Shown in pieces: positions 1 through 64,000 of a stretch of DNA of 64,000 nt. The notes beneath the pieces were generated by a model, which had not been told where the DNA came from, did no database searches, and worked only from the letters and a program-made list of their open reading frames with translations. The position numbers and the translations under genes were made by a program. This stretch comes from Trichoplax sp. H2 (lineage: Eukaryota). Within the stretch, counting starts at the first letter, position 1. Each line of letters begins with the position of its first letter. Where the stretch lies: NCBI GenBank assembly GCA_003344405.1, contig NOWV01000113.1, forward strand, positions 62,001 to 126,000, written 5' to 3'.

Positions 1-109
1 AGGATATCCTGTAGCCTAATTCATTTAGCTATATATATATCTAATTGATTAAGATCATTCTTTGTGAATTCTATATCGTGACTGGATATCCGTATTTTTA
101 ATACGATAG

Positions 110-2136
110 CTCCAACCAGCTGGTGTATATCACACAACTTCAGCGGATAACCGGAATCTAGAAGGCTATACAAGAATTGCTAAAATGTAAGTTTAGGGTA
201 AATTTCCTACATTCGTACTTTAGAAGACGACATATTTATTGTAAGACTGGAACTTTTCCTATATCTTGTCGTTTTTCATACATGTACGGTAATTTCATAA
301 AATTTCATGCTTATTATATCTATCTGTCGATTTTGTTATGGCCAGAAATATTACGAGAATAAGTTAGATAGGCCATGTATAAATTTCTGTGGTATTTATA
401 GGTAGTGACTAAATTAGATAAAGTGTAATTCATTTACTGAAATATATATACTCTGATGAAAAATTTATACTATCATGACAAGGGCTTTTATTTTGGACGA
501 AGAAAGTGCTGTCGCATCTGCAATTACTCAACGTTTGCAAGATGTAACAGGACTAAATATGAACTTTTCCGAACCATTGCAAGTAAGAGAATATAATGCT
601 GAAATTGTAATAGATTTTAAATGTTTCTAATATCAAGAATGAAATCAAAATAAATTAGGTTATTAATTATGGAATAGCTGGCCAATATACACCTCACTAT
701 GATACCTTTCCAGCTAAGGTATACATGTTTCACCCTTATAATAAAACTACAATAATTTCATAATCATGGCCTTTTATCTTCAAGATATGAATGTAAAACC
801 TGTTAATATGAGTACGACTTAAAATTCTGAGTATATTTATGAGTTTACTGCTTATCAAAGATTCTTAGAAGAGTAGAAAAAAGGTGTAACATGCGGATAA
901 TCATCTAAAAATAGATAACATTTAGGAGTAACCTGAATAGTATTCGCCATTCATTTATGACTGCTTACGCATTCGAGGTCGATAAATAGTATCTATATAT
1001 ATTTTTAAGAATTTTTACACTTTGAAGGCTATTTAGCGATAGGCTATCTGTTGGATTTTTTGCCTTTGTTACAGTAGTAGTAAATCGATCTTCTTGTTAT
1101 CATTTCTCAGTCTGGCGATAGATCGCACCCTAGCCATGATCGATTAGCAACGGCGATCCTTTATGTAAGTTCATCACCCAAAGAAACAAATGCATGCTCT
1201 TACAATGTTTCATTAGCATATTGATACGGATAAAATGTTCAAATGCAATGATATTTAACTGTTTTGTATTAAATTGTCTTTAGCTAAGCGACGTGGAACG
1301 TGGCGGAGCCACTGTATTTACTAATATTAACGTTAGAGTACTGCCACGCAAGGTTAAAATAAACTCTAAAGTTACAAAAATTATATGCAAATTTTAAAGA
1401 TTAGAATGATTGTCATAAAATCTGTTTATAAATATTTAGCTAATTCGGTAGCGGATGGATATAAATTGATAAGATTTGTTATCCTTCTTTAAACTTCAAA
1501 TGTTACTCTAACAGTCGGTTCTTCGTATATTAGAATAATCTCTCATTTAGAGTGATACATTCCGACTAATCCTTGGCTTGTAATTTTAATTCTTTATGCA
1601 GTATATCTATATTAATTTATTAATGATCATGTTACTTTAGGGTAATGTCATCATATGGTATAATTATTTGCCAGATGGAAATTTACATCCTGGAACTCTT
1701 CATGCTGGTTGCCCTGTATTAGTCGGGTCGAAATGGAGTGAGTTATGAATAAATAAGCTGTTCTGTTATCAGTAATGTAGATTTTCTGTTTGATATCCTA
1801 CTCGATCTTGTTTACTGTAATATAGTATTCATTACAGCTTAGTAAGTCGACCATGCTATATTAAATACGAAGTGTCTACGATTATTTAGCAAGAGTCTGA
1901 CTCTTAGCTACAAACCTGAGCCTGGAAAATGATTACGTTTCTAATATGATACTTTCACTAAATTAGTATTTACGAGTATAATTTTTGCGTTTGACAAATG
2001 ATGAAAAAGAATAAATTTATTTTTCGATAGCTATCACTGAATTATCGATTAAGTTTAAGTTATATCACTTGCAGTTGCCAATAAGTGGATCCAAAGTAAA
2101 GGTCAGATGCTGCAGTCGCCTCGTAATGGTGGTTAA
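110..2136 (+). CDS. Prolyl 4-hydroxylase alpha subunit, 3' exons only (5' end lies outside the window). Exons ~110-186, 483-582, 659-718, 1111-1164, 1284-1352, 1641-1737, 2075-2136
   Basis: Hand-spliced GT-AG exons give ...EPLQVINYGIAGQYTPHYD...DRLATAILYLSDVERGGATVF...GTLHAGCPVLVGSKWIANKWI. These carry the HxD...H iron ligands and the 2-oxoglutarate-binding Lys typical of collagen P4HA. Confidence 0.9.
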
Positions 2137-3090
2137 AGATGTGTTTTACTTTCTTTAAAGAACGACAGCCAATAATGTTGCGGTAAACCTTTCAAGCAAA
2201 TATTACCTAATCTGTAAAGATTCTCTGATAAGATACTGCACGCATGAATAACTAGAATATTAAATAAAATTTAAAGAAGGCCGCTAGTTCTGAGCTTATT
2301 AGCTAGCATTTCATTGTAAGAGTGCTATCGATTGGTTATTAAAATTGCTTGATATCAACTCGCAATACGGTAGCAATAAATGATTATGGAAATAAGACTC
2401 ACAAGCGACGGAATTGTCCTTTAATAAAATTTCCAAAAAGTTCAACTTGCATTCGAACTGCAATATTATAGTACCTACTGTGTGTAGTATAATAAATGAA
2501 CACTACTGCAATGATGTGTCCATACTGATTAATTATTTTTTATTGGCATATTTATACTACTTACATAATGTATTAATAATTTGCTAGTTAGCAAATTTTA
2601 GCCAGAATATACTAGCAGAGATTTAATAGATATTAATAAGTAGATGAAAAATTACGATACTTCATTTTGAATATAGATATAATAGCCCCAAAGTATAAAA
2701 ATAGAAACAATTTACAGTGCGTTGATGCTATCTCAGTTAATATTCTGAAATGTAGTTCAACTGTGGCAATTACACATCGGGTAAAAGCATCGAACAGCGA
2801 GGAGTATAGTATATTACGATGATACTTTCGTGCTCAAAGAACTCTTCGATAAAATTTCATTTTGAATAACAAAGCATTACAATCTTCACCATATGGATTA
2901 TTACATACAGCAAATATCATCTGATCTGAATTATTACCATAATATTTAACAAAATTATAAATTTTAAATACATTAAATTAAAGCTTTACGTAGTAGTTTC
3001 TTAATAATATTCACAATCATAAAGAAATTCCTAATATTCTACTACAAGGTAAGTAAAATTTACAATAAAATGAATTTAGGCAACATATTC

Positions 3091-6000
3091 TTAATGAATC
3101 GTTACAAATACTCTCTTATAATATAAATAAAATGCAATTAAAAGCCATAATGAAGTAGCCATTAAATCTCGAAAGAGTTGTTCAGAATGAGTATTATTTG
3201 TTAGCCAATAGAAAGGAAAGTAATTACGCAGAACAATATGACCACAGTAGAGGACAATCGAATTAAATCCTAGATAAACCATTAATAAAGAGGAAAAAGC
3301 TTAAAATTACTTCTAAAAACTTTCAGAGTGCGATTACTGAATCATAGTTTTTGCTTGCAAATCTTTCTAACCTCCATAAATGATTGGATTTCCATGCCAC
3401 CAAGACATGACATCAATCAGAAGATATAACATCATGAGAACAAAGTATGCTAATCCACTAAGTAACGTGATATAGGATAACGACCTAAATTTTAAGCATA
3501 TGAATAGTACTTAGTACTACATAAAGCTCTGCATCACAACTGTAGAATAATATAGAGTTATTTATTCATGATTTTAAATATCGCTACTGCTGATTTGAAA
3601 TATCTTACCATAAGTTCCGATTAAGCGGAATAAATCCCATATTTTGTTTCCCTCCGCAAAGAGCAACACCTGTGGCTACCTGGATGGATTTGTACAGAAA
3701 TTAAATGCATAATTAAAAGATAAACCGGAAGTAAAATGAGATATTGCTTTTAATAACTATTAAATCTAAGATTTAATAATCAAATGCTGTACCCATAACA
3801 CGCCCCAAAATAGCCATCTCTTAAATCGTTCTTTATGACCTTTGTTGTATGTGGTTATGATTAAGCCGGCCTATTTTGTTGATAAAATAGGATAATAGTG
3901 CGGTACAAAGAAAGTATATTATGTTATCCATTTTACAGCTTTTATTAAATGAACACAGTATACTGTAAATATAAGGATCGAAAACGAACAATAATGCGAA
4001 CCTGAAGACCCATAAAGCAAGTTAAAATTGACGTTAGTGTACTCAGACATCCTTCTGAATCAAACGGCATGTGCGTTCGATAAAGGACCTTGCATGATGG
4101 ATTTGCGTCTAGGTGGTTACCAAATATAAAACGATCAATGTAACCTGTCGCACCACCAGTACAATTATAGTGATTGGCGTCATCAGAAAGTCCACCGGGT
4201 CCAAAGTATCCGCTTTAGTAATACGAGTATATGAATTTTTAGCATCAGAATATTAATAATTCGTTAAACTACGCAACACATCATATGAAAAGTTGATAAA
4301 TTAATTAGCATGAAATCCGTTAAAGAATCTCTATAAATTAACAATCAATCTAGTTAGCCACGTACGTCGGGCAACCTGGAACAGGGAGAGCAAAAATTAA
4401 TGATAAATAAATAGATAATAGTCCAATCATGCCAATCCAGATTTTCCATATACAAACTATCTCTCGAATGGCTCGTAAATTCTAAAAATTACCAAATATT
4501 AACATATATTAATAAAATAGTAACAAATCTTTGTTAAAGATAATATTATGATCGTTTTATACTTACAGTTATGGTATCGGGAGGCTTAGCCAAATAGAGA
4601 ACTGATAGAGACACTACTATGTAAGAAATAGCAACTTTTTGTAAATTACCAGGGATTCTCCACGTAGATAGATTTACGCCGTCGTTCAAAAATAATCCAA
4701 TAAGGAATAAAATAACCGATCTACTGAGAACTTTAAGTACTGCAGATGAAGGAGGCAATCTACTGGCTGTAATATAGCGATGATTATAGAAGGATAAGGC
4801 AATACAAATACCAACAATGAATATAAACCAAGGCAAAATAAGATCAGCAAATGTTAAGCCATTCCAAGGAGTAGATCTAAAATACCAGTAACCTCCACCA
4901 CCAGAATTAACGAAAATCATAATTGTAATACAAAGTCTTCAGAGAGAAATGATTTTAATGATTAGACGTCCAACAAAATTAAAAAAATCTAGAGATTTTC
5001 TTTACTAATTTATTTACCCCCTAAAAGCATCGACGGCATAAATTCTTTGAGCCAGAGGGTGAATGGATTCTTCGCTAACGCGTGCTAATCTTCTGTCTAT
5101 GTCATTAATATTCCCTAAATCTTCTGTAATTAAGCTCTCCGTTGAATGGTAAGCTGAACAACTACGATTTCTATGAAATTCATATGAAGACGTAATGTTA
5201 GAATACTTTTATTGCTTTTAATCGATGTTGTCATTGCTTGAGATGAAACCGCTATGTTTTATTTCGATATTTATTGTACTACTTTAATAGGTAACAGTAT
5301 GCAAACTACAATTCGACACATTAAACCGTACATAATTGTATTTTAAGTTATACCTATAGAGATAGTATATTAATTGCCAGAGTAATAAAGCAACGGCTAG
5401 AATAACTGCTCCAATGATAATTGGAAGCTGAGAGTAGTAAGAATCATGAATAGAATAGATGTTACATGAGCTGTTTCCGTTAGATCCATTTTGAAATATC
5501 ACCATCACGTAAAGTCCATTTTTAACGTACTGGAATTGCTTACTAAGAATGAAAGAAAAAAGGAGAGTCTAAGGTGATGGGGCACTTCTTTTCGACGATT
5601 AAACGATAAATTTCTTTGTAATTGCATCCTTTTCAATTAAAGTCTATTCACCATACTCTTTACCATTACTTAGCAATATGCAATCGGTTACAAAATATTT
5701 GATATTAAATTTGAAAAGAGTTGTCATTTATACTGTGGCACTACAGTACAGTATAATTAATTACTTTCTTCAATACACCACTACAGACAGTAACGAATAA
5801 CATAGTATAACGTACATACCTGCAAATTACACTTTTATCCGTGGTATTGATGGCGGTTATCAAATAAGGAAAGTTAGTATCAATATAAACTGTCGTATTA
5901 TGTTTATATTGAAGATTGGCGATGTTTTCTTCTTTACAGTTATAACATTCCGCCGATTTACCATATAAAGCAACTTTACTGGGTAAGGTAGAATGGAGTG

Positions 6001-8257
6001 AAACATGTGCAAAATCAATAGAATCATTATAGCTCATTCCAAATCGTGATTGGAATGGAAAACTGTTCATCATTGACCAGAGGTCAGTTGTAAAAATAGC
6101 AATTTGTGGATTATCAGCATCGCCATAGACCAGAATTAATGACTTTGTGCGAAAGGAAAGGCCTATTATGCCAGTGCTTGCTCCATTTTCAAGATTGATG
6201 GTTACATTCCAAACCATATCACCTAATTGAAGAACAAAAATTGAAACGGTTGAGACATTTAAAATTGCTAGTAACATATAAGCTGACAGCAGGTTCAATA
6301 TTGCTAATAGTAAATGAGTCACTACAATTTATGTTATCAGTTTTTTTAAGTTACAATAGAGATTGATCCATATCTACAGTTGTGACTTTATTACATCATA
6401 ATGGAAGCAATTATTGTATTGATTAATTATATTATTATGGCTTATAACTTAATAGGTCAATACGAGTAGATACTATAGTATATCCTTTTCAATCAGATAG
6501 CAGGATAAGGTTTGTTATTGTATTTTATGCTTAAAGATACTGGAGTACATTTTATGTGAGAGTATTGTAAGTTAGCCATAATAGCTGAATAATAGGTAAG
6601 AAAGGTTGATAGAGCAACCAAAAGTAGCGTTTGCACTTGCTAGCAGTCCATCCGAAACTAATTAATTAATTGATCAATTCATTAATTGAAATTGCTACCT
6701 TTTGCATATACATTTTAATGGTAGATAAAATTTATTTACACCTGTATTACTATAAATTAACGTAACTGCTATACTAGATCGGTAACAAGTGCATAAACTA
6801 GTAGAAAGCCTATTAAAAAAAGTTTCAATTCAGTAGTTTATGACCATAAGTTTTAATTTGTCTGATGAACGAGTACATTACATTACATTATATAATAGTG
6901 TTAATTTTCTCTATAATCAAACACCAGTTGAATATATAATTATTGAGTGGTAAACGCTTGATAGATATACAGTACAGAGTACAATACCATTTTTGGATAT
7001 TTGATAATACTATTTTGATATTTTAAAAATTTTTTCTATCTTATTTGCTATGTTATGACTGTGTTTTGCGGTCGAAAAATGAATCATACTTAAGCATTTT
7101 ATTATCGTTGGCATCCGGCAGTCGATGCTACTGGCTATAAATTTACAAATATGTCAAAGGATTCGACCGTAAATCTCTATAACAATGATCTATACTCCTC
7201 GCAAAATGATGATGCTATTATGGTAGAACTTGATAACATTGTGACCTATCTGTACTCTACTTTAACCAACGGAATTGTGATATAGTGTACGTGTGTGATG
7301 ATATCTGGAGTAGCTAGCATAGACTACATACGCGTATAGTACATTAGTAATGGAAAAGATCTAGGGTAATCAATCATGTGTTGGCAGCTTTGAAATGTCT
7401 AGAGATGATAATTAAGTAAACATTGCTTTAGTCCAAATCTTTTGTCAATCATTACCTGGAATAATCCAGTCATCAACCCCATCTCCAGGATTTACATGGC
7501 CTTTTTTGAAGCAATGATTGCTTTGGAAAGATGTATTGAAACCAATTTGAGGGTATAAATAATTTCCAATTTCGATATTGATGTCGGGCGATGTACACTT
7601 GACATTATCATCCACTGTTGAAGTTGTTTATATACGCGTAATACGTGTATTTTAGTTTAGTTTATAAGGAATAGAAAAGAAGATTTGAATTATTATTTTA
7701 AAGCAAGAAAGAATACTAATACTAATTTTGAAGTCATTTTGAGAAAGAATTCGTACTATGACAACGGCCATTACTGCTAAAATAAACGGATAGTTTAAAC
7801 TTGAAATTTTTCTTCACTACAACTACGGTCAAGTGTGCCTAATGCGTAGAGCCTTAGCTGAACTGATTGCATAGTTCAATACAGTAAACATGACCTAATG
7901 GAGTACAAAAGAAAAAGTGTAAAATCAAGTTTCAACTGGGAAATACTTTATTTTCTAGCAATCGATCCTCTATGTATTACTGCTTTTCCTTTGTAAACTG
8001 ATGATATTGTAGATTTTAACTTACTAAAGTACATATAATATGATTGAATGACAGTGACAGAGGAAAATTCTTCCGGCATCGTAGTCCGTTTGACTCTATT
8101 CGCCCTTCTCACGTCATGCAGTCGAAGCTCATTTCATGACGGTCAATAGTACTTCAAAGTTAGACTTACCATTAGAATTTTGCGGATGGAGAAGTTGCTG
8201 GCAATAGCAAGAAAGGATACAGTGAAGAATGAAGAAAACGACGTCCGTTTTCAACAT
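3091..8257 (-). CDS. HGSNAT: Heparan-alpha-glucosaminide N-acetyltransferase (HGSNAT/TMEM76) family, multi-exon. The 5' exons (8257-8170, possibly ~7776-7724, 7614-7456) joining the exon at 6222 are inferred
   Basis: Family motifs: ECYNC lumenal domain, DAFRG, MIFVN.GGG.YWYF...WNGLTFADLILPWF, WRIPG.LQ, FDSEGCLSTL, IPLNRNLWSLS, GFNSIVLYCGH. The putative first exon MLKTDVVFFILHCILSCYCQ is signal-peptide-like and ends at G|GTAAGT. Downstream exon phases are compatible. Confidence 0.85.
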
Positions 8258-8379
8258 ATCGAAGACATTGGTCGATTTGAAAACAGTCCAAGTTGGATGC
8301 AAAAGTATGAGTATGAGGAATGTGGGCCAGTCCTGTCGTCGTTTTCAAAACAAAAACAAACTTTTTGAAAATGGAGTTT

Positions 8380-8760
8380 GTACTGTACACGCCGCTGTAC
8401 TGTAGTACAGTACATTGTGCCACCACAGACTATCATGGACTACTATAGGATAAGTACAGTACTAACGTGGCCACACTAGGGTCTCCAGTTGTTGCTGACT
8501 GAACGGTAGACGGTTCAAAGTCTATAGGCCGTGTTGCCGGTGTTATACACCTCTAGTCTAGGAACACTGTACTGTACAGTACATGTATATAAAGTAAAGT
8601 ATACAGTACAGTACAGTAACTACGCAGCTGCAATGAAAAATATGCATAAATTACAGTACCGTACTGTACTGTACTGTACTGTACAGTACTGTACTGTACA
8701 CTGCACAGCAGTTGACGGATTCTCCATACTGTACACTGTACACTGTACAATTGGGTACTC
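8380..8760. promoter_or_regulatory. Probable bidirectional promoter rich in TACTG/CAGTA pentamer runs
   Basis: Lies between the divergent start codons at 8257 (-) and 8878 (+). Dense TACTG/CAGTA runs, e.g. 8661-8700. Confidence 0.55.
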
Positions 8761-8877
8761 AGATCAAATATTCCCAAATGGTTTACCTTCACATCCAGTT
8801 GTCCTTGCTTTTGCCTATTACCATGGAATCTGCAACTTGATCTTAGGTAGAATATTCCAAGACTGCGTAACGATATC

Positions 8878-11800
8878 ATGGCTTCAGCCAGTAGGAAAAG
8901 AAGTTGGAAAAATGCCAATGTACAGGCTGGTGATTACTGGAAAAAGAGCAAGCGAATGGCCGCTTTGGAACCGAACCATCCTTCTGTCAGTTCCTATATG
9001 TACTTTGGTGTCAATACAATATTTCGCCAAGTATGGCAGGAGATACTGCAGACCAATTTAACATTCGGTTAGCGCTACGCCTGTACTTCCACTTGTTAAT
9101 AGTCCACTACAGTAGATGATATAATACAACTGTTTCAAGTATTTCTAGTCAAATGCTAGCGGAAAATGGCAAATTTTACGCTCAAGTGTACTGCATAGTA
9201 GTCATCATCCATGATATCAATATAGTACATTGCTATCATCAAGTAAATAAAATCGAGGATAAAGCTCAATGATATCGATCAATACAACGTGTATGGGTAC
9301 CATTATCCTGTATACTATGCTATCAATGTTTTTCAATAAATGATAAAATACTTAGCGTGGTCACTTTGCAACATGGACATAAAACAAAACTCACCTTCTT
9401 ATTGATGATGTTAGATAATATGAAATCCATCGCCCGAAAACATCTCCATTATTTAGCTACTGCAATCTTGCATTGTCTACTTGCACACCGTTTAACTTTG
9501 GCCAAAGATATGATTAGTGTATTATGCAAAAAATTCGACACGGTTCCTGAATTAGTGTGGAAGGTAAGTTTCGTGCTACTTGTAACCATCAATTTTTACG
9601 CATCACTTCTCATGAATTATTATACAATAAATCATGAATTATTCCAAGACATGCTCGATATGATGCAGTCTTTCTTACAAGAATTAAACAGTATTCTAAA
9701 ATGATATCAAATTATATTCTAATTTTATACTCGAAATAAAGTGTCGCGCTACGATAAATCTCGATGACCTGCAGTATTTTAGATATCAGATATACATGCA
9801 TCTGCTTGTTGCACATATTAAATTTTCTCATGATGGAATTAAAACTATGCAACTGTAAATACTGTACTGTAAAGTAAATGGTGAAGGACAATGTATGCAA
9901 AGTCTAATATATCAAATCTGAACTATAGTACTTATGTAGTGATAGAGCTCATACTGCATATAGCTGAAAAGATGAGTGAAAGAATGAGAAAGCATACGTG
10001 TGCAATAATTAGAATTATCCAATGGAAGGCCTCCATGATTGCCTTTTACAGTGCTACATTCCTTAAAGACTGCTAGGATACCTTGATTTGCTTATTAATC
10101 TGCAATTTTACCTATGCAATCTGTATTACTTCCATAATCAGAATTATTTTATATTTCTATAGACAGGAATGGAAGTCTTGGATGATAATAATCCTTATTA
10201 TGCAATGCGCTGTACAAGATTTCATAAAGCCGTTGGTGACCTTCTTCAGTACTACTTTGTAAGATTTGGACACAACTTCGCGTTTACATGTAAACTATTC
10301 TCTGACTCAATAATGTAGACAGGATTGATTGCGTTACAGTAAGACATAGCCATCAAGTTATGTACGACCTTACTCAGAAAACTTGGCTGCCAATGTTTCA
10401 ATACGTACCTCAATCAAATGTTGATGTTATCTATTAAACATTCAGTTCGATTGTAGGCATACGAGTAAACCTCATGCTTAGCTGCTCTACTATATAACGT
10501 ACACGTACACGGCAGATTGCTGATTGCTAGTTTTACTAGTGCTTCTATTTTGTATGATTGTGTAATGCAATCAGGTCTGCTCAGTGCTCACCAGAGTGCT
10601 GCTCACTGCCTGGCTTGTTAATCTATGAGCTAGCTCAGCTTAGTCAGACGGTGAACAAAAAATAATAATATTCCATGAGTAGGATATTTAGTAATTTAGG
10701 CTTAGCATTGGTGGCTTTCTACAATTTATTAAGACTTAGTAAAATATATTTTATCGCTTACATAGTATGATATTGTAACAAATTTGCCATTAACATTGGT
10801 ATTGGCAACTCTATTTCATCAAGTCTTACTAAAACTTTCTTTCTTTACTATACGATTGCAAAATAGCCAAGCGAATTGGTCATAGACTCTGTGTCCTACT
10901 ATGTTAGGAAGCAGCGTTTGAATGAAGCTGAAAGCTTGATTATCAGGTCGCTTACATGTATCCGATTTGTCTCGATTTTGTATTAGATCAACCTTAGAAG
11001 TTTAAATAATACACATTACATCATGATGTGCCTATTTGCAGTTTGATAAAATCATGTAATAGTACAATGGTTCTAGTTAATCATCAAAAGTTTCTAACTG
11101 GTTGTTAATACGCCATTTTACTCCATGAATCCGTTTAATTCAGTAAAGTAAACGTAAGTCCGTATATGAAGGAACCCTTACTTCTGGCCCAGGCTGGCTA
11201 CTTTCAGTACATTCAATGGAAGAAACAAGTAGCAAATCAAAGTAAAATACAGCTACATTACAATAAAAGGATACAATAACATCGCTTGATACGTATATGT
11301 TATTATCGCTGCTCCAATGGTTAATTATTTCATTATGAATCGAGATTGACTGTCTTTTTTTAATAGATAATGATGAGGTAGATAATTCAGATTCAGATGA
11401 AACTAGGGATTTAACCCACGAAGCTAGAATTGCTATCGACCATTTAAAAGGTTTGGTCGAGACCGAAGGTGTATGGGATGTGCATATTGCGATCTGCGCG
11501 GAGGTTACTACGCTTTACTAATCCTATTTGAAACAGTACTGTTTAACCCGTTACATCTAGTGTATCCTCATTGTTACTTATGTTTAGTAATTAATTATTG
11601 TGACAGCTTTTAGCATACTTTAATGACAAAAAATCTGCTAAGAAGTTACTAAAGAAATATCTTCAATGTCAACCAACTAATACTAATGCCTACAGGTTTC
11701 ATAAATTACTATAATCTTAAAGCCATTGAATCTTTAGCAGCTTTGCTACTAAAGGCAATAACTTCATATAACATATATCTGCTACTGTTTAGATATTTGT

Positions 11801-12808
11801 ATTACTTTCGAAAACGATATTACCCCAAAGAAGTCGTTAAAATTAGAAAAGTTCTCGCCGAATTAGCTAAATTTAACCCCTGCGATATCATGTGCTTGGA
11901 TATTATCAACTATTCTAATTTTAAAGGTAGGGCTGACTGATTAAATTTTAATGTGATAAAAATAAAATTTCTTATCATCTTAGAATACTTGATAAAAAAG
12001 AGGTTTTTATTTTTATCACTCTAAGTTAAATCAAGCATCAAGGAAACATTATCAATCCTATTCGATCATCTGGATTACCATTCGTGCGCGTTGAATATTC
12101 AGCCTTGGAAGCTGTTAACTACATTTCTCACTAAAGTTGATCTCAGGTAAAATTTAATATTTTTGTATCCTCTATTTGCTTAAATAATTAAATAATCCTC
12201 AAATGGCTAGCTATCGGTTATTATGATGTATAGATTCATAATAGTTTATCTAAATAGTAGGTGTGATGAATGTTTGAATTTAATCTGGGAGGAAAGAAAG
12301 CTGTGGTGGCCAGAGTATCATTTTTCTGAAGATAGCTTAGACAAGGTATTGCAGGAAATTATTTGTATCTCAAGGATTTGAAATATAAAATAAGTTCGTT
12401 CTAATTGTCATTTAAATTTTAGATTGCTACACCGAGTAAAGATCCGGCGAAAGGTATACTTATACTATAATAAAATACTGTAGAACGATAAAGATATTCT
12501 CGATGAATTGTAATAACTTACCGAACACTGAGTGGCAAAAGTAGTCATGACTATGATGTTGCAGATGTAATAATTGTCTACGGTAATGTAAAAAACTTAA
12601 TTGAGAGATAACTCTTACTGGTGGACTATTTTTTGTAGAGGAGACAAACTTTCATGTTATTGCTTATAAAGCTGCCGTTGCCATCTGGATTCTTGGGTCA
12701 GATAATAAATATACTGCTCGCGTCTATTCAATTATGAAATTACGGAACCTTAAAGAACTATCTTGCATGCTAGAAAAGTGTTTAGTATTGCACAGGGAGG
12801 ATAACTAA
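8878..12808 (+). CDS. TAF1A: TAF1A-like (RNA polymerase I SL1 subunit TAFI48), multi-exon
   Basis: Spliced exons give MASASRKRSW..., TEGVWDVHI, EERKLWWPEYHF and YKAAVAIWILG. These resemble the TAF1A motifs GVWDPFV, WWP.FHF and KAFVAGLLLG as I recall them. Stop TAA at 12806-12808. Confidence 0.65.
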
Positions 12809-14190
12809 CTAATTTAAACTTACATTAACTTCTGTGTCTACGATTTTCTGCTAAAAATTTGAAATTTCTCATAGTTGTATTACTGTTAAATATTTTTACT
12901 CATAGATTTATTTACGTTTGAATGTATTGTAGGTACAGTACTGTGTATACTAATACTGTTCAGTTGTATATAAACGGTATAGTAGTACGATTTATAATCG
13001 AGATTTATTTGCTACAAAGTATTGGTAATAACGTTGTTTAAACATCTTTATGTACAGTGACATATATATTTTTTGACGAAATGTGTGTATAGTTTAATGG
13101 AAAATAATGACGATATATCAGGCACTGGGTTTTATGGTTACCATTGATAAAAAATAAAAATATATCTAGATTTCGAAATAATGGACATGTTTCTATATCG
13201 TTATTCTATTTGACGTATGGAAACACATCATAAAAAAAAATTATTGTCTGTACATATATCATGCTTTTTAAGCCAGATATCGCTTGAGCTATACAAGCCT
13301 AAATTAAATAACTACAAGAATTCCTTTAGGACGCGAACTCTACGCAAGTAAACCGCCTGGTAAGATGTCTACATGCATGCATTAATTAATACAACACCAC
13401 TTTAATCTATTCGTATAGAGAGAGTAGTAAAGGTATTGGACATTGGTGCAATCATTAAATCAGTATACGACCTGCTACTTTATTTTAAGCGCTTGTTATT
13501 TCGCAAGCTTGATATCAACATTTATCAATCTCATTACAATACATTCACATATATTGGATTTAGATTATCAACCTCTTTAATCTACTACAGTTATTCAACT
13601 AATGCTTAATTAATACGACACATTAGCTAATACGCAAAAACAAGGCGATCTGTGTAATTAATAATGCAATAAGCCAAATTTTGTTATCCTACATCAACTG
13701 CTAACTAATTGTAGGTAAACAACGAAAATCGTAGTTGACTTGATAATTACTAATCGATCTTCCTAGGGCAACCATAACCTAATCATCTAGATTATGAAGT
13801 GACTATTTTTAGATCGTGTGAGAATATCTTCAGTTGTTTGCCTTCAATGTTTAGAGGTATTGTTTGACGTTAGAAATGATACCATTATGCAATATATGCC
13901 CTAAAATGTACAATTTTTTTTATCTTAATTTAGATGGTAGCGGTGGATTATAAGGCAAATAAAACATTATAAACAGCTTTGATTCCTTGACTACAGTAGA
14001 GCTAAATATAGATTATACTACGTACAGTACTATAGATTCAATAGAACGAGATGCCGAGTTTGATTACGTATGCATAGCTAATTAGCTTTATTATATTTAG
14101 TATCAGCTTCAACCAATCATATGCCTCGAGTAAATGTATATATATATACCTGGTAGAAAAACATTTTTATCACTAACGATGGCTAAATTC

Positions 14191-14550
14191 AGTCTTCGTC
14201 AAGTACCCTTTCCGCCAGTTAACACTGAATGGAAAGGAGTACTGTCTTGGATTCCGATATGAAACGCTTACTTCGCTTCCTTCGATCGGCCTGGGATTCG
14301 TTCTAATCAATGGTGTATTTTTCGGGTGTTATACAATGTTGTACATTAATCTGTCAATACAACATGGAACAGATCACTGTCCTTTCAATCGGTTGTAGGT
14401 GGCTGCTTCACAGCGATTTCGCCGTCACTCAGCAGAGTGCTAAGAAATAGGAGCAGTTATCCCTATGACCACTCGCTACTATGCTTATCGCTTCGTTGCT
14501 CGCTCTTCTTGTGGCTGTGAAGTTGAGAAGTTTATAGTCGGTGATTGGTC
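14191..14550 (+). ncRNA. Unknown structured non-coding element, copy 1
   Basis: Aligns with copies at 17249-17604 (-) and 18245-18611 (+). Stems show compensatory changes, indels are not multiples of 3, and no ORF is shared. Confidence 0.55.
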
Positions 14551-17248
14551 AATTAGATGAATTGTCTAGCTAATTCCTTTAGCTGATGGCAATTTGAGTT
14601 ATGGTAAGGTAATAGCCGTGCACGATGGATACTAATTAATTTAATTTATTTTGTTGTACAGTAGGCTTTCTAAAGCCAAATGAAGTCAATTTTTTATCTT
14701 TAACCAATATGATCAAAAAACATGATATGTAATGGATGATAATGTGGTAATGTATAATAATAGTAATTTCAATAGATTCAATATGTCTTACATAGAGCAT
14801 TCTGGATATACATTAGCAGTCAAATTGATTTGCCATGGTTCACTGCTGTAACTGTACAATGACAATCTAATTACTCCAAATTAATTCCTTAACAGATATT
14901 TCAGCGACTTACAGTGAAATGTAGGCTATTTTAGGTAGTTATAACTCGTCAATTCTTAAGTAGATCTTCACTATGGTTAAAAGAAGACATATCTTCGTCA
15001 GATTGAATGTATTAATACACACAAGTATATGTCTTAATGCCATTATATATATACTAGTCAATCCTCATGCTCTACACTGTATCGTAATGATAGTTAGCGA
15101 ATAGCAGTCACTTGTAACATTAAGTATTGTGAAATTATTTATTTGCCAAGCTACTATCTTTAATGTAGAATCTTTGTACTATTTTAGTGTGATTTTATAG
15201 CTGTACTATTAACCCGTTTGTCACTTATATAATATAATTGGTCTAATAAAATAGATGCATAAACTTCAAGTCAATCTAATTTTTTTTCCTCATACAGTAT
15301 TAATAACTTGAGGTCTTGAGGTACTACACCTCTTCCAATTTTAAAATCTCTATGTTTAGTGAAATTTTGTTTCATCTTTGAAATTCGTTACCAATAAAAT
15401 AAAAGTTCCTTGCATCGCTTTCATGCATTATTAGTCTTTCCTTTTCTCAGATATTTACAAGAGCTATAAAGTTGAAAGTGTACAATATTATTATTTTAAT
15501 ACTATAGCAGTCTATTATAATACTACAGCTGTGCCACTGATTGGCGATAACTTAATTAAAGGTTAGTTCTGCTATGCTGTTGCCACAGAATTGCTATAAT
15601 ACGCAATACTTTGCGAAATTTAATATATTTAAACATTCTTAAGTTAATCAGTATTAACATTAGAATCAAATTAACTCAGCTTTGTTACCGTATAGTTTAA
15701 GCCAATTTTATAGTTTATCAAATATTCGATACACGAGTATAAAGTCAGTCCATGCGTATATAGCAAAGAAGGTATCATGTTAGTACTTGCATAAAAGCAA
15801 GATTTGAGAAATCAAGCTGTAAAATGTAGTTACATAATGAGACGTTCATAGCAACTTTATACACGCTCACTAACGGAGTCCATTTGATAAAGCTTGCTGT
15901 TGCGTAAAAAATTCACTAATACTGAAAATTTTATGCATTTACAACGTATACTGAACTATTTTATCTGGAAGTACTGTTTTAGATATTTGGATTAAGCTTA
16001 TATTCAAGATCACAGTATTATAATTGTATCAGACCAAAGAGTTGGTCGATCCTGTATTACATGCTGGGTCTGTCATATTACCTTATGCTGATTGAAATCG
16101 CAATGTAATATACTTGAATATGTCTATACGAGTAGTAATGACAATTAAGTATAGCGTACTTATAGATGCTTTTAATTTTTCATTCATTGATATTTGAGGA
16201 TCCTATTACTTCTTGATGAACTGGCTTGCAGCATAATGTTAGTTTTCACAAGTATAGAGGACAATTTTCTGGTTAAAATTAATGAACTTTATTTTTTAAT
16301 TCGTCATCATACACATCAAGATAATAACCGTCTACTCTATATCCAATTAATTACAAACATAAATAATAACAGTATTAAAACTACAGATAATTTTAATCTT
16401 ATAACAAAATATAACAGTACGATCATCTCGCTGACAAGACTACGCTCGTCTGTTTATTCCCGAGAATGTTATGCAATGCAAGGTTAATTTTTGTAAAAAG
16501 ATGTGATGTCATATCAAGGCCGTAGTTATAATATGCTCAGAATAATTATTAATTATTAATTGAGTAACAGAAAAAGAATTCTGCTATTCTATATTTGAAA
16601 CGTACAACAGCTTCCCCTCAGATATCTGCTGCGGCGTTGTAATGTAAAATCTTTCTAGTTCACTATTAATTACTCTGCAGAGGCGATAAGCACAGTATAA
16701 AGTAAGATTGACAGTGAATTAAGTTTTGTGCTGCAAACTAACTGCTATTCAGACATGTAGAATATGAGTGGCATCGACAATGAATTAGTGACTACAAATT
16801 ACGTCGTAACTGCTATTCTCACCAAGCTGATCATTTATTTTCCAAACGCACTAAATAAGTAGGATCGATGTTGAATTAAGTACTACAAATTGCGTTGCAA
16901 GTACTGTACTATTCTCGCTAAACTGGCCGTTCGTTCTTGACAGCGAATTATTTACTGCAAGTTTAATACTATAAACTACATCACAACTACTATTCTTACT
17001 AATATTATCACAGAGGCATTAAAGATCTTTTAAATTTACAATTAAATTATACTGCAACTCATTCCAAAGAAGTATCAGCATATTTACAGCCCAAAAAACT
17101 AATATAAATCATGCTATAATTGACTCTACTTTGGCAAAAGCATTGAATAAATCTTACCATGATACTTACCCATGCTGAAGTTGTTTACTACTGATGCTGT
17201 TTTAGTTGTAAAATCATCAATACTGTATGAACAACTTCAGATTTGATG

Positions 17249-17604
17249 GACCAATCACACTGTCCTTGGCCATTTTGGTTGCTTTAGATCCACATCAAGT
17301 GAATAGCAACCGCATGATAAGTCTAGTAGTAAGTGGTCATAAAGCCAGCCGCTCCTGTTTCTTAGCACTCTTCACGAGAGACGGCGAAATCGCTGCAGAA
17401 GAGCTGTCCTATAATCGGTTGAAAGGTCGATGATCTCCTCCATGGTGTAGCAACAGGCTCAATTCCACCCGCAATAAATACATCATTGATTGGAATTGAA
17501 CATCTACCAATTGAAGGAAGCGTTTGCACGTAATGCTACGGAATCGAAGATAGCACCCTTTTCCAATCGCTACAAGCGAGAGGAAAAGGAGCTTGATGAA
17601 GATG
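17249..17604 (-). ncRNA. Unknown structured non-coding element, copy 2 (most diverged, inverted)
   Basis: The reverse complement carries the shared blocks CAGCGATTTCGCCGTC, GAGTGCTAAGAAA.AGGAGC, GACCACT.CTACTA and GTGATTGGTC, and the same hairpins. Confidence 0.5.
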
Positions 17605-18244
17605 AGAATCAAGCATAATCATCACCGCAATAGCTTTCAAGCAAGGATCTTACATTTGCTTTTATATGAGTACCGATTCGGTCTACTACAATTGTTGAGG
17701 TCACATCCGCCTATGATTGATCCTTTGCTATTATCAGGTCTTTGATTATGTTTATGTTTGTGCAGTACTGTATAATACGATTATCCTAGAGACCCTAGAG
17801 AGAAAGAGACCAGACAAGTCTTTGTTTAAAAAGTTTCCATAATTATTATAATTATAATTCATCGTATGTAAAACGTTCGAAAACGTTTCTACGACGTTGG
17901 CAGATTATTTACGGTGATATACTGATATTAGATGGCCGTTACCATGACAATCGACATTGGTACTACACGATAATAGGTAATCTTTCTAAAAATAGTTCCA
18001 TATATTAGCTTGTCGAATACGATACAATGGATTTATACCACCGTTTAGGCAGTGTTTAGGTGGTTGGTTATTGGCATATAAGAGATCAGGTAGCGGACAA
18101 TACGCTACAGTTGCAATGACATCATCGCCTAAATTTTTCTAAAATTAGCCGAAAATCCTTTCCATCAATGGTTCGGTCGGCATTCAAGAAAGTATAAATG
18201 CAATCAAATTTTCTCGGTTGCTTTACATAACGATGATTGGACTA

Positions 18245-18611
18245 AGTCTTCGTCAAGCACCTTTTCCACCAGTTCAGTCTGAGTGGAAAAGAGTGCTTTC
18301 TTGGATTCCATGGAAACTCTCAATGTGCTTACTTCGCTTACTTCGAAATGACGATGGTTTTCTCTGACGAAGGGTGTATTGCTATCAGTAAGAACTTGCC
18401 TGTTAATACACTCTGGAGTCGATCAAAGTCTTTTCATCCGGTCGAAAGAACCTGCTCCACAGCGATTTCGCCGTCACTCTATGTGGGTGCTAAGAAATAG
18501 GAGCAGTTACTCTGGAGACCACTCGCTACTATATCTTTCACTTCGTTGCTATCCTAAATGTAATATCATTTTAGAGCAATGAAATTGAAAGGTGATAGTC
18601 AGTGATTGGTC
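18245..18611 (+). ncRNA. Unknown structured non-coding element, copy 3
   Basis: Same block order and hairpins as copy 1: AGTCTTCGTCAAG...TCTTGGATTCC...CACAGCGATTTCGCCGTCACTC...GTGCTAAGAAATAGGAGCAGTTA...GACCACTCGCTACTAT...CTTCGTTGCT. Confidence 0.55.
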
Positions 18612-20381
18612 ACTAAAACGGACAGTTGAACGATGATAAAGTAGGTAAGGTATTGTCTAAATTATAGGAAGTTGAGTTTTTGGTTAAAAAATTACTTCAC
18701 TATTGCTAGGATCGATGCCATAGCATTAAAGTAATGCACTAAGTTATAGCTATATAAGAATTCTAGAATTCTCGCATTGCATCTAATACTACAGCCACAA
18801 GACATTAGTCCTCGTCTCTAATACCAAAGTAAAAAGTGTTCTGTCATCTTTATACATATTCGTTATATTTAATAAATTGTTATATAACACCTCAATTGCT
18901 AGTATCCTACTTTTGACGTTACAATGTAGCTTATTCATAGTATTACTGACTATTCTCAATCATAGAGCATCTTCTCCTACTATGATTTCCAACTCTTAAA
19001 AGTAATTTAAGCTCTTTAAATTAGGAATGAAAGTAACTTCGATATTTTCAGTTTTATTTTTGTATCTGCATACTGTATAGGTAGTATTTATTAATAACTT
19101 TACAAATTATCGAGGTATCTCAATGTATAAATTACCGTTGCTTGTCTCTTGAAGAACAATAAAGTATTTGAAAAAAATTTTTATTATCACTGTTTCATTA
19201 ATTGAATTGCTTTTAAATATTTGACGTGACATAAATAAAAGTAGCAAACTGTAGTAGAGTTTAGAGCTACGTAGATAGGTAAAATGATGTATGCTACTAC
19301 AGTCAAAAAACCCTTTGCGACTGAAACAAATTATTGCAGTACTGCAAACTGAAATATCCTACTCGGTTAGAACATGTACTCACCACGAGCATATATTACG
19401 AGCATAGATTTCATTTCTACATACGAGTAAATTGCAAGGATAAATTTTAATGTATATTACCCATAGTATTACTATTCCAAACATGGTCCACTTGCTCTTA
19501 TACATATTTAGGTTCAAGTTAAACTAGTAACCCTTTTAATTTTCAAAAGCTTAACACAAGAATACTAGTATTGGGTTATAATAGAAATGTATATTACTAA
19601 GCTATTTATGTAGAAAAATGCAAAATTTAGTTGGTATAGTAGATACTATTTGGAAGTATTAATCGACTGATAAATCAAAAGAGTAAGCTCATTCTATTAA
19701 AATAAGTTAGGCGTGCAGCTAATCGCATGCATAATGAAAACTCATAGATATAGAGTATTCCTAATTTAGAGGGATACATATCCTGCCGAAATAAAATTTG
19801 GTGAACACTTCGAGAGTTGCTTCCTCCTTCAGGGGTATCATATTCTAATCATAAAAAAATTAACTACATAGAAGAAAAATGTTTTAGACAAAACGTGCAA
19901 AAACTATTCTTTATTTACAATGCGTAAAATACTGCTCAGTACGTAATTTGCGGCTTAGTGATAGCAATACATTTGAGTACGACCACATTTAACTCTCTAT
20001 GCAAATGTAACCTTCAGAAATGAAATAGCTTCCTACTGCTAAAATAGTCCCCTTTGTATAAATTGGCTACAGACTACTATAACTGTACAAGGAGGTCGTT
20101 AACACAAATCTATCGATTTCAATTAGAAAATTTAGTTCGCAAAGGTTTGACAAAATAGTTAACACTTGCCTACAAAGCTAACAGATAATTTGCAAATGAA
20201 ATTCCATCGCTCTTTTTAAACTGTTTAACTACTACTAATTAAATTACATTAAATGTGTAACGTATATTTATATGATATCTAGTCCTCTAATAATGGGTAT
20301 CGATCCATCAAGATATCAAACATTACATGTGGACGACTGTTTAAGATACGATTGTATGTACCATTGATAGTGGTCAACTTT

Positions 20382-23300
20382 TTAATTTGTCGTCACTTTA
20401 AAACTACTAGATGTTCCATGAAAAGGTTGTTTATCGCCCAGTAGCCCTTTACTATGACCAAAATGTTGAATTCTATAGGTACCAGCCGGTGTATCTGGTG
20501 AGATAGTCCAAGTGATTTTGGCTGTACTTGAGGGATCAAGTATGAATGGCTTGTGCCAATAAAATCGTGTATCCCAATCACCATCAGTTAACCGCACATG
20601 CCACTTACCATGCTTGTCTTGCGTTTCAACCGTTAAGAATGTTCCTTCAGTCTTACAGTAGATAAAAAGATGATATCAGAAATTGCCTTCGCGAAGGTCA
20701 TGTGCTTACTTATTAACGCTAACAATTAGAGAAGTTAGCAATTTAACTACTGGTGATTACCATTAAATTGTTTCTGGGATCAGCGGAATAAAATATTACT
20801 TCTACCGTTTCATTCTAAAAGTTCATTAACGACAATATTAGCACATACCATGCAACTTTTATGAGTCGTAGCCTTTATAAATTTTTCTTATGCACATTTA
20901 TTCAAGTTTAGTAACGTACTGTATAGCAATAAAAATTAAAAACTATACTGAGTAGATGTGATGTCTAATTCCCTCTGAAAACTTACAACTTTATACTTGG
21001 ACTTAACATCTTGTTTTACTTGACCAAACTTTTTACCAATCGGGGCTGAATCAAATACAACACCAGGAACAAATGATAGCTGCTTTTTTAACAAATTTGG
21101 TGGAGTCGGTCCAGGCTTAACAGCTTTACCCTACATCACCATGGTATATATTATGTTATGCTATCGAAATGCGAATTTAATTACAGTGATTTCAAGATTA
21201 CTAACACAAAGCATACCTTAACTAAAGCTTGTGATAACTCAACAAACTTAGAGATATAAGCCTGCAAGGTATGAGGTCCATAAATTGTAGAAGCTCCTTC
21301 ATAACGTTGTGCCTAATCATGAATTGCCAAATACAGAACATAAGAATCATTTATTCATTGGCTAACAACGTGTTTATTTTTATAGACTCACATGATATTC
21401 CTCATACGTAGCGATGTAATCTGCATACGTGTTTGACAATCCAGCAATAACAACAGTGGTATCATTACCAAAGTGCGCGTCAACAACCTAACAATAGCAA
21501 AAATTTCATTTAATGATAATATCTATTTAAACATATCAATTTATGTAGCTGTCAAACAGATCTGCTTACTTTATGAACAGCGTCTCTTACTCGTCGACCA
21601 GACATTGTGCTGCATTAAAAAATATTTTTTGAATTATTACTGCTTGTTAGATAAAATGTCAAGCTATTTAAAAAGTTCCATAAAAATGTAGTATTAAATC
21701 ATGATCATTGTATAACCCTTGCTACTTACGTAAATTCCCCTGGAACAGCTACAATAACAAAATTTCCGATTCTTAATACTTGTAAATCCACTATAAAAGG
21801 TTGCCATCGGTAGGGAAATTTAATCTAAAAATGAAAAAAAATAAAATGAAGAAGCTTGCAAAAATCAATAGGGTATGGTGGTCCGTGGAACTTGTGTACC
21901 TCTCCTGTATCCAGTAAAATAGGTTTAGGATGTTGACACGCAATCTGTTCTTTAGATGGTTTTTCTAAAAACTTGACAATAAGGTTCCAAAATTCGTTTC
22001 CAGTTGTGCTGCCTAACCAATGATATTAGCGACTGTTATTAATTGAAAATACTATATAGTCTTTCAATATTTAATAATAAAACTAGCCTTGTTGAAATCC
22101 AAACATTCCTGGTCCATCAGTTGTTCCAGCGGCAAAGCTAAAGCCCATAGCTGGTTTGCAAGTATGAACTTTGGTACCATTCTTTAAAGTTACCGCTACG
22201 TTAGTCATATCGACATACATGTGCCGGAAATCAACAGGCCCTGTTACTTTCTTCTTTGCACCGTCATACAATTCTTTTGCCTTGCTAAACTGATTGCGAC
22301 CAATTATCTCGGTACTTTCAAACATATTTGCACCAGGTCCTCTTCCAATACACTTTGTATCCTAAATTTACATAATAACTCCAGTTTTTAGTTCGAACAT
22401 AAATGAAGTCTCTATTCATACAAAGGCCGAAATGAAATTATGAAATTATAGAATCTGAAATAATGTAAGCTAGCCATTGTTATTTCCAACAGATTTCTTG
22501 ATATTATTACCGAAATAGGACTATTATCAGTTTCGTATTTAATAGAAATTATTTATACATTGCTATTGACTCATGCATCAATTTAACCAAACTTACATCG
22601 CCATTGCAGGTACTGTGATTTTTATTGCAGGGTTTACCGGAATCGATGCAGAAAGGACCGCGAGTATTGGGAGATACATCACCCTCGTTGCTTTGGGCAA
22701 ACGCGGCAACAAAAGATCCCTATAGAAATACATAGTGTATGCTAAACATTTAATATACTGTACTGTATTAGCTATACTTAAGGCATGATCATATATATTG
22801 CACTTGCAACTGCAAATAATATTGATTAGTAGGCAAAGCCGTTAAGACATCAAGAAATTGATTTATAGGCGCTCGTCTGTATAATTCGTTGTACTGTATT
22901 ATCTAATAAATATTAGGCAGCATCCTATCGTACAGTATCAGTAACGCAAACTTTCAATCTTACAAAACTTACTTTCCCGGGGAGAGTACTTTTTCCATTC
23001 ATTTCCTTTTCAAATAAATAGGAGGCATAACCTTTATTGTCACCGCTGACTAATTCGTTTGTATTATTCATACTAGTTCCATGAACTGCAAACCAATTAA
23101 CCATACCAATACCATGGCCTTTAGCATCGGCCATCTTTAGCAAGACCATTTCCTTATCAACGTCATACTTGTATCTATTATAAATAATTATTACCGAATT
23201 ACTACTTAAGTGTCAAGGGATAAGAAATCTTAAACATCATCTTTAAGTAATGAATTATAATCATTACGTAATGGAATTCTAACAGTCTCTTATAAAATAG

Positions 23301-24838
23301 CCTATTCGTGAAGCCGAAAAAATAATTTATTGCAAAGGTGCATCAATGGTATAGAATTCACAGCTAAAAAGTCTTACTTTGCTCTTTCCTTTGGAGGATT
23401 AAATAGATAGGCAGATGGACTTCTATTAATGTTACTATTCAATAGTTGTCCCTGATTGACGAAGATATTGCCAGGCTTTATGTCAGCATGTGCCTTAGCA
23501 ATACTTTCAACAATTCCATCGACGTAAGCAAAGAGTGTTTGATTAATAAAACCTAATGAGGTAATGTCAAATAAAACATATTGGAGGAAACCACCGGGAC
23601 CAGAATGGGTATGGATGCCGCTAATACAAACGTTCTCCTCGGTATACAATTTACCGAAGCGAGCTTTAAGCTTCTTAACTACCTATATGATATTAAAGTT
23701 AACAAAATGACGAAGCTGTTACGTTTAACAAATGTATAATAATAATATCGATTATACAGTATTGCAAAAATATCATGCAGTTATTATATGAATGTTTTAT
23801 TGATTCTTCTCGCGAAGGCTTTCATCGCAACAACTGCTTCTACTTTTACCATGCTTAATAATTTAACTTAATCTACTTCCAGATAATGAAAATATTATCG
23901 TTCTGTGTTAGAGATATGCAAAACTAATAACTATATTATCAGTAGCAATAAATTTATAATCCATCAGCGTATAATGATTATAGTTGCTTACCTCTAGCTT
24001 AACAATTTGATCCACCATACAAGCGTCAATGCTAACAAATACTATTCTACTTTTATTTTGCTTGTCATGTATAATAAAAGCTCGGCTGCGTTGACGGAAA
24101 TGTATACCCTTAGCAGTTTGGGAAGGGTTAGCATAACCCATCTGTTGAAACAATATATGAGTATTGAATTAGATTCACTTGATATTCGAAAAGTAGCATC
24201 AGTAATATAACTAACGAAATAAATATCATTATCAAGGTACTTTAGATAAGATCTGTAAGTAGTGATAGAATATAAGGTAAAAAATGATGAATGCAGAATT
24301 TGAATAAGGATAGAATTCAATGATTTGTTTGTGTGCTGCTTAATAATGTCTAATCTATAGTAGATAGTGACGAGCAGAAGGTATCAGGATACAAACCGTA
24401 TCAATAATTAAGCAGTATCGCACCGTACAGTCTACATTAAAATCAAGTTTTACGTCCTTTTAGCAAATCCTAATGATTGAAACATATACTTGTTCACATC
24501 TATACTTTAATGAATGGAATTAATCAAATTTAAATCAATCGGTCGTTATCACTTGTTATAGCTTCAATAGGATATTATATACTGTATCGTATCCATTTTC
24601 CGTTGCTCGTCACCATCAAGAATTCAGATATTACGTATGATGTTATCCTTCTTAAGTGCATAATAATCACAAGAGTAATCTATCCAATTAATTTAATCTA
24701 TTTTACCATATTAACATCAGCAGCAGGACCAGTAATATCATGGATGCCACTTCCAATAAAATATTCTGTGGATTCGCCTCGGATAAGACCGAGGATCGAT
24801 ATAAAAACTAGAAATGAACAAGCCAACACAGTCTTCAT
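20382..24838 (-). CDS. ASAH2: Neutral ceramidase, multi-exon, with N-terminal signal peptide
   Basis: Motifs MKTVLACSFLVFISILGLIRG..., HDITGPAA, MGYA, IHTHSGPGG, NRSP.AY, WFAVHGTSM, SGDNKGYA, EGDVSPN, AAGTTDGPG, VPGEF, GTYRIQHFG. Confidence 0.95.
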
Positions 24839-24919
24839 CTTGCCAACGATCGTTCGTTTCCACTTTCACGATCTGCAGGAAATGTTATATTACATAATCT
24901 GCATCAACAGTATATGGGG

Positions 24920-25260
24920 TGACGTCTGACGTCACGATACAACAACTGACGCTACCACCAAATGAGCTGATGAACCAGTGACTCAAGAACGTGAACAAAC
25001 TGCACAGTACAGTACAGTAGAGACCCTACAGTATACTGTACTGCACATCCAGCCGATCAAGCCATCGAACATCGACAATCGAGTGATGTAAGCGGACTGA
25101 CGGATCTTGGATGTTAGTCTCGTGATAGTCAGGCCTGTATTATTATTATTTATATATATATTATATATTTATATTATTTATAATTATTGTAGTAACATAC
25201 AGTACAGTATACTGTATAGTGTACTGTAATCCTTATTACAATGTACAGTACTGTAGAAAA
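24920..25260. promoter_or_regulatory. Region upstream of ASAH2 with tandem CRE-like sites and CAGTA/TACTG runs
   Basis: TGACGTCT overlapping a perfect TGACGTCA (24920-24934). CAGTA runs at 25005-25045 and 25195-25255. GAGACCCTA at 25020. Confidence 0.4.
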
Positions 25261-27207
25261 ACGCCAGAATTTATAGAAGTATTTTTGACTTTAAGTGCCA
25301 ATATTAGTAGCTCGAACACATTTTATGTAAATTTAAATTACATATTCGCATAAAGCGTTTTATTTCCAATCTAATGATTCCAAATTTGTCTAATAAGGAC
25401 TTAAAATTATAATTTCGTATAGTTTCAATCACGGGGAAAGACTTATGAGACCCCCTCTGTACATGGTACTCACAGCATAAGAGGTACCACTGTATTGGAA
25501 TATCGGGGATTACAATATTAAACTAAAGAGAAATGGGAGAAACTCTCTTTTCTCTATGGTAGTCTCTGAGAAAGCTGTACTTACTCCACGATACCAATCG
25601 AGACCGTATAAAGTACAGTATATATATATATATATATGTATCTATTTATTAAAGCATTAGGTACCGCTATACCGTAGATGATAGCGGCGGATTTCTGCTA
25701 GTCATTTATAAATTAACTCACTACTAGTCGGGGATTCTAGGTGACGCCTAGTTAGTTATCAATATTAAAAATGTAAACTCAAATCGAAGTTCAGATTTAG
25801 AAACAGTAGCATAATCTGGTAATATGCTATAATTCTACAGTATGACACAATTATAGTAGGCCATTTCCAATCGCTACGCCACGGCCTCCCTTAAAACTCC
25901 TGCCTTCCGATTGTATCGTAGTTTCTGCATCGATGGTCAAGTCACTCGCCATAGCATAGTTGCAAGGTATCGGGTACCGAGTGCGCAATGGATACTGCTG
26001 AAATTGCAATCGCGACTACTGCACATTTCTTTAGTAGTTCCTGACTTTATCAAGGTCAAAAAGTGCTCAAATTTGACGATTTTAGCTGTAAGGCTTAAAT
26101 ACCTTTTAACCTAAATACTCCACACTCTTGCACTGTACTAATCATTTTTCATAATGAGCCAACATAGTATCTGCATTGAATAATAATAATAATAATGAAA
26201 TGGCATACCTATCATACTGCAATAGCATGCTGAAGGAATTCGTCGTCGTTATTGGAATCAGTTAATAATAATAAATTGTAAAGTATCTAGGACACTGGCA
26301 CATTTCATATCCAATAGAACCATTTAGAAGTGTGTGAAAGTAATTGCAGCTGTTAATTTATAAATTGCAATAGTGTTTGCTTGCATCTGCACTTCATGTC
26401 TTAATAGAATAAGATTTTTTCTGCTCCAATGGCATAGAAAAAGTAAGATGTTGACAATATACGTTGTTAATCAATTCTTTCGACTTGAATTGATAATAAA
26501 TTAACAGCATGAGAATCATTAAGATATTGCCACGATACTACTTTGGCGACAGGTTAACTCATCATCATGCACTTCCTCTTCCTCTATTACTATAAATTGC
26601 CAAATGTTCAAATAACGCCATCGACGCAATTTCATCTCAGGATTAAGGCGTGATTAAGTCAACATAATTAAATATTTAAAATAGCTCATCTTTAATTAGA
26701 TACCAGCTACATCTGCTGGTTATACAGTACTGTACAGTGCGGTACTAGGCGAACTCAACGCCAGTTACAGTAATAAAGTGCGGATGTGTACAGGAGTATT
26801 CTGTTAAGAATGTTGTAGTACGTAAAATCGTCGATACATATTATTAAATAGTAATTAATACGAAGGCGAGTCAATATTATAATAAAAGATATACAATAAA
26901 GCCGTAGGCACAAGCTAAAATCTCAACATAAATGTCTGTACCGTTAAACAAACTATTCTATACGTATATGTCGGATACGTGTATGCTAAAATAGTTGGTC
27001 ATTTATATGTGCCTGTTTAAATACACTACAAAGTATCGTATTGAAATACAGTATTAGCACCGGTACTTGAGAAGAAGACAATTTTATTCAATATCGACTT
27101 GAAACAGAAGAAATATTGATTATATTACTGTATATCTGGATAGATTCTTTCCACCAGGAGGAGTTGCAAGGCTATAAATTAGTTTTTCTATTTCAAGCTG
27201 AAGTAAG

Positions 27208-30200
27208 ATGACCATATCTCCATTATCGCAACAAGGTAATGCGCGTGTACTGTAGAATTATTTTTTTAATAATTATAATCGCACACATTAGGATAAAGAT
27301 AGTATAGTAAAGCGCTGAATTTTATTATCGGCGTGTCTTAGGCCGATTTTTAATTACTCCAATATTGTTTTAAGGGATGAAAGAAACGTCAAAAAATCAA
27401 CCATCAGAGGATCTAAAATCCGTAAAACGTCTTCACCGACATGATAAAAGCATTATGCAATCCATACTGAAATTTCTGTATCAGCCGATCGATCCGTCAT
27501 CTCTTGGTATTACAAGGATTTTATTCGGTGAGAACTATCTACTGCACTTGACACGGTATTACTTAAATGGGTGTTCAATCTGTTTAAGTATGCTGCAGAA
27601 ATTAAATCTTATTTAAAACCTAGCTTTTAAATTAACTGTAAAATGCTATCTAGGCTTTTTGATGATCTTTGATATTACACAAGAACGTGGCATGGTTTAC
27701 ATCAACTTAAGATGGGGTGATCCGAAAGCCTGCGAATTTCCTTTACTAAGCAATTTACCAATCTTATCTGCTGACTGGATGCATATTTTGTATTTGTCGA
27801 TGATTGCTGCTGCTATCGGTATATGTATCGGATTTTACTATCGTATCGCTAGTATCTGGCTTGCACTAGGCCATTGGTACCTTATCTTGATAGATAAAAC
27901 TGCTTGGAATAATCATACATATCTTTTCGGCCTTTTTACAATCTTCTTTTCAGTTACGAATGCTAATCGATGGTGGTAAGTTGCCATATTTATTGATATT
28001 GAAGTATAGTTGTAACAAAAGAGAAATCACCACGATCACTTTAAAAGTGTGATATACGTATCGATGTAGATATCTCTTCTACATGGCTATTATGCTTCTT
28101 TTATCTACTACAATTTTAAGTTTACTAATTATATATAATTAATTAAACCCTATAATTTGAACAAAATCAAGGTCTGTTGATGGAGTCTTAAATCAAAAAA
28201 TTAATAATGTTCATATTCCACGTTGGAACTTAGCGCTGTTTCAGTTTCAGGTAAATACAACTACAAAATAAATTAAGTATGTGGTACCTTATCATCGGAT
28301 GACTTACTGTAAATATTTATACTTCGAAACAGATTTTCTTGGTATATTTCTTAGCTGGCGTGAAGAAACTTAATTCTGACTGGATTACGGGTAGTTCAGT
28401 TACGACGGTTGGCAGTCATTGGGTTTTTGCCCCTTTGCGTTTATTATTAACTACCCAACAAATAAGCCAATATGTTTTGCATTATGGTGGATTAATCTTC
28501 GATTTAATCGAAGGATACTTACTCTTTTTCAACATTACTCGACCCTTAGGAATTGCATTGGGCATTTACTTTCATATTTGTAATTCGCAGATTTTCACCA
28601 TAGGAATTTTCCCTTATGCTATGTTAGCCACTCTTCACATCTTTTGTAATCCTGATTGGCCAAAAAAAGTTATCATGAGGCTGTCACCTCGATGGAGAAA
28701 ATATTTCTTGCTCGATACACCACCAAAATATTCAGCATCCAATTGTTATTATAACGATTACAATCCAGATGACACTGGAAGTAGTGATCAAGAACGACTA
28801 GGTGATTCTGTTATAGAGAAGAAGTGGATACAGGAAGATTCCACTAAAACGAAAGGAATACAACAATTTAATTCACAAAATCGGCTGACGATGGCCATAC
28901 TAGCTGGATATGTAACTCTGCAACTTTTTCTACCCTTCTCTCATTTTATAACCCAGGTAAAAACTACTGGTATATACTGTCTAACAAATGTAATTGTCGA
29001 CTATGAGTATAGGATCATCTATTCATTTTAAGTCAAAATAGATTAAAGATATTTTCTGCATTATCTAGTTTAAATATTCCGTTCAAGATGTGATAGAAAT
29101 ACTTATCTCTTATATTAGGGCTACAATACATGGAATGAGCGTGGTCTTTACGGGTATTCGTGGGATATGATGGTAAATAGCTGGTCTTACCCTAAAATTA
29201 AAATCTTAGTTGTGGATTTATCTAATGGTAAACAGTATGGCGTTTTACCAAAGGTAATATAACTGCTAATTAAGGCAATCACTCAATATCAGATTTTATC
29301 AGTTCTTGCATTAGACCATGAATGTATTTACATCAGCATTCCATTTAAACGTCGCATTACCAAATTCTATACTTGAATATTTCGGTTCATATTTGTAATG
29401 CTTTCAAAATTGATGCTCCAAAATATTTATCAACTTATATAGTACGATATGTAATATCAATTTTATAATGACGATTTCATTAAGTGAATATAGTAAAATG
29501 GATATTTTGCAAGAAAATGGATGTACTAGCTATTAAGATCAGTATCAAGTAATAGCAAGGATAATTCATTTTATAAAACAACGTTATTTAAATGTTTATT
29601 TGTCTCCTATAAACTTATTAAAGTATCACGCTTCGATAATAATTATTACACATTGGTCAGAGTCCAATATTGCTAACTGAAATAGGTTCAATATAATGGC
29701 CGATAATTAATCTGTAATTAAAAAATATTTACCGCTCCATGATATAAAAATATTCTTGTGTATAAGTATTGATGCCGAATATGAGCGATGGTATAGCTAA
29801 TTTAAGATAATTTTTTATTAATTAATCTTATATCTTCATTTACATATATACTGCACTTTAGAGCTTTATTGGTGGCGCAGATTCAAGATTTCTACGCTGG
29901 AGTACTTATCCTAGCATGATTAAGCAATACGGCAATTGTCTTGCGAAACAAATGAAAACTTCGTATGAAATTAAACAGCCAGCAGTGTATTTGGATATTT
30001 GGAAGTCAATGAATGGTCGATTTAGGCAAAGGCTTATCAATCCAAAAGTTGACATCGTTTCTGCACCGTGGTCACCATGGAAAAAGACTCCCTGGTTAAT
30101 GCCATTGCTAGCTAATTTAACCAACTGGAGAAATAAAATGCCCGAGCTTAAGAAAAGATATTCTATAGACGATAAAAGTCGAATTATACGATTTTATGCT

Positions 30201-30665
30201 GATTTCCCTGGCTATACACAAGAAGTACCTGTTCCAGCTGCTCTGCAAGCTAACCTAACTGTCCTTGAAGGTCAAGTCGAGGTTAATGCTAGCCGTTACA
30301 TTTACAAATTAAACCCGAAAATGACAATTAGGTTACCTTCTAATGTCACACATACGGTCACTGTTACCTCCGAAAGGCCTGCCGCTTATTTCTATCGGAT
30401 TGAAAATGCAACGCTAGCAAGGATTCTAGCAGAAGAGAAGGAGAATATAAAAAATAGAGTAGAAGATTATAGCCCTAAGAGCTATCTTACTTATTTTAGC
30501 ACCAGCGTTCGATTCGTTACTGGAAATATAATAGAGTTTTTGAAAAGTAAAGTTTTAATTTATTATCACATTGCCATAAATACTTTCGATGCTATTCAAA
30601 ATATTATAGAATCCGAAAATATCACGGATTCAACTCTAGATTCAGTTTCGCCTTCTAATAATTAA
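27208..30665 (+). CDS. GGCX: Vitamin K-dependent gamma-glutamyl carboxylase, paralog 1. Exons 27208-27235, 27375-27527, 27654-27975, 28172-28250, 28333-28956, 29119-29253, 29862-30665
   Basis: Motifs PIDPSSLG.TRILFG, QERG, WNNHTYL, YFLAGVKKLNSDW (catalytic Lys), [28 protein letters not shown]. All junctions are GT-AG and in frame. Confidence 0.93.
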
Positions 30666-32379
30666 AATTAGACGATAAATATATTACTTAATAAATTAAG
30701 TTGATAAATATCTAAGGATCATTTATAAAAGCCTAAATAATTGTAATTCGGCTAAAGCCATAACGTTATCGGTCATGCTATAATTCTAAGAGCTATGAGC
30801 AGCATTGCGATATTGTATATCATACTATCATATAATAGGCTGAGTTCTACATATTTAGATCTCCTTATGAAATATACAGGATGATACATCACTTATTATT
30901 GCGTAATGAATGCTTTATTGGCCCCGAAGGTTCACAGTCTTCTTAACTCAAAATTTGAGTTAATAAAAGGTTACACTTTCATTATACCTTCCATTATAAA
31001 CAATTACTTTAATAAGTACATTATATCTGATTATTCTACGCCACTTAGTGCTTTCCCTCATATTATTACCACACTTACCACACTTTCAAAACATAACTAC
31101 TATAATTAGCCAAAATTGCTATATATTGCAAATGTCTTTACATTACTTAACACTGTATGCCAAATAAAAGATTAACGTAGACTTTGATTATGAATTTATT
31201 TTGATCTATCATAACCTGTAGCAACGTAGTATAGATGTGCCGTACGTAAGAAATAAAATATTTTAAATCGATAAGGCAATTATTAGCATTATATAATGAT
31301 TTCATCATCATTCTAGCTCTCAAAGTATTGTACTCCTATACTGTACCTTAAAAGTTTTGGTAACTGACTGTGATTAAGCGATTCTTAGTAGTTGGCATGT
31401 ACAATCTTTTACTTCGATTTATTCTATCGATGGAATTTATTGCACGCAGTACGATTGAACATTTGGACTTAATAATGGCATGACGGTGCTTTTCTGTTTA
31501 TAAACTTCAGTGTTAAGGTCGTCAAAATTCGTAAAAAGTGAAAATTTTACAGATATTGATTACCCTATTAAAAAATATGGCTGCGCAAAATTTAAGCAAT
31601 TACGGATATGTTGCCTGTTAAAATACACATATAGTTCCTAGGATAATAAATTTATATTGTTTATCATATATAAAAGTTAATGCAACTAATTGCCTTACAT
31701 TTTGTGAATTAGGTGCTGTGATAACTCCATAACCTATAGTGGAATTCATTTCTACCACTTTTAAAGACTTAATCAGATCAGTTTCATAGGCGATCCTCTT
31801 AAAGCAATACTTATTTCATTGCAGTAAAATTTAAGATTTTAAAATCATAGTAAATCTCATTTATTAGGATTGCTACGTAATAAAAGAATGAAATCAAATC
31901 GCTGAATCTTGCACACTAATATATGCCTTCTTATTGATAACATTTGAATAAAGCAAATATCATTAAATCAAAAGATTTTGATAGACTAATGTTGATTCTG
32001 CTGTAATAGCTATGTGCGTATTTCTTTTGTCTAGTTAATGAGTACGATGTATGCAGTTTACACATTCTGCAGTTAACCTATTTTTATAATTCATACTGCC
32101 AATAATCGTCTTGTAAAAAAATAAGAATTTACTATAGTAGCAGTAGCTTTTAAAGGTTTTAAAATTATTCACTTACAGATTTATTTCTAAATATTCTATT
32201 GATAGCAGGATAGAAGTATCATTCTTGGATGCTGTATAAATCTGCACTAGTCAGGAGCTAAAAATTCTCTAACGGCAGCAAGCACCAAAGTTTTGGATCA
32301 CTGATTTAGATATTCTAGTAATTATGTGTGGAAATAGCACAGTAGTTATGTTTCTAGCAATAAATCATATTTAGTCAAA

Positions 32380-34608
32380 ACTATAAATCTTCTAACAGTC
32401 ACAGATATCGAAGATCCTACCTACATCTCGCAAATTATCTATAGCATTTATCGTCGTGAAGTACTAGCAGGCTTGTTATATAAATTAGCCTAAAATTGTA
32501 TACTCTTAACAATGTTACTGATGATTTTGAATCGCTTATTCTGAAATTTGTTTCTGGACATGAGAGTGTCTGTAGTAAAATGGCTATTTATATATAGCGA
32601 AATCAGGAATTACGGCAAAAATATGATTCTGCGACAGTAGTTCACATCAGAACTATTAAGTCAATCATTTAAAGATTTTTTTCTATGTATTAGAGTACAT
32701 GTACCATGGAAATACCGGTAGTATATATTCATCTAATGAAATAGCGATGAAATTTTAAACGTAATATATTGAGGATAAATTTTACATCAAGTTTATGTAC
32801 ACATAATAAAATATGAGAAGGTTTTATTATCACAATCTATAAATATTGGTAAAAATTCGTACGCTCGCGGAATTTGATATGATGTGGTATAGTTGCAATT
32901 ATTGATTTCTATGTGTCTGTTTTTTAGCGAATAAAAGTTGATTTAGTTGCTGTTCGTAAACGTATCAGTCTAGTACTTTAGAGTCCATATAATATTCTAT
33001 TGAACTAGTAGGCGAAATACCGTACATTAATTAAACAAACTAATTATAGCAAAGGCAAGTAATGTAGTGTTCAATTCTATGTAAACTATAAGTTTGAGTA
33101 AATAGCTCTCTAAAAAAATTGTCCATACCGTTCATTAATCAGCATAGCATATTATACATTCACCGTAAATAGTACACTAGATAAAACGATAAAGTTTATG
33201 TCGCAAATGAAATATTTTCCCTTTTATATCCGGATAATTCAGCTGATACAAGTTAAAATGTGGACTGTAATCATTGTAGCGAACAACATTATGAGCCTCT
33301 AATAGCTGGAAAAAAATTGTATCCATTTCATCTTTCTCTAATAACGTCAACAGCTGTACCGTATGAAGTTTTGTTGTTATTGATAATGCTTACTGCAATA
33401 CTTTTGAGACATGTAGTAAAGAAAGAAAGAAAAGAATATCATAAAGAGAAGATGATACTGGATTTATTAGTACCATATGAATTAGTGTTATTTACGATAT
33501 TAACTTTATAACGTATTATTAATTTACCTACATCACGTGTAAATGTACGCTCACACTTGGGTTCAGGTACTGTATTTGTTTATACTTTATTTTATCTCAA
33601 TAAATATAAAAGAGGCTTTGAGACCATGCTAGAAATGACACTTTGAGTAAATCCTGGTAGTAGCATCCAACTATCGCTTCGTTAGAGCAGGTTTAGAGTA
33701 ACCAGATTCGGCTACTGATGAATGCGCTATAAGAAGCTGTAATGATCGCTATGAAATTAGTCAGAGTCTTTTTTTAATTAGTCTTAGTCTTAGTCCGCAA
33801 TAGAATAGGCTTCTTAATATATCGAGACACTAGCTATTAATTTAAGATAAACTACTTTGCTACTTTGCCCACGTATTATTCTCTCTATATTAGTCAAGCA
33901 TAAATGTTGATCTATCAAATTCTAGGACTTCATAACACGCTTTTAAAATGATGTCGAGTTAATAATTTAATGTTCTATTATTTTTAGCTTCAAATTACAC
34001 TTTGCGAATCATTAGATATCAAAAAATATTAACCATTAATAAGAAAAACAAATTTTCTGTCTATGGTATAGTAATTTTCAACCTACGTGCATCGCATAGA
34101 GTAACAAGTGCAACGGAAAAGTTACTAAAATTAACAAAAATACATCATATTACGGCAATTAATTTTTTATTTTCCGAGTATCATATTGTTGTCATTATTC
34201 TAGTGTACAGTATTTTACTAGCTTTAAGATATCCGAGTAAGTTCTTCTATAGATTTATAAACACCGTACCGAGCTAAGATATATTGTAATTCGATGCTAT
34301 TTTTACCTCTATTTAAATTCTGTACCTAATTTAATATCAATAATATACTCCCAAATTTGACCATGATATTCATTAACCACAACGTTAACGAGGAAATCTT
34401 AGTATTTTAATTTATTACTATCTATCGTAAATACAAACCTCTGGCAGTCATGATGGTCACTTTAAGTGGATTGAAATCTTCAATTAATGGAGCGAAATAA
34501 ATAAAAAATTAGCTTAAAATGAACACTTATGCAAGCCAGATGTGGCACACATGTTTTAAAAACGTATCCCTAATTCATACCTGAATTATTAATCACTTTT
34601 AGAATAAT
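32380..34608 (+). repeat. Non-coding segmental duplication, copy A
   Basis: Colinear shared blocks with 41160-42280 and 46170-47192, e.g. AAGAGAAGATGATACTGGATT, CAAAAAATATTAACCATTAATAAG, GCAAGCCAGATGTGGCACACATGTTTT. Confidence 0.85.
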
Positions 34609-36262
34609 TAGCATCGTAATACTCGTTGTACAATGGATGCAGTTAAAATTTTACTGAGTCCATTCAGACGTAATAGCCGAACTTAATTTAGTCGTATATT
34701 GGCGACTCTTCATTGTCCTGAACCAGGGCGTGATTACGCATTAGGAAAGTAACTTGTATTTATGGCTGACGTAGAACGTTCTATATTAGTAGTGCCATAT
34801 TCTTAACCTAGAATTACAACGGCTATAATACTAAGGATGTTGTCTTGAGCAGGTATTACTAAAGCAAAAGGGGAAAATAGACTACTCTTAGCATCATTCT
34901 AGAATTTCATGGATCTTGACCGACCAACCTAATGAAATTGACAATTTTTATTAAAGTTTTAATCATTGTAAGCTATTCTGAATAGGCATTACAGTATTAG
35001 CCGAGAGCACAACGCATATTGGTAGATCAATCCAACTGCAAGGATATTTTCCATTTTTATCATTTTTTTATAGCTATAATCTATTGTAATTTCGTTAAAT
35101 TTTAATATGCGTCATAGCTAATTGTCTAAATAATGATGATCCTTAATATCCTCTGATATGGAGGGTACGGTATGGTAGCCCTGACTTTAAAAATGTTTTT
35201 TTATTAATTTTAGGTTACTAAACTGCCATACCAGTAAAATATCAGGATAGCACGTAGACTTTTGCTAGTTTCATAATCGAGATTTATGAATTTACCGGTA
35301 TGCTTTATTTCTAAGTTACAAGTGAAATTAAGGCGTAGAACCTAAATTCTCTGTCTTTCACTTAACCCTTTAATTCGCGCAGCCGCTTTCGCAGTTTCTC
35401 TTAAACTTATGGTTGCCGTATGAAAACAACACAGTTATATAATAAGTATTTAATAACCAACCTTCCATATAAATATCACAATGACAACGATATTCTCGTT
35501 AACAATTTCTAGTAATTAATTGACCGATATTTCATATATATGTGGTACAAAGATTAGTAGATGAATTAAAATATTACCTTTTTATTAATTAAGATTCTAA
35601 TGCCTGTAAATATTTGATGTATATGCATGGTAACAGATACTGTACTGTACTTGGAAAGAATTGAGGCTGTAATCTTTTCAGCTTAGTAAGTAGATTAGAT
35701 TTAACTCAGTCCTAGTGCAGAAATATCTCATGTTTACGTACTTTAAGATTCGTTGATTTATTTATTTTTATCTATCGCATTTCAAATTCAATAAATCGCT
35801 AATTAATCCATTTAACTGACTTGAAATAAATAACATGAGCTTCCACTTTTCATCTTAAGATTCAATTTGAAAAATCAAGTATTTATTATAAACCTTTTAT
35901 ACAAAGGAAATACGCGTAAATCTACGATATCTGACTGATCTACATTATAACATAATATTATGTGGTAGTTAATTATGGCTATTATATAAGATGCAGTAAT
36001 ATACAGCAATACAATACTTGATAGCTATGAATATGTGTATCGATAATCGTATAAAACATTTTATCTATCAAAATTCGCTGAAGATGAAAGATATCCAATG
36101 CTTTCATGCGTATGATATTGAAATACCAGGATGATTGATTTGATAAAGAATAATAATCGAATTTTAAATAACTTTCGATACATAAAATGAGCTCTTCATG
36201 CTTGCATTGACTGAAATAGTGTAAGTAGCTGCCATATTATTATAGAGTACATAGAGAGGGCC

Positions 36263-39200
36263 TTAGAATGTTTCTGATGATAAAATTTCGAAAAATTTCT
36301 CATGCATTAAAGCAGCTTCCTCGTGCTTACCTTGATCTTCATAAAGCTGTCCAATGGCGAAGTATAAACTTGCAATTGCTGGATGGTTATGATCAAGGAC
36401 CAATCGTCGAATTCTAAGTGATTTCTTAAACATAGAAATAGCCTCTTCATGATTCTTTTGATCACAATATATAGCTCCTAGATTACTATATGAGTCAGCA
36501 ATAGAAGGATGATTGTGACCAAGGAATGAACATTGAACTTTGAGTAACTTCTTATATGTAGAAATGGCCTCTTTAAGTTTACCTTGCTTAAAATAGGCGT
36601 TTCCCATGTTATTATATATTGCAGCAAGATCAGAATGATTATCACCAAGGATTGACAATTGAATTTTGAGTGAATTCTTATACATAGATATACTCTCCTC
36701 ATACTTTCCTTGGTCAAGATAGACATTTCCGATGTTGACATACGTCATGACAAGATCGGGATGATTATGACCTTGGACTGACAATCTAATTTCAAGTGAT
36801 TTCTTATGCATAGAAATAGCTTCTTTATATTTACCCTGTCTTCTATAGCAGATTCCTAAACTACTATATGAATGGGCAACTTGGTGATGATTGTGACCAA
36901 AAAGTGACAACCTAATTTTGAGCGATTTCTCATGCATAGAAATAGCTTCATCATCCTTTTCTAACTCGTAAAGGCTAAGCCCAATATTATTATATGCCAT
37001 AGCAAGATTGTGATCATCGCAGTCTGTGACTAATATTTGAATTTTAAGTGACTTCTCGTAATTAGAAAAGGCTTCTTCATACTTACGTTGAGCATAGTAA
37101 ATATTTCCTATCTCACTATATGATTGGGCGACATCAGTGTGATTATCACCTAAAGTGGACTTATGGATTTTGAGCGACTTTTCATACATAGAAATAGCCT
37201 TTTCATGCTTGCCCTGCTTAAAATAGGCATTTCCTAAGTCCTTATATGATCTAGCCATATCGGGATGATTGTCATCAAGAACAGATAATTTTACTTCGAG
37301 TGACTTCTTATACATAGAAATTGCCTGTTCACAATTTCCTTGATTCATATATGCAGTTCCTATTCTGCTATATGACATAGCCACTTTTGGATGATTATGA
37401 CCAAGGGTTGACAATCGAATTTTAAGTGCCTTCTTATGCATAGAAATAGCCTCTTCATGCTTATTCTGAATAGCATAAACAATTCCCATATTGTCCTTTA
37501 TATCAGCGATATGGGGATGATCGCCTTTATGGACTAATAATTCAATTCTGAGTGACTTCTCATACATCGTAATAGCTTCTTCATGCTTGCCTTGTTTAAA
37601 ATGCTCGTTCCCTAAATTGATATACGAATCAGCAATTTGGGGATGATCGTGACCGAGGACTGATAATTGAATATTGAGTAACTTTTCGTACATGGAAATA
37701 GCCTCTTCGTGACTTTCTTGTTTAGCATACTCATCAGCTAGATTGCTGAATGAATTAGCAACTTCGATATTATCTTCGCCAAAGACTGACGAACGAATCT
37801 TTAGCGATTGTTTATACATAGAAATGGCTTCTTTATGTTTACCTTGATCGCTATATACCATTCCTATATTGCTATATAATTTTGCAACTTCAGGGTGATT
37901 GTGGCCAAGGACTGATAATCGAATTTTGAATGATTTCTTATACATTGAAATAGCATCGTCATGCTTACCCTGACGAAAATAGACGTTTCCCATCTCATTG
38001 TATGATTCAGCTAAGTGGGGATTACTAGAGACTGATGATTGAATTTTGAGTGACTTTTCATACAGAGAAATAGCCTCTTCGAACTTTCTCTGATGAAAAA
38101 AAACATGCCCCATGTTACTATATGAATTGGCAATATCGGGATGACTATGATCAAGGACTGATAATTGAATTTTAAGTGCCCTCTCATACATAGTAATAGC
38201 ATCTTCAGATTTGCATAGATGAGCATAGGCATTTCCCAGATTTTTGTATGATATTGCAACATGAGGATGCTTGTCACCAAGGACTGACAATTGAATTTTA
38301 AGTGACCTTTTAAACATCTCAATGGCTTCTTCATACTTCTTTTGAATGGAATAAACTTGCCCTAAGTTGTTATATGACATGGCAACATCGGAATGATTGT
38401 GACCAAAGACTGACAATTGAATTTTGAGTGACTTGTTGTGCATAGAAATAGCCTTTTCATGTTTGCCCTGCTCCTGATATACAACTGCCATGTTGTTATA
38501 TGACTTAGCTACATCGTCATGCTCGTGACCAAAGACAGATAAATTAATTTTGTGTGATTTCTCGTACATAGAAATAGCATCTTCATACTTGCCCTGATTG
38601 TAATAGATATTTCCAATATTATTGTATAATGCAGCAACATCTAGGTGATTACTACCAAGAGTAGACAGATAAATTTTAAGTGACTTCTCATACATAGAAA
38701 TAGCCTCTTCATGCTTGTTCTGATTTCTATACACAATGCCTATGCTATTATATGATCTAGCAACATCAGGATGATTGTGATCATAGACTGATAGTCGAAT
38801 TTTGAGAGATTCCTCGAACACAGAAATAGCTTTTTCATACTTGTTTTGATCACAGTAGACCCATCCTAAGTTATAATATGATGCAGCAACATCAGGATGA
38901 TTATGGCCGTGGGCTGATAATCGAATTTTGAGCGACTTCTCGAGCATAGAAATAGCTTCTTCAAGCTTGCCTTGCTTTCTGTAGATAGTACCAATATTGT
39001 TATAAGACTGAGTAACGTCAGGATGATTATGGCCAAGGGCTGATAATCGAATTTTGAGCGACTTCTCGAGCATAGATATGGCTTCTTTATGCTTACCTTG
39101 ATCGCCATACACAATTCCGAGATTGTCATATGATGCAGCAACATCAAGATGGTTATCACCAAGGGCTGACAATTTAATTTTGAGTGATTTCTTATACAAA

Positions 39201-40063
39201 GATATAGCAACTTTGTACTTCTTTTGACTTTGGTAGATCTTTCCTAAGTTGTTGTATGATTTGGCAACATCAGGATGAGTCTGACCAAGGGCTGACAATC
39301 GAATTTGGAGTGACTTCTCAAACATAGAAATCGCCTTATCCCAATTGTTCTGGCTAAAGTAGACGTTTCCTAGACTATCATACGACGTTGCCACGTCAGG
39401 ATGATTATAACCAAGAACTGATACCTGAATTTTGAGTGATTTCTCATACATAGACATGGCCTCTTCACTCTTGTCCTGACACTGGTAGATATCCCCTAGG
39501 CTACTGCATGACTTGATGATATCGAGATGATTGCGACCAGAAACTGATAATTCAGTTTTGAGTTCCTTCTCAAGCATAGGAAGAACCTTGGCTATGCTTT
39601 GAGAATCAGTAAAATCTACATACAAAAAATTCTCGGTATCTACACCCTCCTTGTCTAACAAATTTAATATTAAATCCTGAAATTTCATTTGATCTTCTTC
39701 CACTGCCCCATTCCAGTCTCCTCGTAATTGCTTAATACCACCTTGCTTGTCTAAGCATTGAGCAATTAATAATTCTTCCTGTAGCTTTTCAGCTAGTTCT
39801 TGTGCTTTTTTACGGAATTTTTCTGCTTTTATGCATTCACTTCGCTTTATGTATATATCCACAGTAAGTAGATAAATGTTGCATTGAAGTCGATCAAGAT
39901 CAGCATCACTTGTACTTTGGGATATCGTCTGAATTTTATCCAAGGCTTGTGTATAGTAAGATAACGCTTCACTAAGATTGCCAGATTGGTGATTAACGAA
40001 ACCTTTATTGAATACAGATATTATATCCTCAGGGATAGTAAACTTGATCGGTTGATTCTCCAT
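36263..40063 (-). CDS. Intronless tetratricopeptide-repeat protein, 1266 aa, ~26 tandem 42-aa TPRs (kinesin-light-chain/nephrocystin-3-like type)
   Basis: Single ORF with the repeating unit HPDVAxSYNNLGxVYxxQGKxEEAISMYEKSLKIxLSxLGxN after a ~170-aa N-terminal region. No P-loop motif seen. Confidence 0.93.
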   Translation of the reverse strand: MENQPIKFTIPEDIISVFNKGFVNHQSGNLSEALSYYTQALDKIQTISQSTSDADLDRLQCNIYLLTVDIYIKRSECIKAEKFRKKAQELAEKLQEELLIAQCLDKQGGIKQLRGDWNGAVEEDQMKFQDLILNLLDKEGVDTENFLYVDFTDSQSIAKVLPMLEKELKTELSVSGRNHLDIIKSCSSLGDIYQCQDKSEEAMSMYEKSLKIQVSVLGYNHPDVATSYDSLGNVYFSQNNWDKAISMFEKSLQIRLSALGQTHPDVAKSYNNLGKIYQSQKKYKVAISLYKKSLKIKLSALGDNHLDVAASYDNLGIVYGDQGKHKEAISMLEKSLKIRLSALGHNHPDVTQSYNNIGTIYRKQGKLEEAISMLEKSLKIRLSAHGHNHPDVAASYYNLGWVYCDQNKYEKAISVFEESLKIRLSVYDHNHPDVARSYNSIGIVYRNQNKHEEAISMYEKSLKIYLSTLGSNHLDVAALYNNIGNIYYNQGKYEDAISMYEKSHKINLSVFGHEHDDVAKSYNNMAVVYQEQGKHEKAISMHNKSLKIQLSVFGHNHSDVAMSYNNLGQVYSIQKKYEEAIEMFKRSLKIQLSVLGDKHPHVAISYKNLGNAYAHLCKSEDAITMYERALKIQLSVLDHSHPDIANSYSNMGHVFFHQRKFEEAISLYEKSLKIQSSVSSNPHLAESYNEMGNVYFRQGKHDDAISMYKKSFKIRLSVLGHNHPEVAKLYSNIGMVYSDQGKHKEAISMYKQSLKIRSSVFGEDNIEVANSFSNLADEYAKQESHEEAISMYEKLLNIQLSVLGHDHPQIADSYINLGNEHFKQGKHEEAITMYEKSLRIELLVHKGDHPHIADIKDNMGIVYAIQNKHEEAISMHKKALKIRLSTLGHNHPKVAMSYSRIGTAYMNQGNCEQAISMYKKSLEVKLSVLDDNHPDMARSYKDLGNAYFKQGKHEKAISMYEKSLKIHKSTLGDNHTDVAQSYSEIGNIYYAQRKYEEAFSNYEKSLKIQILVTDCDDHNLAMAYNNIGLSLYELEKDDEAISMHEKSLKIRLSLFGHNHHQVAHSYSSLGICYRRQGKYKEAISMHKKSLEIRLSVQGHNHPDLVMTYVNIGNVYLDQGKYEESISMYKNSLKIQLSILGDNHSDLAAIYNNMGNAYFKQGKLKEAISTYKKLLKVQCSFLGHNHPSIADSYSNLGAIYCDQKNHEEAISMFKKSLRIRRLVLDHNHPAIASLYFAIGQLYEDQGKHEEAALMHEKFFEILSSETF

Positions 40064-41159
40064 GTTAAAATCTGAAACACTAAAGCGATATCGGTAATAG
40101 TTAGTGAATGTGAAACAGTTTTATCCAGCAACCTCTAACACGGGTAAACTGAAAAAACTTAGTAGCAAACTGAAGATCACTTCTATCTACGTTAAGACTT
40201 CAGTGGTTTTTTCCTCCCGTGGTCGGTTTTAAGACCGCATCAAGATTATAAAACTTCAGCGCAAACTATGGCAAAAAAGCTATTTGCTATATGTACTTTG
40301 TATATTTAATTAGGAAGAATACAAGACCGTTGTACGAGTAGGGAGGGTCCTAGTCGTCATTTAGTACTTCCAAAATACTCGTCAACAATTTTCTGTTATT
40401 ATTCCGTAAGAGCTGCGAAGTACTGTTTAGTAGAGAGTAGTTTTAGTAGCTAAACCATCCAGATACGGAAGTTAATCGCTCATAAGCAGATTAAAATATG
40501 CCAAAGCAATGGGTTCAATGGTCATTAGGTTCAGTACATCTTCATACAGTAAATTAGTAAGTTTCGGTTTCATTATCCACACAGGCAATGAGTATTATGT
40601 ATTTTATATCCGTAGAAGAAACATCATGGTCACTAAAGATATCACTAGTAACGTGATACTGCGGAATTACTATAAGCTTGTTCAAGCTAGGTTAGTGATA
40701 GTAGTCTCTGACCTATAGTATCATGGATTCAATCCTCACTAAAGATTCCTACAGATACATATTTTGGAGTACACTATCATTCGATGTTTAAAATTCATGT
40801 AGCACTGTGAATCATTTACCATACCCCAATAATCCGGTCAGTAGTAGGACTACATTAGAGTAGTGCAGTAATTTATCATGTTCGTTATCATGCCTAGATG
40901 AGATAAACGTTTAACCCTTAAGGTTCGCGGTCCGATAACGTAAAGTTGGGGTTTTTAAAAGGATGCCGTTTCATCATATCAGTCAAAATTAAGAGTAACT
41001 TTATTAGAAAATCCGAGTATTCTACGTCACATAGTGCTTTCATTCATATTACTATCAGACTTTCAAAATATATAACTACTGTAATTATCTAAAATCATTG
41101 CATATTCTTTAGTATCTTCAGCAGTAAACAATACGGTATCCCAATTAGCTTCAGTTATA

Positions 41160-42280
41160 ATTATAAATTCTGGAGCAGTAACAGATGTCGAAGATTTTAA
41201 GTCACTCTCTCAAGATTAACCGCTTATTTGAATCAATTTTAGTCTAAAATTGTAAATTTTGAACGGCGTTAATGAAGATTTTAAATCGCTTACTCAAACA
41301 TTTATTTCTAAAAATTAGAGTGCTTGTAGTAAATATCATATGCGTTGCATATGGTAATGAAATCAGAAATTTAGATATAAAACTAAATTCTGCCATAGTA
41401 AACTGTATCGAAGCTATGCTATTCCCTTTGAAATTTATTTCTAGCTACCAATACAATGCATGCAATATACGCGTAGATATGGCAAAACCTGAAAACGTTT
41501 AACCATAATTTATAAACTTTGGCAAAAATTTGCACGACCAATAAGATTTTATTTGATGTACCGATACTGTATTTGCGGTTCTTGATTCTTATCTGTCTAT
41601 TTTTTTAGCGAACAGTAATGTTAATTAGTCCCTTCTCGTGAACGTATCAGTCTAGATCTAGAGCCTACTTTAGTCAATGGAGCTAGTTGGCGTAATACAT
41701 TAAATAAACTACCTGTACATTAGATAATTCACGTAGTGTCTGTCCTATATAAACTAAACGTGAATAAATAGCTCTCTAAAAAGAATATTCCACGACCTTT
41801 CTTTAATTAGCCTACTTTACATTCACCGTATATAGTGCTTTAGATATAGCAATGCAAGTTTTATCTCTAAAACGAAATTCATCTCCCATTAATTTATAAT
41901 TCATCTGTTTCAAGTTACAATGTTCCGTGCATTCTAATCATTGTATCAAAAAACGTTATGAGTTTCTTATATCATGTAAAATTTGTATCCATCTCCTCTT
42001 TTTCTAAGAACGTAAACCAATATTATATATGTAGGTACATTGCTTATAAAAATAGAAATAGAAAGCAGATATTTTTGTTTTTCTCATTAAGCAAAGAGAA
42101 GATGATACTGGATTCGGTAGTATAATATTAATTAGTGTTATTCATAATACTAACTACGGTACCGGATACGATGTATTCCTTGTTTTACCTACAGCATGAG
42201 TAAATGTTCGCTCATATTCGGGCTACGTAGTACTTATTTATTGCTTATTTTTGCCTTGGAAAATATAAGAGAGGCTTAAA
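41160..42280 (+). repeat. Segmental duplication, copy B, 5' part (homologous to ~32380-33620)
   Basis: Shared blocks CAGT.ACAGAT.TCGAAGAT, AACGTATCAGTCTAG, AATAGCTCTCTAAAA, CATTCACCGTA, AAATATAA.AGAGGCTT. Confidence 0.8.
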
Positions 42281-45200
42281 GAGCACGTCTGTTAGTGAAA
42301 CGACGAGGCATCTTTACTTTATCACTACGTCACTCCTATCTAATTTTAATACGAATAACCGGCTAACAATGAAGAACCAATCCCTAAGTGAATTCAAGCA
42401 TTGCCTGTTATTCTGGTTATTAACAAAGTTGCCGTTAGTCATAAAGCGGCATTCTAGCTGATCTGCGTCATGTAGCTCTTGATTTAGAAAAATAATTCAA
42501 ATGAAAGGTGAAATAAATGGTGCGGATGTAGTCTAAATTTTAAATTTTACTATGATAATTGTGAAACTTCAAGGCTCATGTTGCAGGCAGGCAGCAACCG
42601 AGGTACCTTGCCGTCAACATGACTCGAGGCGGACCACCATCATTTACCACTCTAGTATTTATTCTATAAGCTAAATCTATTGATTCAACTATCAAATACA
42701 TATTATTTATACTTAAGCACATACAATTCTGGTAAGAATTATATAATTTTTGTGTAAAATAAATTAAAGTCTAGTCTACATACACTTAACTACTTATAAA
42801 TCTGATTATACACTTTTACTAACATGACTTAGGGGAAACAGTTTCACTATTTTCTACGACAGAAGACAAGCACCCGCATAATATAGAAAGCGTGACGGAA
42901 AGTCATAAAGTTAGTACATAAATAATTTAAAATGTCTAAAAGTAATAGGATGACTTCAGCGCTAGCTGTAGGGTTTCCAACGTAGATCAAGTTAATAATG
43001 TTATTCAGTTATGAAAGAAAATTCCCATAAGTATTAAGAAATACATACATAGACTATGATGTCTCGCTTAGACAACTTGATGTCCATCTTAAATGCCGAA
43101 TGGGTTCATACCCCACTGAGTTGCTAAACAAACGGTTAAAAAATCGCAATAAAAGAAGGCCTCTCAGATCAGGTGAATTATATTATAGTTGCCAGATTCC
43201 AATTGGAAACAGCTATATATTATGGTGATGTCATTATCATGATCACGTAGCCTAGAAAAATACTTGTCCAATGATTATATAAAGAATATTATTGTCTTAA
43301 AATTGTTACCAGAAGTAGTTCCAACGGACTATACGATTGAAAAGCCGCTTTAACTTGTGAAAAACATTAGTTTTTCTTTAAAAAGGTCGTGTTTTCATCT
43401 ATGTACTCTAATATTAATTATAGATTAAATATATAAGATCTATATCATTTCTAGGCAGTATTCGCAGTTAATTAAATTGCTAACAATTATCAAATTGACG
43501 AGATAGATGATACTGACACTTAAAACTTAAAACCCCTCCATACCTAGTATTCCAAATTGGCCATATGTACACTACAATACTATAAATAAACAGAACATAT
43601 ATTTGGATAAGACAGCGATGGCATTATGCAATAAATCTGTTTTTTTTAATTCTGCGATAATTCTAATCTCAAATGATTCGAAGTAAAACAGTTTATTACG
43701 AGGTTCTCGTTAACAGAAACCAGCTACTGTAGACTATAATCTCAAGTGTGAGAAACAATCTGTAATGCGTTACTTTAACTACTTATATCCTTAGCCTGTT
43801 TACAACCCGAAGATCATAAACAAGAGTTACTTAAGCAGCATCTATTAACTACTAGACTCAGTATAAGTACGAAAATTCTACGATTACTATGGTTTTCTAT
43901 GAAACTTAAACTGTAGTATCCTTTGTACTTTGTAATAACAACATAAATATACTTGCACTTGTTATTACTAACTCTATAATGTTGATAACGGTACTGCAAC
44001 TTACACAATAATATAACATCATCATACATTAGAGTCCAACAGTTTTAGGATTATAAGTATTTCTTCTTTTACTTATTTGAAGCGATGAAATTAATAGTAA
44101 AACCTGATATATAACAAAAATTACTTACATTGCGAATTTTCTAAATATTGATGGTAAAACATTTAGAGGTACACAGCATATAACGAAGATAGTCTGACCC
44201 CTCACAATGCAAGTAATTACGAAATGATCTATGTGTACAATATACAGTAATGATTTCCTGAGCCTTTATACATTTCAGAAGGCGATGGATATCGCTGATG
44301 TTATGTACGTAGATTTAGAAATGTTGTAGCTACCAATTTTAAGCAAGTCATTTCAGATGATAGGTACCATATTAATTGTTCCTGCACCATTTTTCTTTGC
44401 AATATGCCCAATCCCAACTAAAGCAATCTGACTAAAAATCTTAACAGAATCCAATTACATGCTTACGGATAGGGATTCTACCTGGGTCAACATTTTAGAT
44501 GTTGGATCTTAACATCATAGTAAATATCATATCGCCCAATAACAAGTCGAGACTGGAACACTTAAAGAATTGAGTTCTTCTTATTCTAATTCTATTTCAA
44601 TTGAAAACGGCGGGAATAGTTCTTACTGCTGCTTTTACAAATAAACAGAATCACCACTGCAAGTGGCTACCGGTACTATCACTATGTAGATGTTTACAAC
44701 TAGGTAATTGTAGCTTAATCTATAACATTGATTGCGATATTAAATCATTCTTATTATTAATGATACTGATGGGTTATTCAAAATCAAACAGGATTACTTA
44801 CGCCAAGAAAGTAATCAAAAGATAATAATGCTCCTATATTAATCTATTTCATAAATAAAGGCAGCTGAAACCAAAGTCATCGAAACGAAATATCTCGAAA
44901 GAATCCAATTCGTAATCTAGCTGATTAGAATATATCCATGTTGTTATTCCTAATATTGTATCTTAAATATGTTCCATAGCTATCATTAATCTCAGCAAGT
45001 ATCTGTCTCATATTTTGCACAAACCCTTGTTTTGCAGTCTTTCATGCGTGGCTTATAACACTTTTAGTAGTGACTAAGATGCGGCTTTATAAATTGGTTA
45101 CAAATTAAAAAGAAAGAATTGATATATTCGTATTCAATGCTATCTGCATTTTTCACATACTCTCTAAAAATCCTTATACTGCAGTTCATCGTGCGTATCC

Positions 45201-46169
45201 CATAAAACTTCTAATAGCGATCAAAGTGCGTCCTTACGAATTGGTCATAAATTAAAAGGGAAAAATTGATGCGTTCTACTCACGTCTTTCTCATACTCTC
45301 TATCAACCCTTATACTGTAGTATATCATTTATTTCCTATAATACTTGTAGCAGTGATTAAACTGCATTTTTACAAATTCGTCATAAATTATAAAAAAAGA
45401 ATTGATGTATTCTTGTTCAATTCTATGCTAATTAAAACAGTAGATAGGGTCAATACTCTGTTAGCTTTTGTTACTATACCGGTACTACGCAAATACGTTA
45501 AAATAGATCTACAATATAATGATTTTAGACAACGTCTAAAGTCTATCTGATGTTGGTGAACGAGTATAACAATCTAAATTGAATGACTTAGTTCATGAAC
45601 CTAACAAATACTTTATAAAAATATGATGTGACGACAACGACGAAATTGAATGCTGATCAACACTATCAATTTAGAATAGATGTAATGTCCAGTAGTATCG
45701 AGAGCAATTTGGTCGAGATAGTTTTTTAGTGCGTTATTACTCTATTTCTACTCACTGGATTATTTTTTTCTGCTGTGTTTAACTGTTCAATTATATAAAA
45801 AATTAATGTTTTAATAAAGGAAAATTTTTTTAAGTCTTTATTAATGTAACAAAGGTGATTAGTTCAATAGTAACATCCACTGTATGAGCTATTTAGATTT
45901 ACAACACGCAGTAATTCTAGGCTGCTACAATAGTAACAGCTTGTAAATTGAATCACTAAAAGCAAGTTGAAAGTAATAACCTGTTTCAGCTGCTGAGGAC
46001 GCTCTATTAGTTAAGTTAACTCTTTTAGCTACAAAAGTACTATACTCTGTGAATCATGTGTAAGACAAATTTCTATTTTGTTTGTATCCTTTGTTTATCA
46101 TGTGATAGAAAAGACTATTGATGCAGAAAGCCACTCAATTAGATACTCACTATACTGCTTAGAAGTTTT

Positions 46170-47192
46170 GATGCCAGTATGTAGCAACAAGCAATTATCG
46201 ATTTGACTAGCCTGATTCGGCTACTGTGGAAGACGGTATAAGCTGAGTTATCATAATTGCTATGAAATCAGTCTGAATTACACGTACGCGTATTAATGTT
46301 TTCAATAGGTCAGATCTCTATTTGACATTTCTCATTAGTCCGCGATAGCATAGACTTCTTAATATATTAAGACGCCAGTCATTGATTTAAAAACAAACTA
46401 CTTGGTAAGATTACCTACGTGCTACTCTCTCCAAATTATTCAAGCATAAGTCTTGATCGATCAAGTTCTAACACTTTATGCTTTTAAAATGACATCGGGT
46501 TAATAATTTAATGCTCTATTATTCATGGCTCTAAATTACACTTTGCCACGTCAGTAGAATCAAAAAATATTAACCATTAATAAGGAAAATGAATGCTCTG
46601 TTTATGGTATAATAATTTCGGCATACGTGCACCACGTAGGCTAACAAGTGTAGTGAAAATGTTACTAAAATTGACAAAAGTGCAACATATTAATAGATTT
46701 TTTTATTTTTAGAATATCATATTGTCATTATTTTAGTTTATTTTATTAGCTTTTAGACATGTTAGTAAATTCTTTATAGACTAATAAACACCAGACTGAG
46801 TTAGGGTTTATTATAATTCGATACTATTTTTACCTCTATTCAAATTCTGTGCCTAATTTAATGTCAATAAAATACTTCTAAATTTAACCAATTACAAACT
46901 ACGCGTATACAAGAGGAGGCCGTAGCCTTAGCTATTATCGCTTGAATGATCTACATTTAACACTACGGTAACAGGAAAGTTTCGAAATATTAATTTTTTT
47001 ATTGTCTATCATAAGTACTTACCTTTAGCAGATAGAACAGTCACTTTTAGAAGATCAAAATCTTTAATTAATGTAGTAAAATCGATAGAAATTGACCTAA
47101 AAATGAATAATTTTGCAAGCCAGATGTGGCACACATGTTTTGAAAACGTATCCGAAATTCATGACTAAATTATTAATCACTTTTAGAATAAT
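46170..47192 (+). repeat. Segmental duplication, copy B, 3' part (homologous to ~33650-34608)
   Basis: Shared blocks GATTCGGCTACTG, TTAGTCCGC.ATAG, GCTTTTAAAATGA, CTATTTTTACCTCTATT, AATTATTAATCACTTTTAGAATAAT. Confidence 0.85.
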
Positions 47193-47735
47193 AAAGATAT
47201 TGACTTAAGAAAACAATGATCACAATTATAAAGGAAGGATATCCCTTTCTTTCTTTATTGAATACACGTATGTAGTATGGTATAAGCTAGTGGAAATAAA
47301 TTACCCTGTTTAGAGACTTTCATTCTATCTGACTTCCATCAACTTTTCATTCTTTCAAAGCTATATCGTAAGGGACAGTTCTTTCAATATTACTTTACTA
47401 GCAAGGTAATACTAAAAAATTTTTAGAGTATTGTGGAAAATCCGTATAATAGTGAATCATTTTTTATTTCGACATAGACTTAAATACCGATTATCTTCAC
47501 CTTATCTATTGATCTGTAAAATATCGATACTAAACAAAGAATATTTTATAAAAGAGCTGTAACTTAATACTTTTGTAGTTACAGTCAGTTGATTTATCAA
47601 CTATATACGTAAAAGAAAATCGATGTCAGTTTATGATTTATCAGATAGTGATATAGTCTGGCTGCCATTACTAATACGTACTTATAAGAATTCTATTTAA
47701 GCACTACTACATTCAATATCAATTACACTACCTGG

Positions 47736-50700
47736 ATGGCACCATCTAATCCAGGTATTTTTACAATTTCAAAATAAATTCAGTATTTGTCAAATTTGTC
47801 ACTACTTTATCTTTTAATATTTTGAAAACGCTTCGATAGAAAAAATGACATCCAGTACTCCAATTCAAGAAAATAGTAAAGCTAAATGTAGTAATCAACT
47901 GAATCTAAAACATCTTAATCATTTGGATGGATGGATGCGGAAAGTCATGGAGTTCCTATATCATCCAATTGATCCTTCGTCTCTCGGTATAACGCGTATT
48001 CTCTATGGTAAGAAATAGATTCATCCAAAACCATTGCAATAACTTGAATCTATTACCGGCATTTAACGTGGAATTGAACGATTTTAATTCGTAAATATGA
48101 ATTCACAATCCAATACCTGGCTAAGGAGATAATTTGTTATTAGTACAACAGTAAGAGGTGATTGTCCAATAATTGAGAGAAGTTTGAAACTTAAATTCGG
48201 ACAATTAGAATATAATTTTTAAGTTTTAAATCTCTTACTAAAACATTAGCGTCATGGGTAAAGTATTTACAGTAATTATAAATGATTATTTATAAACTCA
48301 CTTAGCTAGATTACAGTTGATGCAATTTCTAATCTTTGATGAATTGATAGGGGATACTTTAGCTACAGCATTATTACGGGTAGCTGCAATGCTATAATAC
48401 AACTTTTGTAGCCTTTTAATCTGTTGCTAATGGATTGTCATCGACAATTAGGATTTTTAATGATTGTTGATACAACTCAAGAACGAGGAATGGAAAAGAT
48501 TCCTTACAAATACAAAGATCCAGAAGCTTGTTTTTTCCCACTATTTAATATACTAACACCGTTATCTGCCGATTGGATGCATGTAGTCTACTTATCGATG
48601 ATTATTGCAGCATTCTGTATTTGCATTGGTTTTTGTTATCGTTTCGTTACCATTTGGCTAGCAGTTTGCTATTGGTATGTTTTCCTCTTAGACAAGACAA
48701 CATGGAATAATCATTCTTACTTGTTTGGCCTGTTTGCGTTATTCTTTTCTTTTACCAAAGCAAATCGATGGTGGTAAGTATTAACAATTTCTTCTAATAC
48801 TATAATATTACATGGCTCATTTCATTACATTCCATGCCAGTAATTAGCATCATATTCACTTTAAAATTACTTCATTTCAATAATCAAGTCGGCCTTTGAG
48901 TGACTATAATTTCAGTAAATTTGTAAATCTTACCTCTATTAGTGCGAGAGGATATCTACTCTACCTATAGCTATAAAAGAATTGTAAACATCTTATAGTA
49001 GTCCTTTCAAATTTTCCGATGAATAATAATCATAATACTTCCGAGTGTACCTTTTCGTAAGATTAACTCAGTTAATTTCATAAAAATAATAATTAATCAA
49101 TATATTTTACCGGAAAAATAGCATCAGCCTCATAATTTTAGTAGTTTTTGTAATTTCAAATAGAGATAACTTAATCTTTTAAAGCACACAGTAATCTCAT
49201 CTAAATTTGAAGTTTAATTCATAGTACTAACAACAGCATCTAATAATAGAGCAGAAAGATTATAAAGCTCTAAGTAAATAATTGTAGTCAGGTATTGCCT
49301 CATTTAGCTACGTAATATAAATTCTTGAATTTGTCTGATACTTTAATTTATAACGAATCAACAGAATAGCTGGCTAAATTGATCCCTTAAAACTTTATGA
49401 TTACAAATATGTGAAAATTTTAAGGAAAATTAACCTGTCATAGTCTGATTTTATTTCCTTTCTACCTTACTAAATGATTCCTTTTACTATATTAAAATCA
49501 TATATAAAAAATATTTTAGCTCTGTGGATGGAAAATTAGACCAGTCAATTCGAAATACCCACATTCCTCGATGGCATCTAGCTTTATTTCAATTTCAGGT
49601 ACAATTTCTAGGTTATTTAATTGCATTATGAGATGTCATAATATAAGTTGAGAAGGTCTTAATCCTTACAATAGCTACTGTTAGAGAATAGTCAAATGTA
49701 ATTATTACAACTTTCAATTTGAAATATCATAAAATCACTATAAATTTGCTGATAAAGTAAATAATAAATTTATGGGTGCTAAAGATTTTGAGATCCCTTA
49801 GTTTCGAATTTACTCTCTTTATTGAAAGATCTTTCTAGTCTACTTTTATGCTGGAATAAAAAAATTAGATCCAGACTGGATAACTGGTAATTCAATGGTA
49901 TCCTTAGAAGCACATTGGGTATTTTCCTTATTTCACTATGTTCTAACTCCGGAGCAAGTTAACTTGTATATTGTTCATTATGGGGGATTTGCTTTCGACT
50001 TAATGGAAGGATTCCTATTATTTTTTGACATCACACGGCCAATTGGGCTACTGTTGGGATTTTATTTTCACTTTTCCAATGCTTGTATGTTTACTATTGG
50101 TATCTTTCCATATGCTATGTTAGCAACATTACCGATATTCTGTAGACCGGACTGGCCTAAAAGATTACTTGTAAAAACCCCACAACGTTGGCAACGCCAT
50201 TTCATTATTGATGCACCTAAAAATTATTCCTCATCAGATTGTTATTATTATGCTGATGAACGAAATAGCTCTGATCAGTGCACGAAAAATAAACCTAGTA
50301 AGCAAAGTACCGAAATCAAAGATAGTAATCAAGGCATTGCAGTAAACTCTGCAAAATTAGGAATTCGGCGCTTTACAAAGAAAAATAAATTTACGTTATT
50401 TGCTTTGAGCTGTTATATCGCTATTCAGCTCTTTTTGCCATTCTCACATAACGTTACCAAGGTTTGTTTTTGTCTTTACTTAATCACAAAATTTTTAAAT
50501 ATAGTTATCGAAATTAGGTGAAACACTTATCGCGTTAATAGTCCATATTTTAGTAGTTAAGTACTGTTTTTCAAAAGACTATTCCACGTTCGACATTGAT
50601 CTATTTGTTTAAAATTATTTTCCATTAAACCTTAGGGATATACTGGCTGGGACGATCATGGTCTATATGGATACTCTTGGGACATGATGGTTCATACTTG

Positions 50701-51735
50701 GGCAACACAGCATGTTAAAATAACAGTCGTCGATCTTTCAAATGGCCGGCAATTTCATCTCAAGCCTTCTGTATGTTATAAATATGCGTTGGTTGTTAGA
50801 TAATTATAGTGATACATTTATAGCTTTATACTGTCTATGAAAGTGCTTACATACGGTAACCATGTCGTATTAACATGGTGTAGAGATTGTTTTCAATTTT
50901 ATAGATAAATAAGAATTTTAACGTTTACTATTACATAACGATAATGTAGAGTTTCCTTGTTGGGTCGGCGAAATTCAGCGATCGTTGGAATTCTCATCCT
51001 GACATGATTAAGCAATATGCTACTTGCATCGGCCGCCGTGTGAAGAAGTTAGGTGTTAAACAACCCGCAGTTTATTTCGATATTTGGAAATCGATGAACC
51101 GTCGATTTAAACAACGAACAGTTGATCCATCTGTTGATGTGCTTGCAGCTCCATGGTCACCGTTTACCAAGACGCCATGGATGATGCCATTACTCAAAGA
51201 CTTTACGTGGTGGAGATCGAAAATGGTTGAACTGGATGAGAAATTATTGAATGATAGTATTACCTTGTCAACGAATTATGTAGCTGATTTCCCGGGCTTT
51301 ACACTGGAAAATTTTATACCGGAAGTTTATCGAGTGAATTTAACAGTATTACAAGGTACAGTACGCATTAGTGTTGGACAGAAAGGCCACAACATCGACG
51401 CTAATCAAACAGCAATTTTGCCAAATAATAGAACTCACGAAGTTCGCGTAGTATCCAAAGAACCGGCCAGCTATTACTATCTTTTCAGTAATATTACAAT
51501 GGAAAAGATGATTGATCAAGAATTAAATAAGATTAACAGTACTGAAGAAACTGCCAAGAATGGTACTACTACATACTTAAAATCTATAAAAAAGAAATTA
51601 ACTCCAATTTATCGCTTCATCTATCTCAAAGGACTTCTCTACTACCATATTGGCAACAATACAATCAACGCTTTAAGCAACATACTAAGAAATTGCAATT
51701 GCGATCAGAATTTGTTGCCGACTAATAAACCTTAG
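47736..51735 (+). CDS. GGCX: Vitamin K-dependent gamma-glutamyl carboxylase, paralog 2. Exons 47736-47754, 47840-48007, 48452-48773, 49520-49598, 49829-50461, 50636-50770, 50950-51735
   Basis: Same seven-exon layout as paralog 1. Motifs WNNHSYL, YFYAGIKKLDPDW, GLYGYSWDMMVH, MIKQYATC, ADFPGFTLENF. Confidence 0.93.
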
Positions 51736-54283
51736 CCGATGGCGCTATTTTATCCGTAATTACAGCATAATATGATAGGTTTGGCCTTGACGTAGAGTAA
51801 ATCATCCTCCAATTTTCACCGATAGCTGGGTAACGGATACATGTTTAATGATCTTAATACAGCTTTTTGATAAAGTTTTCCAGCCTATTACAGAAATTAC
51901 TTAAAAGTGAGGAGATCATGAATTATTACGTTAATATTGCGATGTTTACTCTTTGAGGCAAAATATCAACAGTTATTGATCTTGATTAAATTTGGAATAA
52001 GCGTATGAAAGTAGTTTTTGATTTTAGTAAAAGCAATAAAACTGTGGCAATTTAAAATAATTGTAGATTACTTTTCTTGTTATCCTCAATTAAAATAAAA
52101 ATCAACGTCAAAGTCGACTCTTCCAGCGTGATTTAAGGCTTCATGAATGATTCTAATGTGGTATAAGGTTATTCTAATAATAATGACTCTTCGAAAATCT
52201 CACATTTATTTCGATGAAGTTGTAGTTTTAGAACACCGACAATAAGCACGATAATTGATATTTAAAGACTATCGAGAAACATTGTTTCTGTGCATTAATC
52301 TATTGGTAAAGAGTCGCGTAGATTCAAAAAAGTAACGGTTTAACAAAGTTTTGTGAATCAAATTAATTAAGATCAGCGAGTTTGAAGTGTTAATCTTTTA
52401 GTGGATCATTGTAGAGAAGCCTATCGAAAAAGAATTTTATCTGATCTTTAAACCAACTGAGAAGAACTGGTGGAATAGATATAAAATTAATAAGGAACCA
52501 AAATATGTGACAGTCTCCAACCTCTGCATACGATAGTAGACAGTGAGTAAACATCTCAAGCTATAGTATATCAGAAAACGATATTTTTGTGTGTGTTTTC
52601 GTGTTCCGTATTGGCTACCTTTAATAACAGTTTCAAGTCCCAATTTATTTGCCATACGGCATTTCATTATTTTAACTCGTTATTAGCCATTCAAGAACTT
52701 TTTGTTAATATGATCGTAGTTCAGTTAAAAAAAAACACTAGCTTTCATAATGATAAAGTTTTTCTCTTGGGACTTGCTATAGTCAAGATAAAGTCGTAAT
52801 GCAAATTATGCATAACAATAAAATTATTTTATATAAAGTCTTATATGCGACAATATATTGTCTTCTAGTGCTACTTTATCCTTTCCAAATTCAATCATTT
52901 TACAATAATACTGTATTAAAATAACCCTGAAGCCTAAAAAGTCACTTCTATCCTCATAAGCGACTATTGTTAAAGTAGATGTGCAACACAGATTCATCCA
53001 TCTTAAATTTACCGCCGTCTCAATGATGGATGCACAGTACTGTAGTGATTATAGTAAGGACCAAAGACGTCTTACCATACCCGTATATCGTATCTACTAT
53101 CTAGTGGCCCATGACTATATACATATATTCAAAGATGGCTATAACAGCGTTAATGAATTATTCATTACACATTTGTACTTGATTACGGAGTCTACTATTA
53201 ACTAGAAGAAAGTAAGCCTAGGCATGACTACTAATAGGTTTTCTTTTGGTATCATGGCCTAGATCAGCAGCAGTACTATATACTGCAATACAAATTTATC
53301 AGTCAGAAATTGAATGTACTCTCAGTACCTTAAATTAAAGGAAAGAAACTTTTTAAATTGAACGGATGTTGCCCTGGGCTTCGTAGTCCGCTAATAACCT
53401 TCGAAAGGGCAGTGTATGCTATCTGAAGTAGTCGGTAAATTGCGCTAGCAATGGCAGTGATACACAGCTCCATGCGCGCTACCATCACATGAATGGACCC
53501 ACACGAAAATCGACCTATATTGTCTCAATTACACCATATTCAAGTATGATAATCATCGTAAGGTAAGATTATTTTTAAGTTAGACGATGCAGTCCACCAA
53601 TGGCCTTAAGAAAATAATCTATATCTACGTAGTTAACCATACATTTCGACTATAATGCAAATAAATTTCCGCACAATTCATTGTTACTTCAATTAACACC
53701 GTTGCAAAGTAAGTGAATGTAATTCTGAGATTACTCATCTTTTATTAGAATGCATAATCCATTAGTAAAGTAACTTTCAATCTATAGAATGGAATAAGCT
53801 TAAGAAAATATGTATAAGATAAAATGCATGATTATTAACACTTTGACTTATGGGAATACTGTGAATAATACCTGTATTAACTTTCAACAGGCTTATTGTG
53901 AAGTATTAAAAAAACATATCACTGCGATTAGTAGGCACCAAATTCCCTGGAGATGTACCAAGTATAGTCATTCGTGCTTTACATTCAAGTTAATTAGCTA
54001 AATGGGCTTCCGAATTTTAATGAAGTCCCATATGGTAACCGTTCACAGCATGTTTTGTAGCATTAGACAAATGTTATGACAAACTATTGTTTGTGAAAAA
54101 AAAGTACTTTTTCTCAATCTGGCCTTAGCAGAATCATTTAGCGTTAGAGATTTTGACTTGTTATTTTTTGAGGGTCGCTATAGCTTATACTTTTAGAAAA
54201 TTTATAAGATTGATTTGATATAAGAATTTTGTAGTGCTGCTTTAGTGCCTACCGAAAACGGTTCCTATCGTCAATTTTCAACG

Positions 54284-57200
54284 ATGTTTGGCACTAGGAA
54301 GTTGATACAACTCTTACTTTTTAGCTATTTACTTCATTTTGCCATCGCCGTAAGTTTCAATTAGATCAAATTTATTTATTCTATACTGTACAGTATTAGG
54401 CACTCCCTTTTTCCTTCATTAACTCTATTAAACAAACATGCATAGTGATATCTGAAATGGAGTAATGATTCTGGTAATAAATCCACAAATTACTTGAATT
54501 TCTACCTTCTCTTTTTCTAGGTATTTCAACCGTTTCAACCCAAAACATGTCTTGAAATAGCAAAACATAACGCAAATCGTGGCAAGCGCGCAATCGAATA
54601 TAATGATAAAAGTAGTGGTAACCATAACTTAGACCATTCGGCAGGCAAGTTTTGAATCGATGTTAGTTTTAATTTTAATGGCTTTTACTATCATTCAAAA
54701 AGTTAACGATTCATAAATAATCTCTACGTTTAGACTCTGCTCTTAGAAACGGTATCTATTGGAGTGATAAAGATAAAAAATATCTAGACAGTTTTGATCA
54801 TGTTTTTACTGCGAAATATCCCATCGGAGGACGACCACCACAACTTGTTAGCAATCCTGAAGGTTGGACTGGAAACTCCCGGCCTTATATAGATAGCTAT
54901 GAGCAAGTTTCCACCGAGAAAAAACCTGGCCTAAAACCACAGGCAGATTTTAGTCAACTAAAGGGTTGGTCAAAAAGCGGTAAATTTTTTCTAGATAAAT
55001 ACGATCATGTCTTTACTGAGAAGAAACCTGGTGTAAAGCCACGACCAGATTTTAGTCAATTTCATGGTTGGACGGCAGACGGTTTACCTGGTCTAGGAGT
55101 TGGTGGTCAATGGGGAGGCAAAAAACCCTACGTAGATGGTCTTACACCAGGTAACTGGCCGAATCACGGTGGAGATGGCGTTCGTAAGCCAACACAATCA
55201 GGTTGGGCACATGGAAAACCACCGTACGTTGATGGTCTTAGTGGAGGAGGAAGCTGGTGGAATAATGGCGGACAAGGTAATCATAAACCAACACAATCGG
55301 GATCAGGTTCGGGGTCAGGATCAGGATCAGGATCAGGTTCTGGATCAGGTTCTGGATCAGGTTCTGGTTGGGGATTTGGTACTCATAAACCGTCGCATAA
55401 GCCAAATGCAACAGGATCAGGATCAGGTTCAGGTTGGGGTTCCGGCACAAGTAAACCGACTGGATCATCAGGATCAGGCTCGGGTTGGGGTTCTGGTACA
55501 AGTAAACCGACTGGATCCTCAGGCTGGGGATTTGGCAGTAATAAACCCACAGGATCAGGATCAGGCTGGGGTTCTGGCACAAGTAAACCGACTGGATCAG
55601 GCTCCGGCTCAGGTTGGGGATTTGGTACTAATAAACCTACAGGATCAGGATCGAGCTCAGGCTCAGGCTGGGGATTTGGTACTAATAAACCTACAGGATC
55701 AGGCTCAGGTTGGGGTTCTGGCACAAGTAAACCGACTGGATCCTCAGGATCAGGCTCAGGCTGGGGATTTGGTACTAATAAACCTACAGGATCAGGATCA
55801 GGATCAGGTTGGGGTTCTGGCACAAGTAAACCGACTGGATCTTCAGGATCAGGCTCAGGCTGGGGATTTGGTACTAATAAGCCTACAGGGTCAGGATCAA
55901 GCTCAGGCTCAGGCTGGGGTTCTGGCACAAGTAAACCGACTGGATCATCAGGATCAGGCTCAGGCTGGGGATTTGGTACTAATAAACCTACAGGATCAGG
56001 ATCAAGCTCAGGCTCAGGCTCAGGCTGGGGTTCTGGTACAAGTAAACCGACTGGATCTTCAGGATCAGGCTCAGGCTCAGGCTGGGGATTTGGTACTAAT
56101 AAACCTACAGGATCAGGATCAGGCTCAGGCTCAGGCTGGGGTTCTGGCACAAGTAAACCGACTGGATCATCAAGCTCAGGCTCAGGCTGGGGATTTGGTA
56201 CTAATAAACCTACAGGATCAGGCTCAGGTTGGGGTTCTGGCACAAGTAAACCGACTGGATCTTCAGGATCAGGCTCAGGTTGGGAACTTGGTACTAATAA
56301 ACCTACAGGATCAGGATCAAGTTCAGGCTCAGGCTCAGGCTGGGGTTCTGGCACAAGTAAACCGACTGGATCATCAGGATCAGGCTCAGGCTCAGGCTCA
56401 GGTTGGGGTTCTGGCACAAGTAAACCGACTGGATCTTCAGGATCAGGCTCAGGCTGGGGATTTGGTACTAATAAACCTACAGGATCAGACTCAGGTTGGG
56501 GTTCTGGCACAAGTAAACCTACTGGATCATCAGGATCAGGCTCAGGTTGGGGTTCTGGCACAAGTAAACCGACTGGATCTTCAGGATCAGGCTCAGACTG
56601 GGGATTTGGCACTAATAAACCTACAGGATCAGGCTCAGGTCCAGGTTGGGGTTCTGGCACAAACAAACCGACTGGATCTTCAGGATCAGGTTCAGGCTCA
56701 GGTTGGGGTTCTGGTACAAGTAAGCCGACTGGATCAGGATCAGGCTCAGGTTGGGGTTCTGGCACAAGTAAACCGACTGGATCTTCCGGATCAGGTTCGG
56801 GCTGGGGTTTTGGTACTAATAAACCTACAGGATCTGGCTCAGGTTCAGGTTCAGGTTGGGGTTCTGGCACAAGTAAACCGACTGGATCTTCAGGATCAGG
56901 CTCAGGCTCAGGTTGGGATTCTGGCACAAGTAAACCGACTGGATCATCAGGCTCAGACTCAGGTTGGGGTTCTAGCACAAGTAAACCGACTGGATCATCA
57001 GGCTCAGGCTCAGGTTGGGGTTCTGGTACAAGTAATCCGACTGGATCATCAGGATCAGGCTCAGGCTGGGGATTTGGTACTAATAAACCTACAGGATCAG
57101 GATCAGGCTCCGGTTGGGGTTCTGGCACAAGTAAACCGACTGGATCTTCAGGGTCAGGCTCAGGCTCAGGTTGGGGTTCTGGCACAAGTAAACCGACTGG

Positions 57201-58404
57201 ATCTTCAGGATCAGGCTCAGGTTGGGGTTCTGGTACTAGCAATCCGACTGGATCATCAGGATCAGGTTCAGGCTCAGGCTCTGGTTGGGATTCTGGTACA
57301 AGTAAACCAACTGGATCATCAAGCTCAGGCTCAGGCTGGGGTTCTGGCACAAGTAAGCCAACTGGATCTTCAGGATCAGGCTCAGGTTGGGGTTTTGGCA
57401 CGAGTAAACCAACTGGATCATCAGGATCAGGATCTAGCTCAGGCTCAGGCTCAGGTTGGGGTTCTGGCACAAGTAAACCGACTGGATCATCAGGATCAGG
57501 CTCAGGTTGGGGTTCTGGCACGAGTAAACCGACCGGATCATCAGGCTCAGGCTCAGGCTCAGGCTCAGGTTGGGGTTCTGACACAAGTAAACCAACTGGA
57601 TCATCAGGATCTGGCTCAGGCTCAGGCTGGGGATTTGGTACTAGTAAACCTACAGGATCAGGCTCAGATTGGGGTTCTGGCACAAGTAAGCCGACTGGAT
57701 CATCAGGATCAGGCTCAAATTTGGGAACTGCATCATCAGGCTCAGGAGGGAGTCAAATTAAAAATAATAATGGATACTATACATTATATGATGCTGGGAA
57801 TTTGCCTTACATGGCGTACTGTGACTTCAAATCTGATAATAACTATGTTTGGACTTTGATAACATCGTTCTCTCGCGAAAATGGAAATCATGCTGCTTTG
57901 TCACCATATGGTAAACCATTCCGAAAGCCGCTCTCGCAAAATTTTCCTAGCTACGAAAATCAAGCGGATAATTGGAATAAATTACGTTTTGACCTTCCTA
58001 GAATGAACTTAATTAAAACACATTCCACACACTGGCGTGCAACTTGTAATTTCCAACAAACCGAAATATTAGCAAATCACAAAGATTATGTACGAGGAGC
58101 CCTTAAGACGCTGGATATAATTACTGCGCTTGGCAATAAGTGCGCTGCAGTAGAATATTTTAATGTTGATGGTAAAGGTTGTAGTAACTGCAAGATACCC
58201 GTTTCGACTATACAGGATAGTCTCTTTGGGGGTAACAGGATGCCTTATGTCCCTGTAAAGCATTTTTCTAAGTGTGGCACTCCAATTGCTATTACGGACA
58301 ACACTGAAAATCTGTTTGGTAATTACGATGGAAAGTCTCATACCTTTTCCTGCTCCAAAGCTAGCACTTCTACTACAAATTGGTGGTTAGGTGGACGTAT
58401 CTAA
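54284..58404 (+). CDS. Secreted ~1277-aa Gly/Ser/Trp-repeat protein with a split fibrinogen/intelectin-like domain. Exons 54284-54349, 54521-54617, 54734-58404
   Basis: Exon 1 is the signal peptide [22 protein letters not shown] followed by GTAAGT. Exon 2 is [32 protein letters not shown]. Exon 3 reads in the same frame as the track ORF 57721-58404 (NGYYTLYD...AYCDFKSD...WTLI...[10 protein letters not shown]...STTNWWLGG). No stop was seen in the repeat. Confidence 0.85.
55300..57750 (+). repeat. Coding tandem repeat of alternating (GS)[14 protein letters not shown] and (GS)[11 protein letters not shown] units
   Basis: Directly visible DNA units GGCTCAGG(T/C)TGGGGTTCTGGCACAAGTAAACCGACTGGATC and GGCTGGGGATTTGGTACTAATAAACCTACAGGATCA. 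Confidence 0.95.
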
Positions 58405-60639
58405 AGAAACCGTGGACCAATCATTCTATAAGGCTTCAATTTTGAATAAAATCAAAATTTAAGGCATATGTTTAAATTTAAGCAACTTTGTAGGATAAAT
58501 TTCGGTGTTTCATATGGTAAATATCATAGCATCGTAATACTTTCGTAACACATAGCTATTCAAGGGGTTAATTATAATTATTAAGATACTTTAGCAGTAC
58601 AGTATATTTCTTCAAACATGCTGGAAAATCGCTATTATTCTATCTGCAATATTGATAATAAGTAATGTACTCAACTTAAAGTTAATCTAAGCTCATCTAA
58701 TATACTAACAGATTGAGATAATATGTGTATATGGTATTATATTGGTATGCAATGATTTAAAATCGTCATTTTCCTATATTTATCGGCGTGCTTAAGTTAA
58801 AATTCATATATTTTAGATTATTAATGAGATTGCTTCACTTTAATAACATTCGACCTTCGATTGATTAAGGTGTTTCTATCAGTAAAATTTCGATGAAATA
58901 CAACAGTTATTGTATCTAATATACTGTTGGAACGGACTATAAAACATAACCGTTTTAAAGCTTACAAGGCAAGCTCTTTTGACTTTATTCCGTTTCCAAA
59001 TCGAGTCACTATAACTCTATTCTCTTATTATCGTCAACGTTAATATAACAGTACCTTGGACTATCACATATACCTAGGTTTATCTAATAGTCTATGAGAA
59101 TACAGTATAACTAGTAGGCAATACATCAGCGAAATACCAGTTTTAGTCGGAAGGAAAAGGTAGTACTGTATTTGTACGGTATTTACAGTGAGTTTATATC
59201 ACTATTAAATTGTGGAGTAAGCTACTGATTAAGGATTTGTAGATGTAATAGATCGGATAAGTACATTAGTAAAATGCAAATTACCGTTATATCAGGCTAT
59301 ATAGAAGTTTATTACGCTTTCCCGCTCGTCATAGAGTCTGTACGTAGTTAATATAGGGAAACACGGTAAAAAAATAAAGATAAAGTATATAGCAAAATGG
59401 TACTAGTAAATCAGAACTATACGAATGCGAGTCTCCCATCTGTATTTATTTCTATCATATAGCACAATTGTGGAAACGCATGTCCTTGTATGTCCACCGA
59501 TATACACACCACTAAAACGGTAATTTCGTAACGGCTAGGTTGTTTAGTTAAATTATTTATTCTTTGTATAGTTTTACGTCTAGGCTAAAGAGACACAGAT
59601 TAGATACTCGATTTATGCGTATATGAGACTAAATTCAGATGTTGATTGCTGTATCGTCAGAAATTATTAAAGGAACAGAACGAGTAGTCCCTAGTTTTGT
59701 ATACGTTAAGCGTCTTTTAGACTTTGTCTATAGTATATAATTATAATAAGAAATATAAAATTTACGTAGTAATTGGAGTATACACAGAAAAAGGAAAGGA
59801 AGGTAAAAAAAATGAATACTTTACTGCACAAGTGTATATTGCATTATGTCAACTCATTTATGTTAAACGTTACCGATACTTCCTAGACCGTGTTTATTGT
59901 CAAATTTTTGTTATAGCCGTACTTATCTACTTGTCTTATCCGATCGTTAGGAGCATAAATTCCGAAAGCACTATCTACAGAGTAATGCTTATTGATTTCT
60001 ATATTACGATTTTGTTCAAATCAGATGCACCTGTATCTTAAAAACTCTGCACTAGAAGGAGCACGTAATCTGATTTTCAAGCGATTGTACTTCTTAGTAA
60101 TTTTTCCATACAGTTTTACTGTTGCATTTCATGGTTATAGTCTAATACAAAGTTAACTAATTATTTTACTTCAATTAAATTTCATTTTATTTTATCCGTA
60201 AATGTCGCCTTAAGCGGTAAATCCATTCGTAAATATATAAAGTCTTGTATGACGTAAGATCAATTTTCCGTATACATAGGCATTCATGCAGGTGCAATGG
60301 GTGACTGAAATCAAAATCAATTATCAAACTATTTATAATGACGACAGTTTATTAGAATTAACAATTACAATTGGTTTAGTTTAATGATAGCCTTTATTAT
60401 TAACTTGATGAATTAGGGCCAATGTTTCTGTTACTATACGTAGTTTTATTATCGCCTCTTTGATTTTTAATGCGATTTTAATGCATAATAGCCAAGAAAA
60501 TTATTAATGAGATTAAAAGCTGAATATTTATTTATCTTTTACACACAGTCATGAGAATGACAGAATTGCAATCAATTTTAGTAATAAAAGGTAAAATCGA
60601 AGCATAAAAGATTTTAAAATATTGAAAAGCTGACATGTC

Positions 60640-60909
60640 CTAGTCTTGTAAGATTTGACTAAGTTCTACTATGTAACATCGTGCTAATGTCAAAGTTTGT
60701 TGTTTGCTAAGTGATTTTCTGCGATCTACTGGCAAGAAAGACAACTTTAAACGCAACTGATCAAAAGCTTCATTTAAATAATGCATTCGAATTCTCTCTC
60801 GTTCCGTAGCTCGGTGACGGCGTTTCATTAGGCGTTCTTGCTGATGACCTTGATTAAATTCAAGCTGCATCTGCGTTGGTGTATCTTCAATACTTCGATT
60901 TCTCCGCAT
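60640..60909 (-). CDS. Small intronless group-A bHLH transcription factor (atonal superfamily), 89 aa
   Basis: Sequence RRHRATERERIRMHYLNEAFDQLR...LSKQQTLTLARCYIVELSQIL. In-frame stop upstream of the ATG. TATAAAA on the minus strand at ~61013-61019. Confidence 0.88.
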   Translation of the reverse strand: MRRNRSIEDTPTQMQLEFNQGHQQERLMKRRHRATERERIRMHYLNEAFDQLRLKLSFLPVDRRKSLSKQQTLTLARCYIVELSQILQD

Positions 60910-63466
60910 AGTGTTTCTATTCGCTTTCTTAGTAGGTACGGAATCTCGTTTTAGCTATTTTCGAACTGCTAAAAAAGTTGATGAGTGTTGATAAATTTAG
61001 CAGTGTTCCATCTTTTATAAGGCGTGACTATGAAGATCTGCTATCAAAAATTTAAGACTACCTGTACGCCTGTTGATTTATAGGTTACTTGAATTCTTTC
61101 TCAGTCATATAGATATGGGGAATATTCCGAATAGCTACAGGGTGTTAAATTATAATAATTATTTATTAAAATAAATATAAGATAAAATGTCTCCTTGCAA
61201 CATTTTCAGAATGTATCACAAAGCGACAGCCTGCAATCAGCAAATTCAGTAACACAAACAATATACCGTATGAATGACTTATCTTCAGCATGTGTCTAGA
61301 TTTAACAGTACACACTCTAAAATTCGTAGATACAACAGCATGGACGATTACATTGCAGTTGAATATGTAGTATATGGTTTATTAACGCTAATTTCGTAAT
61401 GTATACACATTGTTTACTGTAATAGATTAATGAGATATAAGCAATTGAAGTTCTTAACAAATTCTGGGATTAGTCCATATCATGTTGTTATATAAATACT
61501 GTAAATAGTAAGAAGCTACAGCTATTTCACACAAGGAATTGCTTACGTTAATTAATTATCAGTAAAACTCTGTAGAGCCAAAGCAGTTGCATACATACAG
61601 TATATGCACGTGTATATTAGCATTAATGACATTCGCACGTTCGGTTCAGTATCACTAAATTATTATAACTAGCGATTGCCTCACGCACAATGAAAAGACT
61701 CGCTTGTACAAGCGAATAGTTTTCTATTCCCTTTTTTTATCAATATTTTAAATTGAAAGGTGATCGAGGAGTCTGTAGTTGTGTTTCAATTTACGCCTTA
61801 GGTTGCTAACGACTACGTTCAAAATTTATTCTTTTTTGCTTCTGTTATGCAAATTAAACAGTCCAGGCAGCTGCTTGCAAAAATTACTCTTACTTGACTT
61901 CAATCACCTAGACGTCAAATATTAATGAATTTATGACTATGGAATACGCAACTGAGGTCCATGACTACCTTCCAGTCACTCTTTGCTTAATTCGTTATCC
62001 ACTTCTGTAGCATCATTAACGACTCGCAATGTTTCCGTATTTCATTAATCAGTGCTAAATGCAATGTTTATCATTTAATTTTAACAACTTCTTATTCTTT
62101 GCATTTTGTTGTTTCTTGTGCAGCACGCGCTTAACGCCTGTTAACATCTTATTAGACACGCGTACAACTGTCGATATTGAATTTATTTACCTACCAAAGG
62201 AATCATTTAAGATTAGGCGTAAATTGATGATCAACACGAAAGATTCATATTATTGCGAGAAACATAGTTGCAACAACCATTCTTCCTCAAGCAGAAGGCA
62301 TGCTATGCTAATATTTAACAAATCTGTTACCAACTATTTCAAACACAATCAACAGCATTAGCCTTAACATCGTTATTAGCGTCATTGCTTAAAATCATGT
62401 AGTAACAATTGTAATCGGAGCGTTTCGATTGCTAAAGAATAGGTTGTAATCTTACAGTTATTTGAATACATCTAACAATTTTGATCTTTCCATTACTCAC
62501 TAGAACCATCGCTTCTATTCAAGATCACAATATGGAATTTCAATAAAAGACATTGATGCGATTTCACATTGCCACAAATTTTCGTGTCAACGAAGCGTTC
62601 ATAAATAAATTGTTTGGATTTCATTTCATACTAACTAAAGCAGTAATACTGTAATAGGAATGTGATACTTTATAGAAAGTTTCCCATACAGTTATATCAT
62701 ACAAGGTTCGAATTAAAAGCTAATAATTTTTATAACGGCTGTCTGTAAACACACCATACGTAGCTAGTCATGTGAATAACGGTAACACCTAACATAAAAG
62801 AATAACTACTGTTCGAACTTGCTTAGTAATGCAAATGGTACATCAATAATTCATTTTTTAATATCAACCATTCTTTGGCACTAAAGTTTTCTGAATTTCA
62901 GACGTTTTGCACGTGGTATAACAAATTACGTAACAGTTCCAAAAAGTAATAAAAGCCGTTACTACAACTATCTCTAAGATACTAACATATAAATGTAACG
63001 GCATAACGGACTCTACTAACGTTATCTCGTTCAGTGACTGCGTTTCTATAGGAATAGAATCTATCGTTGTTTAAATGCAGTCAAATAAATTTGACTACAA
63101 CCATAGTTGATGTTATTAGTTAAAAAATGTTTCGGATTGGCCGTATTCATTTCTTAAAACGGAATTGATTGTAAGTGCTTTTCTTCATCAAATTTTAACA
63201 CTTCCTGGTATACCATTTCTATTAAATTAATTTAATTTAATAGTGTTCTATTTAGACAAAAGCTCTTACTAAGGACAGAAATCTAAAAATAGTTTCTCTT
63301 GATGCAAATCTTTACCTTTCCATTTTTCAACTGGATATTTCGCATCATCTATCGTATGATCATAGCGTGTAGGAGGTGGCTAAAATTCATATAAAGCAAA
63401 CAGAGATATATTCGGCATTTGAACGTTTTAATTTGGTGTATCAATTGTGATTCAAGACTATGATCA

Positions 63467-63628
<162 letters not shown>

Positions 63629-64000
63629 TTAGAGGTTAATACTTTTGTAGCTTGCGTTAAGTAAAGTAGAGAAAATAGGAACGATTGCATGTGATGCTAT
63701 GCATATACAAATATGATAAGGGATTAACGCGAAGTCTTACATACCTCTGGTTAAGTAGCTACCCGTCAACGGTTGTTGAGGACTGTAATTATCATCATCA
63801 TCATCTTCTGACCCATTTGGAAATAAACTATCAGGGAAAAGAACTTTAAACGGTAAACCAGCACGGTTCCCATGTTGAGATAGGATGTAATTGCGCGTCT
63901 AAATTGAATTAATCGCCTTATGTTAGGGTTACATTCCATTTAAATAGATTCATCGTTATGTTGTACTGCTTTACTAACCGAATGGCCTAGTTTATCTAGG

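Follow-up and report, generated by a model that had tools for sequence, protein, structure and literature searches.

A module of five conserved helical domains, present in three diverged copies in the 64-kb stretch of DNA analysed here (the window), probably represents a structured non-coding RNA not described before, because its fold is kept among the copies, each copy has its own TATA-type promoter, at least two copies are transcribed and no catalogued family matches. With somewhat more belief than doubt, we read the copies as a small gene family that arose by local duplication, is selected for its RNA product and is in all likelihood transcribed by RNA polymerase II. An uncatalogued ncRNA family under selection for structure had been proposed in a first-pass annotation of this DNA; fold statistics, strand preference, transcription and Rfam searches uphold that core, whereas the RNA contigs do not bear out a discrete RNA of ~310 nt, and the lack of any shared ORF has to be given up.

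Results

Copies, boundaries and surroundings

Searching the window with a three-copy profile (nhmmer, E<=10) returns exactly three matches, the three diverged paralogs announced earlier (Table 1). Local identity between copy pairs is 79-81%, and mean column identity of the three-copy alignment is 72%. The conserved unit spans about 386-391 nt rather than the ~310 nt first assigned to it; the additional length comes from a terminal hairpin of ~31 bp, counted here as a fifth domain, that was missed in the first reading, and from a small 5' hairpin over the ATG. The left edge of homology is the point where RNA contigs begin to fit the genome (in copy 1, edge at 14166 and fit from 14166 in run X20 and 14174 in run X19; in copy 3, edge at 18222 and fit from 18225), and the right edge is the foot of the terminal hairpin. 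Homology among the copies is limited to this transcribed module, and a comparison of the tails and upstream regions of the three copies found no similarity in common. The surroundings, previously called gene-free over ~7 kb, are so only in the sense that 13000-20300 holds no ATG-initiated ORF of at least 84 aa; a Pfam scan of 10 of the 12 stop-to-stop ORFs of at least 50 aa over 14600-18200, which left out two copy-2 frames (17362-17535 and 17409-17618, both minus strand), gave no match.

Table 1. Features of the three copies (c1-c3), in window coordinates; domain columns refer to alignment A2
Feature	Position	Strand	Evidence or remark
c1 TATA-like box (TA run)	14137..14148	+	36-42 nt 5' of ATG; 29-37 nt 5' of RNA-contig fit
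c1 conserved unit, structured module	14166..14551	+	local alignment (81% to c3 18222-18612), RNA contigs, fold
c1 short ORF	14179..14262	+	ATG at 14179; 27 codons + TGA; overlaps domains 1 and 2
c1 domain 1, small hairpin containing ATG	14176..14199	+	columns 12-35
c1 domain 2, 12-bp bulged hairpin + apical stem	14202..14243	+	columns 38-79
c1 domain 3, long irregular hairpin with 'middle stem' of first pass	14278..14400	+	columns 121-243
c1 domain 4, three-way junction	14401..14458	+	RNAalifold, covariation counts, per-domain shuffles
c1 domain 5, terminal hairpin ~31 bp (GACCACTCGCTACTA ... TAGTCGGTGATTGGTC)	14467..14550	+	RNAalifold, single fold
c1 5' splice-site-like GGTAAGGTA	14603..14611	+	52 nt 3' of terminal hairpin
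c1 non-conserved transcribed tail	14552..15650	+	RNA contigs to 15641 (X19) and 15670 (X20), depth ~81-85
c2 TATAAAA box	17660..17666	-	50 nt 5' of c2 ATG
c2 conserved unit	~17630-17249	-	local alignment, fold
c2 short ORF	17616-17536	-	ATG at 17616; 26 codons
c2 domains 1-3	17619-17596; 17593-17552; 17518-17407	-	fold
c2 domains 4-5	17405-17347; 17338-17249	-	fold
c2 two GGTAAG motifs	17153..17170	-	75 and 87 nt 3' of terminal hairpin
c2 low-level transcribed tail	16199..17248	- (presumed)	RNA contigs
c3 TATAAA box	18193..18198	+	40 nt 5' of ATG; 32 nt 5' of RNA-contig fit (18225)
c3 conserved unit	18222..18612	+	local alignment, fold, RNA contigs
c3 short ORF	18233..18367	+	ATG at 18233; 44 codons + TGA
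c3 domains 1-3	18230-18253; 18256-18297; 18339-18449	+	fold
c3 domains 4-5	18450-18508; 18517-18611	+	fold
c3 5' splice-site-like GGTAAGGTA	18644..18652	+	32 nt 3' of terminal hairpin

A conserved five-domain fold

In the RNAalifold consensus, the 386-391 nt of the unit form five domains in all three copies, and every stem listed in the first-pass annotation is present in the sequence and recovered. Its 5' hairpin, our domain 2, has 12 bp, a one-base bulge and two double swaps (alignment pairs 40-77, C-G in two copies and U-A in one, and 44-72, U-A in two and C-G in one), and the different apical stem ascribed to copy 2 appears in the single fold of that copy. The middle stem pairs columns 153-162 with 199-208 and carries one double swap. 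Domain 4, described for copy 1, comprises a 9-bp closing stem, an invariant hairpin of 16 nt (CAGCGATTTCGCCGTC), a CACTC/GAGTG hairpin and an unpaired CTAAGAAA (as RNA, CUAAGAAA), all elements of the 3' domain drawn before.

Each single copy folds more stably than its shuffles (z -3.36, -4.12 and -5.94; none of 100 shuffles did as well in any of the three cases), against z of +1.00, -0.39 and -0.52 for three flank or tail controls of equal length. The consensus energy is -84 kcal/mol versus -38.2±4.6 kcal/mol in 200 column shuffles (z -9.9), and the structure conservation index is 0.68 versus 0.39±0.04 (shuffle maximum 0.52). Per domain, the alifold z is -7.7, -6.5, -4.3, -3.8 and -11.0 for domains 1 to 5, with 0 of 300 shuffles better in each case; the linker is unstructured (z 0.0, 63/300 shuffles). 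Of 338 cells, 89.9% are paired, a share that drops to 32-47% if partners are displaced by 1-3 columns. Compensatory double changes affect 12 of 113 pairs where shuffles lead one to expect 5.7±1.7, a count of 12 being reached in 1 of 500, and sliding the partners by 1-3 columns leaves only 0-5 pairs with changes on both sides. Because related sequences number just three, these shuffle tests overstate significance; on three sequences, then, energy, conservation index and double changes agree with the earlier view that structure is kept while sequence drifts, and the fold is conserved beyond sequence conservation, with compensatory changes, as is generally asked of a structured ncRNA. The five helical domains, over ~390 nt, survive a sequence divergence of roughly 20-28%. 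In three of four runs (X19, X20 and X12), a G>A variant at 14540 turns a G-U pair into A-U. The consensus favours the sense strand (-84 kcal/mol) over the reverse (-63.7 kcal/mol), G-U cells numbering 38; transcription would run in the sense direction.

Promoter-like boxes, transcripts and a donor-like motif

In every copy, a TATAWA box lies 36-50 nt 5' of the ATG (background 0.037 per 15-nt window). Over the region 13000-19500, contigs from the RNA-seq runs X19 and X20, which carry no information on strand, ends or abundance and drop rare forms, cover copy 1 at a depth of 130 and 111 and copy 3 at 98-224 and 114-356, respectively; copies 1 and 3 are clearly transcribed. Upstream, RNA depth in X19/X20 falls to 0.2/0 at 13868-14084 and 0/0 at 17774-18207, bins that have normal depth in the DNA-like runs (91-99 in X6, ~14-15 in X12). 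Few stretches of the 6.5 kb examined for RNA are covered as strongly as the unit. Copy 2 is covered weakly, at depth 6-10 (contigs 16830-17562 in X19, depth 6.9, and 16199-17465 in X20, depth 9.8), its cover ending ~70 nt short of the predicted start. Directly 5' of the genome-fit start, the RNA contigs have 26-30 extra letters that are unaccounted for.

Instead of ending as a discrete species of ~310 nt, or of ~390-440 nt, the RNA contigs pass continuously from the unit into unrelated sequence, for 1.1 kb in copy 1, at least 1.3 kb in copy 2 and possibly 2.8 kb in copy 3; the transcripts thus appear to run on for 1-3 kb, unspliced, and the tail of copy 1 would belong to the same RNA molecule as its unit. 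Within 87 nt past the terminal hairpin, all three copies show GGTAAG (G/GTAAG), against a background of 0.025 per 110 nt.

Comparison with known families

Rfam 15, the check proposed in the earlier annotation, returns no match at gathering score in the whole 64-kb window. Run copy by copy at E<=10, it gives 13 chance-level matches of 10.5-22.1 bits against gathering scores of 43-91 (the best 22.1 versus 50), with no family recurring in two copies. Families of similar size and multi-domain fold, namely snRNAs, U3, SRP, RNase P/MRP, 7SK, telomerase RNAs, self-cleaving ribozymes and group I/II introns, all score below gathering in their covariance models, which agrees with the lack of likeness to snRNAs, U3, SRP, RNase P/MRP, 7SK, telomerase RNA and small ribozymes noted from the sequence. 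Scans of metagenomes, prokaryote genomes and viral contigs, beyond the window, found no relatives. Pol III small RNAs terminate at the first T-run and yield a short discrete transcript. A small RNA of this class (7SK, MRP, Y or vault type) was rejected on the T4-T5 runs inside the unit and the transcripts of more than 1 kb: the RNA contigs read through 14319-14323 in copy 1 and through TTTT in the 12-bp stem of copies 2 and 3.

Discussion

The first-pass annotation saw no common ORF, but an aligned ATG opens a frame of 26 aligned codons, spanning the 5' hairpin, in all three copies. Because this shared 5' ORF exists, a micropeptide mRNA or dual-function RNA deserves a hearing, unlikely as we consider it: a peptide of 26-44 residues, M..(S/H)L(R/H)Q(V/A)PFP....(E/D)WK(G/R)VLS(W/S)IP, translated from the 5'-proximal AUG, would be the selected product or part of it, and the structured remainder a stabilising or regulatory 3' part. 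The ATG has A at -3 (and G at +4 in copy 1), pN/pS is 0.43-0.54 in the ORF frame for all three pairs versus 0.55-1.81 in the other two frames, and the transcripts, driven from a TATA box and perhaps long-tailed, resemble capped mRNAs. Nevertheless the coding signal is weak. Variable columns by codon position number 7/11/13 (4/8/11 in codons 5-26), second positions being more variable than first, a non-coding pattern; the conserved residues are largely encoded by the strands of the 12-bp stem, so that the stem alone could explain much of their conservation, and the substitute apical stem of copy 2 rewrites five residues. Furthermore, the ORFs end differently, the leader is just ~5-20 nt, and conservation 3' of the ORF, the invariant 16-mer included, is equal or stronger. 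Coding periodicity, sought across the whole unit, is absent, and blocks 3' of the short ORF switch frame between copies and contain stops, just as the indels had suggested at first sight; searching proteins with the 44-residue product yielded no candidate, which counts little as the collection may omit short ORFs. Reading the unit as exon 1, or as a structured 5' leader, would instead make G/GTAAG a working donor and the unit a regulator of a downstream exon or the start of an inefficiently spliced lncRNA. GGTAAG does lie behind all three units inside otherwise unrelated sequence; by eye, 14605-14661 in copy 1 could be a 57-nt intron, as it contains a branch-like CTAAT, a tract rich in T and CAG, and the copy 3 contig of X19 departs from the genome after 18660. 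This departure, however, is not at the GT but 15 nt beyond it, and an 18-letter piece of the departing sequence, allowing 2 mismatches at most, does not occur in the 64-kb window. The copy 1 contigs of X19 and X20 cross the putative intron unbroken, none of the four runs shows a joint over 13000-19500 (rare forms being dropped from contigs, minor splicing may still occur), and the downstream sequence has neither an ORF of at least 84 aa nor, among the ORFs scanned, a Pfam match, all of which makes an exon 1 rather doubtful.

Both the arrangement of the copies and the terminal hairpin raise further alternatives. Copies 1 and 3 are direct repeats 4.05 kb apart and the transcripts extend into unrelated flanking DNA, as might be expected of the relic of an old non-autonomous retroelement, an LTR- or leader-like segment with promoter, structured leader and splice donor. 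Retroviral 5' leaders are built in much this way, and the unit could be seen as analogous. We regard such a relic as very unlikely: homology begins at the transcription start and not 5' of it, so the copies have no U3-like part in common; the 10 of 12 scanned ORFs show no reverse-transcriptase, gag or other Pfam match; and the edges, read by eye, show no clear terminal repeats or target-site duplications. Across the units DNA-like depth stays flat, which suggests that near-identical copies elsewhere are absent, and with three copies in 64 kb the family is probably not a recent high-copy repeat of SINE, MITE or LTR type; compensatory changes and high expression would also be unexpected for decaying copies. 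Most improbable, in our view, is a small-RNA precursor, in which enzymes of Dicer or Drosha type would cut the ~31-bp terminal hairpin, or the whole module, to yield products like miRNAs or siRNAs. The hairpin is long and nearly perfect, with conserved arms and a variable apex in all three copies, its structure signal (z -11) exceeds that of the other four domains, and miRNA-precursor look-alikes do occur, albeit at 17.2 bits versus a gathering score of 74, far below threshold. Conservation in miRNA precursors centres on a ~22-nt stretch one helical turn above the basal junction; in our reading of the fold, the conserved part here is the very base of the stem. Rfam matches are all at chance level, and cutting the hairpin would leave the other four conserved domains without explanation.

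A lineage-restricted structured RNA, presumably made by RNA polymerase II, is our best reading. Most lineage-specific lncRNAs, to our knowledge, show little or no sign of a conserved fold. The TATA-type box of each copy would place the transcription start ~30 nt downstream, 5-20 nt before the conserved AUG, and the first 386-391 nt of the transcript would fold into the five conserved domains, from the start hairpin through the ~31-bp terminal hairpin. We hypothesize that the module serves as a scaffold for protein binding within a ribonucleoprotein, recognised at two invariant sites, the junction of domain 4 and the base of the terminal hairpin. The conserved G/GUAAG, 32-87 nt downstream, could bind U1 snRNP; such binding may serve nuclear or chromatin retention of the RNA, or else mark the separation of the module from its unconserved tail. 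Taken in full, an RNA subunit of an undescribed lineage-specific ribonucleoprotein, with a spliceosome or U1 site after the terminal hairpin setting the 3' end or nuclear retention and with functionally diversified paralogues, is something of a long shot.

Its elements are not without parallels. Plant enod40 RNAs are structured and carry very short conserved ORFs (PMC1888808); like the unit, if this is indeed a Pol II transcript, they combine, within some hundreds of nucleotides, several conserved structure domains with a short 5' ORF, and peptide and RNA functions are difficult to separate. There is, however, no sequence or structural homology, the present host is not a plant, the unit's ORF lacks coding periodicity, and enod40 peptides and domains are conserved over many species while the unit is known from three paralogues. 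Certain lncRNAs are held on chromatin via a U1 snRNP recognition motif (bioRxiv 10.1101/310433), and they share with the unit a 5' splice-site-like motif without visible splicing, found here after all three copies; the mammalian U1-retained lncRNAs, unlike the unit, are not known for a conserved multi-domain fold, and the U1 site of the unit is a predicted one. Spliceosomal cleavage generates the 3' end of fungal telomerase RNA (PMC4299874): this too is a structured RNA, of Pol II origin as may hold for the unit, with a splice donor close 3', and a donor of this type could define a mature 3' end. Membership in telomerase RNA was not assigned: a telomerase RNA would not normally exist as three diverged copies that are expressed separately, the conserved unpaired segments show by eye no evident template-like repeat-complementary or C/A-rich stretch, and no Sm-like site conserved 5' of the donor was seen by eye in the three copies.

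We know of functional RNAs made via a spliceosome or U1 site among fungal telomerase RNAs, and of none among animal RNA gene families. Judging by its genes, the present host gives the impression of an invertebrate animal. The donor-like motif after an unspliced structured RNA makes a case for asking whether it serves end formation or retention, as the conserved hairpin does for asking whether the 26-codon ORF over it is translated. If orthologues confirm the covariation, an Rfam entry would be warranted; the family, from an AT-rich eukaryote that has received little study, offers a concrete candidate, open to testing, for a new RNA-protein machine.

Copies, extent and fold of the family

The three-copy family proposed in the first-pass annotation stands: an nhmmer profile finds exactly three matches in the 64-kb window (E 1e-124 to 1e-140), all within ~13000-20300, and nothing at E<=10 beyond c1, c2 and c3, the paralogous copies of a unit of ~390 nt. 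No similarity was found among the regions upstream of these copies or among their downstream tails. c2 and c3 lie head to head with predicted starts ~595 nt apart (17630-18225), while c1 and c2 are convergent, their tail ends ~550 nt apart. Depth in the DNA-like sequencing runs is level across the units, so near-identical extra copies are absent from those genomes. Relatives were also sought in metagenomes (two scans, each using separate conserved patterns), in prokaryote genome contigs and in viral contigs; there were 0 matches, which says little given that these collections are poor in eukaryote DNA.

RNAalifold on the alignment of the three units (A2) predicts five domains (D1-D5, Table) plus an unstructured linker. 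The 12-bp hairpin, middle stem and three-way junction described earlier are thereby recovered as D2, within D3 and as D4; the terminal hairpin D5 had been missed. Folded singly, the copies score z -3.36, -4.12 and -5.94 against dinucleotide shuffles (0/100 shuffles as good for each copy), and three length-matched controls, taken from the flank and the c1 tail, score +1.00, -0.39 and -0.52. The consensus energy is -84 kcal/mol vs -38.2±4.6 (minimum -52.2) in 200 column-shuffled alignments, with shuffling kept within conservation and gap classes, and the conservation index is 0.68 vs 0.39±0.04 (maximum 0.52). Tested singly, D1 to D5 give z of -7.7, -6.5, -4.3, -3.8 and -11.0 (0/300 shuffles better for each), and the linker gives 0.0. 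The 113 predicted pairs show standard pairing in 89.9% of 338 cells, vs 32-47% with partners slid by 1-3 columns; both sides have changed in 12 pairs, vs 5.7±1.7 in shuffles (1/500 reaches 12) and 0-5 when slid. Taken from three related sequences, which also supplied the structure itself, these tests give a strong signal, short of proof. The forward fold includes 38 G-U cells, and the reverse complement folds less well (-63.7 kcal/mol, index 0.60), from which we infer that the RNA strand is probably the one bearing the TATA box and the ATG.

Features of the window, with RNA-seq depth, predicted domains and copy alignments
Feature	Position	Strand	Details
c1 / c3 strict local alignment	14166-14551 vs 18222-18612		81% identity
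c1 / c2 strict local alignment	14189-14489 vs 17605-17316		79% identity
c2 / c3 strict local alignment	17602-17232 vs 18247-18628		79% identity
Upstream of c1	13868-14084		depth X19 0.2, X20 0; DNA-like X6/X12 99 and 15
c1 unit		+	depth X19 130, X20 111; fit begins 14174 (X19) / 14166 (X20)
c1 tail	to 15641 (X19) / 15670 (X20)	+	depth 85 / 81
Upstream of c3	17774-18207		depth X19 0, X20 0
c3 unit		+	depth X19 98-224, X20 114-356; fit begins 18225
c2	contigs 16830-17562 (X19), 16199-17465 (X20)	-	depth X19 6.9, X20 9.8
D1 (RNAalifold, A2)			small hairpin, ATG inside
D2 (RNAalifold, A2)			12-bp bulged hairpin, described in the first-pass annotation
D3 (RNAalifold, A2)			long irregular hairpin, including the earlier 'middle stem'
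D4 (RNAalifold, A2)			three-way junction: invariant CAGCGATTTCGCCGTC hairpin, CACTC/GAGTG hairpin, unpaired CTAAGAAA
D5 (RNAalifold, A2)			terminal hairpin ~31 bp, GACCACTCGCTACTA pairing with TAGTC(G)GTGATTGGTC
Neutral/alkaline ceramidase gene, multi-exon	20382-24865	-	Pfam E 1e-28 to 2e-41, four exons
TPR ORF, 1285 aa, intron-free	36263-40120	-	nearly all TPR_12/TPR_10 repeats
Gly/Ser/Trp-rich short-repeat ORF, 1227 aa	54721-58404	+	units ~51-57 nt

Transcription

The stretch is represented in 20 public runs drawn from seven studies, two of them recorded as RNA-seq (X19 and X20); these were compared over 13000-19500 with two DNA-like runs of level depth (X6 and X12), and c2 parts without RNA cover and low-share runs were left out of the evidence. 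c1 and c3 are clearly transcribed (Table). In both, RNA cover and homology begin at the same left boundary, 29-37 nt past a TATA-like box, and all three copies have TATAWA 36-50 nt upstream of their ATG (background 0.037 per 15-nt window). No splice joints are reported by the four runs over 13000-19500. The c1 RNA contigs extend unbroken through 1.1 kb of unconserved sequence; these contigs, which carry no information on strand, termini or abundance, suggest that the unit and its tail may be one molecule.

In both RNA-seq runs, 26-30 non-fitting letters precede the start of the fit (14166-14174 and 18225), which suggested spliced-leader addition, rejected in that no AG precedes the fit starts. 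Past 18660, one X19 contig continues with 93 letters that do not fit the window; an 18-letter stretch of these is absent from the 64 kb at <=2 mismatches. A strain rearrangement or chimera may explain this. Circular RNA was discarded, the X19 letters after 18660 differing from the start of the unit, and so was a heat-shock-element-like half-site before the c3 TATA box, absent from the other copies.

Known RNA classes

The first-pass annotation had called the RNA unrecognised, and Rfam 15 agrees, with zero matches at gathering score. Searched copy by copy at E<=10, Rfam gives 13 matches of 10.5-22.1 bits, vs gathering scores of 43-91, and no family is common to two copies. ARAGORN finds no tRNA. 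Hammerhead and other ribozymes, a group I intron, C/D or H/ACA boxes and an Sm site were each considered and dropped for want of Rfam support; ribozyme, intron, box and Sm motifs inspected by eye were not found conserved across copies. T-runs within the unit, together with the read-through, argue against RNA polymerase III. The nearest known parallels are the enod40 RNAs of plants, long non-coding RNAs retained through a U1 motif, and fungal telomerase RNAs whose maturation uses spliceosomal cleavage; the family belongs to none of these groups. A literature search confined to bdelloid noncoding RNA turned up nothing relevant, which is insufficient to call the family unpublished.

Genomic neighbourhood

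The window is AT-rich (G+C 30-37%) apart from one repeat-rich ORF, and its genes are of eukaryote type: a TPR ORF, HTTM/vitamin-K-carboxylase-like exons and a neutral ceramidase gene. The TPR ORF has a DNA periodicity of 126 nt in 24 registered copies. The Gly/Ser/Trp-rich ORF is locally G+C-rich (42-50% vs ~32% elsewhere) and lacks a Pfam match. HTTM/vitamin-K-dependent gamma-carboxylase-like exons occur in both halves of a diverged segmental duplication (27700-34600 / 46300-51750; blocks 70-88% identical, offset ~12.5-20.8 kb). The ceramidase gene is convergent with c3, and an X20 RNA contig (2780 nt, depth 534) extends from 18633 through its last exons and last intron, collinear with the genome, and would be an unspliced transcript or else an antisense one. 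Long standard-code ORFs with Pfam domains in the window led us to reject an alternative genetic code with all stops read through, raised for c3.

Alternative explanations

The earlier statement that no ORF is shared does not hold: an aligned ATG, with A at -3, opens a frame of 26 aligned codons in all three copies, ending after 27, 26 and 44 codons. In this frame pN/pS is 0.43-0.54, and higher in the other two, so a micropeptide or a dual-function RNA has to be weighed; we consider it unlikely. Against a peptide as the selected product, the variable columns number 7, 11 and 13 at codon positions 1, 2 and 3, the conserved residues mostly fall in codons that form the two sides of the D2 stem, and in c2 the apical stem is exchanged for another, thereby rewriting the peptide. 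The short ORF may be translated, and this cannot account for conservation of the other ~300 nt, where the best frames vary between blocks and copies and contain stops. A protein search with the 44-residue product gave no candidate. ATG ORFs of at least 84 aa are absent from ~13000-20300, and 12 stop-to-stop ORFs of at least 50 aa overlap 14600-18200; the ten scanned against Pfam (the other two are copy-2 frames) gave zero matches at the default cut-off and a single chance-level match at E<=1 (E 0.13). Relative to the window, all four runs lack an A at 14262 (within the AAA at 14260-14264), and in this form the c1 short ORF is in frame with the open stretch that follows it, with TGA alone between. 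Stop-separated ORFs in one frame thus occur in c2 and in A-less c1, which we read as coincidence since the downstream frames disagree between copies. A multi-exon protein gene was rejected, the RNA contigs being collinear with the genome and the blocks needing copy-specific frames and containing stops.

Slightly less likely than the micropeptide is a spliced transcript in which the unit would be a structured leader or first exon. GGTAAG, a consensus splice donor, lies 3' of the terminal hairpin in all three copies (background 0.025 per 110 nt), amid otherwise unrelated sequence. Its distance from the hairpin is 52 nt for c1 and 32 nt for c3, and the two c2 motifs lie 75 and 87 nt away; in c1 it is followed by a plausible 57-nt intron, which the RNA contigs cross unspliced. 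A mobile-element relic finds little support and is improbable: homology begins at the transcription start, element proteins were not found nearby, copies are few (3 in 64 kb) and their folds are kept. A small-RNA precursor appears marginally less probable again. c2 alone has an extra inverted repeat, CTGAAGTTGTT / AACAACTTCAG (17167-17248), 3' of the terminal hairpin and ahead of the GGTAAG motifs; its miRNA-precursor matches are at chance level on both strands (E 0.19 and 3.1).

On balance we lean, by a modest degree, towards a lineage-restricted structured RNA gene transcribed by RNA polymerase II. With far less confidence than this, the structured RNA would act as a protein-binding scaffold, and the U1-type motif 3' of the module would help either to retain the RNA or to define its end.

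Follow-up and report, generated by a model that had tools for sequence, protein, structure and literature searches.

A 1033-residue repeat insert and a candidate convertase site within the lectin domain of an intelectin-like protein of Trichoplax sp. H2

The gene and its transcript

The gene described here is present as a sole copy in a 64-kb stretch of Trichoplax sp. H2 DNA, hereafter the window. From the sequence and the RNA contigs together, its product is 1286 amino acids long and is encoded by three exons, with the stop at 58402-58404 (Table 1). The elements on which the original prediction was built, namely a signal peptide followed by PKTCLEIAK, RGKR, a long repeat, NNGYYTLYD, AYCDF, and WTLI, are all in place; the signal peptide was judged by eye from its basic n-region, hydrophobic core, and A-x-A ending. 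The stretch NNGYYTLYD begins at 57766 and is followed by AYCDF, whose Cys (Cys1093) is encoded at 57820-57822, and then by WTLI.

Table 1. Features of the gene (positions in the window; all on the forward strand)
Feature	Position	Strand	Basis
5' UTR	54043..54283	+	contig starts at 54043 (X4), 54086 (X15), and 54140 (X12) running into exon 1; start approximate, as contigs cannot fix the true start
Exon 1: ATG at 54284, 22-residue signal peptide ending AIA	54284..54349	+	sequence; GT..AG joint 54349/54521 in 3 of 4 RNA runs
Intron 1, GT-AG, 171 nt	54350..54520	+	skipped in contigs of X12, X15, X4
Exon 2 (41 codons + 1 nt): lectin-domain first segment, RGKR, then 18 residues	54521..54644	+	in all 3 spliced contigs
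12-residue family motif with Cys32 (codon 54548-54550), corresponding to helix alpha-1 of subdomain A	54536..54571	+	motif matrix, profile alignment
PKTCLEIAK	54539-54565	+	sequence
RGKR, on the insert's N-terminal edge: consensus for proprotein convertases, with G-K-R as amidation-type signal	54578..54589	+	residues 42-45
Intron 2, GC-AG, 89 nt	54645..54733	+	joint 54642/54732 with 2 ambiguous letters in X12, X15, X4
Exon 3	54734..58404	+	RNA-contig joint to exon 2
Pre-repeat part: non-Cys, degenerate older repeats, two unit types	54734..55295	+	unit pairs z 24.3 and z 9.9 against shuffles; covered by RNA contigs
Young tandem array: (GS)n run, then 45 units	55296..57717	+	Tandem Repeats Finder, periods 51 and 105
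Remainder of the intelectin/fibrinogen-related domain, NG-x-Y strand to C-terminus	57766..58401	+	similarity, AlphaFold2, structural matches
Stop codon TAA	58402..58404	+	sequence

Spliced contigs were obtained from three of the four RNA runs (X12, X15, and X4); run X8 gave unspliced pieces only. The first of the two junctions that had been proposed, 54349/54521, was recovered as such. The second, 54617/54734, was partly right: the acceptor at 54734 and the reading frame hold, but the donor does not lie at 54617, the true donor being the GC site at 54645 (CAG/GCAAGT), directly after 54644. We read intron 2 as GC..AG with the joint 54644/54734 because this is the sole placement with recognised splice ends. 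Moving the donor from 54617 to 54644 makes exon 2 longer by 27 nt (9 residues) and keeps the frame. Exon 2, whose absence from the transcript had been named in advance as evidence against the predicted architecture, is carried by every one of the spliced contigs. RNA under a second organism label contains an identical exon 2, but the sequences are nearly identical throughout.

Exon 3 is entered by the RNA contigs up to 152-171 nt beyond 55290, that is, into the repeat, and over exon 2 and the initial 557 nt of exon 3 the contigs show neither an extra joint nor a loose end. Nor did any RNA contig link exon 2 with the distal end of the repeat; contigs drop rare forms, and the absence of such a joint is not evidence. 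Because several frames are open across the repeat and the short-read contigs end so soon after entering it, further splicing inside the repeat could still occur. Protein similarity searches found no public protein model of this gene, which illustrates how, in expanded immune-lectin families, members that carry repeats can escape notice.

A lectin domain in two parts

The product's C-terminal part belongs to the intelectin/fibrinogen-related family, as had been predicted, on the evidence of sequence, profile, and structural matches. Trichoplax proteins match it at E values of 4.5e-31 to 8.7e-29, with 35-37% identity over about 90% coverage; among them, TrispH2_000462 and TrispH2_000463 (E 4.5e-31 and 8.7e-29, 35% identity, 89% coverage) appear as 'Putative Intelectins (FReD containing)' in the available supplement of PMC6321704. 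At E <= 0.001 the C-terminal part has 514 representatives, and along the Cys...G-x-Y...YCD...WTL stretch the family profile matches intelectins (E 1.6e-9 to 1.1e-6) and, after them, ANGPTL3, tenascin, fibrinogen, and ficolins. Neither the C-terminal 235 residues nor exon 2 nor the 1222-residue open reading frame matched any Pfam family at its cut-off, PF00147 included; PF00147 is itself found in 11 of 55 relatives, weakly (best E 4.2e-7).

Modelled alone by AlphaFold2, the C-terminal 235 residues reach a pLDDT of 86.4 and are predicted to adopt an intelectin-type fold. In VIA-align the five highest-ranking matches come from XEEL, human intelectin-1, and lamprey lectin (rmsd 4.2-5.1 A over 187-196 aligned residues); their Z of 8.7-9.2 is barely higher than the 7-8 that the tool gives as its background, and ficolins come next at Z <= 7.4. 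Foldseek against the PDB returned no match at E <= 0.001 (best 1.2e-3), and all the chains among the matches listed were fibrinogen-related or intelectin chains. A single-sequence PDB search brought up only designed Kelch-like proteins, weakly and over a short C-terminal stretch, which we took as chance.

The other part of the domain lies in exon 2. With an ungapped 12-residue scoring matrix built from 108 family segments, the exon-2 segment scores 20.6 bits and comes first among the 54,345 stop-free windows in the six frames of the 64 kb, the runner-up scoring 9.5; this matrix supersedes a cruder gapped HMM of the N-terminal segment, by which the exon-2 piece was third of 2,780 pieces (E 0.25). 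The family profile aligns the exon-2 motif to the P-R-S-C-K-E-I segment of intelectins. Both halves of the subdomain-A motif of fibrinogen-related domains are present, at an abnormal spacing: Cys32 and Cys1093 are 1061 residues apart, against 22-38 residues for the two Cys in 93 of the 95 relatives' domains examined, in agreement with the earlier claim that a short loop is the norm between them. The insert of about 1000 residues that was said to split the domain measures 1033 residues from RGKR to the residue before NNGYYTLYD and contains no Cys; it is unique among the relatives sampled.

The Cys complement of the protein totals eight, an even number only when the exon-2 Cys is counted, and all eight are intact, together with the near-invariant family residues. 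As the original prediction assumed, the homologous pair is disulfide-bonded in relatives, subdomain A of ANGPTL3/4 being held by Cys246-Cys274 and Cys188-Cys216 with a 28-residue spacing, according to the available text of PMC5928061. By analogy with these proteins, and from the predicted Cys-Cys contact described below, Cys32 and Cys1093 would probably be bonded in the same way. A C-terminal domain that was complete without PKTCLEI had been named as a second observation against the split. The C-terminal part does fold alone in the model, but completeness does not follow: its lone folding does not prove the domain complete because the YCD Cys would stay unpaired.

A complex of the exon-2 peptide with the C-terminal part was predicted with an ipSAE of 0.89, compared with 0.03 for the best control; the docking mark is reached by 51 of 78 solved complexes and by 2 of 108 mismatched pairs, with a tool that is not calibrated on peptides. 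The docking runs agree in at least 96% of contacts with a partner pLDDT of at least 60, the predicted interface comprises peptide residues 6-15 and 17-18, and the contact of least error is between domain Cys42 (protein Cys1093) and peptide Cys10 (protein Cys32). Among our analyses it is this model that predicts what had been proposed, an exon-2 segment that completes the domain with Cys on Cys. Since each chain is one half of a single domain, the score may be a recall of the solved fibrinogen-related fold.

The same docking might take place between molecules. The N-terminal segment would then dock on another molecule and the disulfide would run head to tail, giving chains or networks of a mucus-like polymer that a convertase cut would limit or dissolve. 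The split domain would be a covalent self-assembly device, in which the segment completes the lectin domain of the next molecule, Cys32-Cys1093 acts as the lock, and the RGKR cut decides between polymer and monomer; the segment could reach that next molecule because about 1000 flexible residues separate it from its docking site. With so long a linker, the effective intramolecular concentration comes to tens of micromolar in a rough Gaussian-chain estimate of ours, similar to that of abundant ER cargo, and the docking score of 0.89 was reached with separate chains. Intelectins form disulfide-linked oligomers via other Cys, as stated in the available part of PMC9434060. Folding in the ER, however, usually favours the intramolecular partner, and the docking model is blind to intra- versus intermolecular pairing; we consider assembly by such a swap unlikely.

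The insert and the RGKR site

The 1033 residues of the insert include 317 Gly (31%), 279 Ser (27%), 98 Thr (9.5%), 65 Pro (6%), 54 Trp, and 29 acidic residues, and the 1015 exon-3 residues preceding the domain carry a net charge of +44. The young array is composed of units 13-23 residues long, each made up of W-G-[S/F]-G-T-[S/N]-K-P-T-G-S and a Ser/Gly spacer that varies; Trp and Lys-Pro-Thr recur along the basic, Gly/Ser/Thr-rich insert. For the 185-190 residues that precede the array, we found no homologues among proteins of 672-2139 or 101-324 residues, no usable ESM Atlas match, and no Pfam family at cut-off (best E values 0.084 and 0.1). AlphaFold2 modelled this part from a single sequence at a pLDDT of 40.5, a value that fits disorder but is ambiguous without an alignment.

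The repeat is under coding constraint. Among 43 unit cores, differences at codon positions 1, 2, and 3 number 6, 34, and 107, and codon changes are 100 synonymous versus 38 non-synonymous, counts that include inherited copies and are not of independent events. The flanks of the repeat are open in the coding frame only, and across the repeat itself several other frames are open too. The frame is held through 45 units of unequal length, which could partly reflect slippage of a 6-nt unit. These observations bear on the possibility that the working product is something other than the long form, either because the repeat is spliced out of exon 3 to leave a lectin of about 250-300 residues or because the gene is a decaying family member. 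An open frame proves little where others are open as well, the contigs stop early in the array, and the gene lacks a public protein model; yet the 185-residue pre-repeat part is present in the mRNA, exon 2 and the start of exon 3 are free of loose ends and extra joints, the frame is kept over varying units whose differences pile up on third positions, and neither Cys nor near-invariant residues have been lost. We regard a non-working long form as quite improbable.

RGKR is the single occurrence of R-x-[KR]-R in the product. It is located where the alignment with paralogues stops and outside the predicted docking interface; lying after a signal peptide and off that interface, it appears to offer what proprotein convertases recognise, R-x-K/R-R in an accessible part of a secretory protein. 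We estimate the chance of one R-x-K-R in the non-repeat part at about 0.08, and the site could be chance. Homologue searches brought up no orthologue with which the insert and RGKR could be compared. For secretory cells of placozoans, the available text of PMC12013895 reports dibasic processing and PAM, and it describes one placozoan cell type as expressing no known convertase. The motif and its position make RGKR a candidate cleavage site.

The same architecture could, however, be used as an uncut single chain in which RGKR is incidental, the disulfide would close a 1061-residue loop, and the repeat would project from the head. There is one basic site only, with no orthologue in which it is conserved, basic residues are frequent in this loop of insert-free relatives, and the cell type without a known convertase means that processing depends on the cell type. 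Set against these points is that RGKR is the full R-x-K-R consensus, exactly at the insert boundary and off the predicted interface. We hold the uncut chain to be a possible but doubtful account.

G-K-R is the classic signal for amidation and cleavage. The protein might be mainly a peptide precursor, with an N-terminal peptide of about 20 residues that is released and amidated as a signal and a remainder that serves as carrier; placozoans use such peptides, according to the same available text (PMC12013895). The peptide is, however, a conserved structural segment of the lectin domain, its Cys pairs with the YCD Cys in relatives, and its release would leave an odd number of Cys, so that we give a precursor role hardly any weight.

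A candidate two-chain lectin and known systems

We propose, at roughly even odds (about 0.5), that the protein is a secreted intelectin-like lectin whose domain is split by the 1033-residue insert and is cut at RGKR into two disulfide-held chains. The insert would have grown in subdomain A, in the short loop that links its first helix to its first strand. Once the signal peptide is off, the N-terminal segment of about 20 residues would pack onto the C-terminal body, as the docking model predicts, and Cys32 would bond to Cys1093 as in ordinary members, closing the insert into a loop; a furin-type convertase in the secretory pathway would cut after RGKR and open the loop. The outcome would be a heavy chain with a small light chain attached by a disulfide; the heavy chain would bear a flexible, cationic, probably glycosylated N-terminal tail of about 1030 residues, which might hold or space the glycan-binding head in mucus, in the glycocalyx, or on anionic surfaces. 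The 'activation switch' and the 'mucus or adhesive' role of the original prediction are likewise conjectural.

Fibrinogen-related and intelectin lectins are regarded as compact single-piece heads that gain multivalency via coiled coils, collagen stalks, and extra Cys. If our proposal is true, another route exists, a giant low-complexity insert inside the head that is tolerated because the conserved disulfide re-joins the parts. A single proteolytic cut would then yield a tailed two-chain lectin, a natural case of the extent to which a domain can be divided and yet be used, and as a possible mucus or adhesion protein this would be an unusual build. In an early-branching, placozoan-type animal, where mucus, gliding adhesion, and the control of surface microbes depend on a few secretory cell types, the protein would be one more candidate for a structural or adhesive constituent of the secretions. 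Were the domain-swap polymer true, molecules would be strung into a cationic, Trp-studded mucus or adhesive polymer on a principle other than those by which gel-forming mucins and ZP proteins polymerise.

Trichoplax sp. H2 has 31 'putative intelectin' genes according to the available text of Kamm et al. 2019 (PMC6321704), and by whole-domain similarity the protein joins this placozoan intelectin-like family (PANTHER PTHR16146, as in that study). It shares with TrispH2_000462, TrispH2_000463, and TRIADDRAFT_62745 a signal peptide, the same domain, a conserved Cys framework, and the motifs P-x-S/T-C-L-D/E-I, N-G-x-Y, Y-C-D-F, and W-T-L. The placozoan members described in the same text are proteins of about 250 residues with a contiguous domain, mostly clustered, and most have 10 Cys, whereas the present protein has 1286 residues, a split domain, RGKR, and 8 Cys. 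Four short motifs of this protein had no exact match in the supplementary files of PMC6321704, where a gapped alignment could hide them.

Structurally the protein resembles human intelectin-1, Xenopus XEEL, and lamprey serum lectin (Z 9.2, 8.8, and 8.7 over 187-196 aligned residues), and vertebrate intelectins are also its best profile-to-sequence matches, over the first 55 or so domain residues. It differs from them in its low identity in the structural alignment (10-12%) and in a sequence similarity confined to the N-terminal part, and this loop carries a long insert in none of the solved chains matched. The canonical fibrinogen-related domains of ficolins, angiopoietin-like proteins, tenascin, and fibrinogen beta/gamma align at Z 6-7.4. 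Their subdomain A, in the available text of PMC5928061, consists of one helix and two strands, with a Cys-Cys bond at a spacing of 28 residues; the present protein differs in having no PF00147 match and Foldseek E values of at least 1.2e-3. Among the titles and abstracts returned by a literature search, none told of an intelectin or fibrinogen-related domain that a repeat divides.

Convertase processing that leaves fragments held together after a loop is cut is known from Notch S1, PMEL M-alpha/M-beta, and integrin alpha chains. As in those proteins, the furin-type site here lies in an exposed stretch in or beside a folded unit, and by analogy the fragments would stay joined, in this case by a disulfide; unlike in them, the putative cut edges a giant low-complexity insert in a lectin domain, and the light chain would have only about 20 residues. 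Long Cys-free tandem repeats rich in Ser, Thr, and Gly are found in secreted proteins in mucin PTS domains and in the Ser-Gly repeat of serglycin. The insert resembles these in its length, its lack of Cys, its richness in Ser, Thr, and Gly, and its many Ser-Gly dipeptides, and is set apart from them by being Gly-dominated, basic rather than acidic, and regularly studded with Trp.

Transcript structure of the gene

Contigs from sequencing runs reveal how the 5' part of the gene is joined. Logan contigs from four runs were aligned to 53900-55290; X12 and X15 are recorded as RNA, and X4 is RNA by our guess. One contig in each of these three runs lacks 54350-54520 (GT..AG), confirming the predicted junction 54349/54521, and exon 2, whose place in the transcript had been proposed from the sequence, is present in these spliced contigs. 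The same three contigs lack another 89 nt at a joint of 54642/54732 with two ambiguous letters; recognised splice ends result only from the placement 54644/54734, which gives GC..AG with the donor CAG|GCAAGT. The second junction of the original prediction, 54617/54734, was therefore right in its acceptor and frame and wrong in its donor, and exon 2 gains 9 residues. A gene finder that accepts only GT donors would miss this GC-AG intron.

The fourth run, X8, contains only unspliced pieces (DNA or pre-mRNA). No alternative joint or loose end at exon 2 is seen in the contigs, which drop rare forms, and those of X15 and X4 run 152-171 nt past 55290 into the repeat; further splicing that removes the repeat is very unlikely. 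RNA contigs carrying the label of another organism show few differences from the window (54766 and 55008 among them) and none in exon 2; at 54766 they have G>A, by our own reading Asp to Asn.

Coordinates of the gene, of other frames over its repeat, and of other genes in the window
Feature	Position	Strand	Basis or content
Exon 1	54284-54349	+	sequence; encodes 22 residues
Exon 2	54521-54644	+	sequence and RNA contigs; includes PKTCLEIAK and RGKR
PKTCLEIAK Cys codon	54548-54550	+	sequence
RGKR	54578-54589	+	sequence
Intron 2	54645-54733		RNA contigs of three runs
Exon 3	54734 to stop 58402-58404	+	single open frame
Other-frame ORF over repeat	55136-57859	+	907 codons
Other-frame ORF over repeat	55383-57752	-	789 codons
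Gamma-carboxylase-like gene, copy 1	28303-30665	+	HTTM and VKGC lumenal-domain exons
Gamma-carboxylase-like gene, copy 2	49826-51735	+	HTTM and VKGC lumenal-domain exons
TPR frame	36263-40120	-	lone open frame, 1285 codons

Joined by these coordinates, the exons encode 1286 residues with eight Cys (32, 1093, 1168, 1200, 1213, 1216, 1244 and 1270). The exon 1 product opens with basic residues, continues into a hydrophobic core and closes on A-x-A; judged by eye, it is a putative signal peptide. Elsewhere in the window, a vitamin K-dependent gamma-carboxylase-like gene is present twice, the copies ~21 kb apart (in each, HTTM at E ~1e-42 and VKGC lumenal domain at E 1e-25 to 1e-27), and the TPR frame consists almost wholly of TPR repeats, with 18 stretches matching TPR_12 and a likeness to the nephrocystin-3 TPR.

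An expressed gene encoding a secreted intelectin-like protein

The gene is expressed, and its product is a secreted intelectin-like protein. Pfam and a single-sequence PDB search return nothing useful for its C-terminal part. A homologue search retains 5 of 194 candidate proteins at E<=0.001, the best three from Trichoplax (35-37% identity, 271-276 residues), and a wider search yields 514 cluster representatives at E<=0.001, 226 of them at 1e-10 or better. Two Trichoplax homologues appear under 'Putative Intelectins (FReD containing)' in supplementary material to Kamm et al. 2019 (PMC6321704), the available text of which describes 31 such genes, ~250 residues long with a signal peptide and mostly clustered; that of Mayorova et al. 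2025 (PMC12013895) assigns intelectins of this kind to dorsal epithelial cells and mucocytes, among others. A 55-member family profile matches intelectins at E 1.6e-9 to 1.1e-6, followed by ANGPTL3, tenascin, fibrinogen beta/gamma and ficolins, all over the P-x-S-C...G-x-Y...Y-C-D...W-T-L stretch; PF00147 matches 11 of these 55 proteins and does not match that of the window.

AlphaFold2 run on the family alignment folds the C-terminal part with pLDDT 86.4 and pTM 0.85, residues 1-19 being disordered. All chains listed by Foldseek are fibrinogen-related or intelectin, the best at E 1.2e-3 and none at E<=0.001, and VIA-align places XEEL (Z 9.2), human intelectin-1 (8.8 and 8.7) and a lamprey lectin (8.7) above ficolins and others (Z <=7.4), top values that barely exceed the tool's stated background. 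The domain occurs once in the 64-kb window, whose G+C outside the gene is 32%. We describe the source animal as placozoan-like. The top-scoring domain relatives from the wider search, P0006 (1379 aa) and P0030 (1503 aa), are long and Ala/Gly-rich, with 3-4 tandem domain copies and a Cys-rich spacer before each; both look bacterial by composition, so the family may extend beyond animals.

A lectin domain interrupted by a basic repeat

The lectin family and its placozoan expansion are already published, and the lectin head is of a known kind; the novelty lies in the split of the domain: a giant repeat, basic and rich in Gly and Ser, breaks it up and is unique among the relatives sampled. Among 153 relatives, Y-C-D...W-T-L occurs 139 times in 126 proteins. 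Where at least 45 residues lie upstream (95 occurrences), a Cys precedes the YCD Cys by 22-38 residues in 93, and by 27-31 in 81; the remaining two have odd N-termini without a long insert. Cys32 and Cys1093 of the window's protein are 1061 apart, bearing out the earlier contrast between a normally short loop and the giant insert here, and none of the 95 domains carries an insert in this loop, a count in which truncated gene predictions could hide cases. The exon-2 segment, scored with a 108-segment matrix, is the top of 54,345 six-frame windows in the 64 kb (20.6 bits; next 9.5), and a cruder gapped HMM ranks the exon-2 piece third of 2,780. Alignment to paralogues breaks off ~10 residues past the Cys, where RGKR starts, and similarity returns a few residues ahead of N-G-Y-Y; the 1033 residues from RGKR up to NNGYYTLYD are free of Cys. 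The literature covered, which stops short of bioRxiv supplements and most subscription journals, describes in its available text no fibrinogen-related or intelectin domain broken at this loop.

The array is open in several frames on both strands, so its openness says little about coding. Its coding status is supported by the flanks, with 0 stops in the gene's frame vs 8-28 in the other two; by a frame maintained across 45 units of 13-23 residues; and by codon-position bias, 43 unit cores differing from consensus 6, 34 and 107 times in codon positions 1, 2 and 3 (100 synonymous vs 38 non-synonymous codon changes), counts that include inherited copies and hence non-independent events. Splicing shows that the lectin-gene frame is the one in use, and we read the 907- and 789-codon frames as by-products of a low-complexity array, not genes.

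Array units follow W-G-[S/F]-G-T-[S/N]-K-P-T-G-S with Ser/Gly spacers, and older degenerate units lie upstream (z 24.3 and 9.9 vs shuffles). Residue counts for the insert include 317 Gly, 279 Ser, 98 Thr, 66 Lys, 65 Pro and 54 Trp. Ahead of the domain, exon 3 encodes 1015 residues that together carry a single N-x-S/T sequon and a net charge of +44. For the pre-repeat part, no homologues appear among proteins of 101-324 or 672-2139 residues, no Pfam family rises above cut-off, and single-sequence prediction gives no confident fold (pLDDT 40.5).

Proposed loop closure and processing

We consider it probable (about 0.7) that the N-terminal segment packs back on the body and that a Cys32-Cys1093 bond shuts the loop. 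In ANGPTL3 and ANGPTL4 the equivalent Cys pair, 28 apart, is a disulfide stabilising subdomain A, a helix and two strands, according to the available text of PMC5928061. Complex prediction supports binding between the 41 residues of exon 2, entered as one chain, and the C-terminal part (its residues 20-235), entered as the other, scoring 0.89 (runs 0.89, 0.90, 0.87) vs 0.03 for the best control. Of the solved complexes 51 of 78, and of the mismatched pairs 2 of 108, attain this mark with a predictor not calibrated on peptides. The runs share at least 96% of their contacts (partner pLDDT 60-62), and the contact of least expected error joins domain-piece Cys42 (Cys1093) to peptide Cys10 (Cys32). 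Because the chains are halves of a much-solved fold, this pass may mirror fold likeness rather than add new evidence. The segment might instead swap between molecules and build polymers, which is quite unlikely.

RGKR is the one R-x-[KR]-R site in the product, and since the modelled interface comprises peptide residues 6-15 and 17-18, it lies outside (residues 20-23). Convertase cleavage after RGKR, which we put forward tentatively, would leave a ~20-residue light chain tethered to the heavy chain and its ~1030-residue tail; that the site stays uncleaved seems less likely, and release and amidation of the N-terminal peptide hardly credible. From its composition, we guess that the tail would anchor the head, or set its spacing, within mucus or glycocalyx or at anionic surfaces. 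The weight of the split-lectin finding rests on protein-level tests. In convertase-processed Notch and PMEL a loop is cut and the parts stay together; the proposed cut would give this lectin the same likeness, a cut loop with its parts held together.
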